DNA of 64,000 nucleotides from Zancudomyces culisetae HAW-14-8 (taxonomy: Eukaryota; Fungi; Kickxellomycota): NCBI GenBank assembly GCA_052426225.1, contig JBNJNM010000012.1:2460971-2524970 (forward strand), read 5' to 3'. This document shows, in pieces, positions 1 through 64,000 of this stretch. The notes below the pieces were generated by a model. It worked only from the letters and a program-made list of their open reading frames with translations, was not told where the DNA came from and made no database searches. The position numbers were made by a program, and so were the translations under genes. Numbering within the stretch: position 1 is the stretch's first letter; the number at the start of each line of letters is the position of its first letter.

Positions 1-543
1 CTGGATCTGTTGTAGCATTGGTCCAATCTGTCGAGTAATTATTCGTGAACCTGACCCTCCACAAGTACCACATGTTCTGACGGCTCCCTCTTTTCCTCCT
101 TTTCCGTCACACTTCTTACATATCACTGCTCTTGTTACCTGGATCTTTGTAGTCTTTCCGCTGTACAACTCTTCAAGATTTACCTTCAGTGTGTGTGACA
201 TGTCTCTGCCCTTGCGTGGTCCGTGATTTGCTCTGCTATGTCCTCCTCCAAATACTCCTGCACCAAAGAATTGTGAGAACAAATCTTCGGCTGACATGCC
301 TCCCTCTCCAGCATCTCCACTTAATCCTGCCTCTCCGAATCTGTCATATCTTTCTCTTTTGTCTTGATCTGACAATATTTCATATGCATGTGATATTTCC
401 TTGAATTTTTCTGTAGACTCTGCGTCTGAGTTCTTGTCTGGATGATATTTAAGTGCCAGCTTTCTATATGCCTTCTTAATTTCTGTCAATTGAGCAGTTG
501 GCGAAATCTCAAGCAAGTCGTACAATCTAGTTTCAACAGCCAT
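1..543 (-). CDS. YDJ1: Type I DnaJ/Hsp40 co-chaperone (Ydj1/Mas5-like), 5' part; runs off the window start
   Basis: Manual translation from ATG at 543: [38 protein letters not shown] (J domain with HPD), a G/F-rich segment, then CxxCxGxG repeats ([17 protein letters not shown]). Not in the ORF track because no stop lies in the window. Confidence 0.93.
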
Positions 544-2697
544 TTTTTTAATTTTCGTTCTTTTAATGTTCTTTCTTTTCTGATATACGTTCTACAAATA
601 GCCGAAAACTCGTTAAGCAATTGAAAATACTAGTGTATTTAACTTGAAAGAAGTTTTTATCTGAACACTATGGAAAAGTTGAAAGAAAATTTTTTTTTTA
701 CTTTTGCTCTTTATATGTTTTGCGTTTTTTTTTCTTTTGGTAATTCGCAACCTGTATTTACTCTAAACAATGGATATTGCTTTGGCAAAATGTGTTGTTT
801 TTAAGATTTGTAATGAATATGGTAAAAAAAAATTTTTTTAGCTAAAATTTCAAATTATTTGAAACTACCCCCATAGAAGGAATGAAAAAGAATTGTACAT
901 CAAAACGAATGATTAAATGTTCCATTCCCCTTGCACCCCCCAAGCTTTTCCTGAAAAATAGTGCAATTTACTCTGGTATTTAGCAAGTTGGCACAAAGCT
1001 TTAAGGATTGCTGAAAGATTTTGCCTACTTATCAGTGGAGTTAATGACTGTAAATTATGAAGAGTAAAAGTTTGTACCAGGTCGTCGTGACTATGGTATA
1101 TTTTGTTTACTCTCTTGTAATTTCTAGCTTTTGATTATGAGCCTAGTGTTTTCTACTTATCAGCTTTCTGAACCTTATCCATGCATTATTGTTGTTCTTG
1201 ATTTCGATTTTCTAATCATGCACAGAATAAAAGAAAGAGGTAGAAAACGGTGGAGAAGTTGGTGGTAGTCATGTGTTATGCCCTAAAATCACTGAACTGG
1301 GATGGCGAGGATAATTATTAATGCATTATTATCGCTGGCCGGCAATACTACTGTTACTGATGCTGTAAAGTGCTTTGTAGTTTGCATGCATTGGGCTTGT
1401 GGTATTTTCAATGCGGGAGGTTTCAGGTAACCAGTCCATAAGTTCATTGCTGCACCATGTGTTTCCTGACAAAGTTTACGGGGTTATGAAATCTGTAATT
1501 GCGCTTTTTTGTTGTAATAGAACAGTAAATGATTTCTTTACTATTTCAAGATTTTGAGAAAATAAATGGCATTTTCCATTTGTTCCAGCCAATTAACAAC
1601 GATTATTTTGAAGAATTTCCATTAGATTCTTTTGGTTTCCATTTCTTTATAAAAGCAAAAGATAAGTGATGATGAAAGATTATATAAATTTTAGAAAGTT
1701 GGTGTTTTCCAGAAAAAAAAAGCAATAATAAAGCGAACCAATATTTTGTTCGTTTTTACCAATTTCGGCTATCTTTGCCACATTACACTGTGATTGGTGG
1801 AAGAATACAGTGAACAACCTAAAACCAATCCTTTGGCATTATAATTTGATCTTGTAGAAATGATAATTCCCTCATTTTTACTCGTGGTAAACTAAGGACA
1901 AAATATTGTTGTTCTAATTTTAGCTTAGAAAAGGGCCAGCTAGCCAAAAAAAGTCAAATATTGAGCTAGCAAAGGGTATAGAGCCGATTAGAGAGTATTC
2001 GGTAGGCTCAAACTTTTATGTAAATGACTACATACACAAGCAAAAGGTCGTGGCTGTAGTGATATCACTTTTAGAGCATTGCTCATCAAAATTGTTTCAT
2101 AAAAAGTTGTTGTTTGGTTGCATACACCATTGGTTTATGGGCGCAGAATTGAATGATTGCACATTTAATAATCGGGGTCATTCTGTTGTTTTTGTTCAAT
2201 CTTCAAAAGGTGAACCTAGTCAACAGAAAGCATTATAGAAAGAACCCGCAAATGAAAATTATAATGTTTGGGTATAACAAACATCATTCTTTTGGATGCA
2301 AAAAAACAACAACAACACAAATGTCAATAATGATATCGATATTGATATTGATATTGATATTGATATTTTTATTGATATCGGTTATGTATATACTCCCACA
2401 AGGGCCGCCTTCTATCTATCATCTTTAAATTTATAAATGAATCAGGATATAATTCAGTCATAACACCAAATCACCCTGAACCTCCTAACATTCTCAAAAA
2501 CAGCCAAATAGAAAACAAGGTATTGAAAGAATGCAAAACCCGCGGTGTATAACATAATATAATGGACAGTTTTGATGATTGTACACCCATCTAAAAACTA
2601 CAAAATGGTGTTTAAGATAAAGGGGGCGGGGCGGAGGAGGCTCTAGTGGTAGTGATGTTGATTTTGGTATTTACTAGCTTTGATCATTCTTGGATCG

Positions 2698-2798
2698 GAA
2701 AAAAAATTTTTTTTTCCAGCAAACTCTTGACATTTAGAAAATTTTTTTTAGGCCAAATCAGATTGAAACCAGGGAAATATTAAAAAAATTTTTTTTTT
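2698..2798 (+). promoter_or_regulatory. Cluster of three RRPE-like A(n)T(n) elements upstream of UTP6
   Basis: GAAAAAAATTTTTTTTT (2698), GAAAATTTTTTT (2737) and AAAAAAATTTTTTTTTT (2782) resemble the yeast RRPE TGAAAAATTTT of ribosome-biogenesis promoters. Confidence 0.4.
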
Positions 2799-2966
2799 GT
2801 TTAGCAGTTTGTATATTCTAGTTGCAATTGAATGTGAAGGATTTCACGCCTACTTACACTAAATAAATATATATTCATACATAACTACATACATAATCTA
2901 AGGCTATAAAGCAGGAAAAAAAGAATATAGAAGATAGTAACATAAGGAAAGCAAAACAAAACAAGG

Positions 2967-5582
2967 ATGGCAGAAATAGTTCAGTACAGACTTGAGTCCA
3001 TGATTCCAGAATTGGAGGATCTGGAAAGGAAGGGTTTGTTTAGTTCCGAAGAAATAAAACAAATAGTTAAAAAACGAGGTAGATTTGAGTATTTAATTAA
3101 AAGAAGGCAGCCACCAATCCAAGATTTTCAGAGGTATATAGAATACGAGAAAAATCTGGAAAAGCTGAGGATATGGAGGAAAAGGAGACTAGGTGTGAAG
3201 GACCGAAGACAAACAATAAGCGACAGAGCTATAAGACAAAGGATAGAAAGTATATACGAAAGAGCGATACTCAAACATAAGGGTAAATTAGAGGTATGGC
3301 TGGAGTATATTGAGTTTAAAAAAGAGGAGGAAGAACGAGAAGAAAAGAAGAGCAAAAAAGTACAACAAGGCCAAGTAGGGGCAGGAAAAGAGGTCAAAAA
3401 ATTAATGTCGAGAGTTATTCAAGTGTTTCCACAAAACGCGAGTCTCTGGATAGAAGCGGCTCGAATGGAGTATGAAGAAGAGGGTGACGTAGAAAAAGCG
3501 AGAAAACTGATGCAAAGAGCGATAAGAATAAACAAAGATGATATCAGTGTGTGGATAGAGTACTGTAAGATGGAATTATTGTATATAGAAAAAATTAAAC
3601 AACGAAGAAAGGTTTTGGGTATTGATGAACTCGAGAAGAGCGAAAATGGTCAACAAGAGAACAACGCAGGTGAGAAATCAGAGTCAAGTGAGAAAAAGCA
3701 ACAGGAAGGAGATAAGGAAAACCACAAAAGTGGCAATGATTCAGATACTAACGAAGATGAGCATTTTTCAGACGATGTGATTAAGTTTGATGTAGAGAAA
3801 GAGAATCCGGATGGAGAACAGAGTGAAGAAAGTGATGAGGAGGAGAGAGAGTTTGAAAAAATACAAAATGAGGAATTCAAGCAAGCGATGGAGATAGTTG
3901 AAAGAAGATACAACAAAGAAAAGGAAAACAAGCGAAAAAGGTCCAGATTGGGGCAAGAAGAGGAAGAGGAAATCATTCGACAAAAGATGGAGGTATCCAA
4001 CAATGAGTACTTGCAGGGCAAAATAGCACTAGTGGTATACAAATATGCAATTCAAAGTGTCAATACCTTGGAGATGCGAAAGCAGTTTTATGACTTGTTT
4101 TCAAAGTTTAAATTTAACGAGGGAGTACAACAAGTGCTTGAAGAAACCGTTGAGCATTATGTATCAAATAATAAAGATTCTGTGACTAGTATTGAAAGTT
4201 TGAGAGAGAGGGTTGAGGCTTTGATATTTGTACATAAGAGTCAGATCGACCAAGCCAATACATTCTCTGTGAATGCTTTCAGCGTTGATTGGCTTAAAAA
4301 CTATTCAAAGGTATACAAAGAAATTGAGGATAATTTAGAATCGGGATCTGATAACAAGGAGTTTGTTTATTTATATTGGATCTCAAGCATAGGAATGTTA
4401 AAAGACGTTTTATCTGAGTTTGTAGAATCCACCAGTGGAGGAAATACAAACAGCACGAGATCTTCCAGGCGAAAAAGACAAAAGTCATCCACACAAAACA
4501 GCAATAATAACCAGCAACTTGAAAATGTAAAGAAATACATAGTCAAATCAATTGTATTGCTTTATGAAAAGGTTTTGACCAAAAATGAATTGTACGACTC
4601 CATAGTTTCAGAAAGCGATTACATTGAGTACATTGAGTTTGGATTGGAGAATAATGCTATGGACAAGAGTTCTGTCCAGGAACGTGTGGATCAAGGAATC
4701 GAACTTTATTATGAAAATAAAAATAAGGAGAGTGCCAGTGGCAAGCTTCTGCTTTTCAAACTGAAGCACATATTCAACTCCTTTGTAGATACCAGCGAGA
4801 ACGCTAATGAGTACATTGCAGAGTTTGAAAAGGTATACAAAGTCTTCTTGTCAAAATCTGTGCTGATTGGAGATATCAAAGTGGCAGAGGAAATTTTTGC
4901 TTTGTATTTGGATTTCAAAGATAGTTTGTACTATGCTAAAATCGTTGATACATATGACCTGGAAATGTTATCAAGTGATTACATTGCTACTATGACCAAA
5001 CTCGTTTCGTTTTTTATTTCTCAACCTCTGAACAAGGCACAATTAAATGCAAGTGATGCTCAGATCAACAAAGATAATGGAAACGCTGTTCTCAGTGTTA
5101 AAAAGGATGATAACAATGCCTCCGCTAGCATCAGTGACGTGTTGGAGTCGTTGCTTGTTCGCTATTTGAACCTTTTTTCCAGCGGAGATATTTCAACTTT
5201 CCGTTCAAAGTTCACTAATTCCATCCAAAAAAATAACTTTCTTTCATACCTGACCTCTACTGTAAATGTCGTCGCTTTAGTCATTCAAACCGAGTCCAAT
5301 TATTTGCTTTCAGAACTAAACTCAAAGTCACATCTCCCCTTAACCAAAAAGCTTGCGTATATCAAAAGCACTCCTGATTTGCTTTCCTGCTACAGCCATA
5401 TCACTTCTCTGTACAATTCTCTACTTTCCAGCAACTCCTCCGTTTTCCAACTATGGTCTGATCTCGTTTCTTTCCATCTTGCTTGCGGCGACCTAGTTTC
5501 TGCCACTAGTTGCCGTCACTCCGCACTGCTATCCAACAATAACAATCCATTACTGGTCCAGATGTTATCAAAGCTTTTCTAA
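2967..5582 (+). CDS. UTP6: U3 snoRNA-associated protein 6 (SSU processome HAT-repeat protein), 871 aa
   Basis: N-terminus MAEIVQYRLESMIPELEDLERKGLFSSEEIKQIVKKRGRFEY...YIEYEKNLEKLR matches the Utp6 N domain; HAT repeats (LWIEAARMEYE, ARKLMQRAIRIN, VWIEYCKMELLY); long acidic insert and extended C-terminus. Confidence 0.92.
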   Translation: MAEIVQYRLESMIPELEDLERKGLFSSEEIKQIVKKRGRFEYLIKRRQPPIQDFQRYIEYEKNLEKLRIWRKRRLGVKDRRQTISDRAIRQRIESIYERAILKHKGKLEVWLEYIEFKKEEEEREEKKSKKVQQGQVGAGKEVKKLMSRVIQVFPQNASLWIEAARMEYEEEGDVEKARKLMQRAIRINKDDISVWIEYCKMELLYIEKIKQRRKVLGIDELEKSENGQQENNAGEKSESSEKKQQEGDKENHKSGNDSDTNEDEHFSDDVIKFDVEKENPDGEQSEESDEEEREFEKIQNEEFKQAMEIVERRYNKEKENKRKRSRLGQEEEEEIIRQKMEVSNNEYLQGKIALVVYKYAIQSVNTLEMRKQFYDLFSKFKFNEGVQQVLEETVEHYVSNNKDSVTSIESLRERVEALIFVHKSQIDQANTFSVNAFSVDWLKNYSKVYKEIEDNLESGSDNKEFVYLYWISSIGMLKDVLSEFVESTSGGNTNSTRSSRRKRQKSSTQNSNNNQQLENVKKYIVKSIVLLYEKVLTKNELYDSIVSESDYIEYIEFGLENNAMDKSSVQERVDQGIELYYENKNKESASGKLLLFKLKHIFNSFVDTSENANEYIAEFEKVYKVFLSKSVLIGDIKVAEEIFALYLDFKDSLYYAKIVDTYDLEMLSSDYIATMTKLVSFFISQPLNKAQLNASDAQINKDNGNAVLSVKKDDNNASASISDVLESLLVRYLNLFSSGDISTFRSKFTNSIQKNNFLSYLTSTVNVVALVIQTESNYLLSELNSKSHLPLTKKLAYIKSTPDLLSCYSHITSLYNSLLSSNSSVFQLWSDLVSFHLACGDLVSATSCRHSALLSNNNNPLLVQMLSKLF

Positions 5583-5736
5583 TTCATTTTTTTTTCTTTA
5601 CCATCTTGACTTATTTCACTTTTCAAATTTATTTTTAGACTATACTATATATATAATCGTATATATATTCATTTTCTTTTCGAGTTTTTATAAAAATAAA
5701 ATACATAAAAAAAAGAAAAGAACTAAGCAAACCATC

Positions 5737-6828
5737 CTATGATTTTTCGTCTGCTATCTTGTCAAGCGCCTTTTGTGCATTTTCAACCTGTTTTTTCAAT
5801 GTTTCGATCTCTACTGCTTGTTTCTTTCTTTTCTCAATTGCTTTCTTCAACTCCTCAATATCTGCTTTTACTTTTTTCATCTCTACCACCATCTTTAGAC
5901 ACTTTGCTTCTTCTTCAGACACTGACAGCCTTGTTACTGACTTCATGTCCTTGAGTTCTGTCTTTGCTGCAAACACCTCAAGTAGGATTTTCTTTGTTAA
6001 TAGTAGTACCAATCCCAATACCAATGTAATACCACAGAGGTAAAAGTTTCGTTGGGCATATATCCTTGTGACATTATTTGAAAGCTTAGAAATTATGTTT
6101 TCAGACCCAGTGTCTTCGCTTTCCAGTCTCATCACTCTGTATATCGAATCTATGTCAAAATATTTCATTATAAACAAAAGTATTTTGACTATCCTAGCAG
6201 TTGTAGCAATGTTTTATTATAATTCTTGAGAGCTGACTTACCAGCAAATAGGATACCCACAAAGCTATTTTGTCCAGATAAAATAAATATCAACAGGTTA
6301 AACATATACATACTATCTACACTTTTACATTATATTAAACTACTAATAGCTATGAGCACTAGCTATATTACTAGAAAAATTAATTGTGACTTACAGGTAG
6401 ATAAATCCCAGGAATTTTATTACACTTTTGATCTATTAAAATTTAAACACTCGCTTTCAATTATATTCATACAAGATAGTGTTAAGAATTTTAAATGTTG
6501 AATGTTGTGATGATTACCCCTTCGCTTTTGCTTATCGCTTTCAAGACTCCATTTCGCCATCTATCAGGGAACGGAATCTACGTAATTTTCGTTCAATTCA
6601 AATTAAAAGCCCCAGCCGATTTTATTTTATCTTTTTCAACTTTTCAAACATAGGTATAAAGACTACTTACCATCAATAGGCCAAATATTGCTATCTATAT
6701 TTATATACTTAAAAGGTTTAGAATGCATTTCGAATACGGATAAAAATGTATAGTAAGAATGGGACTTTTGTTTTTCCTACCTCCGTCAGCATTAGCGAAT
6801 AGACCAATGTAAATTGTACTGAAGCCAT
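5737..6828 (-). CDS. YET3: BAP31/BAP29 (Yet1/Yet3) family ER membrane protein, six exons, 201 aa
   Basis: Spliced by hand: exons 6828-6781, 6694-6671, 6577-6518, 6432-6395, 6264-6242, 6149-5737, all GT-AG and in frame. Gives MASVQFTLVYSLMLTE-IAIFGLLM-IPFPDRWRNGVLKAISKSEG-IKSVIKFLGFIYL-FVGILFAD-SIYRV...YAQRNFYLCGITLVL plus a C-terminal coiled coil; the YAQRN motif is typical of Bap31. Confidence 0.88.
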
Positions 6829-7259
6829 TGTACCTTTCAGATATCTTTTTTAATCTTTGTGTTGTACTTTTTTAAACTGTTCTTGACAAGTGTGGAGGGT
6901 GGTTTAATCTCAGAACTCTAGAGGTTATAAATGTATTATCTTTCTACTAAGAGAAAATTGAGTTTGGGTTTTTGAATGGGGGGTTTTTATTTTATTTCTT
7001 GACTGTAAAATCGAAACTTTCTTTAAATTTCCGAAAATATTGGCAGAAACTAGAAAATAAATCGGAGAGTCTAATCGAGTCAGCTTATTTCCAAATACAC
7101 ACTATTTCCAATCCAAAATTATCCACCAATGGAAATTCTCGACATTTAGTATGGTATTTTCACCCATTTATTTAATTCTTTTCAATTCAATTTTTTTTTG
7201 ATTAACCAAAAGTAAAATAAATAAACTTGGAAAGTTGGGCTGTTTGAGAATCAGACTAA

Positions 7260-7572
7260 ATGCTGTCGAGCTCGTTACGTATGTTTTGAAAAGATAGGGA
7301 TGTTCAATCCAAAATTTGAGACCAAAGCAACCATTTAGTGAGCTAAATTAGTTGAATAAATGCGGTTAGCAACTTGGAGTGGACGTATTTCCGATTGATA
7401 TTCCAAATAACACCATGTTCATTTGCAAGGAGTTGCGGCGTAAATATGCTGTTCCTCTCAAGATACAAGTCCTAGCTGATACCAATGCCTTCTTTATATT
7501 TCGACATTCCGTCATAACAGAAACCATTTTATTCACAAACATTTTTGCATCGATGATGATGATGTTCTCTAA
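7260..7572 (+). CDS. Possible micro-exon gene encoding a 31-aa peptide (speculative)
   Basis: ATG 7260; exons 7260-7278, 7370-7384, 7430-7439, 7521-7572 joined by GT-AG introns (first donor GTATGT) give MLSSSLPTWSGRVAANHFIHKHFCIDDDDVL*. No homology recognised. Confidence 0.2.
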
Positions 7573-7847
7573 TCACTAATCTTTCTCGAGAGCACTTTCT
7601 AGAAAATTACAAAACAGTCTTATATATATAAAAAAACCAACTAGAAAAAAATAAAAATAAAAATAGATGTAGCACTAGAATTAGTATTTAACCGTATGGA
7701 TGAAATACCAAGAGATGTTTCTGTGGTATGAACGACATAAAAACAGCCCAGTCCCTGCAAGTAACAGCAACAACGTTAACAATGTCAACATCAAGGTTAA
7801 TACCAATAGCGTTGGCAAGACAACAAAACAAAACAAAACAATCACTC

Positions 7848-9202
7848 TTAGAGTGTTTTCTTATTCACATTTGTGTACCCAGTACCTACACAGGTCAAAT
7901 CTACCATTCCTGGATACGCTTTGCTTTGCTGAACCCTGAATGTAACATTGAAAAAATCTCGCAAATCCCGCAAATACTGCACCGTGAATGGATTCAGTTC
8001 TCCAACAATAGTCTTGGAAACATCCTCTGAACTTAGTGTCATAAACAGTAACGGAATCCAATGATGGTATGTGTCAAAGTAACCGCCTTTTGACACTTCA
8101 GATAAGAGCATATGGGCACATTTCTGGCCGAGGTCTTCAGGCGTCTCCATGGCTTCCGCGCATAACTCGGCAGAATAATACGCACCTGTATCGCTTTCAG
8201 CTACTAGTGAAAGTCCATACCCTGGTGATAAACCAGATTCTGCCCCCTTGTATACATCTGTGTATAAATATATATCCTGCGAATATTCACCCAAGACTCT
8301 TTTTGCTGCATCCACCATTCTATTTGCTGTTTGTGGTGAAACTCGTGTACTATATGCTATTCCACGAATTCTTTTAATATGGCCGCAGTCTATCAGCTCT
8401 GTTGGCTCTATTTTCCGTATTGATGGGCACACAAGTTTTACTTCACCTCCCCCCAAAGGTGGAGCACCTCTCTTTATAACCGACAATTCTAACCCTTCTA
8501 AAATCCCAAAATGCTTAAATTGTGGAAGTGTTACTGTACGAATCGTATCTACAGTTAAATCTACATTGTTGTTTGTGACACCTTTTAAAATAGCTGTTAC
8601 AGTTTTTTTCGCAAATGGCGCCAGTGCCAAAATGAACTCCAAATAATATCCTATCCCACGTGATACAGGACAGCTATGCTCTATTCTTCCTCCAATAATA
8701 ACACCCGGTTTAAATAGAACCGTTGTACCTATTACAAGTACGTATATATGTGCATATTTAGTGAATTATTCTGTATCGTCTGAATTTAACTTTGAAGAAA
8801 ACGCAATCTCATGTTAATAAATCGCACCAACTTTGGTTCTGACGTTATTATGTTTATACACACATGTATATATATATATCTCCCGGTTTCATTTTTTAAA
8901 CGCTGACTTACCAGTATAACTGATATCTATCACGGTTCCGTTTGTTAACTTTTCTGCAATTTGAAGTAGTCTTATTTCAAAATCTATAGAGTTGATTCCT
9001 TTATTTAGCATCTTGTAAAATCTTATATATCATACGTCAACATATATAACAAGAATGAGTGTATACCTTTCAAGCCCGGATTTTCGTCCTCAGAGCGTAT
9101 TTCGTCTATTCTTACAGGAATTGCACTGATCAAAGACATTACTACTCGCTCTCGCAAAAATTCATGCCCTGCAAATCGTCTAATCTCCTTTTCTTTTATC
9201 AT
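7848..9202 (-). CDS. RCL1: RNA 3'-terminal phosphate cyclase-like protein Rcl1, three exons, 362 aa
   Basis: Exons 9202-9067, 8983-8912, 8728-7848 (GT-AG, in frame): MIKEKEIRRFAGHEFLRERVVMSLIS...NPGLKDFEIRLL...ISYTGTTVLFKPG...KRGAPPLGGGEV...IRGIAYSTRVSP...SPGYGLSLVAES. Confidence 0.95.
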
Positions 9203-9330
9203 TATTGCAAACTGATTTTACGCTACTATCGATGTTTAGAGTTCGCTTTTGGTTAATATTTGAAGCGTTTCATTAATATATGTTTTTGCTTCTTTAGCCT
9301 GAACTTGTTGAATCAAATTCCATCAACTAC

Positions 9331-9353
9331 AAAAAAAAAATTTTTTTTTTTCA
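9331..9353 (-). promoter_or_regulatory. RRPE-like element upstream of RCL1
   Basis: Minus strand reads TG-A(11)-T(10) about 130 bp upstream of the RCL1 ATG, with a CCAAT at ~9379. Confidence 0.4.
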
Positions 9354-11621
9354 GTTCACTGAAATGCGAATAAATTGGCCAATGAGGCTATGGTTAATTC
9401 TCCATAATAATTATATGATGGATTTATATTTAACATTTAAAAATTAAAGTTGGAAAGTGTGAACGTAAAGGTGGTAGAGGAAGGAAAAGATGTGACAATA
9501 CTAAAATAGCTCTTTACAGTATACAAAAAGAAAACAAGAAGTGAGCTATTTTTTGAGGGGAATAGGTGTGGGGATTCAGCTATTCTAATTCTGTACTGGT
9601 GGGTACCAAATAGCTGATCTTGTCCAGCAACATATCTGCCGTTTTGTAATTTTGATCAGATCGATGACACTTTTGTTTAGTCAATAGTGTCGCAAAAATG
9701 GAATAGTAGTAAATGATGAGTGAAAATACGAATGGTTGGTAGTGTGTATATTCTGCTAAATTAATAACCAAACTATTTAAAATATTTGCACATTTATTTG
9801 TTTTTGTGCGTTCGTAAAATGATTAAACGCTGCAACAATAGAGAGGAGGGAGGTCATGTTTTTTGAAAGAAGAGCAACAGACGGTACGCATTCGATGTGA
9901 TATACTTGTATCTTAAATGTAGTTTCTTTTGTCAAAAACCACAATTTGTTGAATTACGAAAATTTCCATTCATTTGATTTATCACAAGAAAATCAAATGA
10001 CATGAACACTCATGGTTTTATTTAAATCACGTTTGCTTTACTGCACTACCAAGCCCCCCCCCCCCCCCCATCAAAAAAAAAGTATCAGTAGATAAAAAAG
10101 CTGCAAAAGCAAAAATATCATGAGAAAGTCTAGAGATTTACCAAAGGTCATCATCCCATTCACACTTCAATAAAAAGGGACAGCTTGCTATATCTACATA
10201 TTGTTTGGTAAATAAGATATTTGGCTATAGAGTGCATGTGAATCACATTTTAGGTATCACAATAGAATGGCACATCCTCTGACACCTTTGTGGTTTGCTC
10301 ATATACATTTTTAAAATTTGCAACTATTTCAGCACTACAACCTCGGTAAATAGTAGGCATTAAAAATTGTGCAATAAAAAGGGTATACATTCTCAGGTTG
10401 CACTGTAAGGAAATTTAAAGACGAGACTAGTTTACCAAAGACCGATACACAAATCACCAGCGTATAGTCCCACAGCCTGTAGTATGCATTTCATGGGTCA
10501 AAAACCTGCTGCTTGTTCTTTTAGAGGGCGGGCGGGATGCTATTTCTTTTTGCAAGCTAACAAGCACAATCAGGTAAATTCGGGTGGCGACCCCCATGAT
10601 TGTGATTTCTCAAAATGCTGTAAATGGGGAGGTGTTTATTTATCGTCATTTTTAAGAGCACGTATGGTTTTATTTGCGGAATTGATTAATATGTTTGTGG
10701 TAAGAATGCTTCGATAATAATGATATCTTGTGTTACGGCTCGAAAAGGTATGTATATCTATTTTTAGACCATTATCCGGCTAAACAAAATGCCAATTAAA
10801 ATTGCATCTTTTTTCCTTTTTGCGGATACAAAATTCCATAGGTCATTAAAATGTGCTAAATTAAACCACAACTCTACTCAGAGCCATTAGCTACATGTCC
10901 CTGGCAAGACGTAAATAAAACATCATTACAAGATACAGGCATTTCCCAGCCCCGGTCCCAATCTTTCAAAAAAGAAAAAGCGAGTGAACCGATGAAGATC
11001 TTAAGGTTTAATACCAATTACACAATAGGATTCGGTTTTTAGGTATTTATCCACTCCAAACCACCCAAATGATTTATATAGGTGAACAGTAACACACCCA
11101 TTTGGCATTCACAAGTATGCTTGTCATGCATTATTGTATATCTCGGTTGGACTTATTTATGACTTGAACGGGGAAAAGTGGTTGATACCCAATGAATAAA
11201 TGTGTGATGTAAATAAACAAAATAAATCTTTATTAACTATTGGCTGTGAAGGCGTTTTGGTAAGCTGAGAAAACCGAAATTCAGCACTTGTGGAATGTAT
11301 TCAACATCAAAAGCTTAAACAAATTATTAGTGAAACTAACTTCATGCTTTTCTTTCATAGTTGTCAAAAAGCTCCACTTGCCAAGGGAGAATAAACAACA
11401 TAAAACCTAGAAACACAGGCAGGTGATTAATTTTCGACTTTATTTCTTTTTTTTACTTTTGTTCCTTGAAATATATTTGGTTGAGGTTTAAGCAGTTTAT
11501 TAAAGACGAGTTTATAACCTTTTATTCACTCGTTTTTTTTGCCAGTCTAACGATAAAGCTATAAAAAGTAAAACATAGTATAGAAATTCGCACATAAGCT
11601 ACTAGTAAATAGGTTTCAAAA

Positions 11622-12658
11622 ATGAATGATTTTAAAAAGTACCAATCAAGCAAAGGAAGAGGCATGAGAGAGGAAACACCCTCCAAGCCAACATTTGCCG
11701 ACGCTAACGAATCTGATGAGGAGGTAGATGCAATCAAAACCAGAATATATGAAACCAAACAGGACAGTTTGAGATCAACCAGAAATGCACTCAGACAGGT
11801 TAGAGAAACGGAGGGTACGGCCGCAAAGACCATGGTAAAGTTGGGGGAGCAGTCAGGTCAGTAGAGTTTCCACTACCTTTATTGTATTTCCGTCATATCG
11901 GTTTATTTATATTTTGCAAGGGTCCAAACGGCTCTTCTAGTTTTCTTTAGCTGGCTTGCAGAATTACTTTATTCAAGCTATTCTTGAGAGAGTTTGCCGC
12001 ACTAAACTTCACTACATTAAACCATCATTGCTTTAATATTTTACTCTTACCTTTATCATTCGATGATATATTATCCTTGTATTTTAGAACATAAAGTAAC
12101 ACCATAAATATTATTTTATATAAAATAGCTCAACTTAATAAGATTGACAAAACAGTTGAACTCACAAACGTACATGCACAGGACTCGATCGAAAAGACTA
12201 ACAAGCTGAAGACCCTTAACAAGTCTATTTTTGCAATCAGCATAGGTAACCCATTCTCTAACAAGAAAAAGCGCCAAGAAGAGCTCGAAAAAGCTAAGCT
12301 TGCTCATGAAAAGAGTGTAGAAGAAAATGAGAGAATAAGAAAACAGAATTACGACTCCAAGAAACGAGTTGAAGGTGTCACAAAGGAGGCAGGAAGATTT
12401 GCCTCTGGAAACTCCAAACTTTCTGCTGAGGATAGGGCAAGATACACCTTCGAAGATGAAGATCCTGATATGGAGGACGAAATAAACGAAAATCTTAACG
12501 AGATCGGTGATGCTGTCGGTGGCTTGAAGCGGATGGCTCTTGGAATGGGCGAAGAGCTAGAAGCACAAAACAAAACTCTTGACCGTGTTCAGAAGCGTAC
12601 AGATGATACTTCTGCCAAGATTGCTGTTTCACAACACGTGCTCCGAAAGATCAAATAA
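11622..12658 (+). CDS. SEC9: Sec9/SNAP-25 family Qbc-SNARE, two exons, 254 aa
   Basis: Exons 11622-11856 and 12129-12658 (GT-AG). First SNARE motif KQDSLRSTRNALR...KLGEQSAQLNKID, Sec9 signature LKTLNKSIFAISIGNPF, second SNARE motif MEDEINENLNEIGDAVGGLKRMALGMGEELEAQN. Confidence 0.9.
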
Positions 12659-14122
12659 GCCTATGCGCTTGTTTTATCCTCCAAATGGCTTTAACAAGTG
12701 TAGATTGGTGTTTTGTAATTTATTTTTCGTAATCTTTTTTTTTCTCAAGATTTGCAACACCATTCAGCCGCTGTTAACTATTTATTACACCTTTACTATT
12801 ACTTTTTTTTATTTTTTTTTGTCTTTACAGAATAATGTTTTATAATTATGTTATAGTTGAGAAAAAAGCGTAAGGAAATGGTGCTAGATTAAATAACAAG
12901 GAACACTGCAGCAACCGAGTATTGTGAACTTCATGTTCTTCTTCTATTTCTCTTTACCATCGTTTTTTGTGGATTTGGTACGCTATTGATGTTTTATGTG
13001 AAGTGTGAAATGTTAGAAGTGAAACACAGGACCCATGGACATTATGAGTTTGAAAAGCACAAAAGTTGTATGTATCACAAATTGTACTTTCACCATGATG
13101 TGTACATATGTATGAATTAGTACTTTCTGTTAGCAACCCTAAAATTCAATCCTGTATGACGATGGTTCACTAGCTAAATGGGGGCGGGTTTACAAGGGGG
13201 GAGTTCGTTTGGTGTTGACTGTATTGGTAATTCCACAACTGCTATTGGACATTATTTTAGACATGTGAAGCATAAAAACACAAAAATAGGAATGATCGAG
13301 AAAGGTTTGTTTTGTTGTTTTTTTTTGGGGGGGGGGTGTTACCTTATATTTACCCGTATTATTTTCCAACCCTTTTAAAAGTAAACCAACCGTCTAGTAT
13401 GGTAAAAGCACAGAAAGCGAAAAAATTCACCCACGCACACGTTTCCCGCCCCCAAATTTCCTCTCTAGCTTCGATCCAGCTAATTAAACATGGTACTTAA
13501 TGTTCTATTATTTATCAGTTTTATCACTAAACCGAGGGGAATTTGCTCATTTGCGCACCTATAGTTAAATCTTAATAAACACCAAGAAAAAAAAGATATT
13601 TTTGTTGGCCGAATGCTGGCATAAAGAAAAGACCGGGAATTTGATTTATAAAATGACAGTATTTTTGACCTGTATTCAACATTTCGTATGCCAATTTAAA
13701 GCACTCAAGAAACCCCCCCAAAAAAGTATTCCAGTATATCAATATTTTGGCCTAAGCGGATTATTAGCTTACAAACCAAGTTTTGTTTGTGTTAAAATAA
13801 AGAAAAGATGAACGAACTCTTTCTTTTTTAAATCTTGAAACAACCTTAAATATACAACACCCGAAGCAAACTACAATGTCTCACTAAGTATACAGTGTAT
13901 TGCAAATATTAGAATTTTAATATCTAGAGTTCAAAGAGTTTATTACACTTTAGTAGTCTGTTACCTAACAAAAATACTGATTGTGATAGTTGTGGGGTGG
14001 GTTGTCCGATATAATCAATACAAGATTTTCACTTTTCTCGATATATATATATATATATTACTAATTATACCTTTAAATTATTGAAAAACACACTTCGCTA
14101 GCTACAATAGTCGTAAAATAAG

Positions 14123-15133
14123 ATGGATCTGAAGAGCCTTATTTCTTTGCTGCTCTTTCAACTTTTTGTGGTAAATGGGGATCAGCAAGTAAAAAGAGAT
14201 AACTCCAGTGAATCAATCAGTAAATTCGACTTGACGTCCAACCAGCGGGTTGTTAATGGAGTGCCAGCCCTTATAAACGAGTTTCCCTACGCCGTTTTCA
14301 TATATATCGACTTGGGAAGTTCAGGCGAGGTTTGTACAGGATCATTAATCTCTGACTCTGTGGTTGTTACCGCAGCACACTGTCTATTAAAAGACTTGAA
14401 AGAGCCTTATTCACCATCAAAATTTCTTGTCAGCGCGGGAAGTATAAAAAGCATTGATACGAATACAAACAGATTCAAAGTAAAAGCAACATATTCTCAC
14501 CCAAAGTTTAATAAAAATTCTCTAGCGAATGACATTGGTTTACTTGTACTTTCATCACCCGTTCCCAGCAGTATTGCGACTCCAGTTTCAATTTATGACG
14601 ACGTTGTGGGGGATGGGATGAACGTTACTGCTGCGGGTTGGGGAGTTACTTCAAACAACGCCAATGCCAGCGCATCCAAGGTTTTAAATAAGGTTCCCCT
14701 CATTGTTTCCTCTTCTAGTACGTGTAAGACGCTTAACCCATTTTGGAAAAATAATAACGACTACAGTATATGTACAGTAAATGTTAAAAACCAGGATACG
14801 TGTTACGGAGATTCAGGTGGGCCACTGACATACATAGAAGACGGTGCTCATTTACTAGTTGGTCTGACAAGTATGGGGAATGCACCTGGAGATGATACAA
14901 CATCCTCGTTATGTGGAGTGAATGGCGGCGCAGCTTATTACACACACGTGTTTTATTTTATTGACTGGATATCCCAGACAACAGGGATCAAAAAGGAGGA
15001 TCTTTTGGATAAAACATCACGATCTAACCTTCAACCGCAGACTTCTGCTGCGACTCGGAAAGGATCACAAGTTTTCTTGCCTATTTCGTTCTCTTTATTA
15101 TTCATTGCTTTTACTTTACTGCTATTTATGTAG
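14123..15133 (+). CDS. Secreted, probably GPI-anchored trypsin-like serine protease (S1A)
   Basis: Signal peptide; activation site R-VVNG; triad motifs TAAHC, DIGLL, GDSGGP; Asp189 in QDTCYGDSGG; Ser/Thr spacer and hydrophobic C-terminal tail (VFLPISFSLLFIAFTLLLFM). Confidence 0.92.
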   Translation: MDLKSLISLLLFQLFVVNGDQQVKRDNSSESISKFDLTSNQRVVNGVPALINEFPYAVFIYIDLGSSGEVCTGSLISDSVVVTAAHCLLKDLKEPYSPSKFLVSAGSIKSIDTNTNRFKVKATYSHPKFNKNSLANDIGLLVLSSPVPSSIATPVSIYDDVVGDGMNVTAAGWGVTSNNANASASKVLNKVPLIVSSSSTCKTLNPFWKNNNDYSICTVNVKNQDTCYGDSGGPLTYIEDGAHLLVGLTSMGNAPGDDTTSSLCGVNGGAAYYTHVFYFIDWISQTTGIKKEDLLDKTSRSNLQPQTSAATRKGSQVFLPISFSLLFIAFTLLLFM

Positions 15134-15235
15134 GTATTAAGAGGATGTAGCTAATTGACAGAAAAATAGAACAAGTTACTTTTTTATAGACTTTTCTTTA
15201 TTATATTATATATTAGTAAACAAATAAATATGAAA

Positions 15236-18200
15236 CTATTTAGCCACTGAAAGAGCTACAACTTGCATACAGTCAAAGACAATGTTCAGCTCTATCGTGT
15301 TGATTCCAATACGCTCAACCAGTTCTGCCAACTTGTTATAAAATTTTACAGAAGCAGCTATATAGGTGTCATCGCTGGCTATGTCCTCAATCTCAATGTC
15401 AATTAGAGGCGCTGCAGCTCCTTTACTCCAAAGTTCCACATTGGAACCGTGTTGATCATTAAAACTTGTTATAGCTTTTATTGTTGCTTCTTTTGCGCAC
15501 CATAGCATTGTAAAGCCTGATGCGATAGAGGATTGAGTCTTGCAATACTCTATTTCCTTTTTAGTAAAGTTTCGGGTGATAAAGTTTTCATTTTCCACAT
15601 TTAGCGAGGATACTGGTTCAATATCAATACCAATACCACATATCTGCTTTTTATCAATGTTCTTTATAATTTTATCAAGTGCAAGAACTGTATTATTTAT
15701 AATCAAGTCATTGATAGATCCAGACTCGGGTTCGGTTATCTGGTCAAATCTGTTGAACGAATAAGTCTCAGATACCGGGTCAAACGAAACTCTAGCATTG
15801 GGATTCATATATACTAGCTCTTCCATTTCCTTGGAAAACGGAGGATCGGACTTTATTTTGACATGCTTTTTGAGCCCAGTTAAAGTGTTTTGGTAATATC
15901 TGTTAGCTTTGATCTGCCTTTGATTCCGTTTTTTCAAATATGACGCGTATTCGTGTCTATCTAGTGATGCTAGCAGATAATCTGGATGCACAACAATCAT
16001 TTCACCGCAATCTTTAGACTTTCCATATGATCTTAATATTCCTGCCTTAACCATGGGTCTCTTGTAGGATTCGTATGGGAAAAAAGTAAAGGTGTAGTCT
16101 TTATAATCGTTGGAAATGTTGTCAGAAATTCTATTCCCAGGAATGATCCCAGTGTTAATAGATTGGATAAGCCCAGTCAGCTCGATAACTGAAGATGCGC
16201 TTTTTGTGTGTCCAATAAGCCCCTTTTGTGAAACAACGGGGCAAATATTGCCAGGTGTTCTTCCCAAATAGTTAAACTGAATATCTGCTATTTTTAGCTC
16301 CATATGGTCCATACGACTTATTGAACTCGAATACATGCTAACAACATCGATATCATTAATATCCAACCCAAAACAAGATAGAGCCCCTCTAATAGGAGAA
16401 ATGGTTTTATCACTTCTCCAAAACTCATTTGTCCAGAAGCTTATTGCCTCTTTTCTTAATCTGTTTTCTTGATTTGATATGCTATTGATAACTTCTGTAA
16501 TCAAATCCAGCTTACTTTGTGAGGTATTGCTGCTCAAAAATAAATCTCTGTCAGATACGAGACCATTTGATCCAAAATTATCAGTTTGGAAATATTCATC
16601 AAATCCCGTAGATGTAATGTAAGAGTACTCTTCGGTTGCCCATTTTTTGATCTCCAAAAGTCTTTTTTCTAGCTGGTCTTTCCGATAGCTGATATCTAAA
16701 ATAGGGTTGGGCATATTTGTAATGGGATCACATTCACGAGAATTGGATAGTACTCCGTACCCAACATATTCCCTATAGGTAGCATAACTTGATGTGTTGG
16801 TCTGGCAAAAGGCAATTATTGCATATATTGGCACACCCATTTCTAGTGCAGTCCTGGCAGACATTAGAACCATAGTTGATGAGCCGATACTTTCAACAAA
16901 ACCATCGCTAGTATTTGTAAATGGCCGAAAATGATCTTTTACAGTTCTTCCCGCCTTTTGTTCTTTAGATGCCGTCACTAGCTCTTTATTAAGGAAAAGT
17001 TCGAGGTTCATTTCCTCGTCTACATCATCTTGACCCCCAGCAATCATCACCTTTGCCTTGCCCATCTGAATACTCTCAACAGCAATCGAAACAGATGCTA
17101 ATCCATTGGAATAGGATGTGCTTGGAATTTTTATAGGCCCGGCGGACGACAATAGCAGCAAGTTTATCCATCCCGACATTGATGAGGGAAATGTCTCTTG
17201 TAATATATCCTTTTGTACATCTTCGTCTCTTAGTCTCCCCAGACATGTTTCTAAAAATGACTCAACACCACCCACAAATGAGCCCACCGAATTTCCAACT
17301 TCAGTTAGATGTACGTATTTGTAGAATTCGTATGGATCCTCAATTCCAGCCCGCATTAACGAATCACATGTGGAAACTAGGGTCAGGAGAGTCAAATAAT
17401 CTACTTGGTTAATGGTATCTGTGTCTATCCCATATCTTTTTGCCGACCATCCCTTTGGAAGTAATCCTACAGTGTTAGAGTCGATTTTAGTTGCCTTGGG
17501 AAAGTACAGTTTTGCTCCGGGCAAGAACTGTACAGACCACGTTTCGTCACCATTGCTCCAAATCTTTACCTTATCTTCATTTCGCAGTTTAAAGTGTTCG
17601 GCTTCCACCTGTGTCGTAATTATCGGATGCATTTTTTCTTGGATTTCGATTTCCTGTATAGTGACTCGTTCATCTGGATTGTATCCACGCATTAACTCTG
17701 GGTCAATGTTTCTTATTCTGGAGTTTTGAACAATCTTCATCTCATAAATACTCCTAATTCTTTTCTCTTCAATTGGTTGTTTGGTTTCACAGTCTATCCA
17801 TCCATTATAATAGCGACCATCCTTTTGCTTTCCGTTGAAATATTCTATATATCCCATGATCCAAGCCAAGACAATGCAGCTTTCTGTAGATAAGTTTTCG
17901 TCAACTTCAAAATCCCATCTAGTTTCTGCAGTACCGTACGGAGTAACTTCACCATATCCAACTAAAACCACTGTTTTGTCCAGATCCAGCATATTCTTCA
18001 TGTAGTTTAGATTTTCAAGCTCATCATACGTTTTGGTTTTAGGAAATTCCAGCCAAAGCTTAGACTGTGGGATAGCTTGGGTGGTTTTATATAGACGTTC
18101 CACGTTTTCTCCCTCAATCATATTGAAATCAAATGAGGTTTCCGCAACAATTTTCTTTTGCAACGAGCTCTGAAACATTAAGTTGTTTCTAATCTTAACG

Positions 18201-21200
18201 CATCTATCATTAAAGTCCATCATAATCCCGAACCCACCGCTAATGTCAACATACATGGGGCCGCTGTTTGATACTTGTGACAATCGCGGATGCAAGAGAC
18301 CCATCACGTTAAGTGCAATCTCATCAGGCGAAAACGTCTTTCCTCCTTGTTTCTCCATTTCTTCCGCAACAATATCATTTTGGTTCATCAGTGATGTACC
18401 TCTTGCCCAACCCACAACTACACCAATTATATTTATGATTCCGCCCCATGATTCAGCTCTCCACTTATCAAATAACGTTTCAAGTCCGATTTTACTTTCG
18501 GCGTACAGACCATCGTATCCAAAGCCACCATGATTTAGTGATAATGGTACCACTACTCTGGTAGGTCTGAAAACACTATTTAGCTCGTTCTTATTCTTTA
18601 CAATTCTGCCAACCATCCTTATAATATTGATAAGCATTGTACGATGACTCAATTCCGAGTAGGAATCTATGCAAGTGATATCCCTATTTATTTCTGACAT
18701 CGCTGCAAACGGGATAAATAGATCCAAATCTAACCCAAGCCCTCCACTTGCCTTTGGTTTGTAAATAAAATCAACCAAGTTGTTAATATCAGTTTGTGAA
18801 GATTGATTAAACGGAACAACAGTTAGTGAAGATTTTTTAGACCCATGCTCCTTATAAACCTTTTCATACATCCTTATATTATCGTATTTGAAATTCGATG
18901 TTGTCGCAATGACGTTTGCACCAGATACTAGTAATGCCTTTACAAGAGATAAACCTATAGAATTCTTCCCACAACCTGTAACCAAAACGTTCTTACCACT
19001 ATATGAAATACCATGTTTTGAAATATCCAATATAGCAGCCATATACACTGAAGTCGAATCAGGGTCATAGTTCCATATTTCATGTGAAAACCTGGTTCGA
19101 AGGTGAAGAAACGGAATTCTGTCTTTTATGAGAATTTGTTTGGAAAATTGTTGAAAATCGTCAAACTCTCTCATATCTTTTTCAAGTTGACTAGTTTTAT
19201 CGGACTGATCAGTGTGTGCTTCCCTTTTTCTAGTTGCCAGTTCTGACAGCAAGGCTGAAATTCTATTAAGGTCCAATGTCTTTTCACCACCACCACTATT
19301 ACTATTTATAAAATCAAAAATTTCTTCAACCTTTAAGCCACTCGATATATCACTATCTTGGGTTCGACTAGCCAGATTAGGTATGCCCTTTACCATTGAT
19401 TTCAAATAATCAACACAGCTATTTACTCCGGCTCTTGGAGTTTCTGTATATTGAATTTCCCCCTTGTTGCTAACAGTTGTCCTTGGACCCACAAATTTCT
19501 CCAAACCCTTATACAATGGATCTAATTCAACATTTGCCTCGCAAACATTTACTAGATCCCTCAATAGCTCAATCTTTGCTGCCAACTCCTTATTTTCATG
19601 GGTTAGACTGTTTTCTTGTTTTAATATCTGCAATTTGTATTTTAAAAAGCCAACCAACTGAATGCTAGAACAGTTTACAAGATGTCTGAACTCGTCCATT
19701 AGAGTTTCCTTTATTTTTTCGCTATTCATTTCCACCATTCTATAGAAAAGCGAGTCTGCCCGTGCCAAAGACCAGTTCCAGTATGAGTCAAAGACTCTAA
19801 CTTTTTCTTCCTCAAAAATCGATTTTATTCCTTCAATAAACACCTCTCCCTGCTCACTAAGTAAATAATCAATCTGAGCTTGAACTTCACCCAGTTTGTT
19901 TGTTGTTTCCTCCAACGCTTCGTGGCTCTTGCTATAGCTTACACCGAAATAATCGTTCAAAGATTCAAGATGAGAATTCAATAATGTATCTTGCTTTTCC
20001 ACTAGACTGGTGAATTCTTTTGAATTTATTACTGTGGTACTTTTTCCTGCACTAGAAGACACACTTAGTTGAGAATATTGTATTCCAAATATTTTAGCAT
20101 ATTGATTGGCAACTATTTCCAACCACGAATTCATGTCCTTTTCATTTGCCAATCGGTTTTCAGGCTCAAATGTAGTTCCCAGCAAAAGCAAACAGTCAGC
20201 ACGCAATGGACCTAGTCCGTACTTTTTGTTTAGCATTTCCTTGATCTTGGGAATGGTAAATCCACCCGGCATCTTTGAGTTTACCAACTTTGACACCCTT
20301 ACAGATGAAAATGGTCCCAGTCCGCCAGAAGAGTTATTAAGTTGGCCAAAAAGCTCAATCAGTGGCATTTCCTCAGCCTTATCAGGTAGTTGATTTTGAA
20401 ACTCCTTTTGTAAATCACTGATTATTTCATTTTGCATTGCTGATTTGCCATTGACTAGGTCCTTAATAGATTTGGAATCGGAAATATCAATGTAACTTTT
20501 TTTCAGCTTTTGAGCAACTATAGAGGTAATGATTTCACGAGCTGTGATTTTTACATCTTCTATTTGTGCAGCTACTCCTTGAGATCTATGCCCATCGCCA
20601 GAACTGTTTTCGAGAGCAGGGCTGTAATGTAGATCAGCTGGTGTTGCTGTTGGTATTTCAGCTGGTTTGGTGACTTGTTCACTTGAACGAGACGTTGAAG
20701 TCTGTGTGTCTGCAGCTTCACTTTGTTTGTCGGTAGAGAGCTTTTTACTGGATATTGGAAGAGAGGCGTTTGATTCTTGAGGTTCGTTGGATTCATTTTG
20801 TCTGTTGGCGTGATAAATGAATTCTTTATCGCTAATACAATGTAGTATAGTACGCTGGATTCCCTCCAAATCGTCTTGATCCTTGAACTTGGCATGTATC
20901 GTTCTTGTTGCCATTCCAACCAACACGGAACTGGGCCCGACCTCAATAGCTTGTTCAATATTACAGTCTCCGAATATGGTATTTTGAGTTTCAATCCATT
21001 GAACAGGGCTGGCAAATTGATATGACAACAGTTCAACCAAAAGAATGTGGCCCAGTCGTTGTTTCTCATGTCGATCAGCCAAATGTGATTCGTCCCAATG
21101 ATCAATGACCTCTCTGAGGTGCGGTGAATGGATAGCACTGTAGACCATTTCAAAGTATGCTTTCGATACAGCAAACATCTTTCCTGTTACATTTGGAATA

Positions 21201-24200
21201 TATCTACGTTCTAGCTGTTCAACTACTACATTTTCCTTTGTGATTGATTTGTGTAGGAATTGTCGCATCAGTGGTACCCCCGACAATAGAAAAGAGGAAT
21301 GGAATGGCACATCAATCCCAGGAATAGGAATGGTACATTTGCTTCGAGTTAGGGATATATACCCATTGCTAGCATTGTACTTTTTATCAGATTTAGCAAT
21401 TATTTGGCAAATTGTCTTTTCTACAAATGCACTAAATTCTTGCATCATTTCTGTATCAACTATATCTTCAGACTCGGTATCATGACTTTTCTTAAATATA
21501 CCATTTAATTGTTCTTTCTGGTAAAATAGGACATCTGTTACCTGGGAAAATATGTCCAGTAATACCAGTTCACCAGCAATCACATACTGCCAGTTATAAA
21601 TGTTGTAGTTTACAATCTCCATTAAACCAGGTCTTTTTTCTTTGATCATATCAACAACCTTTTCAAACATCATTTCCATGAATTTTGAAGCTATTCGGCT
21701 TGGGTTGAAGGCAACCATTCCGTACTTACTGGCTCCCTCCTTATTGCGTTCTACAGATAACTGCATGGCCAATCCGCGATAAAACACCAGTTCAATCATT
21801 GTTTCTACTTTTACCATTCCACCCATAACCAACAATGCGCAGAATTCTCCAAGTGAATGGCCAGCAAATACAAGATCTTTGTGCACAAGGTTGTTGTTCA
21901 ACATATCCTGCGATGCCGCCATTGCAAAAAGCATAATTGAGGGCTGGGTAAACTGTGTTGCATTGAGAAGACCTGTTGGCGACCTGAATGTATAGCTTTC
22001 ACTGCGCTCGTTGATTTCTGGAAAAATACTTATATACTCGGATTCGCCCTGTTTATTGGTTATTTCGTATCTCATATTTATATACCTGGTTCTAATTTCC
22101 TTACCCCTTGAACCCCCAAAATATATAGTCTTTTCGCTTGGGTTCAGTCTGATTATCTCCAACAACGAGAATCCATATAGATCGTCCATATACTTGTCAA
22201 CCGAATTCCAGATTTCTTTCACAGCTTCCGAGCCGTTGTACAGATCCACACCCATATTAACCACTTGCGAACCTTGCCCCGTAAACAGGTAAGCTGTTTT
22301 TGGTGGATTTATTTCTGCAACACCCTCCAGTACTTTGTTGCCAATGCTGGTGAATGTTTCAATTTTGATTATTTTTCGTCCATTGCGCATGCCTACATGT
22401 GTTAATTTGGTTTCTAAGGTGTCTCCTGGTAAGACCATGTCCAAAAAGTTCACTTCGTACACTGCTACTCGTTCTGGATGGCCCTCTGCAGCGCATGTTT
22501 CCACAACTCTTCTGGTCGCAGCTGAAGTCCACATTCCATGAACAATTGTTCCAGGAAGTCCACTAAGATTGGCAAAGAAGATGTTTGTGTGAATAGGATT
22601 GAGATCGGCTGTAACCAGTGCGAATTCCTTATTTGAAATCCGAGTGTGGCTGATTGCCAAATGTCTCAAATCTTTAGGAATTGCTGAATATCCTCCATCT
22701 TCAAAATATTGTGGTTCGTCAAACGGCTCTCCGTTTCGCTCTAGATATGCCAGTACAGGATTACCATATGCATGTCCGCTTTCATAATCTACACATCCAA
22801 CCTCAACAGGAAGGGTGTTTTGAGATAAGACCTCGACCGATCCAACGGTTTTTACGCTGCTAAACTCCTTGATGCCTTTATATCTCACACTACTAACCAA
22901 ATTAAAGACAAGTACTGAACCAACTTGAACCAACCGATCATAGTTTTCTCCGGCTATTAACCATTCTTTACTTTGCAACACCTTCAAATCCTCTTCTGTG
23001 TTTAGCGATATTTTTGCCTTGGTTTCGTCTTTTATGCTAAAAGTATTTTGGTAGTCATTGAATTTACCTCTGAACAGCGAGCTTGTAACAACTTTGTAAT
23101 GGGGTACTCCGTCTTTCATTAAAATTCCCTCGGAGGTTGTCATCTTCCCCATTGGGCTGTTTGTAACTGATAGTAATCTTGCAGTAGCACTTAAATTATC
23201 GCTGGTTTTGAGCAGTTGGTAATCACAAAGTGATTCCAGTTTTACCGAGTAGTGTACAATGTCAAGCATGTTTGCATCTGCGCAATTGTGTGATGCAGTA
23301 CAAATTGCTCCCCACAGAATACTGAATACAAAATCCATCGGAATATATGAATAGCCTTCTATGTTGTTGTATACATACTGATGCGATATATTATCCACCA
23401 CTTGACAGAACTTGGCTACATCTTTTGGGCTAACAATAACACTATTTTGAATCACAGTTCTTTCTCCAGTCTCGTCAACGTGCATGGTATATTGCTCCGG
23501 ATGATGCACCCATAGCTGTTTATAAAATTCGCTCACCCGTGAATTCCTCTCGTTTACAATTTCATGAATTAGAGCGTATGGGGTCTCTGGTTTATATGAA
23601 AACTTGAAAAAAACACTATAAGTATTAGCGTTTGGCTTGTCGTTCATAGTGATTGTGATTGTTTTATCCTTACATTCATACAATATCTTTATACTTTTGA
23701 AATGATGTTCATTTTCAACACACAGCTCCGTAGGATATCCACTATCATCAAAGTGTATCGTGGTTGTGGTTTTGGGAATAGGGGCTAGTGTAGATCTAAT
23801 ATTATTTTCTGTAACGTCTTCTCCCCTAACTATTGACCGCGAAAAGAGCAAAGCAGACAGCCACGACTGCTTGCCACCACAAAAAACGCTATACCACTCG
23901 TCACTTGTAGGCAAACGATCTGTATCATCCTGAAGTAGTTTAAATGTCTTTTTATTTGCCATCGAAACACACTCAATCGTGCCCGGAAGAGTTTTAGTTG
24001 TGTTTACACCAATCTCAACTGAGTATTCGATCTCAGGTACTCTGGTTTCATCACCTTCGTACATTGTATCCAAAAGAGAACGAATGTGACTTTGATTGAT
24101 ACCATTCAAGATATCAGAAACTGGTTCATCAACCACGTTTGCATACGAAACGGCCACTGGTCCCTGTAAAATGCATACTTTCTGTGCATCTTGACCCACT

Positions 24201-27200
24201 ACAGAGTCCAAATATTCTGACTGCCACAAACTGTCCTTTTTAAACCAGGAATCAAGGTTTTCATCCAAAATGGGAATGAATGGTACTGGCTTTCTGCCAG
24301 GTTCTTGACATATGTTTAAGAAAAAATGAGAGTCTATCACTGATATTGCTGTTTTAGATGCGTTTGGATGCATCTCCAATATAGTATTTACAATCTCAGT
24401 TGGTTGAGAGAGTTGTGCACTTGATTGCAGTATCATTTCATGTGGTATATAGCTAAATCTCTCTTCTATTTTTCTTAAAAAGTCTGCTACTATTTCTGTA
24501 TATGAGGAATGAATCCATTTATCATTTTTCTGATCAAACATCAAATCAACCATCCTAAATATAACTTCTGAGTATGTCATCTCTTCCAAATCGCACACAT
24601 CTCCGTTTTCTTTACGTCCAAACCAAGGCCTTTGATAATCCTTATTGAGCCGCCCAATGATATACTCCTTTTTCTGCTTTAAAATCTTTTTTCTCTCCTC
24701 GACAGGCAGACTAAAGATGGTTTTATCAAGCTCATCCCAGAGCATCACCGCTCTATTAGCAATCATATGGATTGGCTGGCCGAGTTCAGAAATCACAGAG
24801 ATGATCCCACCAGCTGGTCCATTATATGTGTCTGCCCACTTTATATCCGGAACACCGGGTGTGTCCACTATCAACTGTTTCACTTTATAACTTGTAGGAC
24901 ATTCTTTTGCAACCATCATCCTCGACCCAAGAAGAATACCATCAAATGGCATTCTAGGTCTTTCATAAGCCATACTCCAGTCACCAGTAATATACGGCAA
25001 TGTGTCTTTATCGCCACCAAACCCTGATCCCGCGACCAAAACAACGTTTTCGCACATCCTAATCTCGGCATATGTTTCTAAAATTGGCTGGTGGAAATCT
25101 TCGGAGCTATGGTGCCCACCGCCACGCCCGCCTGTCCACTGAAGAATAATATTCATTTTGGGGTTATTTTTAGCCACTAAAACAACCTGCCTTATAGATT
25201 CAGCATTGCCTGGTTTAAAAGAAATATGCTTTATTCCGCATTGAATCATTCCTTCAATTAATTCGGTTGATGTTTCCAAACTAGGAACACCTGCCGAAAT
25301 ACAAACTCCATCGATTGGAGCACCCTCGAGTCTCATTCTGTTTAGCAGCGGTAGCTGAAGACTTGCCATTCTTGCGTTCAAGAAAATTACATTTACTGTG
25401 ATCCCATCACCTGGTCCAATGTTTCTTCGTATTTTTTCAACCTCCTCTCGTAGTGATGCCTCAGAATAATGACCTCCACCAGCAAGCTCAATATGATAGC
25501 CAGAATTAAGAACAGACGATACAAAATCAGACCCAATAGTCGATGGTGTCATACCAGCAACCATGATATGGGGCTTTCCTAGAAGTCGTGTCATGCGTGT
25601 GTCAAGCATAAGGCTTCCGGTGTACTTATTTTGCACTATTTTTGGTCCAAACTCCTTTTCCCAGTTTTGACTATATGTCACAGAATTAGGATCGTTGTTT
25701 AACAAATCTACAAGCGTTTTTGTACCTTCAGGTATGATTTTATTGGGACTTGCAAAAATGACTTGAACACCAGTGCCCAGTTTGTTGTTTGCGGTCAATG
25801 AGCCAATTCCTGAAATTCCACCAGGACCAAAGTCAACAATGTGTGTAATGTCTTTTAACTCTGTTGCCTTAATCCAATTTACTTGTTCAATACATATCTC
25901 GTTGATAAGTATATATGTTAAATCTTTATCTTTGGTATCGTACATGGACCCGCATACAGATTTTACTGGAATATTCATAAATTTGCTTTGAAATAGAAAT
26001 CCTTCCGTTTTTATTCTACGATGTATTTGGTCGATATGCTTCCTCATCAAATTGCTGTGTAGCGGATTAGGATTCTGTATATACTCGAATTTAATTTCAT
26101 CAGTCAAGTTTACACAATTTTTATTTTTTAGGTTCGAGATATGAGATTTAGAGAATTCTTTGAGCTTGAGAACAAACAAACGCAAAATATGATCAGGACC
26201 TGTAAGCTGACACACACTATTTGATTTAATAAACGAAACGCATACTCTTTCGTCTGGGTCAAGATCTTTGTTGACCTGGTTAACTATTGTGTTTAGCGAT
26301 TTTATTGGAATATTCATAACTTCTAATTGTATAGTCGGCATACCAGAAGGGTTTGTAGTTGTACGACTTTTAACGGAATCTCTGCTGCTGTGGATAGAGT
26401 TTTCAATATCAGCGTGGAGTCCCACGTAGTATAAAAAACCCAAGGCGTTTTTCGAGTTGTGAATGAAGCTATTATGATCGTTGGAACATGATATAGCTAC
26501 AGCCACTACGGTACCACAGCCAAATCCTGCTAGACTATCGAATCTTCTTGTAACCCAACTATGACTTCTTTTCGATACTCTACAAACCAGGTAGTATAAT
26601 GACAGACTTACAAGACCCGAAAGTATCATACTCGCCGCTATTGAATGTTGAAAACCAAGTTCTTCAAAGGTTTGACATTCCTTTTTTTTCAAAAGATCTA
26701 AAATATTGATTCTGAACTTTGCCAGGCCTTTTTTATATTCATCGCTTGAAATTCCAAGTACGAGCTCCGAAAGAGTTGTTACATAGTCGTTTAATAGCGA
26801 ATTATAAGTCCCTAGCAAATTTTCTAGCACTTGTAAACTCACATCGGGTGAGATATATCCATCAAATATCCCTGCTAGTTTTAGTTTTTTTTTTATTGAA
26901 AGCTCGAAAATCGCACTCAAGTGCTCATCGCTTTTTTCTGGTTGTATATTTTCCTTGACTGTAGCACTTTCTATAATGTCAACACAAGTAAAGTAGCTAT
27001 TTAGAATGTTCTTTCTAGAATTATCGTCGACTTTGCTGACAGCAACATGAATATCGTTGTTATTCAAATATTCATTATCAATAACATCAAGCAAGAACCG
27101 AAGTACTCCTATCTGTTCGGGTTCAATATTGGCTTTATCGATCGAGTGAAGGTTAATATAATGGTGTATGAATTTAGTAACTAAGTCGAGCTGAACAATT

Positions 27201-27337
27201 TTGGAGCTTTTATTCTCTACTAATATTGCTGGGTCTATACTTGGTTCAAAACTTCCTGATGTGTGCTTTAAAGTTGCCTCATATTCCTGTGGAACGGATA
27301 GTGTACACAAATCTTTATACAGGTAGACTTTGCTCAT
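15236..27337 (-). CDS. Single-chain fungal type I fatty acid synthase (AT-ER-DH-MPT-ACP-KR-KS-PPT) with degenerate AT and KS active sites, ~4033 aa
   Basis: Likely ATG at 27337 (the track start at 27418 is TTG). Intact motifs: ER LQWTGGRGGGHHS, DH ADLNPIH/HGMW, MPT FTGQGSQ/GHSLG/VPFHS, ACP GKSAMQNE, KR VTGCGKNSIG/YAESK, PPT GIDIE/WCAKEA. Degenerate: KS PSTSYS (for PVGACA) and SMYSSS (for SFHGTS); AT GFGCG (for GHSQG). Confidence 0.95.
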   Translation of the reverse strand: MSKVYLYKDLCTLSVPQEYEATLKHTSGSFEPSIDPAILVENKSSKIVQLDLVTKFIHHYINLHSIDKANIEPEQIGVLRFLLDVIDNEYLNNNDIHVAVSKVDDNSRKNILNSYFTCVDIIESATVKENIQPEKSDEHLSAIFELSIKKKLKLAGIFDGYISPDVSLQVLENLLGTYNSLLNDYVTTLSELVLGISSDEYKKGLAKFRINILDLLKKKECQTFEELGFQHSIAASMILSGLVSLSLYYLVCRVSKRSHSWVTRRFDSLAGFGCGTVVAVAISCSNDHNSFIHNSKNALGFLYYVGLHADIENSIHSSRDSVKSRTTTNPSGMPTIQLEVMNIPIKSLNTIVNQVNKDLDPDERVCVSFIKSNSVCQLTGPDHILRLFVLKLKEFSKSHISNLKNKNCVNLTDEIKFEYIQNPNPLHSNLMRKHIDQIHRRIKTEGFLFQSKFMNIPVKSVCGSMYDTKDKDLTYILINEICIEQVNWIKATELKDITHIVDFGPGGISGIGSLTANNKLGTGVQVIFASPNKIIPEGTKTLVDLLNNDPNSVTYSQNWEKEFGPKIVQNKYTGSLMLDTRMTRLLGKPHIMVAGMTPSTIGSDFVSSVLNSGYHIELAGGGHYSEASLREEVEKIRRNIGPGDGITVNVIFLNARMASLQLPLLNRMRLEGAPIDGVCISAGVPSLETSTELIEGMIQCGIKHISFKPGNAESIRQVVLVAKNNPKMNIILQWTGGRGGGHHSSEDFHQPILETYAEIRMCENVVLVAGSGFGGDKDTLPYITGDWSMAYERPRMPFDGILLGSRMMVAKECPTSYKVKQLIVDTPGVPDIKWADTYNGPAGGIISVISELGQPIHMIANRAVMLWDELDKTIFSLPVEERKKILKQKKEYIIGRLNKDYQRPWFGRKENGDVCDLEEMTYSEVIFRMVDLMFDQKNDKWIHSSYTEIVADFLRKIEERFSYIPHEMILQSSAQLSQPTEIVNTILEMHPNASKTAISVIDSHFFLNICQEPGRKPVPFIPILDENLDSWFKKDSLWQSEYLDSVVGQDAQKVCILQGPVAVSYANVVDEPVSDILNGINQSHIRSLLDTMYEGDETRVPEIEYSVEIGVNTTKTLPGTIECVSMANKKTFKLLQDDTDRLPTSDEWYSVFCGGKQSWLSALLFSRSIVRGEDVTENNIRSTLAPIPKTTTTIHFDDSGYPTELCVENEHHFKSIKILYECKDKTITITMNDKPNANTYSVFFKFSYKPETPYALIHEIVNERNSRVSEFYKQLWVHHPEQYTMHVDETGERTVIQNSVIVSPKDVAKFCQVVDNISHQYVYNNIEGYSYIPMDFVFSILWGAICTASHNCADANMLDIVHYSVKLESLCDYQLLKTSDNLSATARLLSVTNSPMGKMTTSEGILMKDGVPHYKVVTSSLFRGKFNDYQNTFSIKDETKAKISLNTEEDLKVLQSKEWLIAGENYDRLVQVGSVLVFNLVSSVRYKGIKEFSSVKTVGSVEVLSQNTLPVEVGCVDYESGHAYGNPVLAYLERNGEPFDEPQYFEDGGYSAIPKDLRHLAISHTRISNKEFALVTADLNPIHTNIFFANLSGLPGTIVHGMWTSAATRRVVETCAAEGHPERVAVYEVNFLDMVLPGDTLETKLTHVGMRNGRKIIKIETFTSIGNKVLEGVAEINPPKTAYLFTGQGSQVVNMGVDLYNGSEAVKEIWNSVDKYMDDLYGFSLLEIIRLNPSEKTIYFGGSRGKEIRTRYINMRYEITNKQGESEYISIFPEINERSESYTFRSPTGLLNATQFTQPSIMLFAMAASQDMLNNNLVHKDLVFAGHSLGEFCALLVMGGMVKVETMIELVFYRGLAMQLSVERNKEGASKYGMVAFNPSRIASKFMEMMFEKVVDMIKEKRPGLMEIVNYNIYNWQYVIAGELVLLDIFSQVTDVLFYQKEQLNGIFKKSHDTESEDIVDTEMMQEFSAFVEKTICQIIAKSDKKYNASNGYISLTRSKCTIPIPGIDVPFHSSFLLSGVPLMRQFLHKSITKENVVVEQLERRYIPNVTGKMFAVSKAYFEMVYSAIHSPHLREVIDHWDESHLADRHEKQRLGHILLVELLSYQFASPVQWIETQNTIFGDCNIEQAIEVGPSSVLVGMATRTIHAKFKDQDDLEGIQRTILHCISDKEFIYHANRQNESNEPQESNASLPISSKKLSTDKQSEAADTQTSTSRSSEQVTKPAEIPTATPADLHYSPALENSSGDGHRSQGVAAQIEDVKITAREIITSIVAQKLKKSYIDISDSKSIKDLVNGKSAMQNEIISDLQKEFQNQLPDKAEEMPLIELFGQLNNSSGGLGPFSSVRVSKLVNSKMPGGFTIPKIKEMLNKKYGLGPLRADCLLLLGTTFEPENRLANEKDMNSWLEIVANQYAKIFGIQYSQLSVSSSAGKSTTVINSKEFTSLVEKQDTLLNSHLESLNDYFGVSYSKSHEALEETTNKLGEVQAQIDYLLSEQGEVFIEGIKSIFEEEKVRVFDSYWNWSLARADSLFYRMVEMNSEKIKETLMDEFRHLVNCSSIQLVGFLKYKLQILKQENSLTHENKELAAKIELLRDLVNVCEANVELDPLYKGLEKFVGPRTTVSNKGEIQYTETPRAGVNSCVDYLKSMVKGIPNLASRTQDSDISSGLKVEEIFDFINSNSGGGEKTLDLNRISALLSELATRKREAHTDQSDKTSQLEKDMREFDDFQQFSKQILIKDRIPFLHLRTRFSHEIWNYDPDSTSVYMAAILDISKHGISYSGKNVLVTGCGKNSIGLSLVKALLVSGANVIATTSNFKYDNIRMYEKVYKEHGSKKSSLTVVPFNQSSQTDINNLVDFIYKPKASGGLGLDLDLFIPFAAMSEINRDITCIDSYSELSHRTMLINIIRMVGRIVKNKNELNSVFRPTRVVVPLSLNHGGFGYDGLYAESKIGLETLFDKWRAESWGGIINIIGVVVGWARGTSLMNQNDIVAEEMEKQGGKTFSPDEIALNVMGLLHPRLSQVSNSGPMYVDISGGFGIMMDFNDRCVKIRNNLMFQSSLQKKIVAETSFDFNMIEGENVERLYKTTQAIPQSKLWLEFPKTKTYDELENLNYMKNMLDLDKTVVLVGYGEVTPYGTAETRWDFEVDENLSTESCIVLAWIMGYIEYFNGKQKDGRYYNGWIDCETKQPIEEKRIRSIYEMKIVQNSRIRNIDPELMRGYNPDERVTIQEIEIQEKMHPIITTQVEAEHFKLRNEDKVKIWSNGDETWSVQFLPGAKLYFPKATKIDSNTVGLLPKGWSAKRYGIDTDTINQVDYLTLLTLVSTCDSLMRAGIEDPYEFYKYVHLTEVGNSVGSFVGGVESFLETCLGRLRDEDVQKDILQETFPSSMSGWINLLLLSSAGPIKIPSTSYSNGLASVSIAVESIQMGKAKVMIAGGQDDVDEEMNLELFLNKELVTASKEQKAGRTVKDHFRPFTNTSDGFVESIGSSTMVLMSARTALEMGVPIYAIIAFCQTNTSSYATYREYVGYGVLSNSRECDPITNMPNPILDISYRKDQLEKRLLEIKKWATEEYSYITSTGFDEYFQTDNFGSNGLVSDRDLFLSSNTSQSKLDLITEVINSISNQENRLRKEAISFWTNEFWRSDKTISPIRGALSCFGLDINDIDVVSMYSSSISRMDHMELKIADIQFNYLGRTPGNICPVVSQKGLIGHTKSASSVIELTGLIQSINTGIIPGNRISDNISNDYKDYTFTFFPYESYKRPMVKAGILRSYGKSKDCGEMIVVHPDYLLASLDRHEYASYLKKRNQRQIKANRYYQNTLTGLKKHVKIKSDPPFSKEMEELVYMNPNARVSFDPVSETYSFNRFDQITEPESGSINDLIINNTVLALDKIIKNIDKKQICGIGIDIEPVSSLNVENENFITRNFTKKEIEYCKTQSSIASGFTMLWCAKEATIKAITSFNDQHGSNVELWSKGAAAPLIDIEIEDIASDDTYIAASVKFYNKLAELVERIGINTIELNIVFDCMQVVALSVAK

Positions 27338-28639
27338 TTTCGCTTTATTTTTTTTTTGCTTGGTCCTTGTCGATAGTTGTGATTTTAGCGATAGAAACTT
27401 TTCCAGTTCTTTGTACAAAGTTATCGTGTGAATATCATATATTGCTTTTTTTGGTTTATAAATAAGATATCTTTACTGAACAAGAAAAGGATAGATACAT
27501 GAACGATTTAGACTCCTCTATATAATTTGCATATTTGATTCTATTTTCTAGTTATTCTAGATTACCATATTTCCGCACATCATATTTATTGGAATTTACG
27601 CATAGTAATTAAATCTAAAATTAGAGCAAAATTCCATTAAATTCTGTGCACTGAAGGCTTAAAATTACCATTCACCAATTCCAATTGGAAGCTAGGTCGG
27701 GTTTTATATTTGATTCTCGAGTTAATTTGAGTTGCTAATCCCAGGTATTTTTTTTTGATTTCTAAAAAAAGAAATTGTCTGAATTTTAATAAAAAGTTAG
27801 AATACTCAGAGTTTATTTACAGAATTTATTCACCAATTGGCTTCCAGGCTTGATCAATTTAAAAACACCTGGAAGTTATTGGGCTTGACACGTTTTTTTC
27901 TTTTCTCAAAAATACCGAAACTATTCCCAAAAGCCACCAATGTTGTGCAAAGCTGAACAACAGGCAATAGAGTAAGAATCTAAGTTTTAGTGATTAGTCA
28001 TAATGTGGTTAAGAAGGTAAAGTTGTGTATTGGCTATAAAATTAAACTGTAGCTGTGTATTTACATTTAGGCAGTATCAGCGTGCTTCATAGGGTACAAG
28101 AACATAACATATGTAGATAAAGTAGTGCTAACACACTAGAAAAAGCTTTTAATTTCTTTGTTAGTAAATTATAATGGTCTAAATAACTTGAGAATAATGA
28201 TAAATCTCATAAATATAAATCTATAGTTTACACCTATGTCGAAACTATTCATAGCGATTAAAGTTCAAATAATTTATCTTGAGCCAGATAAAAATAGCTA
28301 TTAGAATTTCAGTAGAAAAAAATTTCGATGTAAAAGTTATTAGTATGTGCTAGGAGAAGGTAAACCGAACTGGCTATGTTCGAGATGATATCAATTTATA
28401 GGAGTCATATACAAAGCCTCTGCATTTTTAAATTAGCAATTCCTCATATTATAATAACATATATTATGAGAATTAATGGCAAGTGGGTTTTATAGGAAAT
28501 TTAATAAGAATACACTATAAAGATCGTTGAGTCATTGATATTACCCCTGGGCTTTATATCAAAAAGGTATAAAACATTTAGGCTTAAATGAGGTTTTGGT
28601 TTCTGCATACAAATAAAAGCTAAGGCTTCATTCATTACC

Positions 28640-29800
28640 ATACACTTTAAGTATAGATTCGCATATCAATTTTTTCAATTTTTTCCCGACACTCACATCT
28701 TCACCTGTTTAAGAGTTTGTACTTGTGCAAACGTTCTGGGTGTCCGGTACTCAACACCGAAAAAACCAATAAAGATGTTGGAAGTTGGTGTAAACGAAAC
28801 AGCGGAAGCTGGTTGGGAATTTATGTGTTTCAAACGAACTTCTTATAAATACAGAGTTGATACAGCGGTAATACATCAAATCGCTGTTGCAATTTGTCAA
28901 ACATAAATTCAACTTCCTAGATGACGATAAGCTAGGTTTGGTTCAATCATGTATCGCACCAAAAACATCTGTTTAAAAAATTGTCAACTTTCTATGTAAT
29001 ATTTATTGTATTCCGAGAATACTATCGGACGTGACTAGGCAGGTCCCGTTCCTTATTCGGGTTTTTTATGGTTTGAAACCCCTGCTGAACTATACTTCCT
29101 AGTTGAGCCAATGGGTCACTGACAGCTCAGGTTCAATATTCATTGAAGATGCACCTGAACGGTCACTGTCGGAAGAATAGCGACCTTCATTCTTGAACTT
29201 TTGAATAATAGCTGAGCGGAGTTGAATCACAAGACCTGACAATTAGTTTTTAGTATTCTAGAACATTTTTTTTTAGTTTTCAAAACTAGTCTTATAACTT
29301 ATACTTATTGAATAAATATTGTTTCAAGCAAATTCCTTGCTGTTAAACCTTATTTATTTCCTTGATTACTTTATATTTTGAAGTTACTAAAAGAAATTAT
29401 GAAACTTTTGTTGATTTCCTTGAACAGTAAATTATATATATTATTTACATAATTGCGCTAATATGAGTAATTGTTTATTCTGCTTGTAATCATTTGATAT
29501 CTTATTGCATTTTCTATATTCAGATTTGTACTCACAACATTTCATATATCTTAAGTTATAAATTCTTTTCCAGTTCTTGTTTCATTTTATATATATTTTT
29601 TGAACTTTTGATCCGAATATTTCCGTCATTATCTGTATTCGGAAATTTAACCCGTATTTTTTGTAATCAAGATAATAAATAAAACTAACTTTAATTTAAC
29701 ATTATTATATTTTCCATTGTAGTAAATTTATTTCGGTTGTAATTAGATTCGGTAGGTCTTAAAACCCGGTACAGTCTACATTGGTTAGTTCAATACCCAG
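28640..29800 (-). mobile_element. Degraded repeat, probably the 3' part of a non-LTR (LINE-like) ORF; homologous to 41620-42431
   Basis: Minus-strand translation SGLVIQLRSAIIQKFKNEGRYSSDSDRSGASSMNI...FQTIKNPNKERDLPSHVR aligns with the 42192 ORF (GLMKQLRTAIILQFRDEGRYSSDSERSGVSSMDI...FQSMKNMTKKRDPPGHVR); multiple stops and frameshifts. Boundaries approximate. Confidence 0.5.
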
Positions 29801-32800
29801 TTACCTTTTTGCAACATAAATGACATAACAAGCATTAAATAAAATTTTCTGAACTGTACAGGATGGGTTGCACCTTGGTTGTAGAATCTAGAACAAAAAA
29901 CCTCGCAAATAATAACAAATAAATTAAAGATTGTATTAGGAGAGTAAATGAAGAAAAAAGCATAAATTTCCTGTGACATTTTTTGTACTTTGTGTTATTT
30001 TCTTTGTAGGTCTATTTTGCAAATTATAAAAATTGTAGTTGCACTATGATACTCTAACACTGTCACTAAATACAGCTATACAAACACAGAAGTTCTAATG
30101 TTATAGTAATTTTTCATTTTCAAACAACAGTGACAAATATTGTGAATCATAAAATTTTTTTCTGAATGTATAAACTTGTTAATTGATCAATAACTCTTTT
30201 TTATATAGCTTAATCACCAGAAAATGAGTACCAAAAGCTACTATTTAGTCATAAATATTAATTCAAATTTAAGTAACTATCAAAATTTTAATTATACTTT
30301 AGCACGATTATTGGTATTCTAATATAATCGAATAGTTAAATATAAAATACATCTAAGTTAGATAAGCAAGCATACTATCAACGTATAATTGATTGTTAAC
30401 TATTGTAATTACCAGTCTTGTTATAGTCCATTTATCCATCATTACAACTAAAATTAAAGGCAAATTGCTTTTTTGTATCTATAATAGTTTAGGTTTAGCC
30501 TTTCTAAGGCTTTAATGTTTGAATTTTTACTTGTTTATTACCATATTACCTGGATATTTTTAGATACACAACGTTTTACTTGAAATTATCAGGAATATCC
30601 ATTTCAATCACTTTAGGTTCTGGATTAAATTAGAAAGTCGCTTTCTGTAAAAAAAAACCAGCAACTACTTATGTTGGGAAGGATAAAAAATATGAGAGCA
30701 ATTTAGCCCTGCACGTTTGTATTCCGAGATTTTTTTGTGTCATTCACATTTTTTCCAATAATAGCTGATGGGTGGCACAACTCTTTTTTTTGTTAAAATT
30801 TTCATAAAATACAGTTAATATATTTTGTTTCCAACGAGTTTAATAAGTAAATATCAAATAATATAATAATAATCTTAAATGATGCCTTATAGAAAACTCC
30901 GTTCCGTCCCTAAAGGGGCTCCACGTATATCAGACGTTGTTCAAAGGAATAAAATCTATGAACCAACGGAGTATGTTTTTTGTAAACACATGAATCTTAG
31001 ATTTTACTACTTGTAGATTAGGTGATAGATAATTAAATTTTTTTTGAGACGCACAGTATGTAATAATCATATCCCTCTGACTTATTAGAAGAATGTGTTT
31101 ATTAAGCTTTAAAATATTGGTTTTTTGGGAAAACTCTATTCTCGATATATCATATATTACGTAACGGGAAAGAAAAATCAAATAAATTTATCCGTTTGTA
31201 TTGCATTTAATATTATTTGCAAACTAGCTATTGTGGTAATAGACAGATTGTTGAAAAAGTTTAATTTATTATCGAGAAATTTGAAAAACTATGTTCCTAA
31301 GATGACACATCACCTTGATAAGTCAGACTTAAAATATTTATACCATTTGCTGCTATCTGTCATGAATATGACAAAATAAGATTTCGAATTAGTATTATTA
31401 CAATACTGATTCAAAACACTTTTTTAACTGAAACATTTCGTTGTTTAAATCATTTACTTTAGTAATGATACCAACACAAAACGAAAGTTATAATTATAAC
31501 ATAAATTTTACAATAGTTAATTAAATATTAGTACATGTTTAGATAAGTAATAATATATTGAATATATAAAGTAATATTTTTCGCTTTGAAATTCTTAGCG
31601 ATAAAATATTATCTTATCCTAAATAAAATACTTCAAGCAACAATAGTACCTAGTGTCAATCGTGACATGCCTTTTATAATGATTCTGATATAGGTTGATA
31701 TGAAAACACTATATCGGTGTACTCTGGTGCTATTTTACTTGGTTTTAGGATATTGCACTCAGTAAAATGAATATTCATTGAATAGTGGATCTCACACTCA
31801 AATTGTAGAAAGTAATAAATTTAAATTAAATTACTGATATCAGAGAAACTCAACTTTAATATTAAATAAATTCGTATAGTCATCTTGCCTAGATCTGAAT
31901 TATTTTGTAGACTCCATAATTATACTCGCGCTAGCGTCTTTTCACTAAAAATCCAAATCTAAACCAAATTTTTTATTTCTTGCACTTTAATATGTATTCT
32001 ATCTCTTCAATAAGCTGAAAAGTAGAGTATTTACACTACTTGTTTTTAAATTTAGGTATAATATAACAATAAAAACATACCTATATTAACTCGACGATGT
32101 AAAAATACACTAAACAAACAGTAGTAGAATTTGAAAGCGTAACATAATATGGTATTTTCGTTAATTAAATTTTATCTCTAATCTAAAATTACTCGAACAT
32201 CCTAGTTGCGTTGGTGTGTTATGTGGTTTGGTTGACCAAATTATAGTTAAGCTTGCTAATACAAAACAGTTTTAGATATTTGAAACATTCAATTTTAATC
32301 AGCGTTCACTAATAAAGCCCAATTTTTAGCATTCGTTTGAATTTGATCAAATCAAATACACTGTTCGTAAGAGTGTATTTATCGAACCCACTTGAAATGC
32401 ACTAGAAGCCCTGTCCACTATAATTAATATTCAAACAAACTATAATTATACTCTTAAGTATATATAGTTTCAACTACAATATTGTAAACGGAATTATTAC
32501 TTTGTACTAGAACATTCCTGTTCATCATTTTAACTCTAGTAAGCTTTAAAATAATATCAAGAGCTTATCCTTCTAGCTCAGAAATTGACAATATTTAAAA
32601 ATTATACCAAGAGATATACGGATGCAAAATTTTAATAAATTACAAATCTAAAGATGATACCTTTGTGCTGCTCAACCTGTCTAGAAGTTTTCGTTATACT
32701 GTAACTAGATTATTTGATTTTCGTACATCTAGAATCTATTAGTTCATTATTTTATCAGACATGTCTAGCTGGTATTAATATTGAAATAAACCAGTAGACT

Positions 32801-33946
32801 ATTTAGTTACCTAAAACTAAAATTATGGCTCAGATATGAAAAATGATGGAATATTCGGGAATATCTATTCCAAACGCCCAATTAAAATTTCAAAATATAA
32901 ATTAAAACTTTGTTTCTAGACTACGACTTATCGCACTCTAGTAGAGATACTCTGCTGACACCGGAGGTGATAAGAAGTGTTTTACTATTCTTCCACTTTA
33001 TTTCTAGATTTTTAATTTTTTATATTCCTTTTTCATTAGTCTATTTAGTTTTTCTCTAATAACTAGCTATATCATTTTAATTGTTAAATAAAATATACCT
33101 AGAAGTTTGAACTTACAATATATTGTACGATCTATAATAATTTTGCCTAGTATTTGATCTACATGCTTTTGATCAGCACACCTGTTACAAATAAGATATA
33201 CTGTATAGAAAAGTCTACTAAAAGTATTACTTTACTAGATCTACAAATGTTTAGTTCTCTAAAAATTATAAATAGCGATAGATAAAGTCCTAGTTTGAAA
33301 CTCCATCCTCAGCTAAAATAGATAAAAATAGATTAAAATAGCCACAAAGTTTATTACTGAATAAGAAAATATCTAAAAATGCGCATTTTAAGTTATACAT
33401 TGGCCATCCAGCTTCTTTCGGCTACTCAGAAACTCCTAGTATCAGGTCATTGCGGTGTTATGAATACACATGTATCATAACAGTATTGTATATTTAATCA
33501 ATAATATTTAATTAATATTAATGATATTACATGTGAATCATTAATATTCTTTAATTTAAGTTTATATTATTTAATTATTATTTAATTAAAGTTTTATACA
33601 TTATATTGATACACATGATCAATATTAAATATAACATCATTAATATTATGTATTTTAATGAAATAAGTTTATTATTTATAAATATTTATGATAATATTAG
33701 TTTTAGTTTTATATTAAGTTTTATTACAAACTTATTTGTATAAAAGGGTATACATATCCCTTTGATGAACAACTAAGTTTAACAATCTCGTTAATAACTT
33801 ATAAAGTTTTATTAGTTATAATTTATAAATACTGTGTGTTAAAATAAACATTTAATTAATAGCTTTCGAAAACTAACTGTGTGATAGTTTGTTAATACCA
33901 TTATTATTGTATATGATATTGGTATCTAACATGCGGTTGCAATTCC

Positions 33947-34312
33947 ATGTCTTCTCGACCAACCTTGCAAGCTACAATATATTCAGCAATTGATCATTCT
34001 GGAAGTGTAATAAACAATTTCCAGATGAGAAAGCATAAATGCCATAACATTAACCAGGGTGGCTCAGGAAGGTTTCTTAATCCCACTGATAAATCAGGAG
34101 GATTATTGATGTGCAGAGAAAGAAACTGTAGCGGTGTATGCACAGTAAACACCGATTTTATAACGCAGGGTGTGTGGAATTTCCCTCAAGATCTCAAGTC
34201 TGGTCCACTTTCTATCAGATGGGTATCAACAGGAAAAGTCCCAAACGAATATACTTCTAGATTGTTTTGCTTCACAATAGATTATTGCTTCAGAAAAAAG
34301 TTTAATAAGTAG
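33947..34312 (+). CDS. Small cysteine-containing protein, paralog of 43387-43803; signal peptide seems frameshifted or on a missing exon
   Basis: Shares C..GxLLxCRxxxCxxxC..SG..SxxW with the 43387 protein. Upstream ACTAAC...TAG (acceptor ~33887) is followed by out-of-frame hydrophobic LLIPLLLYMILV. Confidence 0.5.
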   Translation: MSSRPTLQATIYSAIDHSGSVINNFQMRKHKCHNINQGGSGRFLNPTDKSGGLLMCRERNCSGVCTVNTDFITQGVWNFPQDLKSGPLSIRWVSTGKVPNEYTSRLFCFTIDYCFRKKFNK

Positions 34313-34877
34313 GAATAATTAATTCTAGACTTCGTAAACTTGCTCTCTAATAAAGTGACGATTAAGAGTTCACTCAAATGCAAAACATTCATAGATTAAA
34401 AAAGGCTGTTATATGGGTTAATTTCTGACATGCAAATTTAACTGGAAAGGTATTATTTTTTTTTTCTTTTCAAATGTTTAGCTTATTACCTCAAAGAGTC
34501 AACTCGATATTGTAAAATCAAATTTAAAGAAAATCATAAAAAGTGTAAACATAAAAAGACTGTAACTGTACTTCAAGGAAAAGCATTTAAAACGAAAATT
34601 CGTTCAATGGGTTTTTTCCAATTTGAGAACTCAAAAATCTTATCAATTTTTGGCTATTCCAGGCAATAATTTGTAAAGTTAGCTTTTAATAAAGAGGAGA
34701 TTTAATTTATGATAAAGTTTGTTGCTAACTATATTTGTTAATTTAATTTTAATTGTTTATTTTGTAAATAAAATTATTGGTTAAACATAAATACTAGGGG
34801 TTTATAAAAATGCATTAAAATCACTGTAGGGTCAGGTACGATGAAAGAAAAAATATCAACACTCTAGAAAAACCAAC

Positions 34878-35297
34878 CTAGTAGTAGTATCCAGAGTATC
34901 CACCGTAGTATGGGTAGCTGTAACCGTAACCGTAGCCATACGATGGATATCCGTAGTATCCGCCATAGTATGGGTATCCATAGTATCCATACCACCAACG
35001 ATCATCGGTTCCATTTCCTGCATCACCACCTTCTGCTGAAGGATCAACAGTTTGAGCAGAATCTTCTTCGGCTGGTGCAACTTTCTCCTCCTCGTCAGCA
35101 CGCTTGCGGTAGGCTGGTGCAGCGAAGCGGTTGTTAAAGGCAGGGCGAGATGGTGGAGCATATCCTCCAAAGTCCTGGACCTGTTCCATTGGTGGTTGCA
35201 TAGGTCCGACATTTGCTCTTGGTCTTGGAGCGGATGCAGCATTTACTGATACTGTGGCAACTGCGGCTGTGAAGAGTGCGAGTGTTGGCTTTACCAT
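34878..35297 (-). CDS. Secreted Gly/Tyr-rich precursor protein, 139 aa
   Basis: Signal peptide MVKPTLALFTAAVATVSVNA, RKR dibasic site, acidic spacer, then WWYGYYGYPYYGGYYGYPSYGYGYGYSYPYYGGYSGYYY; a GC-rich island in AT-rich flanks. Confidence 0.85.
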   Translation of the reverse strand: MVKPTLALFTAAVATVSVNAASAPRPRANVGPMQPPMEQVQDFGGYAPPSRPAFNNRFAAPAYRKRADEEEKVAPAEEDSAQTVDPSAEGGDAGNGTDDRWWYGYYGYPYYGGYYGYPSYGYGYGYSYPYYGGYSGYYY

Positions 35298-36888
35298 TTT
35301 TGATATTTAGTTTAATATGAGCGTTGTGTGTAGCTGATGCGCTAATGCAGTGTTTTAATACAGATGATTATGATTATGCTTTAAATTGATACTTGAAGAA
35401 TCTTCAACTGTTGATGATTTTTTATTTTGACTGATATTTTGACCTATCTTATACTTTTATTTTTTCTTGTTTGTAATCTACTTTAGTCTTTAAACTCTAT
35501 TAACGGGATCCTATATCATCTTTAAAGAGATAGTGGAAGATTTTAATTTTAGAACGGTATAAACGAGTATTCTTTGCTCTAACTTTAGTATATTTAGGTT
35601 ATAATAATAAACGATATGATTAATAGTTAGTAATAATTGTACTATTATTAACCTAAAATGGTATATCGGATTTTTCTAAATACACTTACTTAGATACCAG
35701 CGTTGTAGTACTAGCAAATAAAAGTTAAAGATTTTTGCGCTTAGTCTTATTTCATTGGTAGATTGAATGATTTATAATGTTACCTAATACTACGTAAAAA
35801 ACTTAGATTTTAGATTTTGTATCTAATTCGTTTAAAATATCTTTCCTTAATAAGTAATAAATAAAGTAATTAAAACGAGAGTAAAGTACCTCATTGATGG
35901 TATCGGTATTTTCGAAAAAACTCTGAAGTAGATAATAGTGTCATTTCTAAAAATAATATTAATATTTATAATATTCCCTTAAATGGAAAAACATTAACTA
36001 ATATTGGGGGTGCACCTGGAAAAGAGGTAAAATAGACAAAACTACCCGGTCCTGTAAACATTCCAATTCCACTAGCCTTTATTTCATTTTTCCCGACAAG
36101 GATTAGCCACTACTTATACACACCTATGCATTGTGTTTGTAATTTAGAATAAAATAAACGCCTATTTTGTATAATGTATTATTAAACCACGAAGCAATTA
36201 CTATGAAACTCTCTAGCACAATGAACTTGATGATATCAGTTTCAAAAAACAAAATGAACTTTATTTTTATGTTCAATTAGCTATTTTGGTCCCGTAGGTG
36301 TTACTAATAGCAAAATTATATTATCAAGGGTTTACTGTTTGATTCTACTTATAGATTACTAACTACTTTAGAATATTAGTAGCTATATTGATCTGATTTA
36401 ATATTCTATTCAGTATTGAATATAATAATATGTTTAGTTGAATGAAATGAAAACTTATTATTGTTATGCGAACATCCAGATACAATTATGTCCCACCCAA
36501 TTTCCACCCATACCTAGCTCAAAGATGGTAAAGATTCAACAGGAAAAAGAGTATATCAGTTTATATATGGTTTAAATTTATTTTATTTAGTTCGTTTTAA
36601 TTATTTTATAAAAATTATACTTTGATGTCTGTCATTACACACATCATTATGTATAAAGTTTCTAAATTAAACACTCTTTTTATCGTTTAATTTATTACCA
36701 AACTTTAAGTTAATATATTAAACGATAAAAATAGTATCTAGGAAAAATTTTCGATTGATAATAAAGATTGGTACACAAATAATTGTATCTGGGTAAGAAA
36801 AGCATAATAATTAGTTATAATTGTAAAAAAAAGTTATTTCAATACCGAGAAACAAAATTATATTAATCATCTAATGTGTGATCGATAT

Positions 36889-39800
36889 CTAACTACATCC
36901 ACATGGCGGTCTGCGTATTGGCCTACATCCACATGGTGGTCTGCGTATTGGCCTACATCCACATGGTGGTCTGCGTATTGGCCTACACCCGCATGGTGGT
37001 CTGCGTATTGGCCTACATCCACATGGTGGTCTGCGTATTGGCCTACATCCACATGGTGGTCTGCGTATTGGCCTACACCCGCATGGTGTCGGTTTTGGTG
37101 TTGGTGTCGGTTTTGGTTTTGGTGTTGGTGTTGGTGTTGGTGTTGGTGTTGGTGTTGGTGTTGGTGTTGGTGTTGGTGTTGGTGTTGGTGTTGGTTTTGG
37201 TGTTGGTGGAATTGTTGACCAAGTTTTTGGTTTAGCTATTGAGCCACCAACTGGTGAACACGGCTGATATGGTGTTGGTTTTGGTGTTGGTTTTGGTGTT
37301 GGTTTTGATGTTGGTGTTGGTGTTGGTGTTGGTGTCGGTTTTGGTGTTGGTGTTGGTGTTGGTTTTGGTGTTGGTTTTGGTGTTGGTTTTGGTGTTGGTG
37401 TTGGTGTTGGTGGAATTGTTGACCAAGTTTTTGGTTTAGCTATTGAGCCACCAACTGGTGAACACGGCTGATATGGTGGTGGTGTTGGTGTTGGTTTTGA
37501 TGTTGGTTTTGGTGGAATTGTTGACCAAGTTTTTGGTTTAGCTATTGAGCCACCAACTGGTGAACACGGCTGATATGGTGTTGGTTTTGGTGTTGGTTTT
37601 GGTGTTGGTTTTGATGTTGGTGTTGGTGTTGGTGTTGGTGTCGGTTTTGGTGTTGGTGTTGGTGTTGGTTTTGGTGTTGGTTTTGGTGTTGGTGTTGGTG
37701 TTGGTGGAATTGTTGACCAAGTTTTTGGTTTAGCTATTGAGCCACCAACTGGTGAACACGGCTGATATGGTGGTGGTGTTGGTGTTGGTGTTGGTGTTGG
37801 TTTTGGTGTTGGTGTTGGTTTTGGTTTTGGTGGAATTGTTGACCAAGTTTTTGGTTTAGCTATTGAGCCACCAACTGGTGAACACGGCTGATATGGTGGT
37901 GGTTTTGGTGTTGGTTTTGGTGTTGGTTTTGGTGTTGGTGTTGGTGTTGGTGTTGGTGTTGGTGTTGGTTTTGGTGTTGGTGTTGGTTTTGGTGTTGGTG
38001 GAATTGTTGACCAAGTTTTTGGTTTAGCTATTGAGCCACCAACTGGTGAACACGGCTGATATGGTGGTGGTGTTGGTGTTGGTTTTGGTGTTGGTTTTGG
38101 TGTTGGTGTTGGTTTTGGTGTTGGTGGAATTGTTGACCAAGTTTTTGGTTTAGCTATTGAGCCACCAACTGGTGAACACGGCTGATATGGTGGTGGTGTT
38201 GGTGTTGGTGTTGGTGTTGGTTTTGGTGTTGGTGTTGGTGTTGGTGTTGGTTTTGGTGTTGGTGTTGGTTTTGGTGTTGGTGGAATTGTTGACCAAGTTT
38301 TTGGTTTAGCTATTGAGCCACCAACTGGTGAACACGGCTGATATGGTGGTGGTTTTGGTGTTGGTTTTGGTGTTGGTTTTGGTGTTGGTGTTGGTGTTGG
38401 TGTTGGTGTTGGTTTTGGTGGAATTGTTGACCAAGTTTTTGGTTTAGCTATTGAGCCACCAACTGGTGAACACGGCTGATATGGTGGTGGTTTTGGTGTT
38501 GGTTTTGGTGTTGGTTTTGGTGTTGGTGTTGGTGTTGGTGTTGGTTTTGGTGTTGGTGGAATTGTTGACCAAGTTTTTGGTTTAGCTATTGAGCCACCAA
38601 CTGGTGAACACGGCTGATATGGTGGTGGTTTTGGTGTTGGTTTTGGTGTTGGTTTTGGTGTTGGTTTTGGTGTTGGTTTTGGTGTTGGTGTTGGTTTTGG
38701 TGTTGGTGGAATTGTTGACCAAGTTTTTGGTTTAGCTATTGAGCCACCAACTGGTGAACACGGCTGATATGGTGGTGGTGGTGGTGTTGGTTTTGGTGTT
38801 GGTTTTGATGTTGGTTTTGATGTTGGTTTTGATGTTGGTGTTGGTGTTGGTTTTGGTGTTGGTTTTGGTGTTGGTTTTGGTGGAATTGTTGACCAAGTTT
38901 TTGGTTTAGCTATTGAGCCACCAACTGGTGAACACGGCTGATATGGTGGTGGTGTTGGTGTTGGTTTTGGTGTTGGTTTTGGTGTTGGTGTTGGTTTTGG
39001 TGTTGGTGGAATTGTTGACCAAGTTTTTGGTTTAGCTATTGAGCCACCAACTGGTGAACACGGCTGATATGGTGGTGGTGTTGGTGTTGGTGTTGGTGTT
39101 GGTTTTGGTGGAATTGTTGACCAAGTTTTTGGTATAGCTATTGAGCCACCAACTGGTGAACACGGCTGATATGGTGGTGGTGTTGGTGTTGGTGTTGGTG
39201 TTGGTTTTGATGTTGGTGTTGGTGTTGGTGTTGGTTTTGGTTTTGGTGTTGGTGTTGGTTTTGGTTTTGGTGTTGGTTTTGGTGTTGGTGGAATTGTTGA
39301 CCAAGTTTTTGGTTTAGCTATTGAGCCACCAACTGGTGAACACGGCTGATATGGTGGTGGTGTTGGTGTTGGTTTTGGTGTTGGTTTTGGTGTTGGTGTT
39401 GGTTTTGGTGTTGGTGGAATTGTTGACCAAGTTTTTGGTTTAGCTATTGAGCCACCAACTGGTGAACACGGCTGATATGGTGGTGGTGTTGGTGGTGGTG
39501 TTGGTGTTGGTTTTGGTGTTGGTTTTGATGTTGGTGTTGGTGTTGGTGTTGGTTTTGGTGTTGGTGTTGGTTTTGGTGTTGGTGTTGGTTTTGGTGTTGG
39601 TGGAATTGTTGACCAAGTTTTTGGTTTAGCTATTGAGCCACCAACTGGTGAACACGGCTGATATGGTGGTGGTTTTGGTGTTGGTGTTGGTGTTGGTGTT
39701 GGTTTTGGTGGAATTGTTGACCAAGTTGTTGGTTTAGCTATTGAGCCACCAACTGGTGAACACGGCTGATATGGTGGTGGAGGTGGTGGAGGTGGTGGCG

Positions 39801-40083
39801 GACATCGAGGTGGTGGAGGTGGTCGCCTACAACCACAACCCTTGAGGTCTACAGTTCCTAAATTATTACTTAGAATATGACTGTTGTTTAGATCTGCTTT
39901 ATCTTCGCTCTTCTTTTTGATTATTCTGTTGTGTTGTCTATTTGGGGATGCACTCAACCATCTATTCTTCAAAGTTAGAATAGAAAACTGCTGTGTTTTT
40001 TTCGTTTGCTTATCTACATAATTTTGCGAGTAAGCTGATACAGCTACAAGTGCTGAAAGATATACTATACAGATCTTAACCAT
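36889..40083 (-). CDS. Secreted extensin/glue-like Pro-Thr-Lys repeat protein with Cys-rich ends, 1064 aa
   Basis: ATG 40083 ([17 protein letters not shown] signal), GCGCRR-polyPro, 18 copies of [22 protein letters not shown] separated by (PT/PK)n, and C-terminal ([10 protein letters not shown])x6-CGCS; uninterrupted ORF. Confidence 0.88.
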
Positions 40084-41619
40084 TTTTTTTTCAATTTGAT
40101 ATATCAAAGTTCTTTGATTTTATAAATTATTGATGCAACATTTCTATTAAATTTGACAAATACTATATTTTACCATTTTTAATTCTTAAAGCAAATGGCT
40201 TTCTAAACTCAGTAGTATTGTCATAATTTATACTTTTTTTTATTAATCTTTCAAATCCATTGTTTAGTATCTACTAAAATCTGAATATTCATTTTTTTGC
40301 TAATTGTCATTTATAAATCTAGATGCTTATTATTAGAACACTAATTGAAATATTTAATTGTCTAATAAATACATATATTTTATTATTAGAATAATCTAGA
40401 TTATAAAATTTATTGTATTTATATTTAATTTATTATGTAAGTTGTATTTGGTTAATCCAAGGCTCTAGTTTTTTATCAATTAGACTTGTGTTTGTATTTA
40501 TTAATTTAATTATCACTTTAATATAATATATACACTAAGCTCAAAATGATTATTTTAACTTTTCTCGACTAAGCGCCTAGAACTTTTAAATATATTTATC
40601 AGATATATTTTTAATCTTAATAATAGATACTAAAATATACAATCTAGATTTTAATAATACATTTTTTCATTATCATTTACGTATTAAAATTTTTCAAAAT
40701 CAGTTGGAAAAGAATTATCCTTTCAATCGTGAGATCTGGTCTTTTATATATTAAATATTTTCCATAATATACAGAGATATTAAGAATTGTCTAAACTAAA
40801 GTACAAATAAGCATGAGATTGATTGACTAGAACTATAATTTATCCCATTTGAAAGTTATACCAATTACATTAATTTAGTTATAATTAATAGATTATTTAT
40901 TTATAACGCTTCTAGTATTTGCAAACTTTGTATTAATGGAAATTTGTTTATATTGTTAATTTTTATGAAGTGAAATATTTAAAAACGTTAGCTTGTCATA
41001 TAAGAAGAAATTCTTCAATATTTTAATAATGATATAACCACGTTCACCAAAGATTTACTAACTATTACGTGTGTGGTTCTAAATAGTCTTTTTGTTAAAA
41101 GTTAATTGGTTTAAAAGTGTTATACTTGCTTATTTAAAATGTAGGTTAATAAATGTGAATAAATATTTTGGAAAATGCTTTTTATTCTGAAAAATAAGGT
41201 GTTAAGAAAAACTCTCACTAAAAAACTTAAGCCTTATATATAAAACTAACTATACTAAATAATAATAACTATACTATATAATAAACCTAGAACTAAATAA
41301 ACTAATATGCTCCGGACTTCTAGAGTATTCAAGGTGAGTTTTAATAATTGAAATGACAACTAAATTTCTAGATAAACCTTAAATATCCACTATATGACAA
41401 GCTATATTGAACGTTGTTTGTGTTATTGAATATTTCAGGCTTTAGTTAATACTAAGCTGTTTTATTCTGATCAGTATAAAATATTAAAATATTATTATCA
41501 ACCAAGATAAATTGTAACCTAAAACAAATTTATATTATATCTACAATTTATTATGTTCAACGTTAAAAAATTATTTTAGTATATCACTCGTTTCCAAAAT
41601 AATCTAATCTAATAGTACT

Positions 41620-42431
41620 ATTGTCATGTGTGCCGGGTACAAGATGTAGATAATCCAATTACTTGGGAATCTATAAACATTTAAAACAAATGATATTATT
41701 ATAGAAAATGGAATTCATCTTTATAATAATTTCAATCAAAAAAAATATACAAATTTCCGATCACAAAATGATGGAAATATACAAGACAAAATACAAGAAA
41801 AAAATAATAATATGCAAAAACACCATAAAGAATTTATTAATAATAGTATTTATCAAATATCATAGGAGTATTAACACGCGTATGGAAAATGAGATATGAT
41901 ATCTTTCAGAAAAATTAATGAGATTAAATAATATAAATCGAATAAACAAACAGGCATATAGCACAGATTAATAAATATTAATTATTATAATTAAAAAAGA
42001 TAAATAGGAGTTTCTTTAGCTCAGTTAGTAGTTTTTCTATTAACACGTTAAACAGAAAAATAAAACAAGTTTGAATAATCAAAAAAGTATTGATTAAATG
42101 AAGTTTATTAAATAATAGTATTGAGTATTAATGTGCTAAGGCTAGAAGATAGTTCAAAGTAAAAAGTTAAAATTATTAAAATCTAAAAGCAATGCCAGGA
42201 CTCATGAAACAGCTCAGGACAGCAATCATCCTGCAGTTCAGGGATGAAGGTCGTTATTCATCAGATAGCGAACGATCAGGAGTGTCTTCAATGGATATTG
42301 ATTCGACCACCTCAAGTGATACATTTCAACATCTAGAAGATGAAATCAGTCAGGAGTTTCAATCCATGAAAAACATGACAAAGAAACGTGATCCACCCGG
42401 TCACGTGCGACAATACCCAATATCTATCTAA
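41620..42431 (+). mobile_element. Degraded LINE-like 3' relic, homologous to 28640-29800
   Basis: CHVC (CxxC) at ~41622, VWKMRYD at ~41880 (resembles the IWxxR motif of LINE ORF2 C-termini), then the 42192 ORF; nucleotide similarity to the reverse complement of 29240-29790. Confidence 0.5.
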
Positions 42432-43386
42432 GTAAATTAATAAGCACTTTTATAATAAAGTTGATTTATATTATCTACTCAGCAATCATACATCACATTT
42501 AAAGAACTTTAAAAAAATTGAACAGTTTTGTCGCAACAGAATATATCTACATATAAAGTTATCTAATAAAGTGATGAATAGGGTTATTTGATTTATTTTA
42601 TTTTTGGAAATTCAAAATCTAATAGCCACTGGAATTAATATCTTGTTAAAACAAGTTATAATTAATCGAGAAAAATAATAAATAAATAATGTAATTTCTG
42701 TAATGTTTTATAGTCACGTTGCTTCTTTCTATATACAAGTTACATGAAAACTAATTTTATAAAATATATATATACTTTTGCTCTTGTATTGAGTTTAATT
42801 ATTAAAATATTGTAAAGTATAGTCTCAAATAAAAATAATTAAAATAATAAAATTAACATGAGTTCTCTCTTATCTTGTCCAGTAGCATCCTATATGTGTC
42901 AAACATACACTCGGGCTTTCGTATAAAATTCACTTTAGGATGGTTGAGAGATGAAATTCATGAAACCAGGGGTGCTCAATGAAGGTAAACTTTTACACTT
43001 TCACATTACCCACTCAATCTAGCTACTCTGGTATAAATTTAAATTTAGAAATAATTAATATTGAAACATCCTCAATTACCTCTGATAGAAATATTACAAA
43101 GCAGTGAATAATTCAGGTATACAATTCGCAAAACCAAAATTAATTATTTTTTTTAATTAAGATTAAAACTTTTAGCCAGATATGAGTGAATAGAGTATCC
43201 TGTAAAAAATTATGCTGGTTCAATGAGATTGATAAAAAAATATTATAACGTCAACTAGTTTTGGTTTTAGGGTTTTACCTTGTATACTTAAAAATTTGGT
43301 TTAGTAAAGATATTTATTTAGATATTTCTGAATAACCATAAAATAAAGAATATAAACTAATTGATAACAAATTAATATATTTAATC

Positions 43387-43803
43387 TTAATTATTAAACC
43401 AAGCCATTGACTGTGCACCGCCGCTAATGTACATCAAAGTAGAATCAATCTCTTTTTTCTTTGACAAATCCAGCATAATACAATTACTATTGCAATCTTC
43501 TGACCGACAAAACAAAAGGTTACCTCTGTTTCCCGGTACACTATCTATTTTAAAAGATAATATAGGGGTCGTGCGATAACATTGGTTTGGTTTGATATTG
43601 CAGGTACCTCGGGGCAATTTATAGAGGTTAAGATAAAATAGTTGAACTGGTAAAGTTTGATAAACGGAATGCATCTGATTGAATTTGATCTCAGTAACGC
43701 CGTTTACACTAATAGCTTGATTAGATTTGTTCTTAGATTTCTGTACACTGTGACCAAAGGTTGAGCTAAGTGCTAAGATACTGAGAATTGCTGACTTGAA
43801 CAT
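43387..43803 (-). CDS. Small secreted cysteine protein, 138 aa
   Basis: ATG 43803; signal MFKSAILSILALSSTFG; five Cys including GNLLFCRSEDCNSNC; paralog of 33947-34312. Confidence 0.75.
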   Translation of the reverse strand: MFKSAILSILALSSTFGHSVQKSKNKSNQAISVNGVTEIKFNQMHSVYQTLPVQLFYLNLYKLPRGTCNIKPNQCYRTTPILSFKIDSVPGNRGNLLFCRSEDCNSNCIMLDLSKKKEIDSTLMYISGGAQSMAWFNN

Positions 43804-44949
43804 TTTAGGATTATTCTTTCTTTTTTCTATTCTAGTTTGGATTGTTGAATTTAAGAAGATGAGTAGTGAGTTTTTTTTAGAGTGAAAAATATTGCTCCTT
43901 AAATACATTTTACATTGAAATGATTACTCCAATTTCTACCTTATAAAGTTGAGTATGTCATAATATTTAGTTATGGTCCAAGTATGGTAATATTTTTTAT
44001 TTTTCTCCTAAATTGTATTTTTGTGTTAGTTTAGAATTTCTTTATTTTTTGTCTAGACTAATGAAAACGCTATTTATATTATGAAAAGCTAAAACGTACT
44101 ATATAGTTTATATTCATATAAATAACATAATCTTAATTTCTAGATCTTTTCGTAATTAATATTTCTGCTTTTCATATTTTATTGGTCATTTGTCATTTTT
44201 AACTATTAAAATTATTCCATTGTATGGTTATTGCTCTTCTAGAAATCGATACTAATTTAATAAATTATCTCTTTTATATCCTGCACCGTAGTCTATAATT
44301 TATAAATTATTAAAAGAGCTATCTAGAAACATCTATAACGAAAATCATTTAGATAGTTCGCTTGTTATTATAATTATACTATAATTTGGTATATATTTAA
44401 ATTGTTCGAGAATTTTTGAAATATTACGAAACTACAAATAAAATTATAGTTTAATATCTAATCCGCAGAACTTTACCTTTTTGGCTAGCCTTTCATCTAA
44501 TAAGAATATTTCTATACATATATTAACTAGATAGGTTATATAATTATATTTATAAATGATCTGGAATAAAAAAATTTAAACAACAAACTTCAATTTAAGT
44601 TTGCAAACCCCACTATAAATTAAAGCCAATAAAATGATTAAAATCAAAATAGGAATGTAGTGCCGCTAGAAAGTTACAGCTGTAAAAATAAGTAGAACTA
44701 ACTAAAAAATATTCATGAGGAGAATTGAGAGTAGATAGAGAGTAATATCTAAGCAGAGCTTTTACTTTTACAATTATATTTAATAAATTGTCTATATTGA
44801 ATAAATCATGAATGATACATTGTTATTTATTTAAATAGTACAATTATGGATTTGCTATCTTACTAAATATTTCCATCGATCTAATAATAGCGAATTATTA
44901 AAATATATTAATATATATTTTTTCTAAAATGTTGAAACAAAATACGGTT

Positions 44950-46000
44950 AAAGAAATAATATTTATTCAAAATTTACCGACTCCATCGAAAAGGTGTGTA
45001 TAAACAAAGAATAATTATGAATAGAATATTAGAATATTAGCATATTTGTACCCTTCAATAAATATAATTTATAATGAAAAATAAAGATAAAATACATGTT
45101 TAAATGATAGTAATAATAATAAGAATAACTATAATTTTCACAGTTACTTAACAGATTACTCTAAAAAAACAAGCTTGGTAATATCACTGTTATAGAACCA
45201 ACAGTAAGGTATTATATAACAATTGTAGACCTAATAATAGATTTGAGACATTGATAATTGGCAGATTATTTATACACGACTATAACCATTCTCTTACCGT
45301 ATAACAGGTTAATCCTAGCACATTAATATATAGAAAATCTATCAACAACCCATGCACTATTATTTATATAATACTTCGATTGTTAAATGTAACACTCTCG
45401 GTTAAAAGTATCTTTAGAAAAAACAATTTTTTACAATAAGATAAATTGATATAAGCTGCTTACCTTTTGCGATTGTGGTTTTGAATTATGTGGATAAAAT
45501 CTGAATAAAAAGATCTAAAATATATCTAATATGATAGAAATTTACGTAAATATATTGAAAATCGACCTATATAACACGAATATCATCTATGTATTATAAT
45601 GGATAGTAATTTGTATAAAGTAAATTCCGTAAAAAGTATTTTTCTCTTTTGGGTATGATAAAATATTTAATTATTATGTCAAATATTAATTGAAACCAAA
45701 CAATATAGATGATATTTAATTAAAGAACTATATTTTAATTAAAACCAACAAACCAGATAATAATACAGTATTCAATGATAATTGTTCAGTATGCTTCATT
45801 TAAATATAAAAATTTTACAAGTTTCAATTTATACTATAGTATATTTTTCTGCTACTAGTTTTATACATTTAACCAATTATTTTAAAATTTTTAAATATAA
45901 ATTGATCAAAATAATAGATAGATCTAGAATTTGAACAGTGTGGTTCTTAGTTACATAATTAATTTACAGAAGTTTAATAGAATAAAACATCTTTAAAATT
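44950..46000 (+). mobile_element. Highly decayed Penelope-like RT relic (second copy)
   Basis: Remnant motifs MDSN (45599; cf. AMGSN) and IDDI (45705) at a spacing similar to the better-preserved copy at 54.3 kb; a KLGNITVIE segment (cf. DKNLG) near 45170. Confidence 0.3.
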
Positions 46001-46329
46001 CATAAACTGGTATCCGCTATTTACTGATGTAATTTTCCATTTTTCTACTGAGTATAGTGTGTATTATGTTGGAATAAGAATTATAAAAATTATGTAATAA
46101 ATATTTGTTTTAATGAAATGGATCCTTATTTTAAATTTCAAATGAATGGGCTTAAAATATAATTCTGGTCTGTATATCCTTTAGATAAAATTTAACAGAT
46201 TATCATATAATATTTTTATTTGACAGTCGTTTTAGTAGTGAATAAAATAAAACGCAAATATTTGAATTATAAAGTAATAAGTCGAAAGTTTTTTAATACA
46301 GGCATCGGAAGCAGTATTTTAACAAAGAT

Positions 46330-47167
46330 TCAAAAAATCAACAGAACACTGATTTTTCTTTTGAGAATGTCCATCCACCCTAATCCACAATTGTTCAAAT
46401 GACAGTATCTTTCATATGCAAGTGCATCCCATTTTTCGTCTACACAGATTTTGGTTCTCAAGCGTGTTTGCATTCCGTTGCAGTCACTCACAGTATCGAG
46501 TTCAACACATCTCATATAGGTTCTGGCCAAAACTTTTACTGTAACACCAGCCTTAACCCAAGTACATATAGATTCACCTGTTCTCAGATTTGAATCAACA
46601 TTAAAGCCAATATACTGACTGATTACACATTAGGCAAATCGTGTCCTGAGTATTTTATTTGATTTCTGTCAAAGTCCTTGTATGAGAATGACCAGTACTT
46701 GAACCAGTGTCATGATCCATTCATGACATTATTGCTATTTTTAATAATTTGGTTTTACCCCATATTATTAAATGTTAACTGCGGAGTTGCAGTTAATATT
46801 ATTTAGTTTAAGTTATAGTTTAAGTATAGTTTTTATAATGTTTTACAATTAATTTTGTATATTGTTAAACTATATAAGGACAAGGATTTTATTGCTTTAG
46901 GAAACTTTAGCAATAAAATACCTTTCATCTCATAGTATTTTATTAAATAAATCATAGCCAAGTAAACATATAGTACTTAGTGTCAAGTCGTGACAACCAG
47001 TCTCCCGCATTCATAGGTATTTCACCGCTCAGATCTCTCCAATACGTATGTTCCGTACAAGGGTATGCGTTGGTGACTGTAACCTTACATGCTAGGTCTT
47101 TCTGAAAATCTGACGATGCTAGGATGAATTGCAATAACGCAATCAAAATCAATAGCTTTTTAAACAT
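46330..47167 (-). pseudogene. Secreted beta-rich cysteine protein gene disrupted by a solo LTR and a frameshift
   Basis: Signal MFKKLLILIALLQFILA. Removing LTR 46708-46995 and one TSD copy restores ...MNAGDWFKYWSFSYKDFDRNQIKYSGHDLPN; a 2-bp (GT) slip near 46628 then leads to VISQYIGFNVDSNLRTGESICTWVKAGVTVKVLARTYMRC... Confidence 0.8.
46708..46995. mobile_element. Solo LTR, same family as 60969-61363
   Basis: TGTCATGA...TCGTGACA termini; perfect 5-bp TSD ACCAG (46703-46707 / 46996-47000). Confidence 0.9.
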
Positions 47168-47323
47168 GGTAAAAACTAATTTAGGTTCTACAATTTTTAA
47201 TTTTTCAACTATCAATTATCTGACAACCTTAGATCGATAGTTGATACTTTGATGTTTATTATTTTTACTTTGAAAAACAGAAATGATTATAATATAAGTC
47301 AATCTTATAGGAACGTATAAATA

Positions 47324-48314
47324 CAGTGAGTTTCAAAAATGTCTCAAAATATTGAAAATAATTTTCAAAGTGTAATATTGTCAAGATCTGGAGTCAGGAG
47401 AGTTATATTTATTATTATTAAAGTTTATTGTATGAATGTATACAAGATACTAGATACTGAATCCAAGACAGGAAAATTGTACCCTTTTTATACTTTTTTC
47501 CAGCCTTGGTTTTTGAACAAAATCACTATGAAAACTGCGGAATAGCTAAAAATGAAAGGTAAAGAATTATGTGTTTGATTACTAATCAAATTGGATTAGT
47601 AATCAAACAAAAATCAAATATGAATGCTAATAAAATTAAACATGTGTAAATTATTACGTAAGAAAAATTAAGAAATAATGTGAAAGAACGGTAATGTTCT
47701 AGAATGTTATGGAACATTCTAAACATTACTGCGGAATAGAATCAGTTCATGACAAATATCTCGCTCAATAATATCCAGAAATTATATGTATTTTATATTA
47801 TAAAATGCACAAATGTTATATTCAGATTAATATAAACTGTATTTTTATTGGTTAAAAATTCATTATGAAATTGTAAATTGAAAAAATTTTAAAAATGAGA
47901 CAATTTTGGGAATTTTTCAAAAAAAAAATTTAAACAATCATAATTTATGAATACTAATCTTAATTTTTAAAACTTTTACATACAAATTTAATAAATTTAT
48001 TAAACTAATTAAAAATTATACAATTTAAAAAATTATATCTGAACAACATAAACTGGATATTAAAAACGCGTTACTTGAAGGCAGAAGCATTGACCAAATC
48101 ATTATAGAAAATGGAGTTAGTAATGCAACAATATACAGAATAAAAGCAGCAATGAATATCAATTTACCGGCTAATAAACGCGGTTGTCCAGCGAAGCTTT
48201 CACTCCAAAGCAAGCATATCTGTACTAGGGTGATATTATCTGGAGCGTATCGATCTGCTACTTCGGTACAAAAGAAGTTAGAAATGGATAATATTGTTAA
48301 TGCTAGTAAGTCTA
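47324..48314 (+). mobile_element. 5' fragment of a Tc1/mariner element (left TIR plus transposase HTH region)
   Basis: TA|CAGTGAGTTTCAAAAATG at 47322; frame ~48030-48314 EQHKLDIKNALLEGRSIDQIIIENGVSNATIYRIK...RGCPAKLS (HTH and GRPR-like); cut off by the gypsy LTR at 48315. Confidence 0.65.
47379..47754. mobile_element. Solo LTR nested in the Tc1 fragment, containing two strong hairpins
   Basis: TGTCAAGA...TCATGACA termini; TSD AATAT on both sides. Confidence 0.8.
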
Positions 48315-49849
48315 TATCAAGGCTATGGCTCCAGGTACGTTAATCGATCTATGATTTATTTATTATTACTATTTTATTGCTAAAGATTCAAAAGCAATAA
48401 AATGATTAATATCTAAATAAATGAGTTTTGCATGAAAAGTTTTACAAAAAATTTTAGAAAAAATTTTTGAATAAAATTTAACCAATGAAATTCTTAAATT
48501 TTATTCATGGCATGATTGGTTCATGACATTACCCCAGCCTTAGAGCAGCCATATGTCTTAGCATGGCTTGTCAGGGTACTTAGCATGGAATTGTTTTATC
48601 AGTTTGGTAGCGTGGACATCAGTGAATCTTCCTAAGTACGATCTTCAGGACCATAGCCATCCCAATCAATCAGATACTTGAGTTTTCCCTTAACTATCTT
48701 TGAGTCTAGTATTTGACGAACTAAATACTCTTCTTGGTTGTTTACTATTAGTGGAGGGGGCTGAGGCTGTGATCTTAAAGTCTGAATTGATTCTTGAACT
48801 GGTTTAAGCAGTGATACATGGAAGACAGGATGAATCTTCATGGAAGGTGGCAGTGATAATCTTGCTGTAACAGGGTTGATTATTTCTGTGATAGTGTACG
48901 GCCCGCTATATTTGTAGTCTAACTTAGTTGATGGTCTTTGGCTTTGAATGTTTGTCTGTGATAGCCATACTTTAACTCCTGTTCTAAAATCACTCGTATC
49001 ACTTCTATTCTTGTCAGCATGTTTTTTGTAGCTTACTTTAGCTTTGGTTAATTGGATCTGTAGATTGTCTTGTATCATTTTTAGATGTTTTACAAATTCT
49101 TGGGCGCTTGGGACATTTGAAACTGTAGTTGTGTCAAGGTATAATTCGGGGTCATAACCATAGTTAGCTCGGAATGGGCTTATTCCTGTATATGCATGGA
49201 TCGCATTGTTATATGCGAATTCGGCCAGTGGCAGTAATTGAGACCAATCGTCTTGTTGGAAGTTAGTAAAACAACGATGGTATTGCTCCAATACTTGATT
49301 CACCCTTTACGTCTGACCGTCCAATTGAGGGTGGTATGCCGATGACAGATGAGACTTCATGTTTAGAAGTCGAAGTAGTTCCTTCCAAAACTTTGAAATA
49401 AACTGTGATCCTCGATCAGAGATAATACTTTTGGGCATTCCGTGAAGCTTGAAGATGTGATCTATGAATTTAGTGGCTGTCTCAATAGCTGTGGGTATAG
49501 CGCGGAGAGGAATAAAATGTGCCATTTTCGTTAGGCGGTCAACAACTACAAAAATGACTGTATGGTTCATTGATTTAGGCAGTTCAACTATAAAGTCCAT
49601 TGATATTAATTGCCATGGTCCCTTAGGTGTGTCTAGTGGCATGAGTAATCCACGGGGTTTGCACAAGCTATGCTTAGCCCTATTGCATGTATCGCAACTA
49701 TTAATATATTCTTGAACAAATCCTCTCATTTTAGGCCACCAGAATTTTCTTGAAATGAGGCCTTGGGTCTTGGAACGGCCAAAGTGGCCAGCTAGTGGTG
49801 CGTCGTGATACATATGCAAAACTTGAATACGGAGAGCATCTGGTACTTA
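48315..49849 (-). mobile_element. 3' fragment of a Ty3/gypsy chromovirus (integrase, chromodomain, PPT, 3' LTR 48315-48528)
   Basis: HHCC zinc finger (HDAPLAGH...CDTC), ISMDF, ISDRG, GQT*RVN (internal stop), GPY motif, chromodomain YLIDWDGYGPEDRT; PPT AAGGCTGGGGTAA beside an LTR end TCATGACA. Confidence 0.9.
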
Positions 49850-51459
49850 CAGTGACTCAAAAAATTGTTCAAATGATTTTGATGTTCATTAAAAAAACAT
49901 TATATCTGACGAATACTATATCGTATCCCTATAAATTTTACAAATATTATACATCCATATACCATGTATAACATATTAATTTTTAGAATACTTAAACCAG
50001 CCAATCAACTGTAGTTATACTTTTTGTAATAATATTTTATTTGAACAATTTTTTGGTTTTAAATTAAAATTATTAATTTTGATGATATCTTTTTCATAAT
50101 GTTAGCTTTCATTATAAAAATTTATATGTTACTAGTTATAATTCACAATTATCTACTCAATACATTTTAGTTTAGAAATATAAATTTATGATCAATTTAA
50201 ATACGATGAAAAAACTAAATAATGAAAAAGTTTGGAGTGTTATAAATCTGCTGGATAATGGATACTCATATAGCCAAATTGCATCTAAATTATCTATTCG
50301 TAAAGGGACAATATCTAACATAAAAAAAAAGTATCGTTCATCAATAAAAAATTTATCACCTGGCAGCCCAAATAAATATACAAAAGCTAATGAGCGATTA
50401 ATAATTCGGAAAATTACGTCTGGACAATTTGATACAGCGACAGACTCTACAAAATTTCTCAAGAATAATGGCATCGTAACTGTGGTTCCTCAAATGTTCG
50501 AAATAGGTTTAATAAAAATGGTTTAAGTGCAAAACCTAAGGTCAAAAAACCTATGCTAAAATTAGGCCATAATTAACAACGACTTGCATTTGCTAAAAAA
50601 TAACAGCATTAGACTGTAGAAGACTGGAAACGTGTGACATGGTCTGACGAGACTAAAATTAACAGATTTGGGTCAGATGGGCGCATGTGGTGCTGGAAAA
50701 AACAAGGGAGCCAGTTAAAACCGAACCATGTTAAAAAAACTATAAAACATGGTGGAGGTTCAATCATGGTATGGGGATGCATGACTTCAGAAGGCCCAGG
50801 ATATCTTACTAAAATTGATTGCTGACTTAATGCAGAATTGTACCATGATATTCTTGAAGACGAACTGGTAAAATCAATGGAGTGGTACGACTTAGACAGG
50901 GTTAGTACAATTTTTCAGCATGATAACGATCCAAAACACACCGCGAAAATTACTAAAGAATGGTTGCAAACTAACTCAATTCAGATGCTTGAATGGCCAG
51001 CGCAGTCACCTGACCTAAATCCAATTGAACATCTATGGGTCAATTTGAAAAGACGGCTGTTAAATCACAAAAATGCACCAAAAGGGATAAACGAACTTTG
51101 GGACCGCGTACAAGACGAGTGGCATAAAATAACACGTGACGAGTGTATGTCGCTAATCAGTAGCATGCCATCAAGAATTAATGCTGTATTGAAAGCTAGG
51201 AGTGGATATACTAAATACTAGTTTATTTACGTTTATATATTTTTTTAGTACTAGCAAAAAATTTGAATTTAAAATAATTTTACAAAAAGCATAACTACAG
51301 TTGATTGGCTGGTTCAAGTATTCTTCAAAATTGATTGGTTATACATGGTATATGGATGTATAATGATTGTAAAATTCATAGTCATACGATATAGTATTCG
51401 TGAGAATACTAATTTTTGAATGAACATCAAAAACATTTGAACAATTTTTTGAGTCACTG
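49850..51459 (+). mobile_element. Tc1-family (DD34E) DNA transposon with ~200-bp TIRs; transposase pseudogenised
   Basis: TA|CAGTGACTCAAAAAATTGTTCAAATG...CATTTGAACAATTTTTTGAGTCACTG|TA; motifs WSDETK, KHGGGSIMVWG, FQHDNDPKH, WPAQSPDLNPIE; stops and a frameshift split the ORF at 50188-51221. Confidence 0.95.
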
Positions 51460-51526
51460 TATATTGACTGTAAAGTCCTATGTTGTAGAAAGATATAACT
51501 ATGAAGGCATAATTGAAATAAGGTTT

Positions 51527-51566
51527 GACATTATCGTTTCTGAAACAATTTATTGTTCCTCCTCAG
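51527..51566 (-). ncRNA. Degenerate hammerhead-ribozyme-like motif near the 3' end of the Penelope-like element
   Basis: Minus strand: CTGAGGA-ggaacaat-aa-attgtttc-a-GAAAC-gataat-GTC; core boxes and stem II are present, stem I pairs poorly. Confidence 0.35.
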
Positions 51567-52982
51567 TTGTGTTATGCATCATTATTACTGATTATATGAT
51601 TTGAAAAATTTATTATATTCAATCAAGTTTACAAAGTAGAGTTAATTAATTTGTTGAGTGTAATATTTTTTAGTAAACTATATTATGATTGTAGATTATT
51701 TTTATATATCATAACGGATACCTTTAAATATAATTGAATATAATATTTAAATATGTGAATATGAATATTAAATACATGATTTTTGCGACTTTGTTGGTAT
51801 ATAGATGTGTATTGAATCAGATTATAATGGTTTTATTCTTATTGTTATAAAAAATTATATAATCATATAATGTACTTCTTTGTAATTATATAATAATAAT
51901 TCGTATATGCTATAAAAAGTTAATTTTCATTTAATTTATAGTATTTGTTAAAGCGTTATATGTATTAAACAATTATTAGATAATTGTTACATAATAAAGT
52001 TAATTAGTCAACAGTTTGATATCGTTGTGTATTGAATGAAAAGTATATTAATAGATATTAATTCTCTAAACGATAATGATTCTTTTCACTAATTAAGGTA
52101 TTTGGTATAATCAGCATAATTTTTCATAGTTGGTATATAATGATATAATTTTTTAAAAACAAAATAAAAATTTGGTTGATCAAACTTAATACAAAGTAAA
52201 TTTGTGATTAGGTTGGTAATTTGAATTTCCAAAATTATTATACAGAGTTTGTGAGATTGATTTAAAGATCTTCCGATTCATCGGAAAATTACCTTGAATA
52301 CCGACTTTCTGTGTTGGAGCATCTATAGTGATAGGATTGGGGCTGGGTTTGAATCAGCCCTATAATTATCCTTGAAATATTCGGCTTGAGCTTTTTTTAG
52401 CCCAAATTTTAGTAGGTAATCACCAAGATTCGGTAGTTTTTTCAAGCAATAATAAATCTAAATTTTTACTTAGAGCAGTTTTAGATAGTTTGAGTTCATG
52501 TATGAATCTTTGTAATATTTGGTAGTTTGAATGTTTGTTGTAGAATATTACTAATGGAACAATGTTTTTAAAGGTTTATTGGTCGTTTTTAGCAATAATT
52601 TTCTAACATCGTATGTGTTTTTAATAAATATGTCATTTATGAATTTTATGTTATATCATCGTGCTATTGTCGTTCTATGAATAATTATCGAATATCAACA
52701 AAGTCATTATAATCTGTGCGTTGTCATAATATCAGTTTAGTTCACCAGATATAACTGCTTATTTAGTAGAAATGCTGTGTTTAGAAAAAAATGGTATTTA
52801 TCCGTATAGATTAAGAGGTTTTTAATACGTTTTGAAACTGATATTTATTTCAGTATTTACGTAAACAGTTTTATCAAGGATGTCTACAGTATTAGATGAA
52901 ATCATAGCGAGGGTCATATTTATTCCAGGGATGCTGTTGTTGACGGTGTGTATAAGTTTGGATAAATTGTCTTTGTGGGTTA

Positions 52983-54272
52983 TGTTATAGCCAATAATAT
53001 TACTTCTTATTACCCATAATTAATCTTAATATTTTATCTTCTATTTAATCATTTCGTTTATGCTTCGTTGTAATTCTCTAAGAATTTCAACTTGTTTATT
53101 CAATAAATCTCGTTCTGTGAAAGGTTACAGTTAGGAATGGACAATTCCCGGTAATAATTATAGTTACATTTTGGCTTATGATAAATTTAACCTATTATAT
53201 TATTTCATAACCGGCTTTCAAAAATGTTATCCGACATTGAAATCATGTTAGCAAAATACACCATCAAATATCAGAATTTATTTATAGAAAATTTACTAAA
53301 TAAATTCAAGAAATTTTACAATTATCAAATTTATAATAATCCATGGTAAAACTGGATAGACAAAATCCATAGTTATTATATAAACATAATACATGATTTA
53401 ATTAATAAATAAAATCTATGCCAAAATCAATAAATAAAATCAATGCAAAAATCTATCTACAAAATCAATGCTAAAATTTGTATACTAAATCGATGCTAAA
53501 TTGATAAACAAAATTAATGTTAAAGTTTATAAACAAAATCAATGTAAAATCAACAATAAAAATGATAAGTTTAACGAAAAGTAGATACCTAATCTAATTA
53601 GATTATACATGATAAATTTTTATTACTATTATATTGTCTTTAGTATTTCTTCATATTCTAAATAATTGATAGAAATTTTATAAACCCTTCGAAATTCCGT
53701 TGGGTGTCATGATCCAATCATGACATTTTGGGGAAACCCAAAATTATTTCGTTATTGGGGCAAAACAAAAACGAAATTAATTTTGGGAAAAAACCAAAAT
53801 AAAATTAAATTTGGGTAAAATCAAAATTAACCACATTTTGAGAAAAAGGAAATTATCCACATTTTGGGTAAACCAAAATTGGTTCACATTCTTTTTCAAT
53901 TTCCCAACCCCCAACTCATTATTAAATTACATTTAATATCGAGTTGTGCTGTTTGTTTCATGCCTAGTTATTTATTGTAGTTAAATTATATTTGAATTTA
54001 AAGTGAGTTTTTTAACTTTAAATACTTAGTGATTTTATTGTAAAGATCTTTAGCAATAAAATAACAACTTCTTTAACTATAGTTTTCGACAATAAATTAA
54101 ATAATGATATCACTCAGTTGTCAAGTCCTGACATTGGAATACATCAGAGAAGAATATAGTATAGTAACTCATCTGTTAATATAATTTTTTAAATACTTAC
54201 TTTTTCTAATAAATAAATAATAAGAATAACAAACCCATATTCTCAGTTATGAGCAGCTCGTTGTTTATAACA
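52983..54272. mobile_element. LTR-like insertion (TGTTATA...TATAACA) splitting the PLE RT just after the YIDD-equivalent motif
   Basis: Inverted termini and 4-bp TSD GTTA (52979-52982 / 54273-54276); excision restores the PLE frame FLITHKDNLSKLIHTVNNSIPGIN. Confidence 0.75.
53705..54133. mobile_element. Solo LTR nested within 52983-54272
   Basis: TGTCATGATCCAATCATGACA...TGTCAAGTCCTGACA; near-perfect TSD TTGGG/TTGGA; termini shared with the 46708 and 60969 LTRs. Confidence 0.8.
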
Positions 54273-55891
54273 GTTATCAAGAATATATCGTTAATAGATC
54301 TGTATTTATGAAGGCAATATATTTTTTAAATATTATCTATAGGTTGAAAGTATAGTATAGCCCATTTGGACAGCTGCATTGGATCCCATTGCGATACCAA
54401 TAATTTATATAAATACATATTTATTATACATAAAATAGTTGGATTCACAAATGGTTTTTGTGGCATCAGTTAGTTATTGAGATTTATTCAATATAAATAT
54501 AGTGCTGACAAAGTTTTGATTATAATTGTTGAATTAAAGTAACAACATCGAGTGATCCTATGATGTAGTTATTAGGATTAACTTTGTTTTCAAGTTGTTT
54601 GATCAATTCTAGGTAATTATTTAGATTACTTGGTTTTCTTATTCGATTAATATATTGATATTGTTTTATATAGAATCTTTATTAGCCAATTGGTAGCAGA
54701 TGTAATTGGACGAAATTAATTGGCGTTTTATATATTTTAATAAATATTAGTTATGCTGTAATTGGATAAAATTATCTATATGTAGTAGACGTGTTTGAAT
54801 TTTGGATAATATATTGTTGAGAAGTTTTTAATTAGAATTTATAGATGAATTATAAAATACTTAATCATCGATGTCATCTGAGTTATTACGAATTTGTACA
54901 ATATTGTTAGTGTTGTTTAGTATTTTCAATACTTGTTTGTGATAATCTTGTGTATCCATGATTATAGGGCCTATGTGGTTATTGAATATATTATGTTAAT
55001 ACTTCCGTCAAGGTTGATATCATTGATAACGTTAGGTATAAAGATTTAGATTTCTCTGTGAGTTTAGGAGTGGTTGTATAAAATAATTTTTTCTCAAGAA
55101 TTTCTGTATAATTTATTAATAATTTGTCATCAACGTTGTTAGAGTATATAATCATGTGATAAAATATGTGTGGTATTAAAAAAGTAAGGTCAATGTTATG
55201 TATTTCATTGTTGAGTAATTAAGGTATGTGTTTAAAGCAATTGTTTATTATAAGTAGTTTACTTTCTGATTTGGAAGTCATGCTGTGAAAAAAAGTAACT
55301 GTATCTAGATATTTTTTAGTTGACTTTGTTGTATTTTGGTAAAGTTACTTAGAAACTGTTGATGTTATTGATGTCTGAAGTGAAAACAGTGTTATATTTT
55401 TTTTTGAATATTATGTTGTGGTTACTTCTTTGGACCTTGTTTTCTTTTGAAAGATTTATGTTGTTGATTACACTTATATTGTTGTTTAATAATTGTCTTT
55501 TGTTGGATTTGTAGTTTATTAGCTATCCTTTGGTGTTTATTCTTGCTGAGGTATATTTTAGATATTTTGGTTATATTGGTTGATGGTTTCGAAGCAATTT
55601 GTTGCCATAATTTACATATCTTTGTCCATTTAAACTAGCTTGTGTATCTACGGTTTTCGAGTTTTGTTCTAGTTCTTGTCGCTTAATAGCCTTCTTAGCT
55701 TCAGCAATTATATGATTTTTTTAGTTTTCTTGAGTTAAAATTAATCTTAAAAATTTGAAGTTAAATATAAAAGATATTGAGGAGGTCAGCTTCAAATTTT
55801 GTAATTGTATCAGCAAGTGAAGTATTAGAAGCAATGATTTTATATCTAAAGTGAATTTTGTATAAAGTATTTTACTTTTTTTGTTTATCAG

Positions 55892-58800
55892 TGTCATGAA
55901 CTTTTTATTTTGGTTAATTTGGTAATTATAATTACTACTATAAAATATATATTAATTGTGACACTTGTTGTCGATAAGTTTTTCTGAAGGAATATAGAAT
56001 GCTATTTAAACTTTTTGTTTGTAATCTATAAATTTAATATTAAATACTAAAATGTTGCATTAATAGAAAGTAGTTAAAATTAATGAACTATTGAAAGTAA
56101 AATTGTGTTTTGTGCTAGTTTCAATACTAAACATGTTTAAAATCATATTTCTGATTCATCCAAATCATGTTTGATGTTGTTTGTTGATTTAAATTAAAAC
56201 TGATTAATATTAGTTTATGACAGTATTCCCTCTCTTAGTGTCGATCTCTGAGCGACATTGGTTTATTCGGGTTTTTATTATGGTACTTTTCCACAAGTTC
56301 TTTTGTATTTGTTAGATGTTCGGCTGGTTACCAAGTTTTTTCGCTTGCGTCGTACCCTTTCCAGTCCACTAGATATTGTAGTTTATTATATTTAATACGA
56401 CTGTCTAATATTTGTTTGACTTTGTATTCTGATATTCCATCAACTAGTACCGGTAATGGAGTTTCATGAATTCGGTCTTCAATAGTGTTGTTAGTTACTA
56501 TTTCTAGAAGGGAATCGTGAAAGACAGGATGTACTTTCATAGTCGTAGGAAGTTGAAGTTCGTATGCTACTTTGCTTAATTATATAACTATTGTGAATGG
56601 ACCTAATTTAGTATAATCTAGTATGTTATTTGGTCTGTTAGTTTTTATTATTTTCTATTTAACCACACTTTTGATCCTATATTAAACTCGGGTTCTGATT
56701 GTCTGTTTTTATCATAAGCTTTAGGTATCTTTCATTTGCATTTTTAATAATTTTTATAAGTTCCTTGAAATTTGTGACATTTTCTGAGTTAAATCTGTGA
56801 TTATGGGCGAGTTACTGGGTGAAGTCAAAATATTTGATCGAAATATTGAAGGATGATAATCGGTATTAGCGTAGAATGGTGAAAATTTTGTAGTTGAGTG
56901 TTTTCAGTAATTATATGCAAATTCTGCGAGTGCTAATAAATCATGCCAGTTTGTTTGGTTGTAGTTACAATAAATTCTGATATACTGTTCTAAAACTTGG
57001 TTTACTCGTTCCGTTTGACCATCCGTTTGTGGATGGTATGCTGTTGACATATTTAATTTTATATTTAATACTTTGGTAATAGTATTCCAAAATTTTGAAG
57101 TATAGATAGAACCTCTATCAGAGACGATATCTTTTGGCAGTCCGTGAAGTTTAAATATGTTATTGATAAATAGTTTTGCTGTTTGTGGTGCATTGATATT
57201 GCTATTTGTTGGAATAAAATGCGCCATTTTTGTTAGTCTATCTAAAATAACCAATACTAAATCGTAAGTTTGTGACAATGGTAATCCAACAATAAAATCC
57301 ATAGAAATTGATTCCCACGGTTTATCTGGAATCTGTAAAGGTTGTAGTTGACCATATGGTTTGTGTCTTATCGGTTTACATCTGCAACATTGATCGCATG
57401 AGTTAATATAATTTTTAATCATTTTTTTCATTTTTGGCCAATAATAGTATCAGGAAATCAGTTCAAAGGTTTTAGAATGTCCGATGTGTCCAGAAATAGG
57501 CGAATCGTGAAATTGGTTGAGTAGTAGTAGTTTGATTTCAATGTTATCTGGAATGTATGTTTTACCTTTAAAAGTAAGTATTTCATTGTCGTATTTATAA
57601 TCCTTTAGGTTTGGATATTCAGAGTTAGATGAATTGTTAATATGTTTCAATTTAGAAATAATGGAAATAGATTTAATATCTTTTTCGTAGCTACTATTAA
57701 ATATAGTTTTATCAAAATTATTATAACCATTGGTTCTACTGCTGCAATTATCAATTGTTCTGGCTTTAGCAAAGTTTTATTAGTACGTAGAGCGTCATCC
57801 CGCTCCTTAGGCAAATGATCCGGGCGTCGGGACAAAGCATCGGGTATCCCGTTAGATGAACCAGTTGCGTATTTAATAATGAAATTATAATTTCCTAATA
57901 ATTCTGCCCATCGTGCTTGAAGCCTTTTCTTAGTATTAGTGGTAGTCAAATATTCTAGATTTTTATGGTCAGTTAAAACCGTAATTTGATGTAATGCTCC
58001 TTCGAGTTATGATCTCCTTTCTTTAAAAGCCTCAATTATGGCTAACGTTTCGTTATCGTAAATTTCGTAGTTGATTTCAGCAGGTTGTAACTTTCTGGAA
58101 TAATATGCTAACGGGTGTAAATTGTTATTATCGTCGCGTTGTGATATAACTCCACCAATTGCGAAGTCTGATGCATCAGTTTCGATAGTAATTGATTTAT
58201 TCGGATCAAAATATTTTAAAATAAGTGCAGTTGTAAATGCTTTTATCAATTGATCGAAAGAGTTTTGTGCTTCAGTGCTCCAGTTCCATTTTTCATTTTT
58301 TCGTAACAATTTTGTTATAGGTGTCACAATCTTTAAAAAATTTATTATATATTTTCTATAGAAATTTGCAAAACCAATGAACGTTTGAATTTCATTTATT
58401 GTGGTTGGTGCAGATCATGTACTTACTGCTATTGTCTTTGTTATATCCATACTTACCCCATTATCGGAAACATTATATCCCAAGAATTCGACTTCTGTTT
58501 TGTGAAATCGACATTTTTCCAGTTTAACATATAGTGAATTATTTCGGAGTCTTCTTAATATATCTTTTACATGCTTAATATGGTATTCTAATTGTACTAT
58601 ATACCAGTATATCATATAAATATACTACTGCAAATCTATCTAAGCAGTCAGTTAATACATCATTCATGAAATATTAAACGATGCTGGAGCATTGCAGTGT
58701 CCGAATGGCATAACTCCATAATCATAGTGACCGTAACTCGTACAAAATGCACTTTTCCATTTTTCTCCCTTAGCAATTCTTATTAAATTATAAGCGCCTC

Positions 58801-61800
58801 TTAAATCGATTTTAGTTAATATTTTCGCTTGACTGAATCTGTCGAGTAACTCTCTGATTAAAGGTAAAGATACCTGATTTAATTGTCAAGTTATTTAATC
58901 CTCTATTATCAACGCATAATCTTAAAGATCCATCTTATTTTTTACAAAAAGTATAGGAGAGCCAGCTGGAGATGATGAAGGATGAATAAAACCTTTATCT
59001 AAATTTTCTTTCAAATACTCACAAAGTGCTGCGAGTTCTGTTTCAGATAGTGATTAAATTGGTCCAAATGGTGGTTATGAGCCTGGTTTAAACGGAATTT
59101 TATGATCATATGTACGATGAGGTGGTAAATTATTAGTTGCTTTTTCGTCGTATAGATCTTTAAATTCGGAATATTCCGATGGTATAGGAGTTATTTCTGA
59201 TATTTCTGGAATTAATGTGCAAGTTATTGTGTGTGTAGAACATTGATTTTGTTGTTTACTACAATTATTTTAGCAATATTCTGATATGAAATAAAACTTA
59301 TATAAATTCCCCTCTAAATGTATATTATGAGTTCTCAGCCAGTTTATTCAATAATTACAGGGTATTTTCCCAATTTGGTTACATCAAAAGATATAATTAC
59401 GTAATAATTATAGGTGTTAAGTTGAAGAGGTATGCTATTGTGTGTTATGGAGCCTGACGAAATTAATCTTTCGTAATTACTAGTAGCGGAATTGGTAATT
59501 TTTTTAATACTATGGAATGTTATTAGTATTGGCAAAAGTAGAATCAATGAAGCAATTAGTTGCACCCGAGTCAATCATGGCAACGGTTTTTATCGGGTTA
59601 TTGTTTACCCGAAGGGTTACTGATACTAAATGGTGCGCGTTAACTTTATTTGTCGACATATTAAAATGTTCCAGATCAAGATTCTTATTGATTGTGGAAT
59701 TAATTTTTAAGTTGCAGTCAGGTATAGATTCAGGCTTGAGTTCAGGCATAATTTCAGGTTATGAGTAAAGTACAGGTTTAGTTTTAATTATAAGTTCAGA
59801 TTTGATTTCAGGTTTAAGTTCAGGTTTGATTTCAGATTTGGTTATATGTTTATTTTCGGAGTTATAGTTGGATTAGTAAATGTATCTTTTACATTAATTT
59901 CTGGTGTTAGTTTGGTTATTTCAGTAATGTAAATTTTATAGTTAAATTGTAAAGGTAGATTTACTTAAGGTTGATACAAACTTCCGGATGTTTCATTAGC
60001 GGCAATAATTAAAGGGTAAAGATTTTTGATTGAAGTGGACAGTTTAGGATAATTAGAACGCTCAAGAATAAGTCCGAAAATTGTCTTGAGCTTAATTGTT
60101 TTCCTTAAAATGCTTGCAGATATAGTATTTATTACCTTTATTTACGGGCGACGAGGACAATATGAAATGACATGATCAGGATTACCACGGTATAGACAAA
60201 GATTAAGGTCGCGGCGGCGTTGTTTTTCAGTCTGAGTGAGTGGTGGGCGACGAGATGAAGCTCCGACAATTTCCATTTGTTGCACCCGAGGCTGTGTTAT
60301 TACTATTAAATTGTTTTTTGATGGTGTAGAGTTATCCAAATTTTGAATATGCATTGGGCGAGGACGAAACGTTTTTTCAAGATTTCTTTCAAATAGTCTG
60401 TTGTCAATTATTATAGCGAGGTCAATAGTTTCTGAACATATGTCTGGTCTATCAAAACGGGCTAATAAATCCTTAAACTCTTCTTTAAGTTTTTCATAAA
60501 ATTGGCTACAGAGTGCTGCGTCATTCCAGTACATAAGTGTCGAAATACGACAAAATTCAGTAGCATAGGTGGCTGCGGATCCCAACTGGCGAAGTTTTCT
60601 GAGATGACGTTCAGCTGTCGATGATTGGTGTGGATTTCCGAAAACACGATGAAGTTCATTTATGAAAATGTCAAAATTTTCCAGGATTGGTTCATAATCA
60701 ATAGATCTTAGAAACGGTTGTAGCCACGAGAAAGCAGGTCCACGAAGGAAAGTAGAAGCAAAAATGACTTTCTGAGTATCTGTTGAAAATCTTGAGGGTT
60801 GAGCTTGTATGACTAGTTGGACTTGTGCTACAAAGTTTCTTAGTTGATCTCTATCGCCACTAAAGTATTCAGGATCTGCTAATCTTGGTTCTCTAGCCAC
60901 TGGTAACTCGTTTGCTTGATTATTTCTCAACATATTTAACGGAGCTGAAGATCGTCTAGTTGGGTAGCTGTCATGATCTATTCATGACATTATTGCTATT
61001 TTTAATAACATATTAAAAATAGCAAATGTAAAATTTATTAACAATTTTTCCGCTTTAATACTTACACAATAAATTATTAAATATGGAGTAAGAATTAATA
61101 ATTAATAATAAATTGGTTTTACCCCATATTATTAAATGTTAACTGTGGAGTTGACAGTTAATTTATATTAGTTTTAAGTTATAATTATAGTATAGTTTTT
61201 ATTATGTTTTACAATTAATTTTGTATATTGTAAAACTATATGAGGACAAGGATTTATTGCTTTAGGTAACTTTTGCAATAAAATACTGTATATCTCATAT
61301 TATTTTATTAAATAAATCATAGCCATAGTTAATACAAATATTACTTAGTGTCAAGTCGTGACAGTTGCCATCCTATGTAATTCATTAAAATGACTTCAAT
61401 CATTGTTACTAGTGCATTAAGGTCTTTGTAATTATTCTCTGACATGATAGTAGTAGTTAATTATTTGATCTGACAAACTGTCATGTACTTATTTATATTG
61501 GTGAAATTTGGTGATTATTAAGTACTACTATAATATATATTTATTGTTGACACTTGATGTCAGATATGAATTTCTGAAGGAATAAAAAATGCTATTTAAA
61601 CTAATTGTTTGTATTATATTAAATTTAATATTAAAAACTAAAATATTGCATAAATAGAAAGTAGTTAAATTAATATACAATTTAAAGTAAAGTGAGTTTT
61701 GTGCTAGTTATGATATTAAACATGTTTAAATCATATTTCTGATTCATCCAAATCATGTTTGATATTATTTGTTGATTTAAATTAAAACTGTTTAATATTA

Positions 61801-61810
61801 GTTTATGACA
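55892..61810 (-). mobile_element. Full-length but decayed Ty3/gypsy chromovirus with two ~330-bp LTRs (55892-56222, 61479-61810)
   Basis: TSD ATCAG; PPT AAGAGAGGGAATAC; gag (ATG ~61445, PEYFSGDR, zinc-knuckle remnant), protease IDSGA, RT (YLDD mutated to YLYD), RNase H TDASDFAIG, integrase, chromodomain YLVDWKGY; many stops. Confidence 0.95.
60969..61363. mobile_element. Solo LTR nested in the gypsy gag gene
   Basis: TGTCATGATCTATTCATGACA...TGTCAAGTCGTGACA; TSD GTAGC/GTTGC; highly similar to 46708-46995 but about 100 bp longer. Confidence 0.88.
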
Positions 61811-62056
61811 ATCAGTTGGATTTTTTCATTGGTGGCATTTTAAATTATAGTAAAACAGTGAGCTTCAATGATATTAGCTAGCTTTTGAGTTCCAGGAGCG
61901 TTACTGTTTTTAACTGCAATAAATTTAAGCGTGTTAGGACTTAACTTATTATTATCAAGTTCAGCTATTTTTAGAAAAGTTTCACATTCAGGTTGATAAC
62001 TTTGCAATCAAAGAAGCGATTATGTTAGCAGTTTTCATGCAGATTCGATTGATTTC

Positions 62057-64000
62057 GGGATAGGGTTAGCGATAGAGATAGAGATAGGGATAGAGATAGG
62101 GATAGGGATAGGGATAGGGATAGGGATAGGGATAGGGATAGGGATAGGGATAGGGTTAGGGTTAGGGTTAGGGTTAGGGTTAGGGTTAGGGTTAGGGTTA
62201 GGGTTAGGGTTAGGGTTAGGGTTAGGGTTAGGGTTAGGGTTAGGGTTAGGGTTAGGGTTAGGGTTAGGGTTAGGGTTAGGGTTAGGGTTAGGGTTAGGGT
62301 TAGGGTTAGGGTTAGGGTTAGGGTTAGGGTTAGGGTTAGGGTTAGGGTTAGGGTTAGGGTTAGGGTTAGGGTTAGGGTTAGGGTTAGGGTTAGGGTTAGG
62401 GTTAGGGTTAGGGTTAGGGTTAGGGTTAGGGTTAGGGTTAGGGTTAGGGTTAGGGTTAGGGTTAGGGTTAGGGTTAGGGTTAGGGTTAGGGTTAGGGTTA
62501 GGGTTAGGGTTAGGGTTAGGGTTAGGGTTAGGGTTAGGGTTAGGGTTAGGGTTAGGGTTAGGGTTAGGGTTAGGGTTAGGGTTAGGGTTAGGGTTAGGGT
62601 TAGGGTTAGGGTTAGGGTTAGGGTTAGGGTTAGGGTTAGGGTTAGGGTTAGGGTTAGGGTTAGGGTTAGGGTTAGGGTTAGGGTTAGGGTTAGGGTTAGG
62701 GTTAGGGTTAGGGTTAGGGTTAGGGTTAGGGTTAGGGTTAGGGTTAGGGTTAGGGTTAGGGTTAGGGTTAGGGTTAGGGTTAGGGTTAGGGTTAGGGTTA
62801 GGGTTAGGGTTAGGGTTAGGGTTAGGGTTAGGGTTAGGGTTAGGGTTAGGGTTAGGGTTAGGGTTAGGGTTAGGGTTAGGGTTAGGGTTAGGGTTAGGGT
62901 TAGGGTTAGGGTTAGGGTTAGGGTTAGGGTTAGGGTTAGGGTTAGGGTTAGGGTTAGGGTTAGGGTTAGGGTTAGGGTTAGGGTTAGGGTTAGGGTTAGG
63001 GTTAGGGTTAGGGTTAGGGTTAGGGTTAGGGTTAGGGTTAGGGTTAGGGTTAGGGTTAGGGTTAGGGTTAGGGTTAGGGTTAGGGTTAGGGTTAGGGTTA
63101 GGGTTAGGGTTAGGGTTAGGGTTAGGGTTAGGGTTAGGGTTAGGGTTAGGGTTAGGGTTAGGGTTAGGGTTAGGGTTAGGGTTAGGGTTAGGGTTAGGGT
63201 TAGGGTTAGGGTTAGGGTTAGGGTTAGGGTTAGGGTTAGGGTTAGGGTTAGGGTTAGGGTTAGGGTTAGGGTTAGGGTTAGGGTTAGGGTTAGGGTTAGG
63301 GTTAGGGTTAGGGTTAGGGTTAGGGTTAGGGTTAGGGTTAGGGTTAGGGTTAGGGTTAGGGTTAGGGTTAGGGTTAGGGTTAGGGTTAGGGTTAGGGTTA
63401 GGGTTAGGGTTAGGGTTAGGGTTAGGGTTAGGGTTAGGGTTAGGGTTAGGGTTAGGGTTAGGGTTAGGGTTAGGGTTAGGGTTAGGGTTAGGGTTAGGGT
63501 TAGGGTTAGGGTTAGGGTTAGGGTTAGGGTTAGGGTTAGGGTTAGGGTTAGGGTTAGGGTTAGGGTTAGGGTTAGGGTTAGGGTTAGGGTTAGGGTTAGG
63601 GTTAGGGTTAGGGTTAGGGTTAGGGTTAGGGTTAGGGTTAGGGTTAGGGTTAGGGTTAGGGTGTTAGGGTTAGGGTTAGGGTTAGGGTTAGGGTTAGGGT
63701 TTGGTTAGGGTTTAGGGTTAGGGGTTAGGGGTTAGGGTTAGGGTTAGGGTTAGGGTTAGGGTTAGGGTTAGGGTTAGGGTTAGGGTTAGGGTTGGTAGGG
63801 TTAGGGTTAGGGTTAGGGTTAGGGTTAGGGTTAGGGTTAGGGTTAGGGTTAGGGTTAGGGTTAGGGTTAGGGTTAGGGTTAGGGTTAGGGGTTAGGGTTG
63901 GGTTAGGGTTAGGGTTAGGGTTAGGGTTAGGGTTAGGGTTAGGGTTAGGGTGGTTAGGGTTAGGGGTTAGGGTTGGTAGGGTTAGGGTTAGGGTTAGGGA
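62057..64000 (+). repeat. Telomere (TTAGGG)n with proximal variant repeats (ATAGGG/ATAGAG, 62057-62155)
   Basis: About 1.85 kb of TTAGGG with the G-rich strand running 5'->3' toward the window end; irregularities after ~63660. Confidence 0.99.

What the first reader, a model, noticed from the sequence alone, without database searches (positions are those of the whole stretch)
15236..27337. Condensation-dead fatty acid synthase: intact 4000-aa megasynthase with selectively erased KS and AT sites
Seen: the KS catalytic Cys position is Tyr (IKIPSTSYSNG vs yeast Fas2 IKTPVGACATS; codon 17111-17113). The first catalytic His is Tyr (VSMYSSS vs ASFHGTS; 16331-16333), the SFGFG motif is SYGKS, and only the second His (GHTK, 16208-16210) remains. 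The AT nucleophile motif is GFGCG instead of GHSQG (26519-26521) and its FGGQG motif is FDGYI. In contrast ER (GGHHS), DH (DLNPIH, HGMW), MPT (GHSLG 21854, FYRG, PFHS), ACP Ser (GKSAM 20441), KR (YAESK 18503) and PPT (GIDIE, WCAKEA) are canonical, and the ORF has no stop in 12 kb. Known: Cys-His-His is required for condensation, and KSQ decarboxylases keep both His, so this is not a KSQ. Inference: priming and elongation were lost together while loading, carrier and reductive functions were kept. This fits a new role such as a reduction-only acyl-CoA tailoring barrel (KR-DH-ER on MPT-loaded host-derived acyl chains), a regulatory or structural subunit of mixed FAS hexamers, or a trans-acting PPTase scaffold.
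Basis: partly seen in the sequence, partly recalled or inferred. Interest (0 to 1): 0.9.

Follow-up and report, generated by a model that had tools for sequence, protein, structure and literature searches.

The report
Fatty acid synthase split between paralogs
In an insect-gut fungus, a duplicated giant fat-making enzyme has decayed into two copies that each lack what the other keeps, so they probably work only as a mixed complex.

Summary
Observation confirmed: an open 4033-aa single-chain fungal FAS (FAS-A, Zancudomyces culisetae, Harpellales) lacks KS Cys, the first KS His and AT Ser. The same KS residues occur in the second haplotype and an independent draft assembly. Paralog FAS-B (contig C11) has live AT and KS but a damaged PPT, and A's PPT is not canonical either. 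A keeps the Asp/Glu/Lys face and lost the Pro/Ser-His face; B shows the exact opposite. AcpS-type sites are built from these two faces on adjacent subunits, so only A:B contact should give a complete site. The ER-DH-MPT-ACP block is 99% identical between A and B (gene conversion) while flanks are synonymously saturated, so those intact motifs do not show a reduction-only role. Smittium mucronatum has a similar pair (KS-dead copy with PPT, KS-live copy without), probably of independent origin. Best model (~65%): obligate A:B heteromer in which B primes and condenses, and A is a CLF-like structural KS partner and half of the activating PPT. Co-assembly, expression and product are untested. The scan noted only this same stretch before.

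The parts
15236..27337 (-). FAS-A: single-chain fungal type I FAS paralog, 4033 aa, order AT-ER-DH-MPT-ACP-KR-KS-PPT
   Evidence: allele on C16; draft protein OMH83907.1
25898..26920 (-). Dead acetyl transferase domain (GGQ->DGY, GHSQG->GFGCG at 26519-26521); 19 of 37 conserved N/AT columns changed versus 7 in FAS-B
20069..25876 (-). ER-DH-MPT-ACP block (aa ~488-2423), 99% identical in DNA to FAS-B (gene-conversion tract), interrupted by an unconverted patch at about 24308-24640
   Evidence: both draft contigs break inside it
18008..19057 (-). KR domain, catalytic Tyr (18503-18505) and NADPH motif kept although outside the converted block; dN 0.34 versus dS about 3 against FAS-B
15968..18007 (-). 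Pseudo-KS domain: Cys->Tyr (17111-17113), His1->Tyr (16331-16333), FGFGQ->YGKSK; fold kept (model pLDDT 84.7, TM 0.91 to yeast FAS)
17189..17209 (-). DILQETF helix (yeast 1273-1279, F1279 lines the acyl channel): kept in both KS-dead copies, lost in both KS-live partners
   Evidence: PMC5353594
15239..15652 (-). Half-functional PPT: keeps Asp (15623-15625), Glu (15488-15490), Lys (15476-15478); lost Pro (15353-15355) and Ser-His (15275-15280). FAS-B shows the opposite pattern
   Evidence: face assignment from PMC3447402
62057..63999 (+). Telomere (GGGTTA x324): FAS-A is subtelomeric, as is FAS-B on C11, both with the 5' end toward the chromosome end; likely setting for ectopic conversion

Best explanation
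FAS-A is one half of a subfunctionalised pair. SHOWN: Harpellales have a second, divergent FAS clade; Furculomyces keeps it with all sites intact in one protein. In Z. culisetae it was duplicated long ago. A lost the AT and KS catalytic sites and the Ser-His/Pro face of PPT. B kept AT and KS but lost the Asp/Glu/Lys face of PPT and the DxxQxxF helix. The ER-DH-MPT-ACP block is nearly identical in the two, best explained by gene conversion. INFERRED: A and B pair through their KS domains. The heterodimer brings A's metal/catalytic PPT face against B's CoA-binding face, giving one composite site that loads phosphopantetheine on the ACPs. The pair is then built into mixed barrels (probably A3B3). 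B primes with acetyl and condenses; A's folded pseudo-KS completes B's acyl channel and the central wheel, much as CLF does for KS in type II PKS; ER, DH, KR and MPT are redundant. The product is a fatty acyl-CoA, possibly of non-standard length, made alongside the housekeeping FAS-C. The dependence may have arisen neutrally by reciprocal loss.
For: Genome holds A, B and canonical C. PPT: of 24 conserved columns A changed 6 and B 9; the non-conservative losses do not overlap. A keeps D/E/K and lost P/S/H, B the reverse; B is the only one of 176 scored PPTs with none of D/E/K. In V. cholerae AcpS, Asp8/Glu57/Lys61 come from one chain and Pro86/Ser111/Lys51 from the adjacent one (PMC3447402). 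Yeast PPT is active only as a multimer and the active species is organised by the KS dimer (PMC6972935). DxxQxxF is broken at two or more positions only in B (and its draft copy), its Smittium counterpart and 2 others of about 449; KS acyl channels include a partner helix (KasA alpha5', PMC9519891; Mtb FAS, PMC12720414). Smittium mucronatum pair: P0003 KS C->N, H->D, H->F with whole PPT, P0024 KS live with a genomic stop before PPT; dead copies share 23 lost KS columns against 7.6 expected, live copies 6 against 1.9. Synonymous sites saturated outside the block with the ORF still open; KS fold kept.
Against: No expression, proteomic or biochemical data; no sequencing run was listed. The PPT face assignment is transferred from bacterial AcpS by motif homology, not from a fungal dimer structure; disjointness of losses alone is only P=0.08. 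A few other fungal PPTs also vary at Pro or His. That yeast F1279 acts in trans is inferred by offset from the catalytic Cys; B's changes there could instead be new chain-length specificity. FAS-C and a candidate stand-alone PPTase could activate B in trans; many Coemansia FAS lack PPT altogether. In Smittium the PPT is not split, so there the dead copy need not co-assemble. Upstream regions of A and B share nothing above chance.
Confidence: 0.65

Rival explanations
1. Transient activator: A meets B only at the KS-PPT or PPT-trimer stage to activate B's ACP, and the two then form separate barrels (or A is degraded).
For: Reciprocal PPT faces need contact but not stable co-assembly; free yeast PPT is active as a trimer; the Smittium dead copy carries a whole PPT.
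Against: [quoted passage not shown]
Confidence: 0.13
2. Independent fates: B is activated by another PPTase (FAS-C or the stand-alone candidate), and A is a damper or dispensable subunit that dilutes KS sites, kept partly intact by gene conversion.
For: Other PPTases exist; PPT-less FAS are common in Kickxellales; conversion explains nearly half of A's intactness.
Against: Does not explain why B keeps exactly the PPT face that A lost and A the face that B lost; where PPT is dispensable it is simply deleted (P0024, Coemansia), whereas B keeps a folded domain.
Confidence: 0.13
3. One reading: A forms its own reduction-only barrel that loads acyl-CoA through MPT and runs KR-DH-ER on imported chains.
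For: KR, DH, ER, MPT and ACP motifs are intact; KR is conserved independently of conversion.
Against: ER-DH-MPT-ACP are near-identical to B, so there is no sign of a new specificity; an A homomer should lack a complete PPT site; the Smittium dead copy kept AT, so AT and KS loss are not coupled.
Confidence: 0.06
4. Young pseudogene or assembly chimera.
For: Allelic differences include many replacements (22 non-synonymous, 14 synonymous); no RNA evidence.
Against: Synonymous saturation against B (pS 0.74-0.82) with no stop in about 6.2 kb of unconverted sequence, where 0.05 random substitutions per site already gave stops in all 200 simulations; no replacement polymorphism in KR, KS or PPT; two haplotypes and an independent draft agree.
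Confidence: 0.03

Closest known systems
Single-chain fungal type I FAS (Mucoromycota/Zoopagomycota type; solved two-chain relatives 2UV8, 7BC4, 4V58)
   Same: Domain order, length, fold (TM 0.91 for KS), ER/DH/MPT/ACP/KR motifs.
   Different: AT and KS dead, PPT half dead; function appears to be spread over two full-length paralogs rather than one homo-oligomer.
KS-CLF heterodimer of type II polyketide synthases (actinorhodin, PDB 1TQY)
   Same: A catalytically dead KS paralog that has lost the GFGG gating loop (10.1101/644518; A has YGKS) beside a live KS; CLF shapes the partner's tunnel (own knowledge).
   Different: Here it is a domain inside a 4000-aa megasynthase, derived from a lineage-specific duplication; Cys->Tyr, not Gln; heterodimer and chain-length control are untested.
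Group II (Sfp-type) PPTases versus homo-oligomeric AcpS
   Same: Two AcpS-like domains each supply one face of one active site (PMC3447402).
   Different: In Sfp the halves are fused in one chain; here they sit on two separate megasynthase genes.
Interallelic complementation of yeast fas2 mutants (Schweizer laboratory; own knowledge, paper not read here)
   Same: Subunits defective in different sites make an active mixed complex.
   Different: Laboratory mutants; this would be a natural, fixed version.
PPT-less fungal FAS (Coemansia paralogs, Aspergillus secondary-metabolite FAS)
   Same: A FAS that depends on an outside PPT activity.
   Different: Those delete PPT; none was found with a KS-dead, full-length partner or split faces.

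Membership tests
Fungal type I FAS (self-sufficient enzyme) | Domain set and order AT-ER-DH-MPT-ACP-KR-KS-PPT | tested here: met
Fungal type I FAS (self-sufficient enzyme) | KS Cys-His-His | tested here: not met
   Tyr, Tyr, His
Fungal type I FAS (self-sufficient enzyme) | AT nucleophile GHSxG | tested here: not met
   GFGCG
Fungal type I FAS (self-sufficient enzyme) | PPT with both Asp/Glu/Lys and Pro/Ser-His faces | tested here: not met
   first face kept, second lost
Fungal type I FAS (self-sufficient enzyme) | ER, DH, MPT, ACP, KR motifs | tested here: met
   four of the five lie in the converted block
Fungal type I FAS (self-sufficient enzyme) | Assembly into a D3 barrel | not testable with these tools
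   KS monomer fold only
KSQ decarboxylase | Cys->Gln with both His kept | tested here: not met
   Cys->Tyr and His1->Tyr
CLF-like pseudo-KS | Dead KS with intact fold and a live paralog in the same genome | tested here: met
CLF-like pseudo-KS | Loss of the GFGG gating loop | tested here: met
   YGKSK; CLF comparison in 10.1101/644518
CLF-like pseudo-KS | Heterodimer with the live KS and control of chain length | not testable with these tools
   indirect only: reciprocal DxxQxxF pattern
Sfp-type (group II) PPTase | Two AcpS-like domains each keeping one face of the site | tested here: met
   A versus B residue pattern mapped on PMC3447402
Sfp-type (group II) PPTase | Both halves fused in one stand-alone chain | tested here: not met
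   halves on separate FAS genes on C12 and C11
Pseudogene | Stops, frameshifts, relaxed selection | tested here: not met

The most novel reading that the evidence does not exclude
A natural obligate heteromeric A3B3 fungal FAS with a split composite PPT site and KS/pseudo-KS dimers. If all KS and KR pairs are A:B, ring geometry puts A in one dome and B in the other, giving an asymmetric barrel with one synthesising and one non-priming chamber (speculative). It would make a Harpellales-specific lipid whose length is set by the dead partner, and a similar split would have evolved twice.
Probability: 0.3. Interest if true: 0.88.

Novelty: new variant of a known kind. Interest (0 to 1): 0.76.

Why it matters
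Fungal FAS barrels are known as symmetric assemblies of one sequence per position. A fixed pair of full-length paralogs with reciprocal active-site loss would be a large natural case of a homomer becoming an obligate heteromer, seen in two lineages, with an intact single-protein relative (Furculomyces) as control. The split PPT is a ready-made test of how FAS activates itself: it predicts that one site forms across the KS dimer. A pseudo-KS partner offers a natural handle on chain-length control and on building asymmetric barrels. It also warns that intact motifs inside a gene-conversion tract are not evidence of retained function. No description was found in the searchable literature, which omits most subscription journals.

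Tried and rejected
Sequencing-run search listed no run, so no reads were laid; expression and the FAS-C frameshift are untested. FAS-C was read through with X at the break for alignment only. Three protein searches and one representatives search found no further members of the divergent Harpellales clade beyond Z. culisetae, S. mucronatum, Furculomyces and S. angustum; length limits and fragmented drafts may hide more. Two other Cys-less KS hits (P0166, P0341) were not followed. The automatic flags were off by one column and were redone. Upstream regions of A and B share no motif above chance. No recent conversion between the Smittium copies. Single origin of the two KS-dead copies: rejected on KR+KS (AU p=2e-5) but not on KS alone (p=0.13), so independence is likely, not proven; the trees used selected subsets (12 to 27 rows). 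Three look-ups failed, including the cerulenin-FAS paper, so the trans role of F1279 is inferred. Rejected: KSQ, sequencing error, pseudogene, biosynthetic cluster (neighbours are a trypsin-like protease and housekeeping genes).

Full report
Observation. The window holds one stop-free ORF at 27337->15236 on the minus strand, 4033 aa, with the full domain set of a single-chain fungal fatty acid synthase. These positions are almost invariant: Cys 448/451, His1 435/436, His2 434/437 among homologues. They are not errors. An allelic haplotig (C16, 99.4% identical over 31 kb) has the same dead AT and KS residues, and OMH83907.1 from the independent draft GCA_001969505.1, which covers aa 2269-4033, has the same KS and PPT residues and identifies the organism as Zancudomyces culisetae, a Harpellales gut fungus. 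One correction: the PPT is only partly canonical.

Genome context. The genome encodes three FAS. FAS-A is the window gene. FAS-B (C11:5160888-5173082, minus strand, 4064 aa) has intact AT and KS. FAS-C (C21:1242921-1254904) is canonical at every motif and has a one-base frameshift just after the MPT PFHS motif, probably a long-read error, untested. Trees place A and B in a divergent Harpellales clade with the intact Furculomyces protein P0002 and two Smittium mucronatum proteins, apart from the canonical clade that holds C.

Gene conversion. A and B are 99-100% identical in DNA from about aa 488 to 2423 (ER-DH-MPT-ACP), apart from a patch near aa 900-1010, but only 23-60% identical in protein in AT, helical region, KR, KS and PPT. 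In the block pS is 0.016, close to the allelic 0.009; outside it synonymous sites are saturated (pS 0.74-0.82). The repeat is real: both draft contigs break inside it. Both genes are subtelomeric and face the chromosome end the same way, a setting that favours ectopic conversion (own knowledge). So the intact ER, DH, MPT and ACP motifs of A are not independent evidence of a reduction-only role. Outside the block about 6.2 kb has stayed open despite saturation, simulated neutral change of 0.05 per site already introduced stops in all 200 runs, and the alleles show no replacement in KR, KS or PPT. The KS fold is kept (pLDDT 84.7; TM 0.91 to yeast FAS). A is under selection and is not a pseudogene.

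The split PPT. Of 24 conserved PPT columns, A has changed Ser3941, Gly3944, Pro3995, Ser4020, His4021 and Ser4022. B has changed both Gly and the Asp of GxGxD, an Arg, the Trp, the catalytic Glu and the Lys. The non-conservative losses do not overlap. On its own that is weak (P=0.08), but it follows a partition given by structure. In V. cholerae AcpS, Asp8, Glu57 and Lys61 come from one chain and Lys51, Pro86, Ile110 and Ser111 from the adjacent chain; His103 is the neighbour of that Ser in B. anthracis (PMC3447402). A keeps 3/3 of the first set and 0/3 of Pro/Ser/His; B keeps 0/3 and 3/3, and is the only one of 176 scored PPTs with none of the first set. B's domain is still clearly a PPT. Yeast PPT works only as a multimer, and the active species is a dimer organised by the KS dimer (PMC6972935). 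By inference A:A and B:B give incomplete sites and A:B gives one complete site.

The KS pair. The helix DxxQxxF (yeast 1273-1279; F1279 protrudes into the acyl channel, PMC5353594) is canonical in A but changed at all three positions in B. Only two unrelated proteins among about 449 show a comparable change besides B and its Smittium counterpart. KS acyl channels include a helix from the partner subunit (KasA alpha5', PMC9519891; adjacent-protomer residues in Mtb FAS, PMC12720414). By offset from the catalytic Cys this is the same helix (inference). The simplest reading is that the dead subunit still supplies this helix to the live site, and that the live subunit's copy has relaxed because it faces a dead site. 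Altered specificity in B is an alternative.

A second case. S. mucronatum has P0003 (KS Cys->Asn, His->Asp, His->Phe; AT intact; whole PPT in the genomic ORF) and P0024 (KS live; genomic stop before PPT). The two dead copies share 23 lost KS columns against 7.6 expected, mostly with different replacements; the two live copies share the DxxQxxF loss. KR+KS trees group paralogs by species and reject a clade of the dead copies (p=2e-5). KS alone gives a best tree that separates them but does not reject that clade (p=0.13). Independent origin is likely, since Furculomyces, closer to Smittium, retains the unsplit state. AT loss is specific to Zancudomyces.

Mechanism. Shown: reciprocal losses, near-identity of the central block, selection, fold, a second pair. 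Inferred: A and B dimerise through KS; the composite PPT activates the ACPs; mixed barrels form; B primes and condenses; A serves as a structural, CLF-like partner with redundant KR, DH, ER, MPT and ACP; the product is an acyl-CoA that may differ from that of FAS-C. I give this 0.65. Rivals are transient activation without co-assembly (0.13), independent fates with activation by another PPTase (0.13; FAS-C and a stand-alone candidate exist), a reduction-only barrel (0.06) and pseudogene or artefact (0.03).

Comparison and novelty. A is homologous to fungal FAS but fails the tests for a self-sufficient one, and is not a KSQ. It works most like CLF in KS-CLF (including loss of the GFGG loop, 10.1101/644518) combined with the Sfp-type division of the AcpS site, but on two separate megasynthase genes. 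Searches of the held literature found no description. The scan's earlier notes cover only this same stretch and do not mention the partner. Verdict: real, a new variant of a known kind, interest 0.76. No reads could be laid, so expression is untested.

Noticed in passing
G000:C21 about 1249020 (locus L008): Canonical FAS-C has a one-base frameshift just after the MPT PFHS motif. Probably a long-read homopolymer error; if real, the A/B pair could be the only working FAS.
   Followed up: partly
window 62057-63999: Telomeric GGGTTA array with a proximal zone of GGGATA variant units; the right end of C11 is also telomeric.
   Followed up: partly
window 36889-40080 (-): Secreted-looking Pro/Thr/Lys-rich repeat protein (about 1060 aa, 36% Pro) with Cys-containing modules and C-terminal [10 protein letters not shown] repeats; no Pfam hit; repeat length differs in the C16 allele. 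Candidate wall, holdfast or appendage protein.
   Followed up: no
window 14123-15133 (+): Trypsin-family protease with signal peptide and hydrophobic C-terminal tail (possibly GPI-anchored), convergent with FAS-A across a 102-bp gap.
   Followed up: no
window 48632-49819, 56904-57431, 60142-60933 (-): Fragments of Ty3/Gypsy-like retroelements (integrase- and gag-like ORFs) in the subtelomere.
   Followed up: no
window 24308-24640 (-): A patch of about 110 codons in the ER helical region escapes A/B homogenisation (pS 0.52), flanked by 99% identical DNA; it may hold paralog-specific contacts.
   Followed up: partly
P0007-P0119 (Coemansia, Kickxella): Kickxellales carry many FAS paralogs, and those seen here, canonical ones included, lack the PPT domain.
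   Followed up: no
L023 (G000:C7:908557-908706): Stand-alone ACPS-family PPTase candidate, spliced; a possible trans activator.
   Followed up: no
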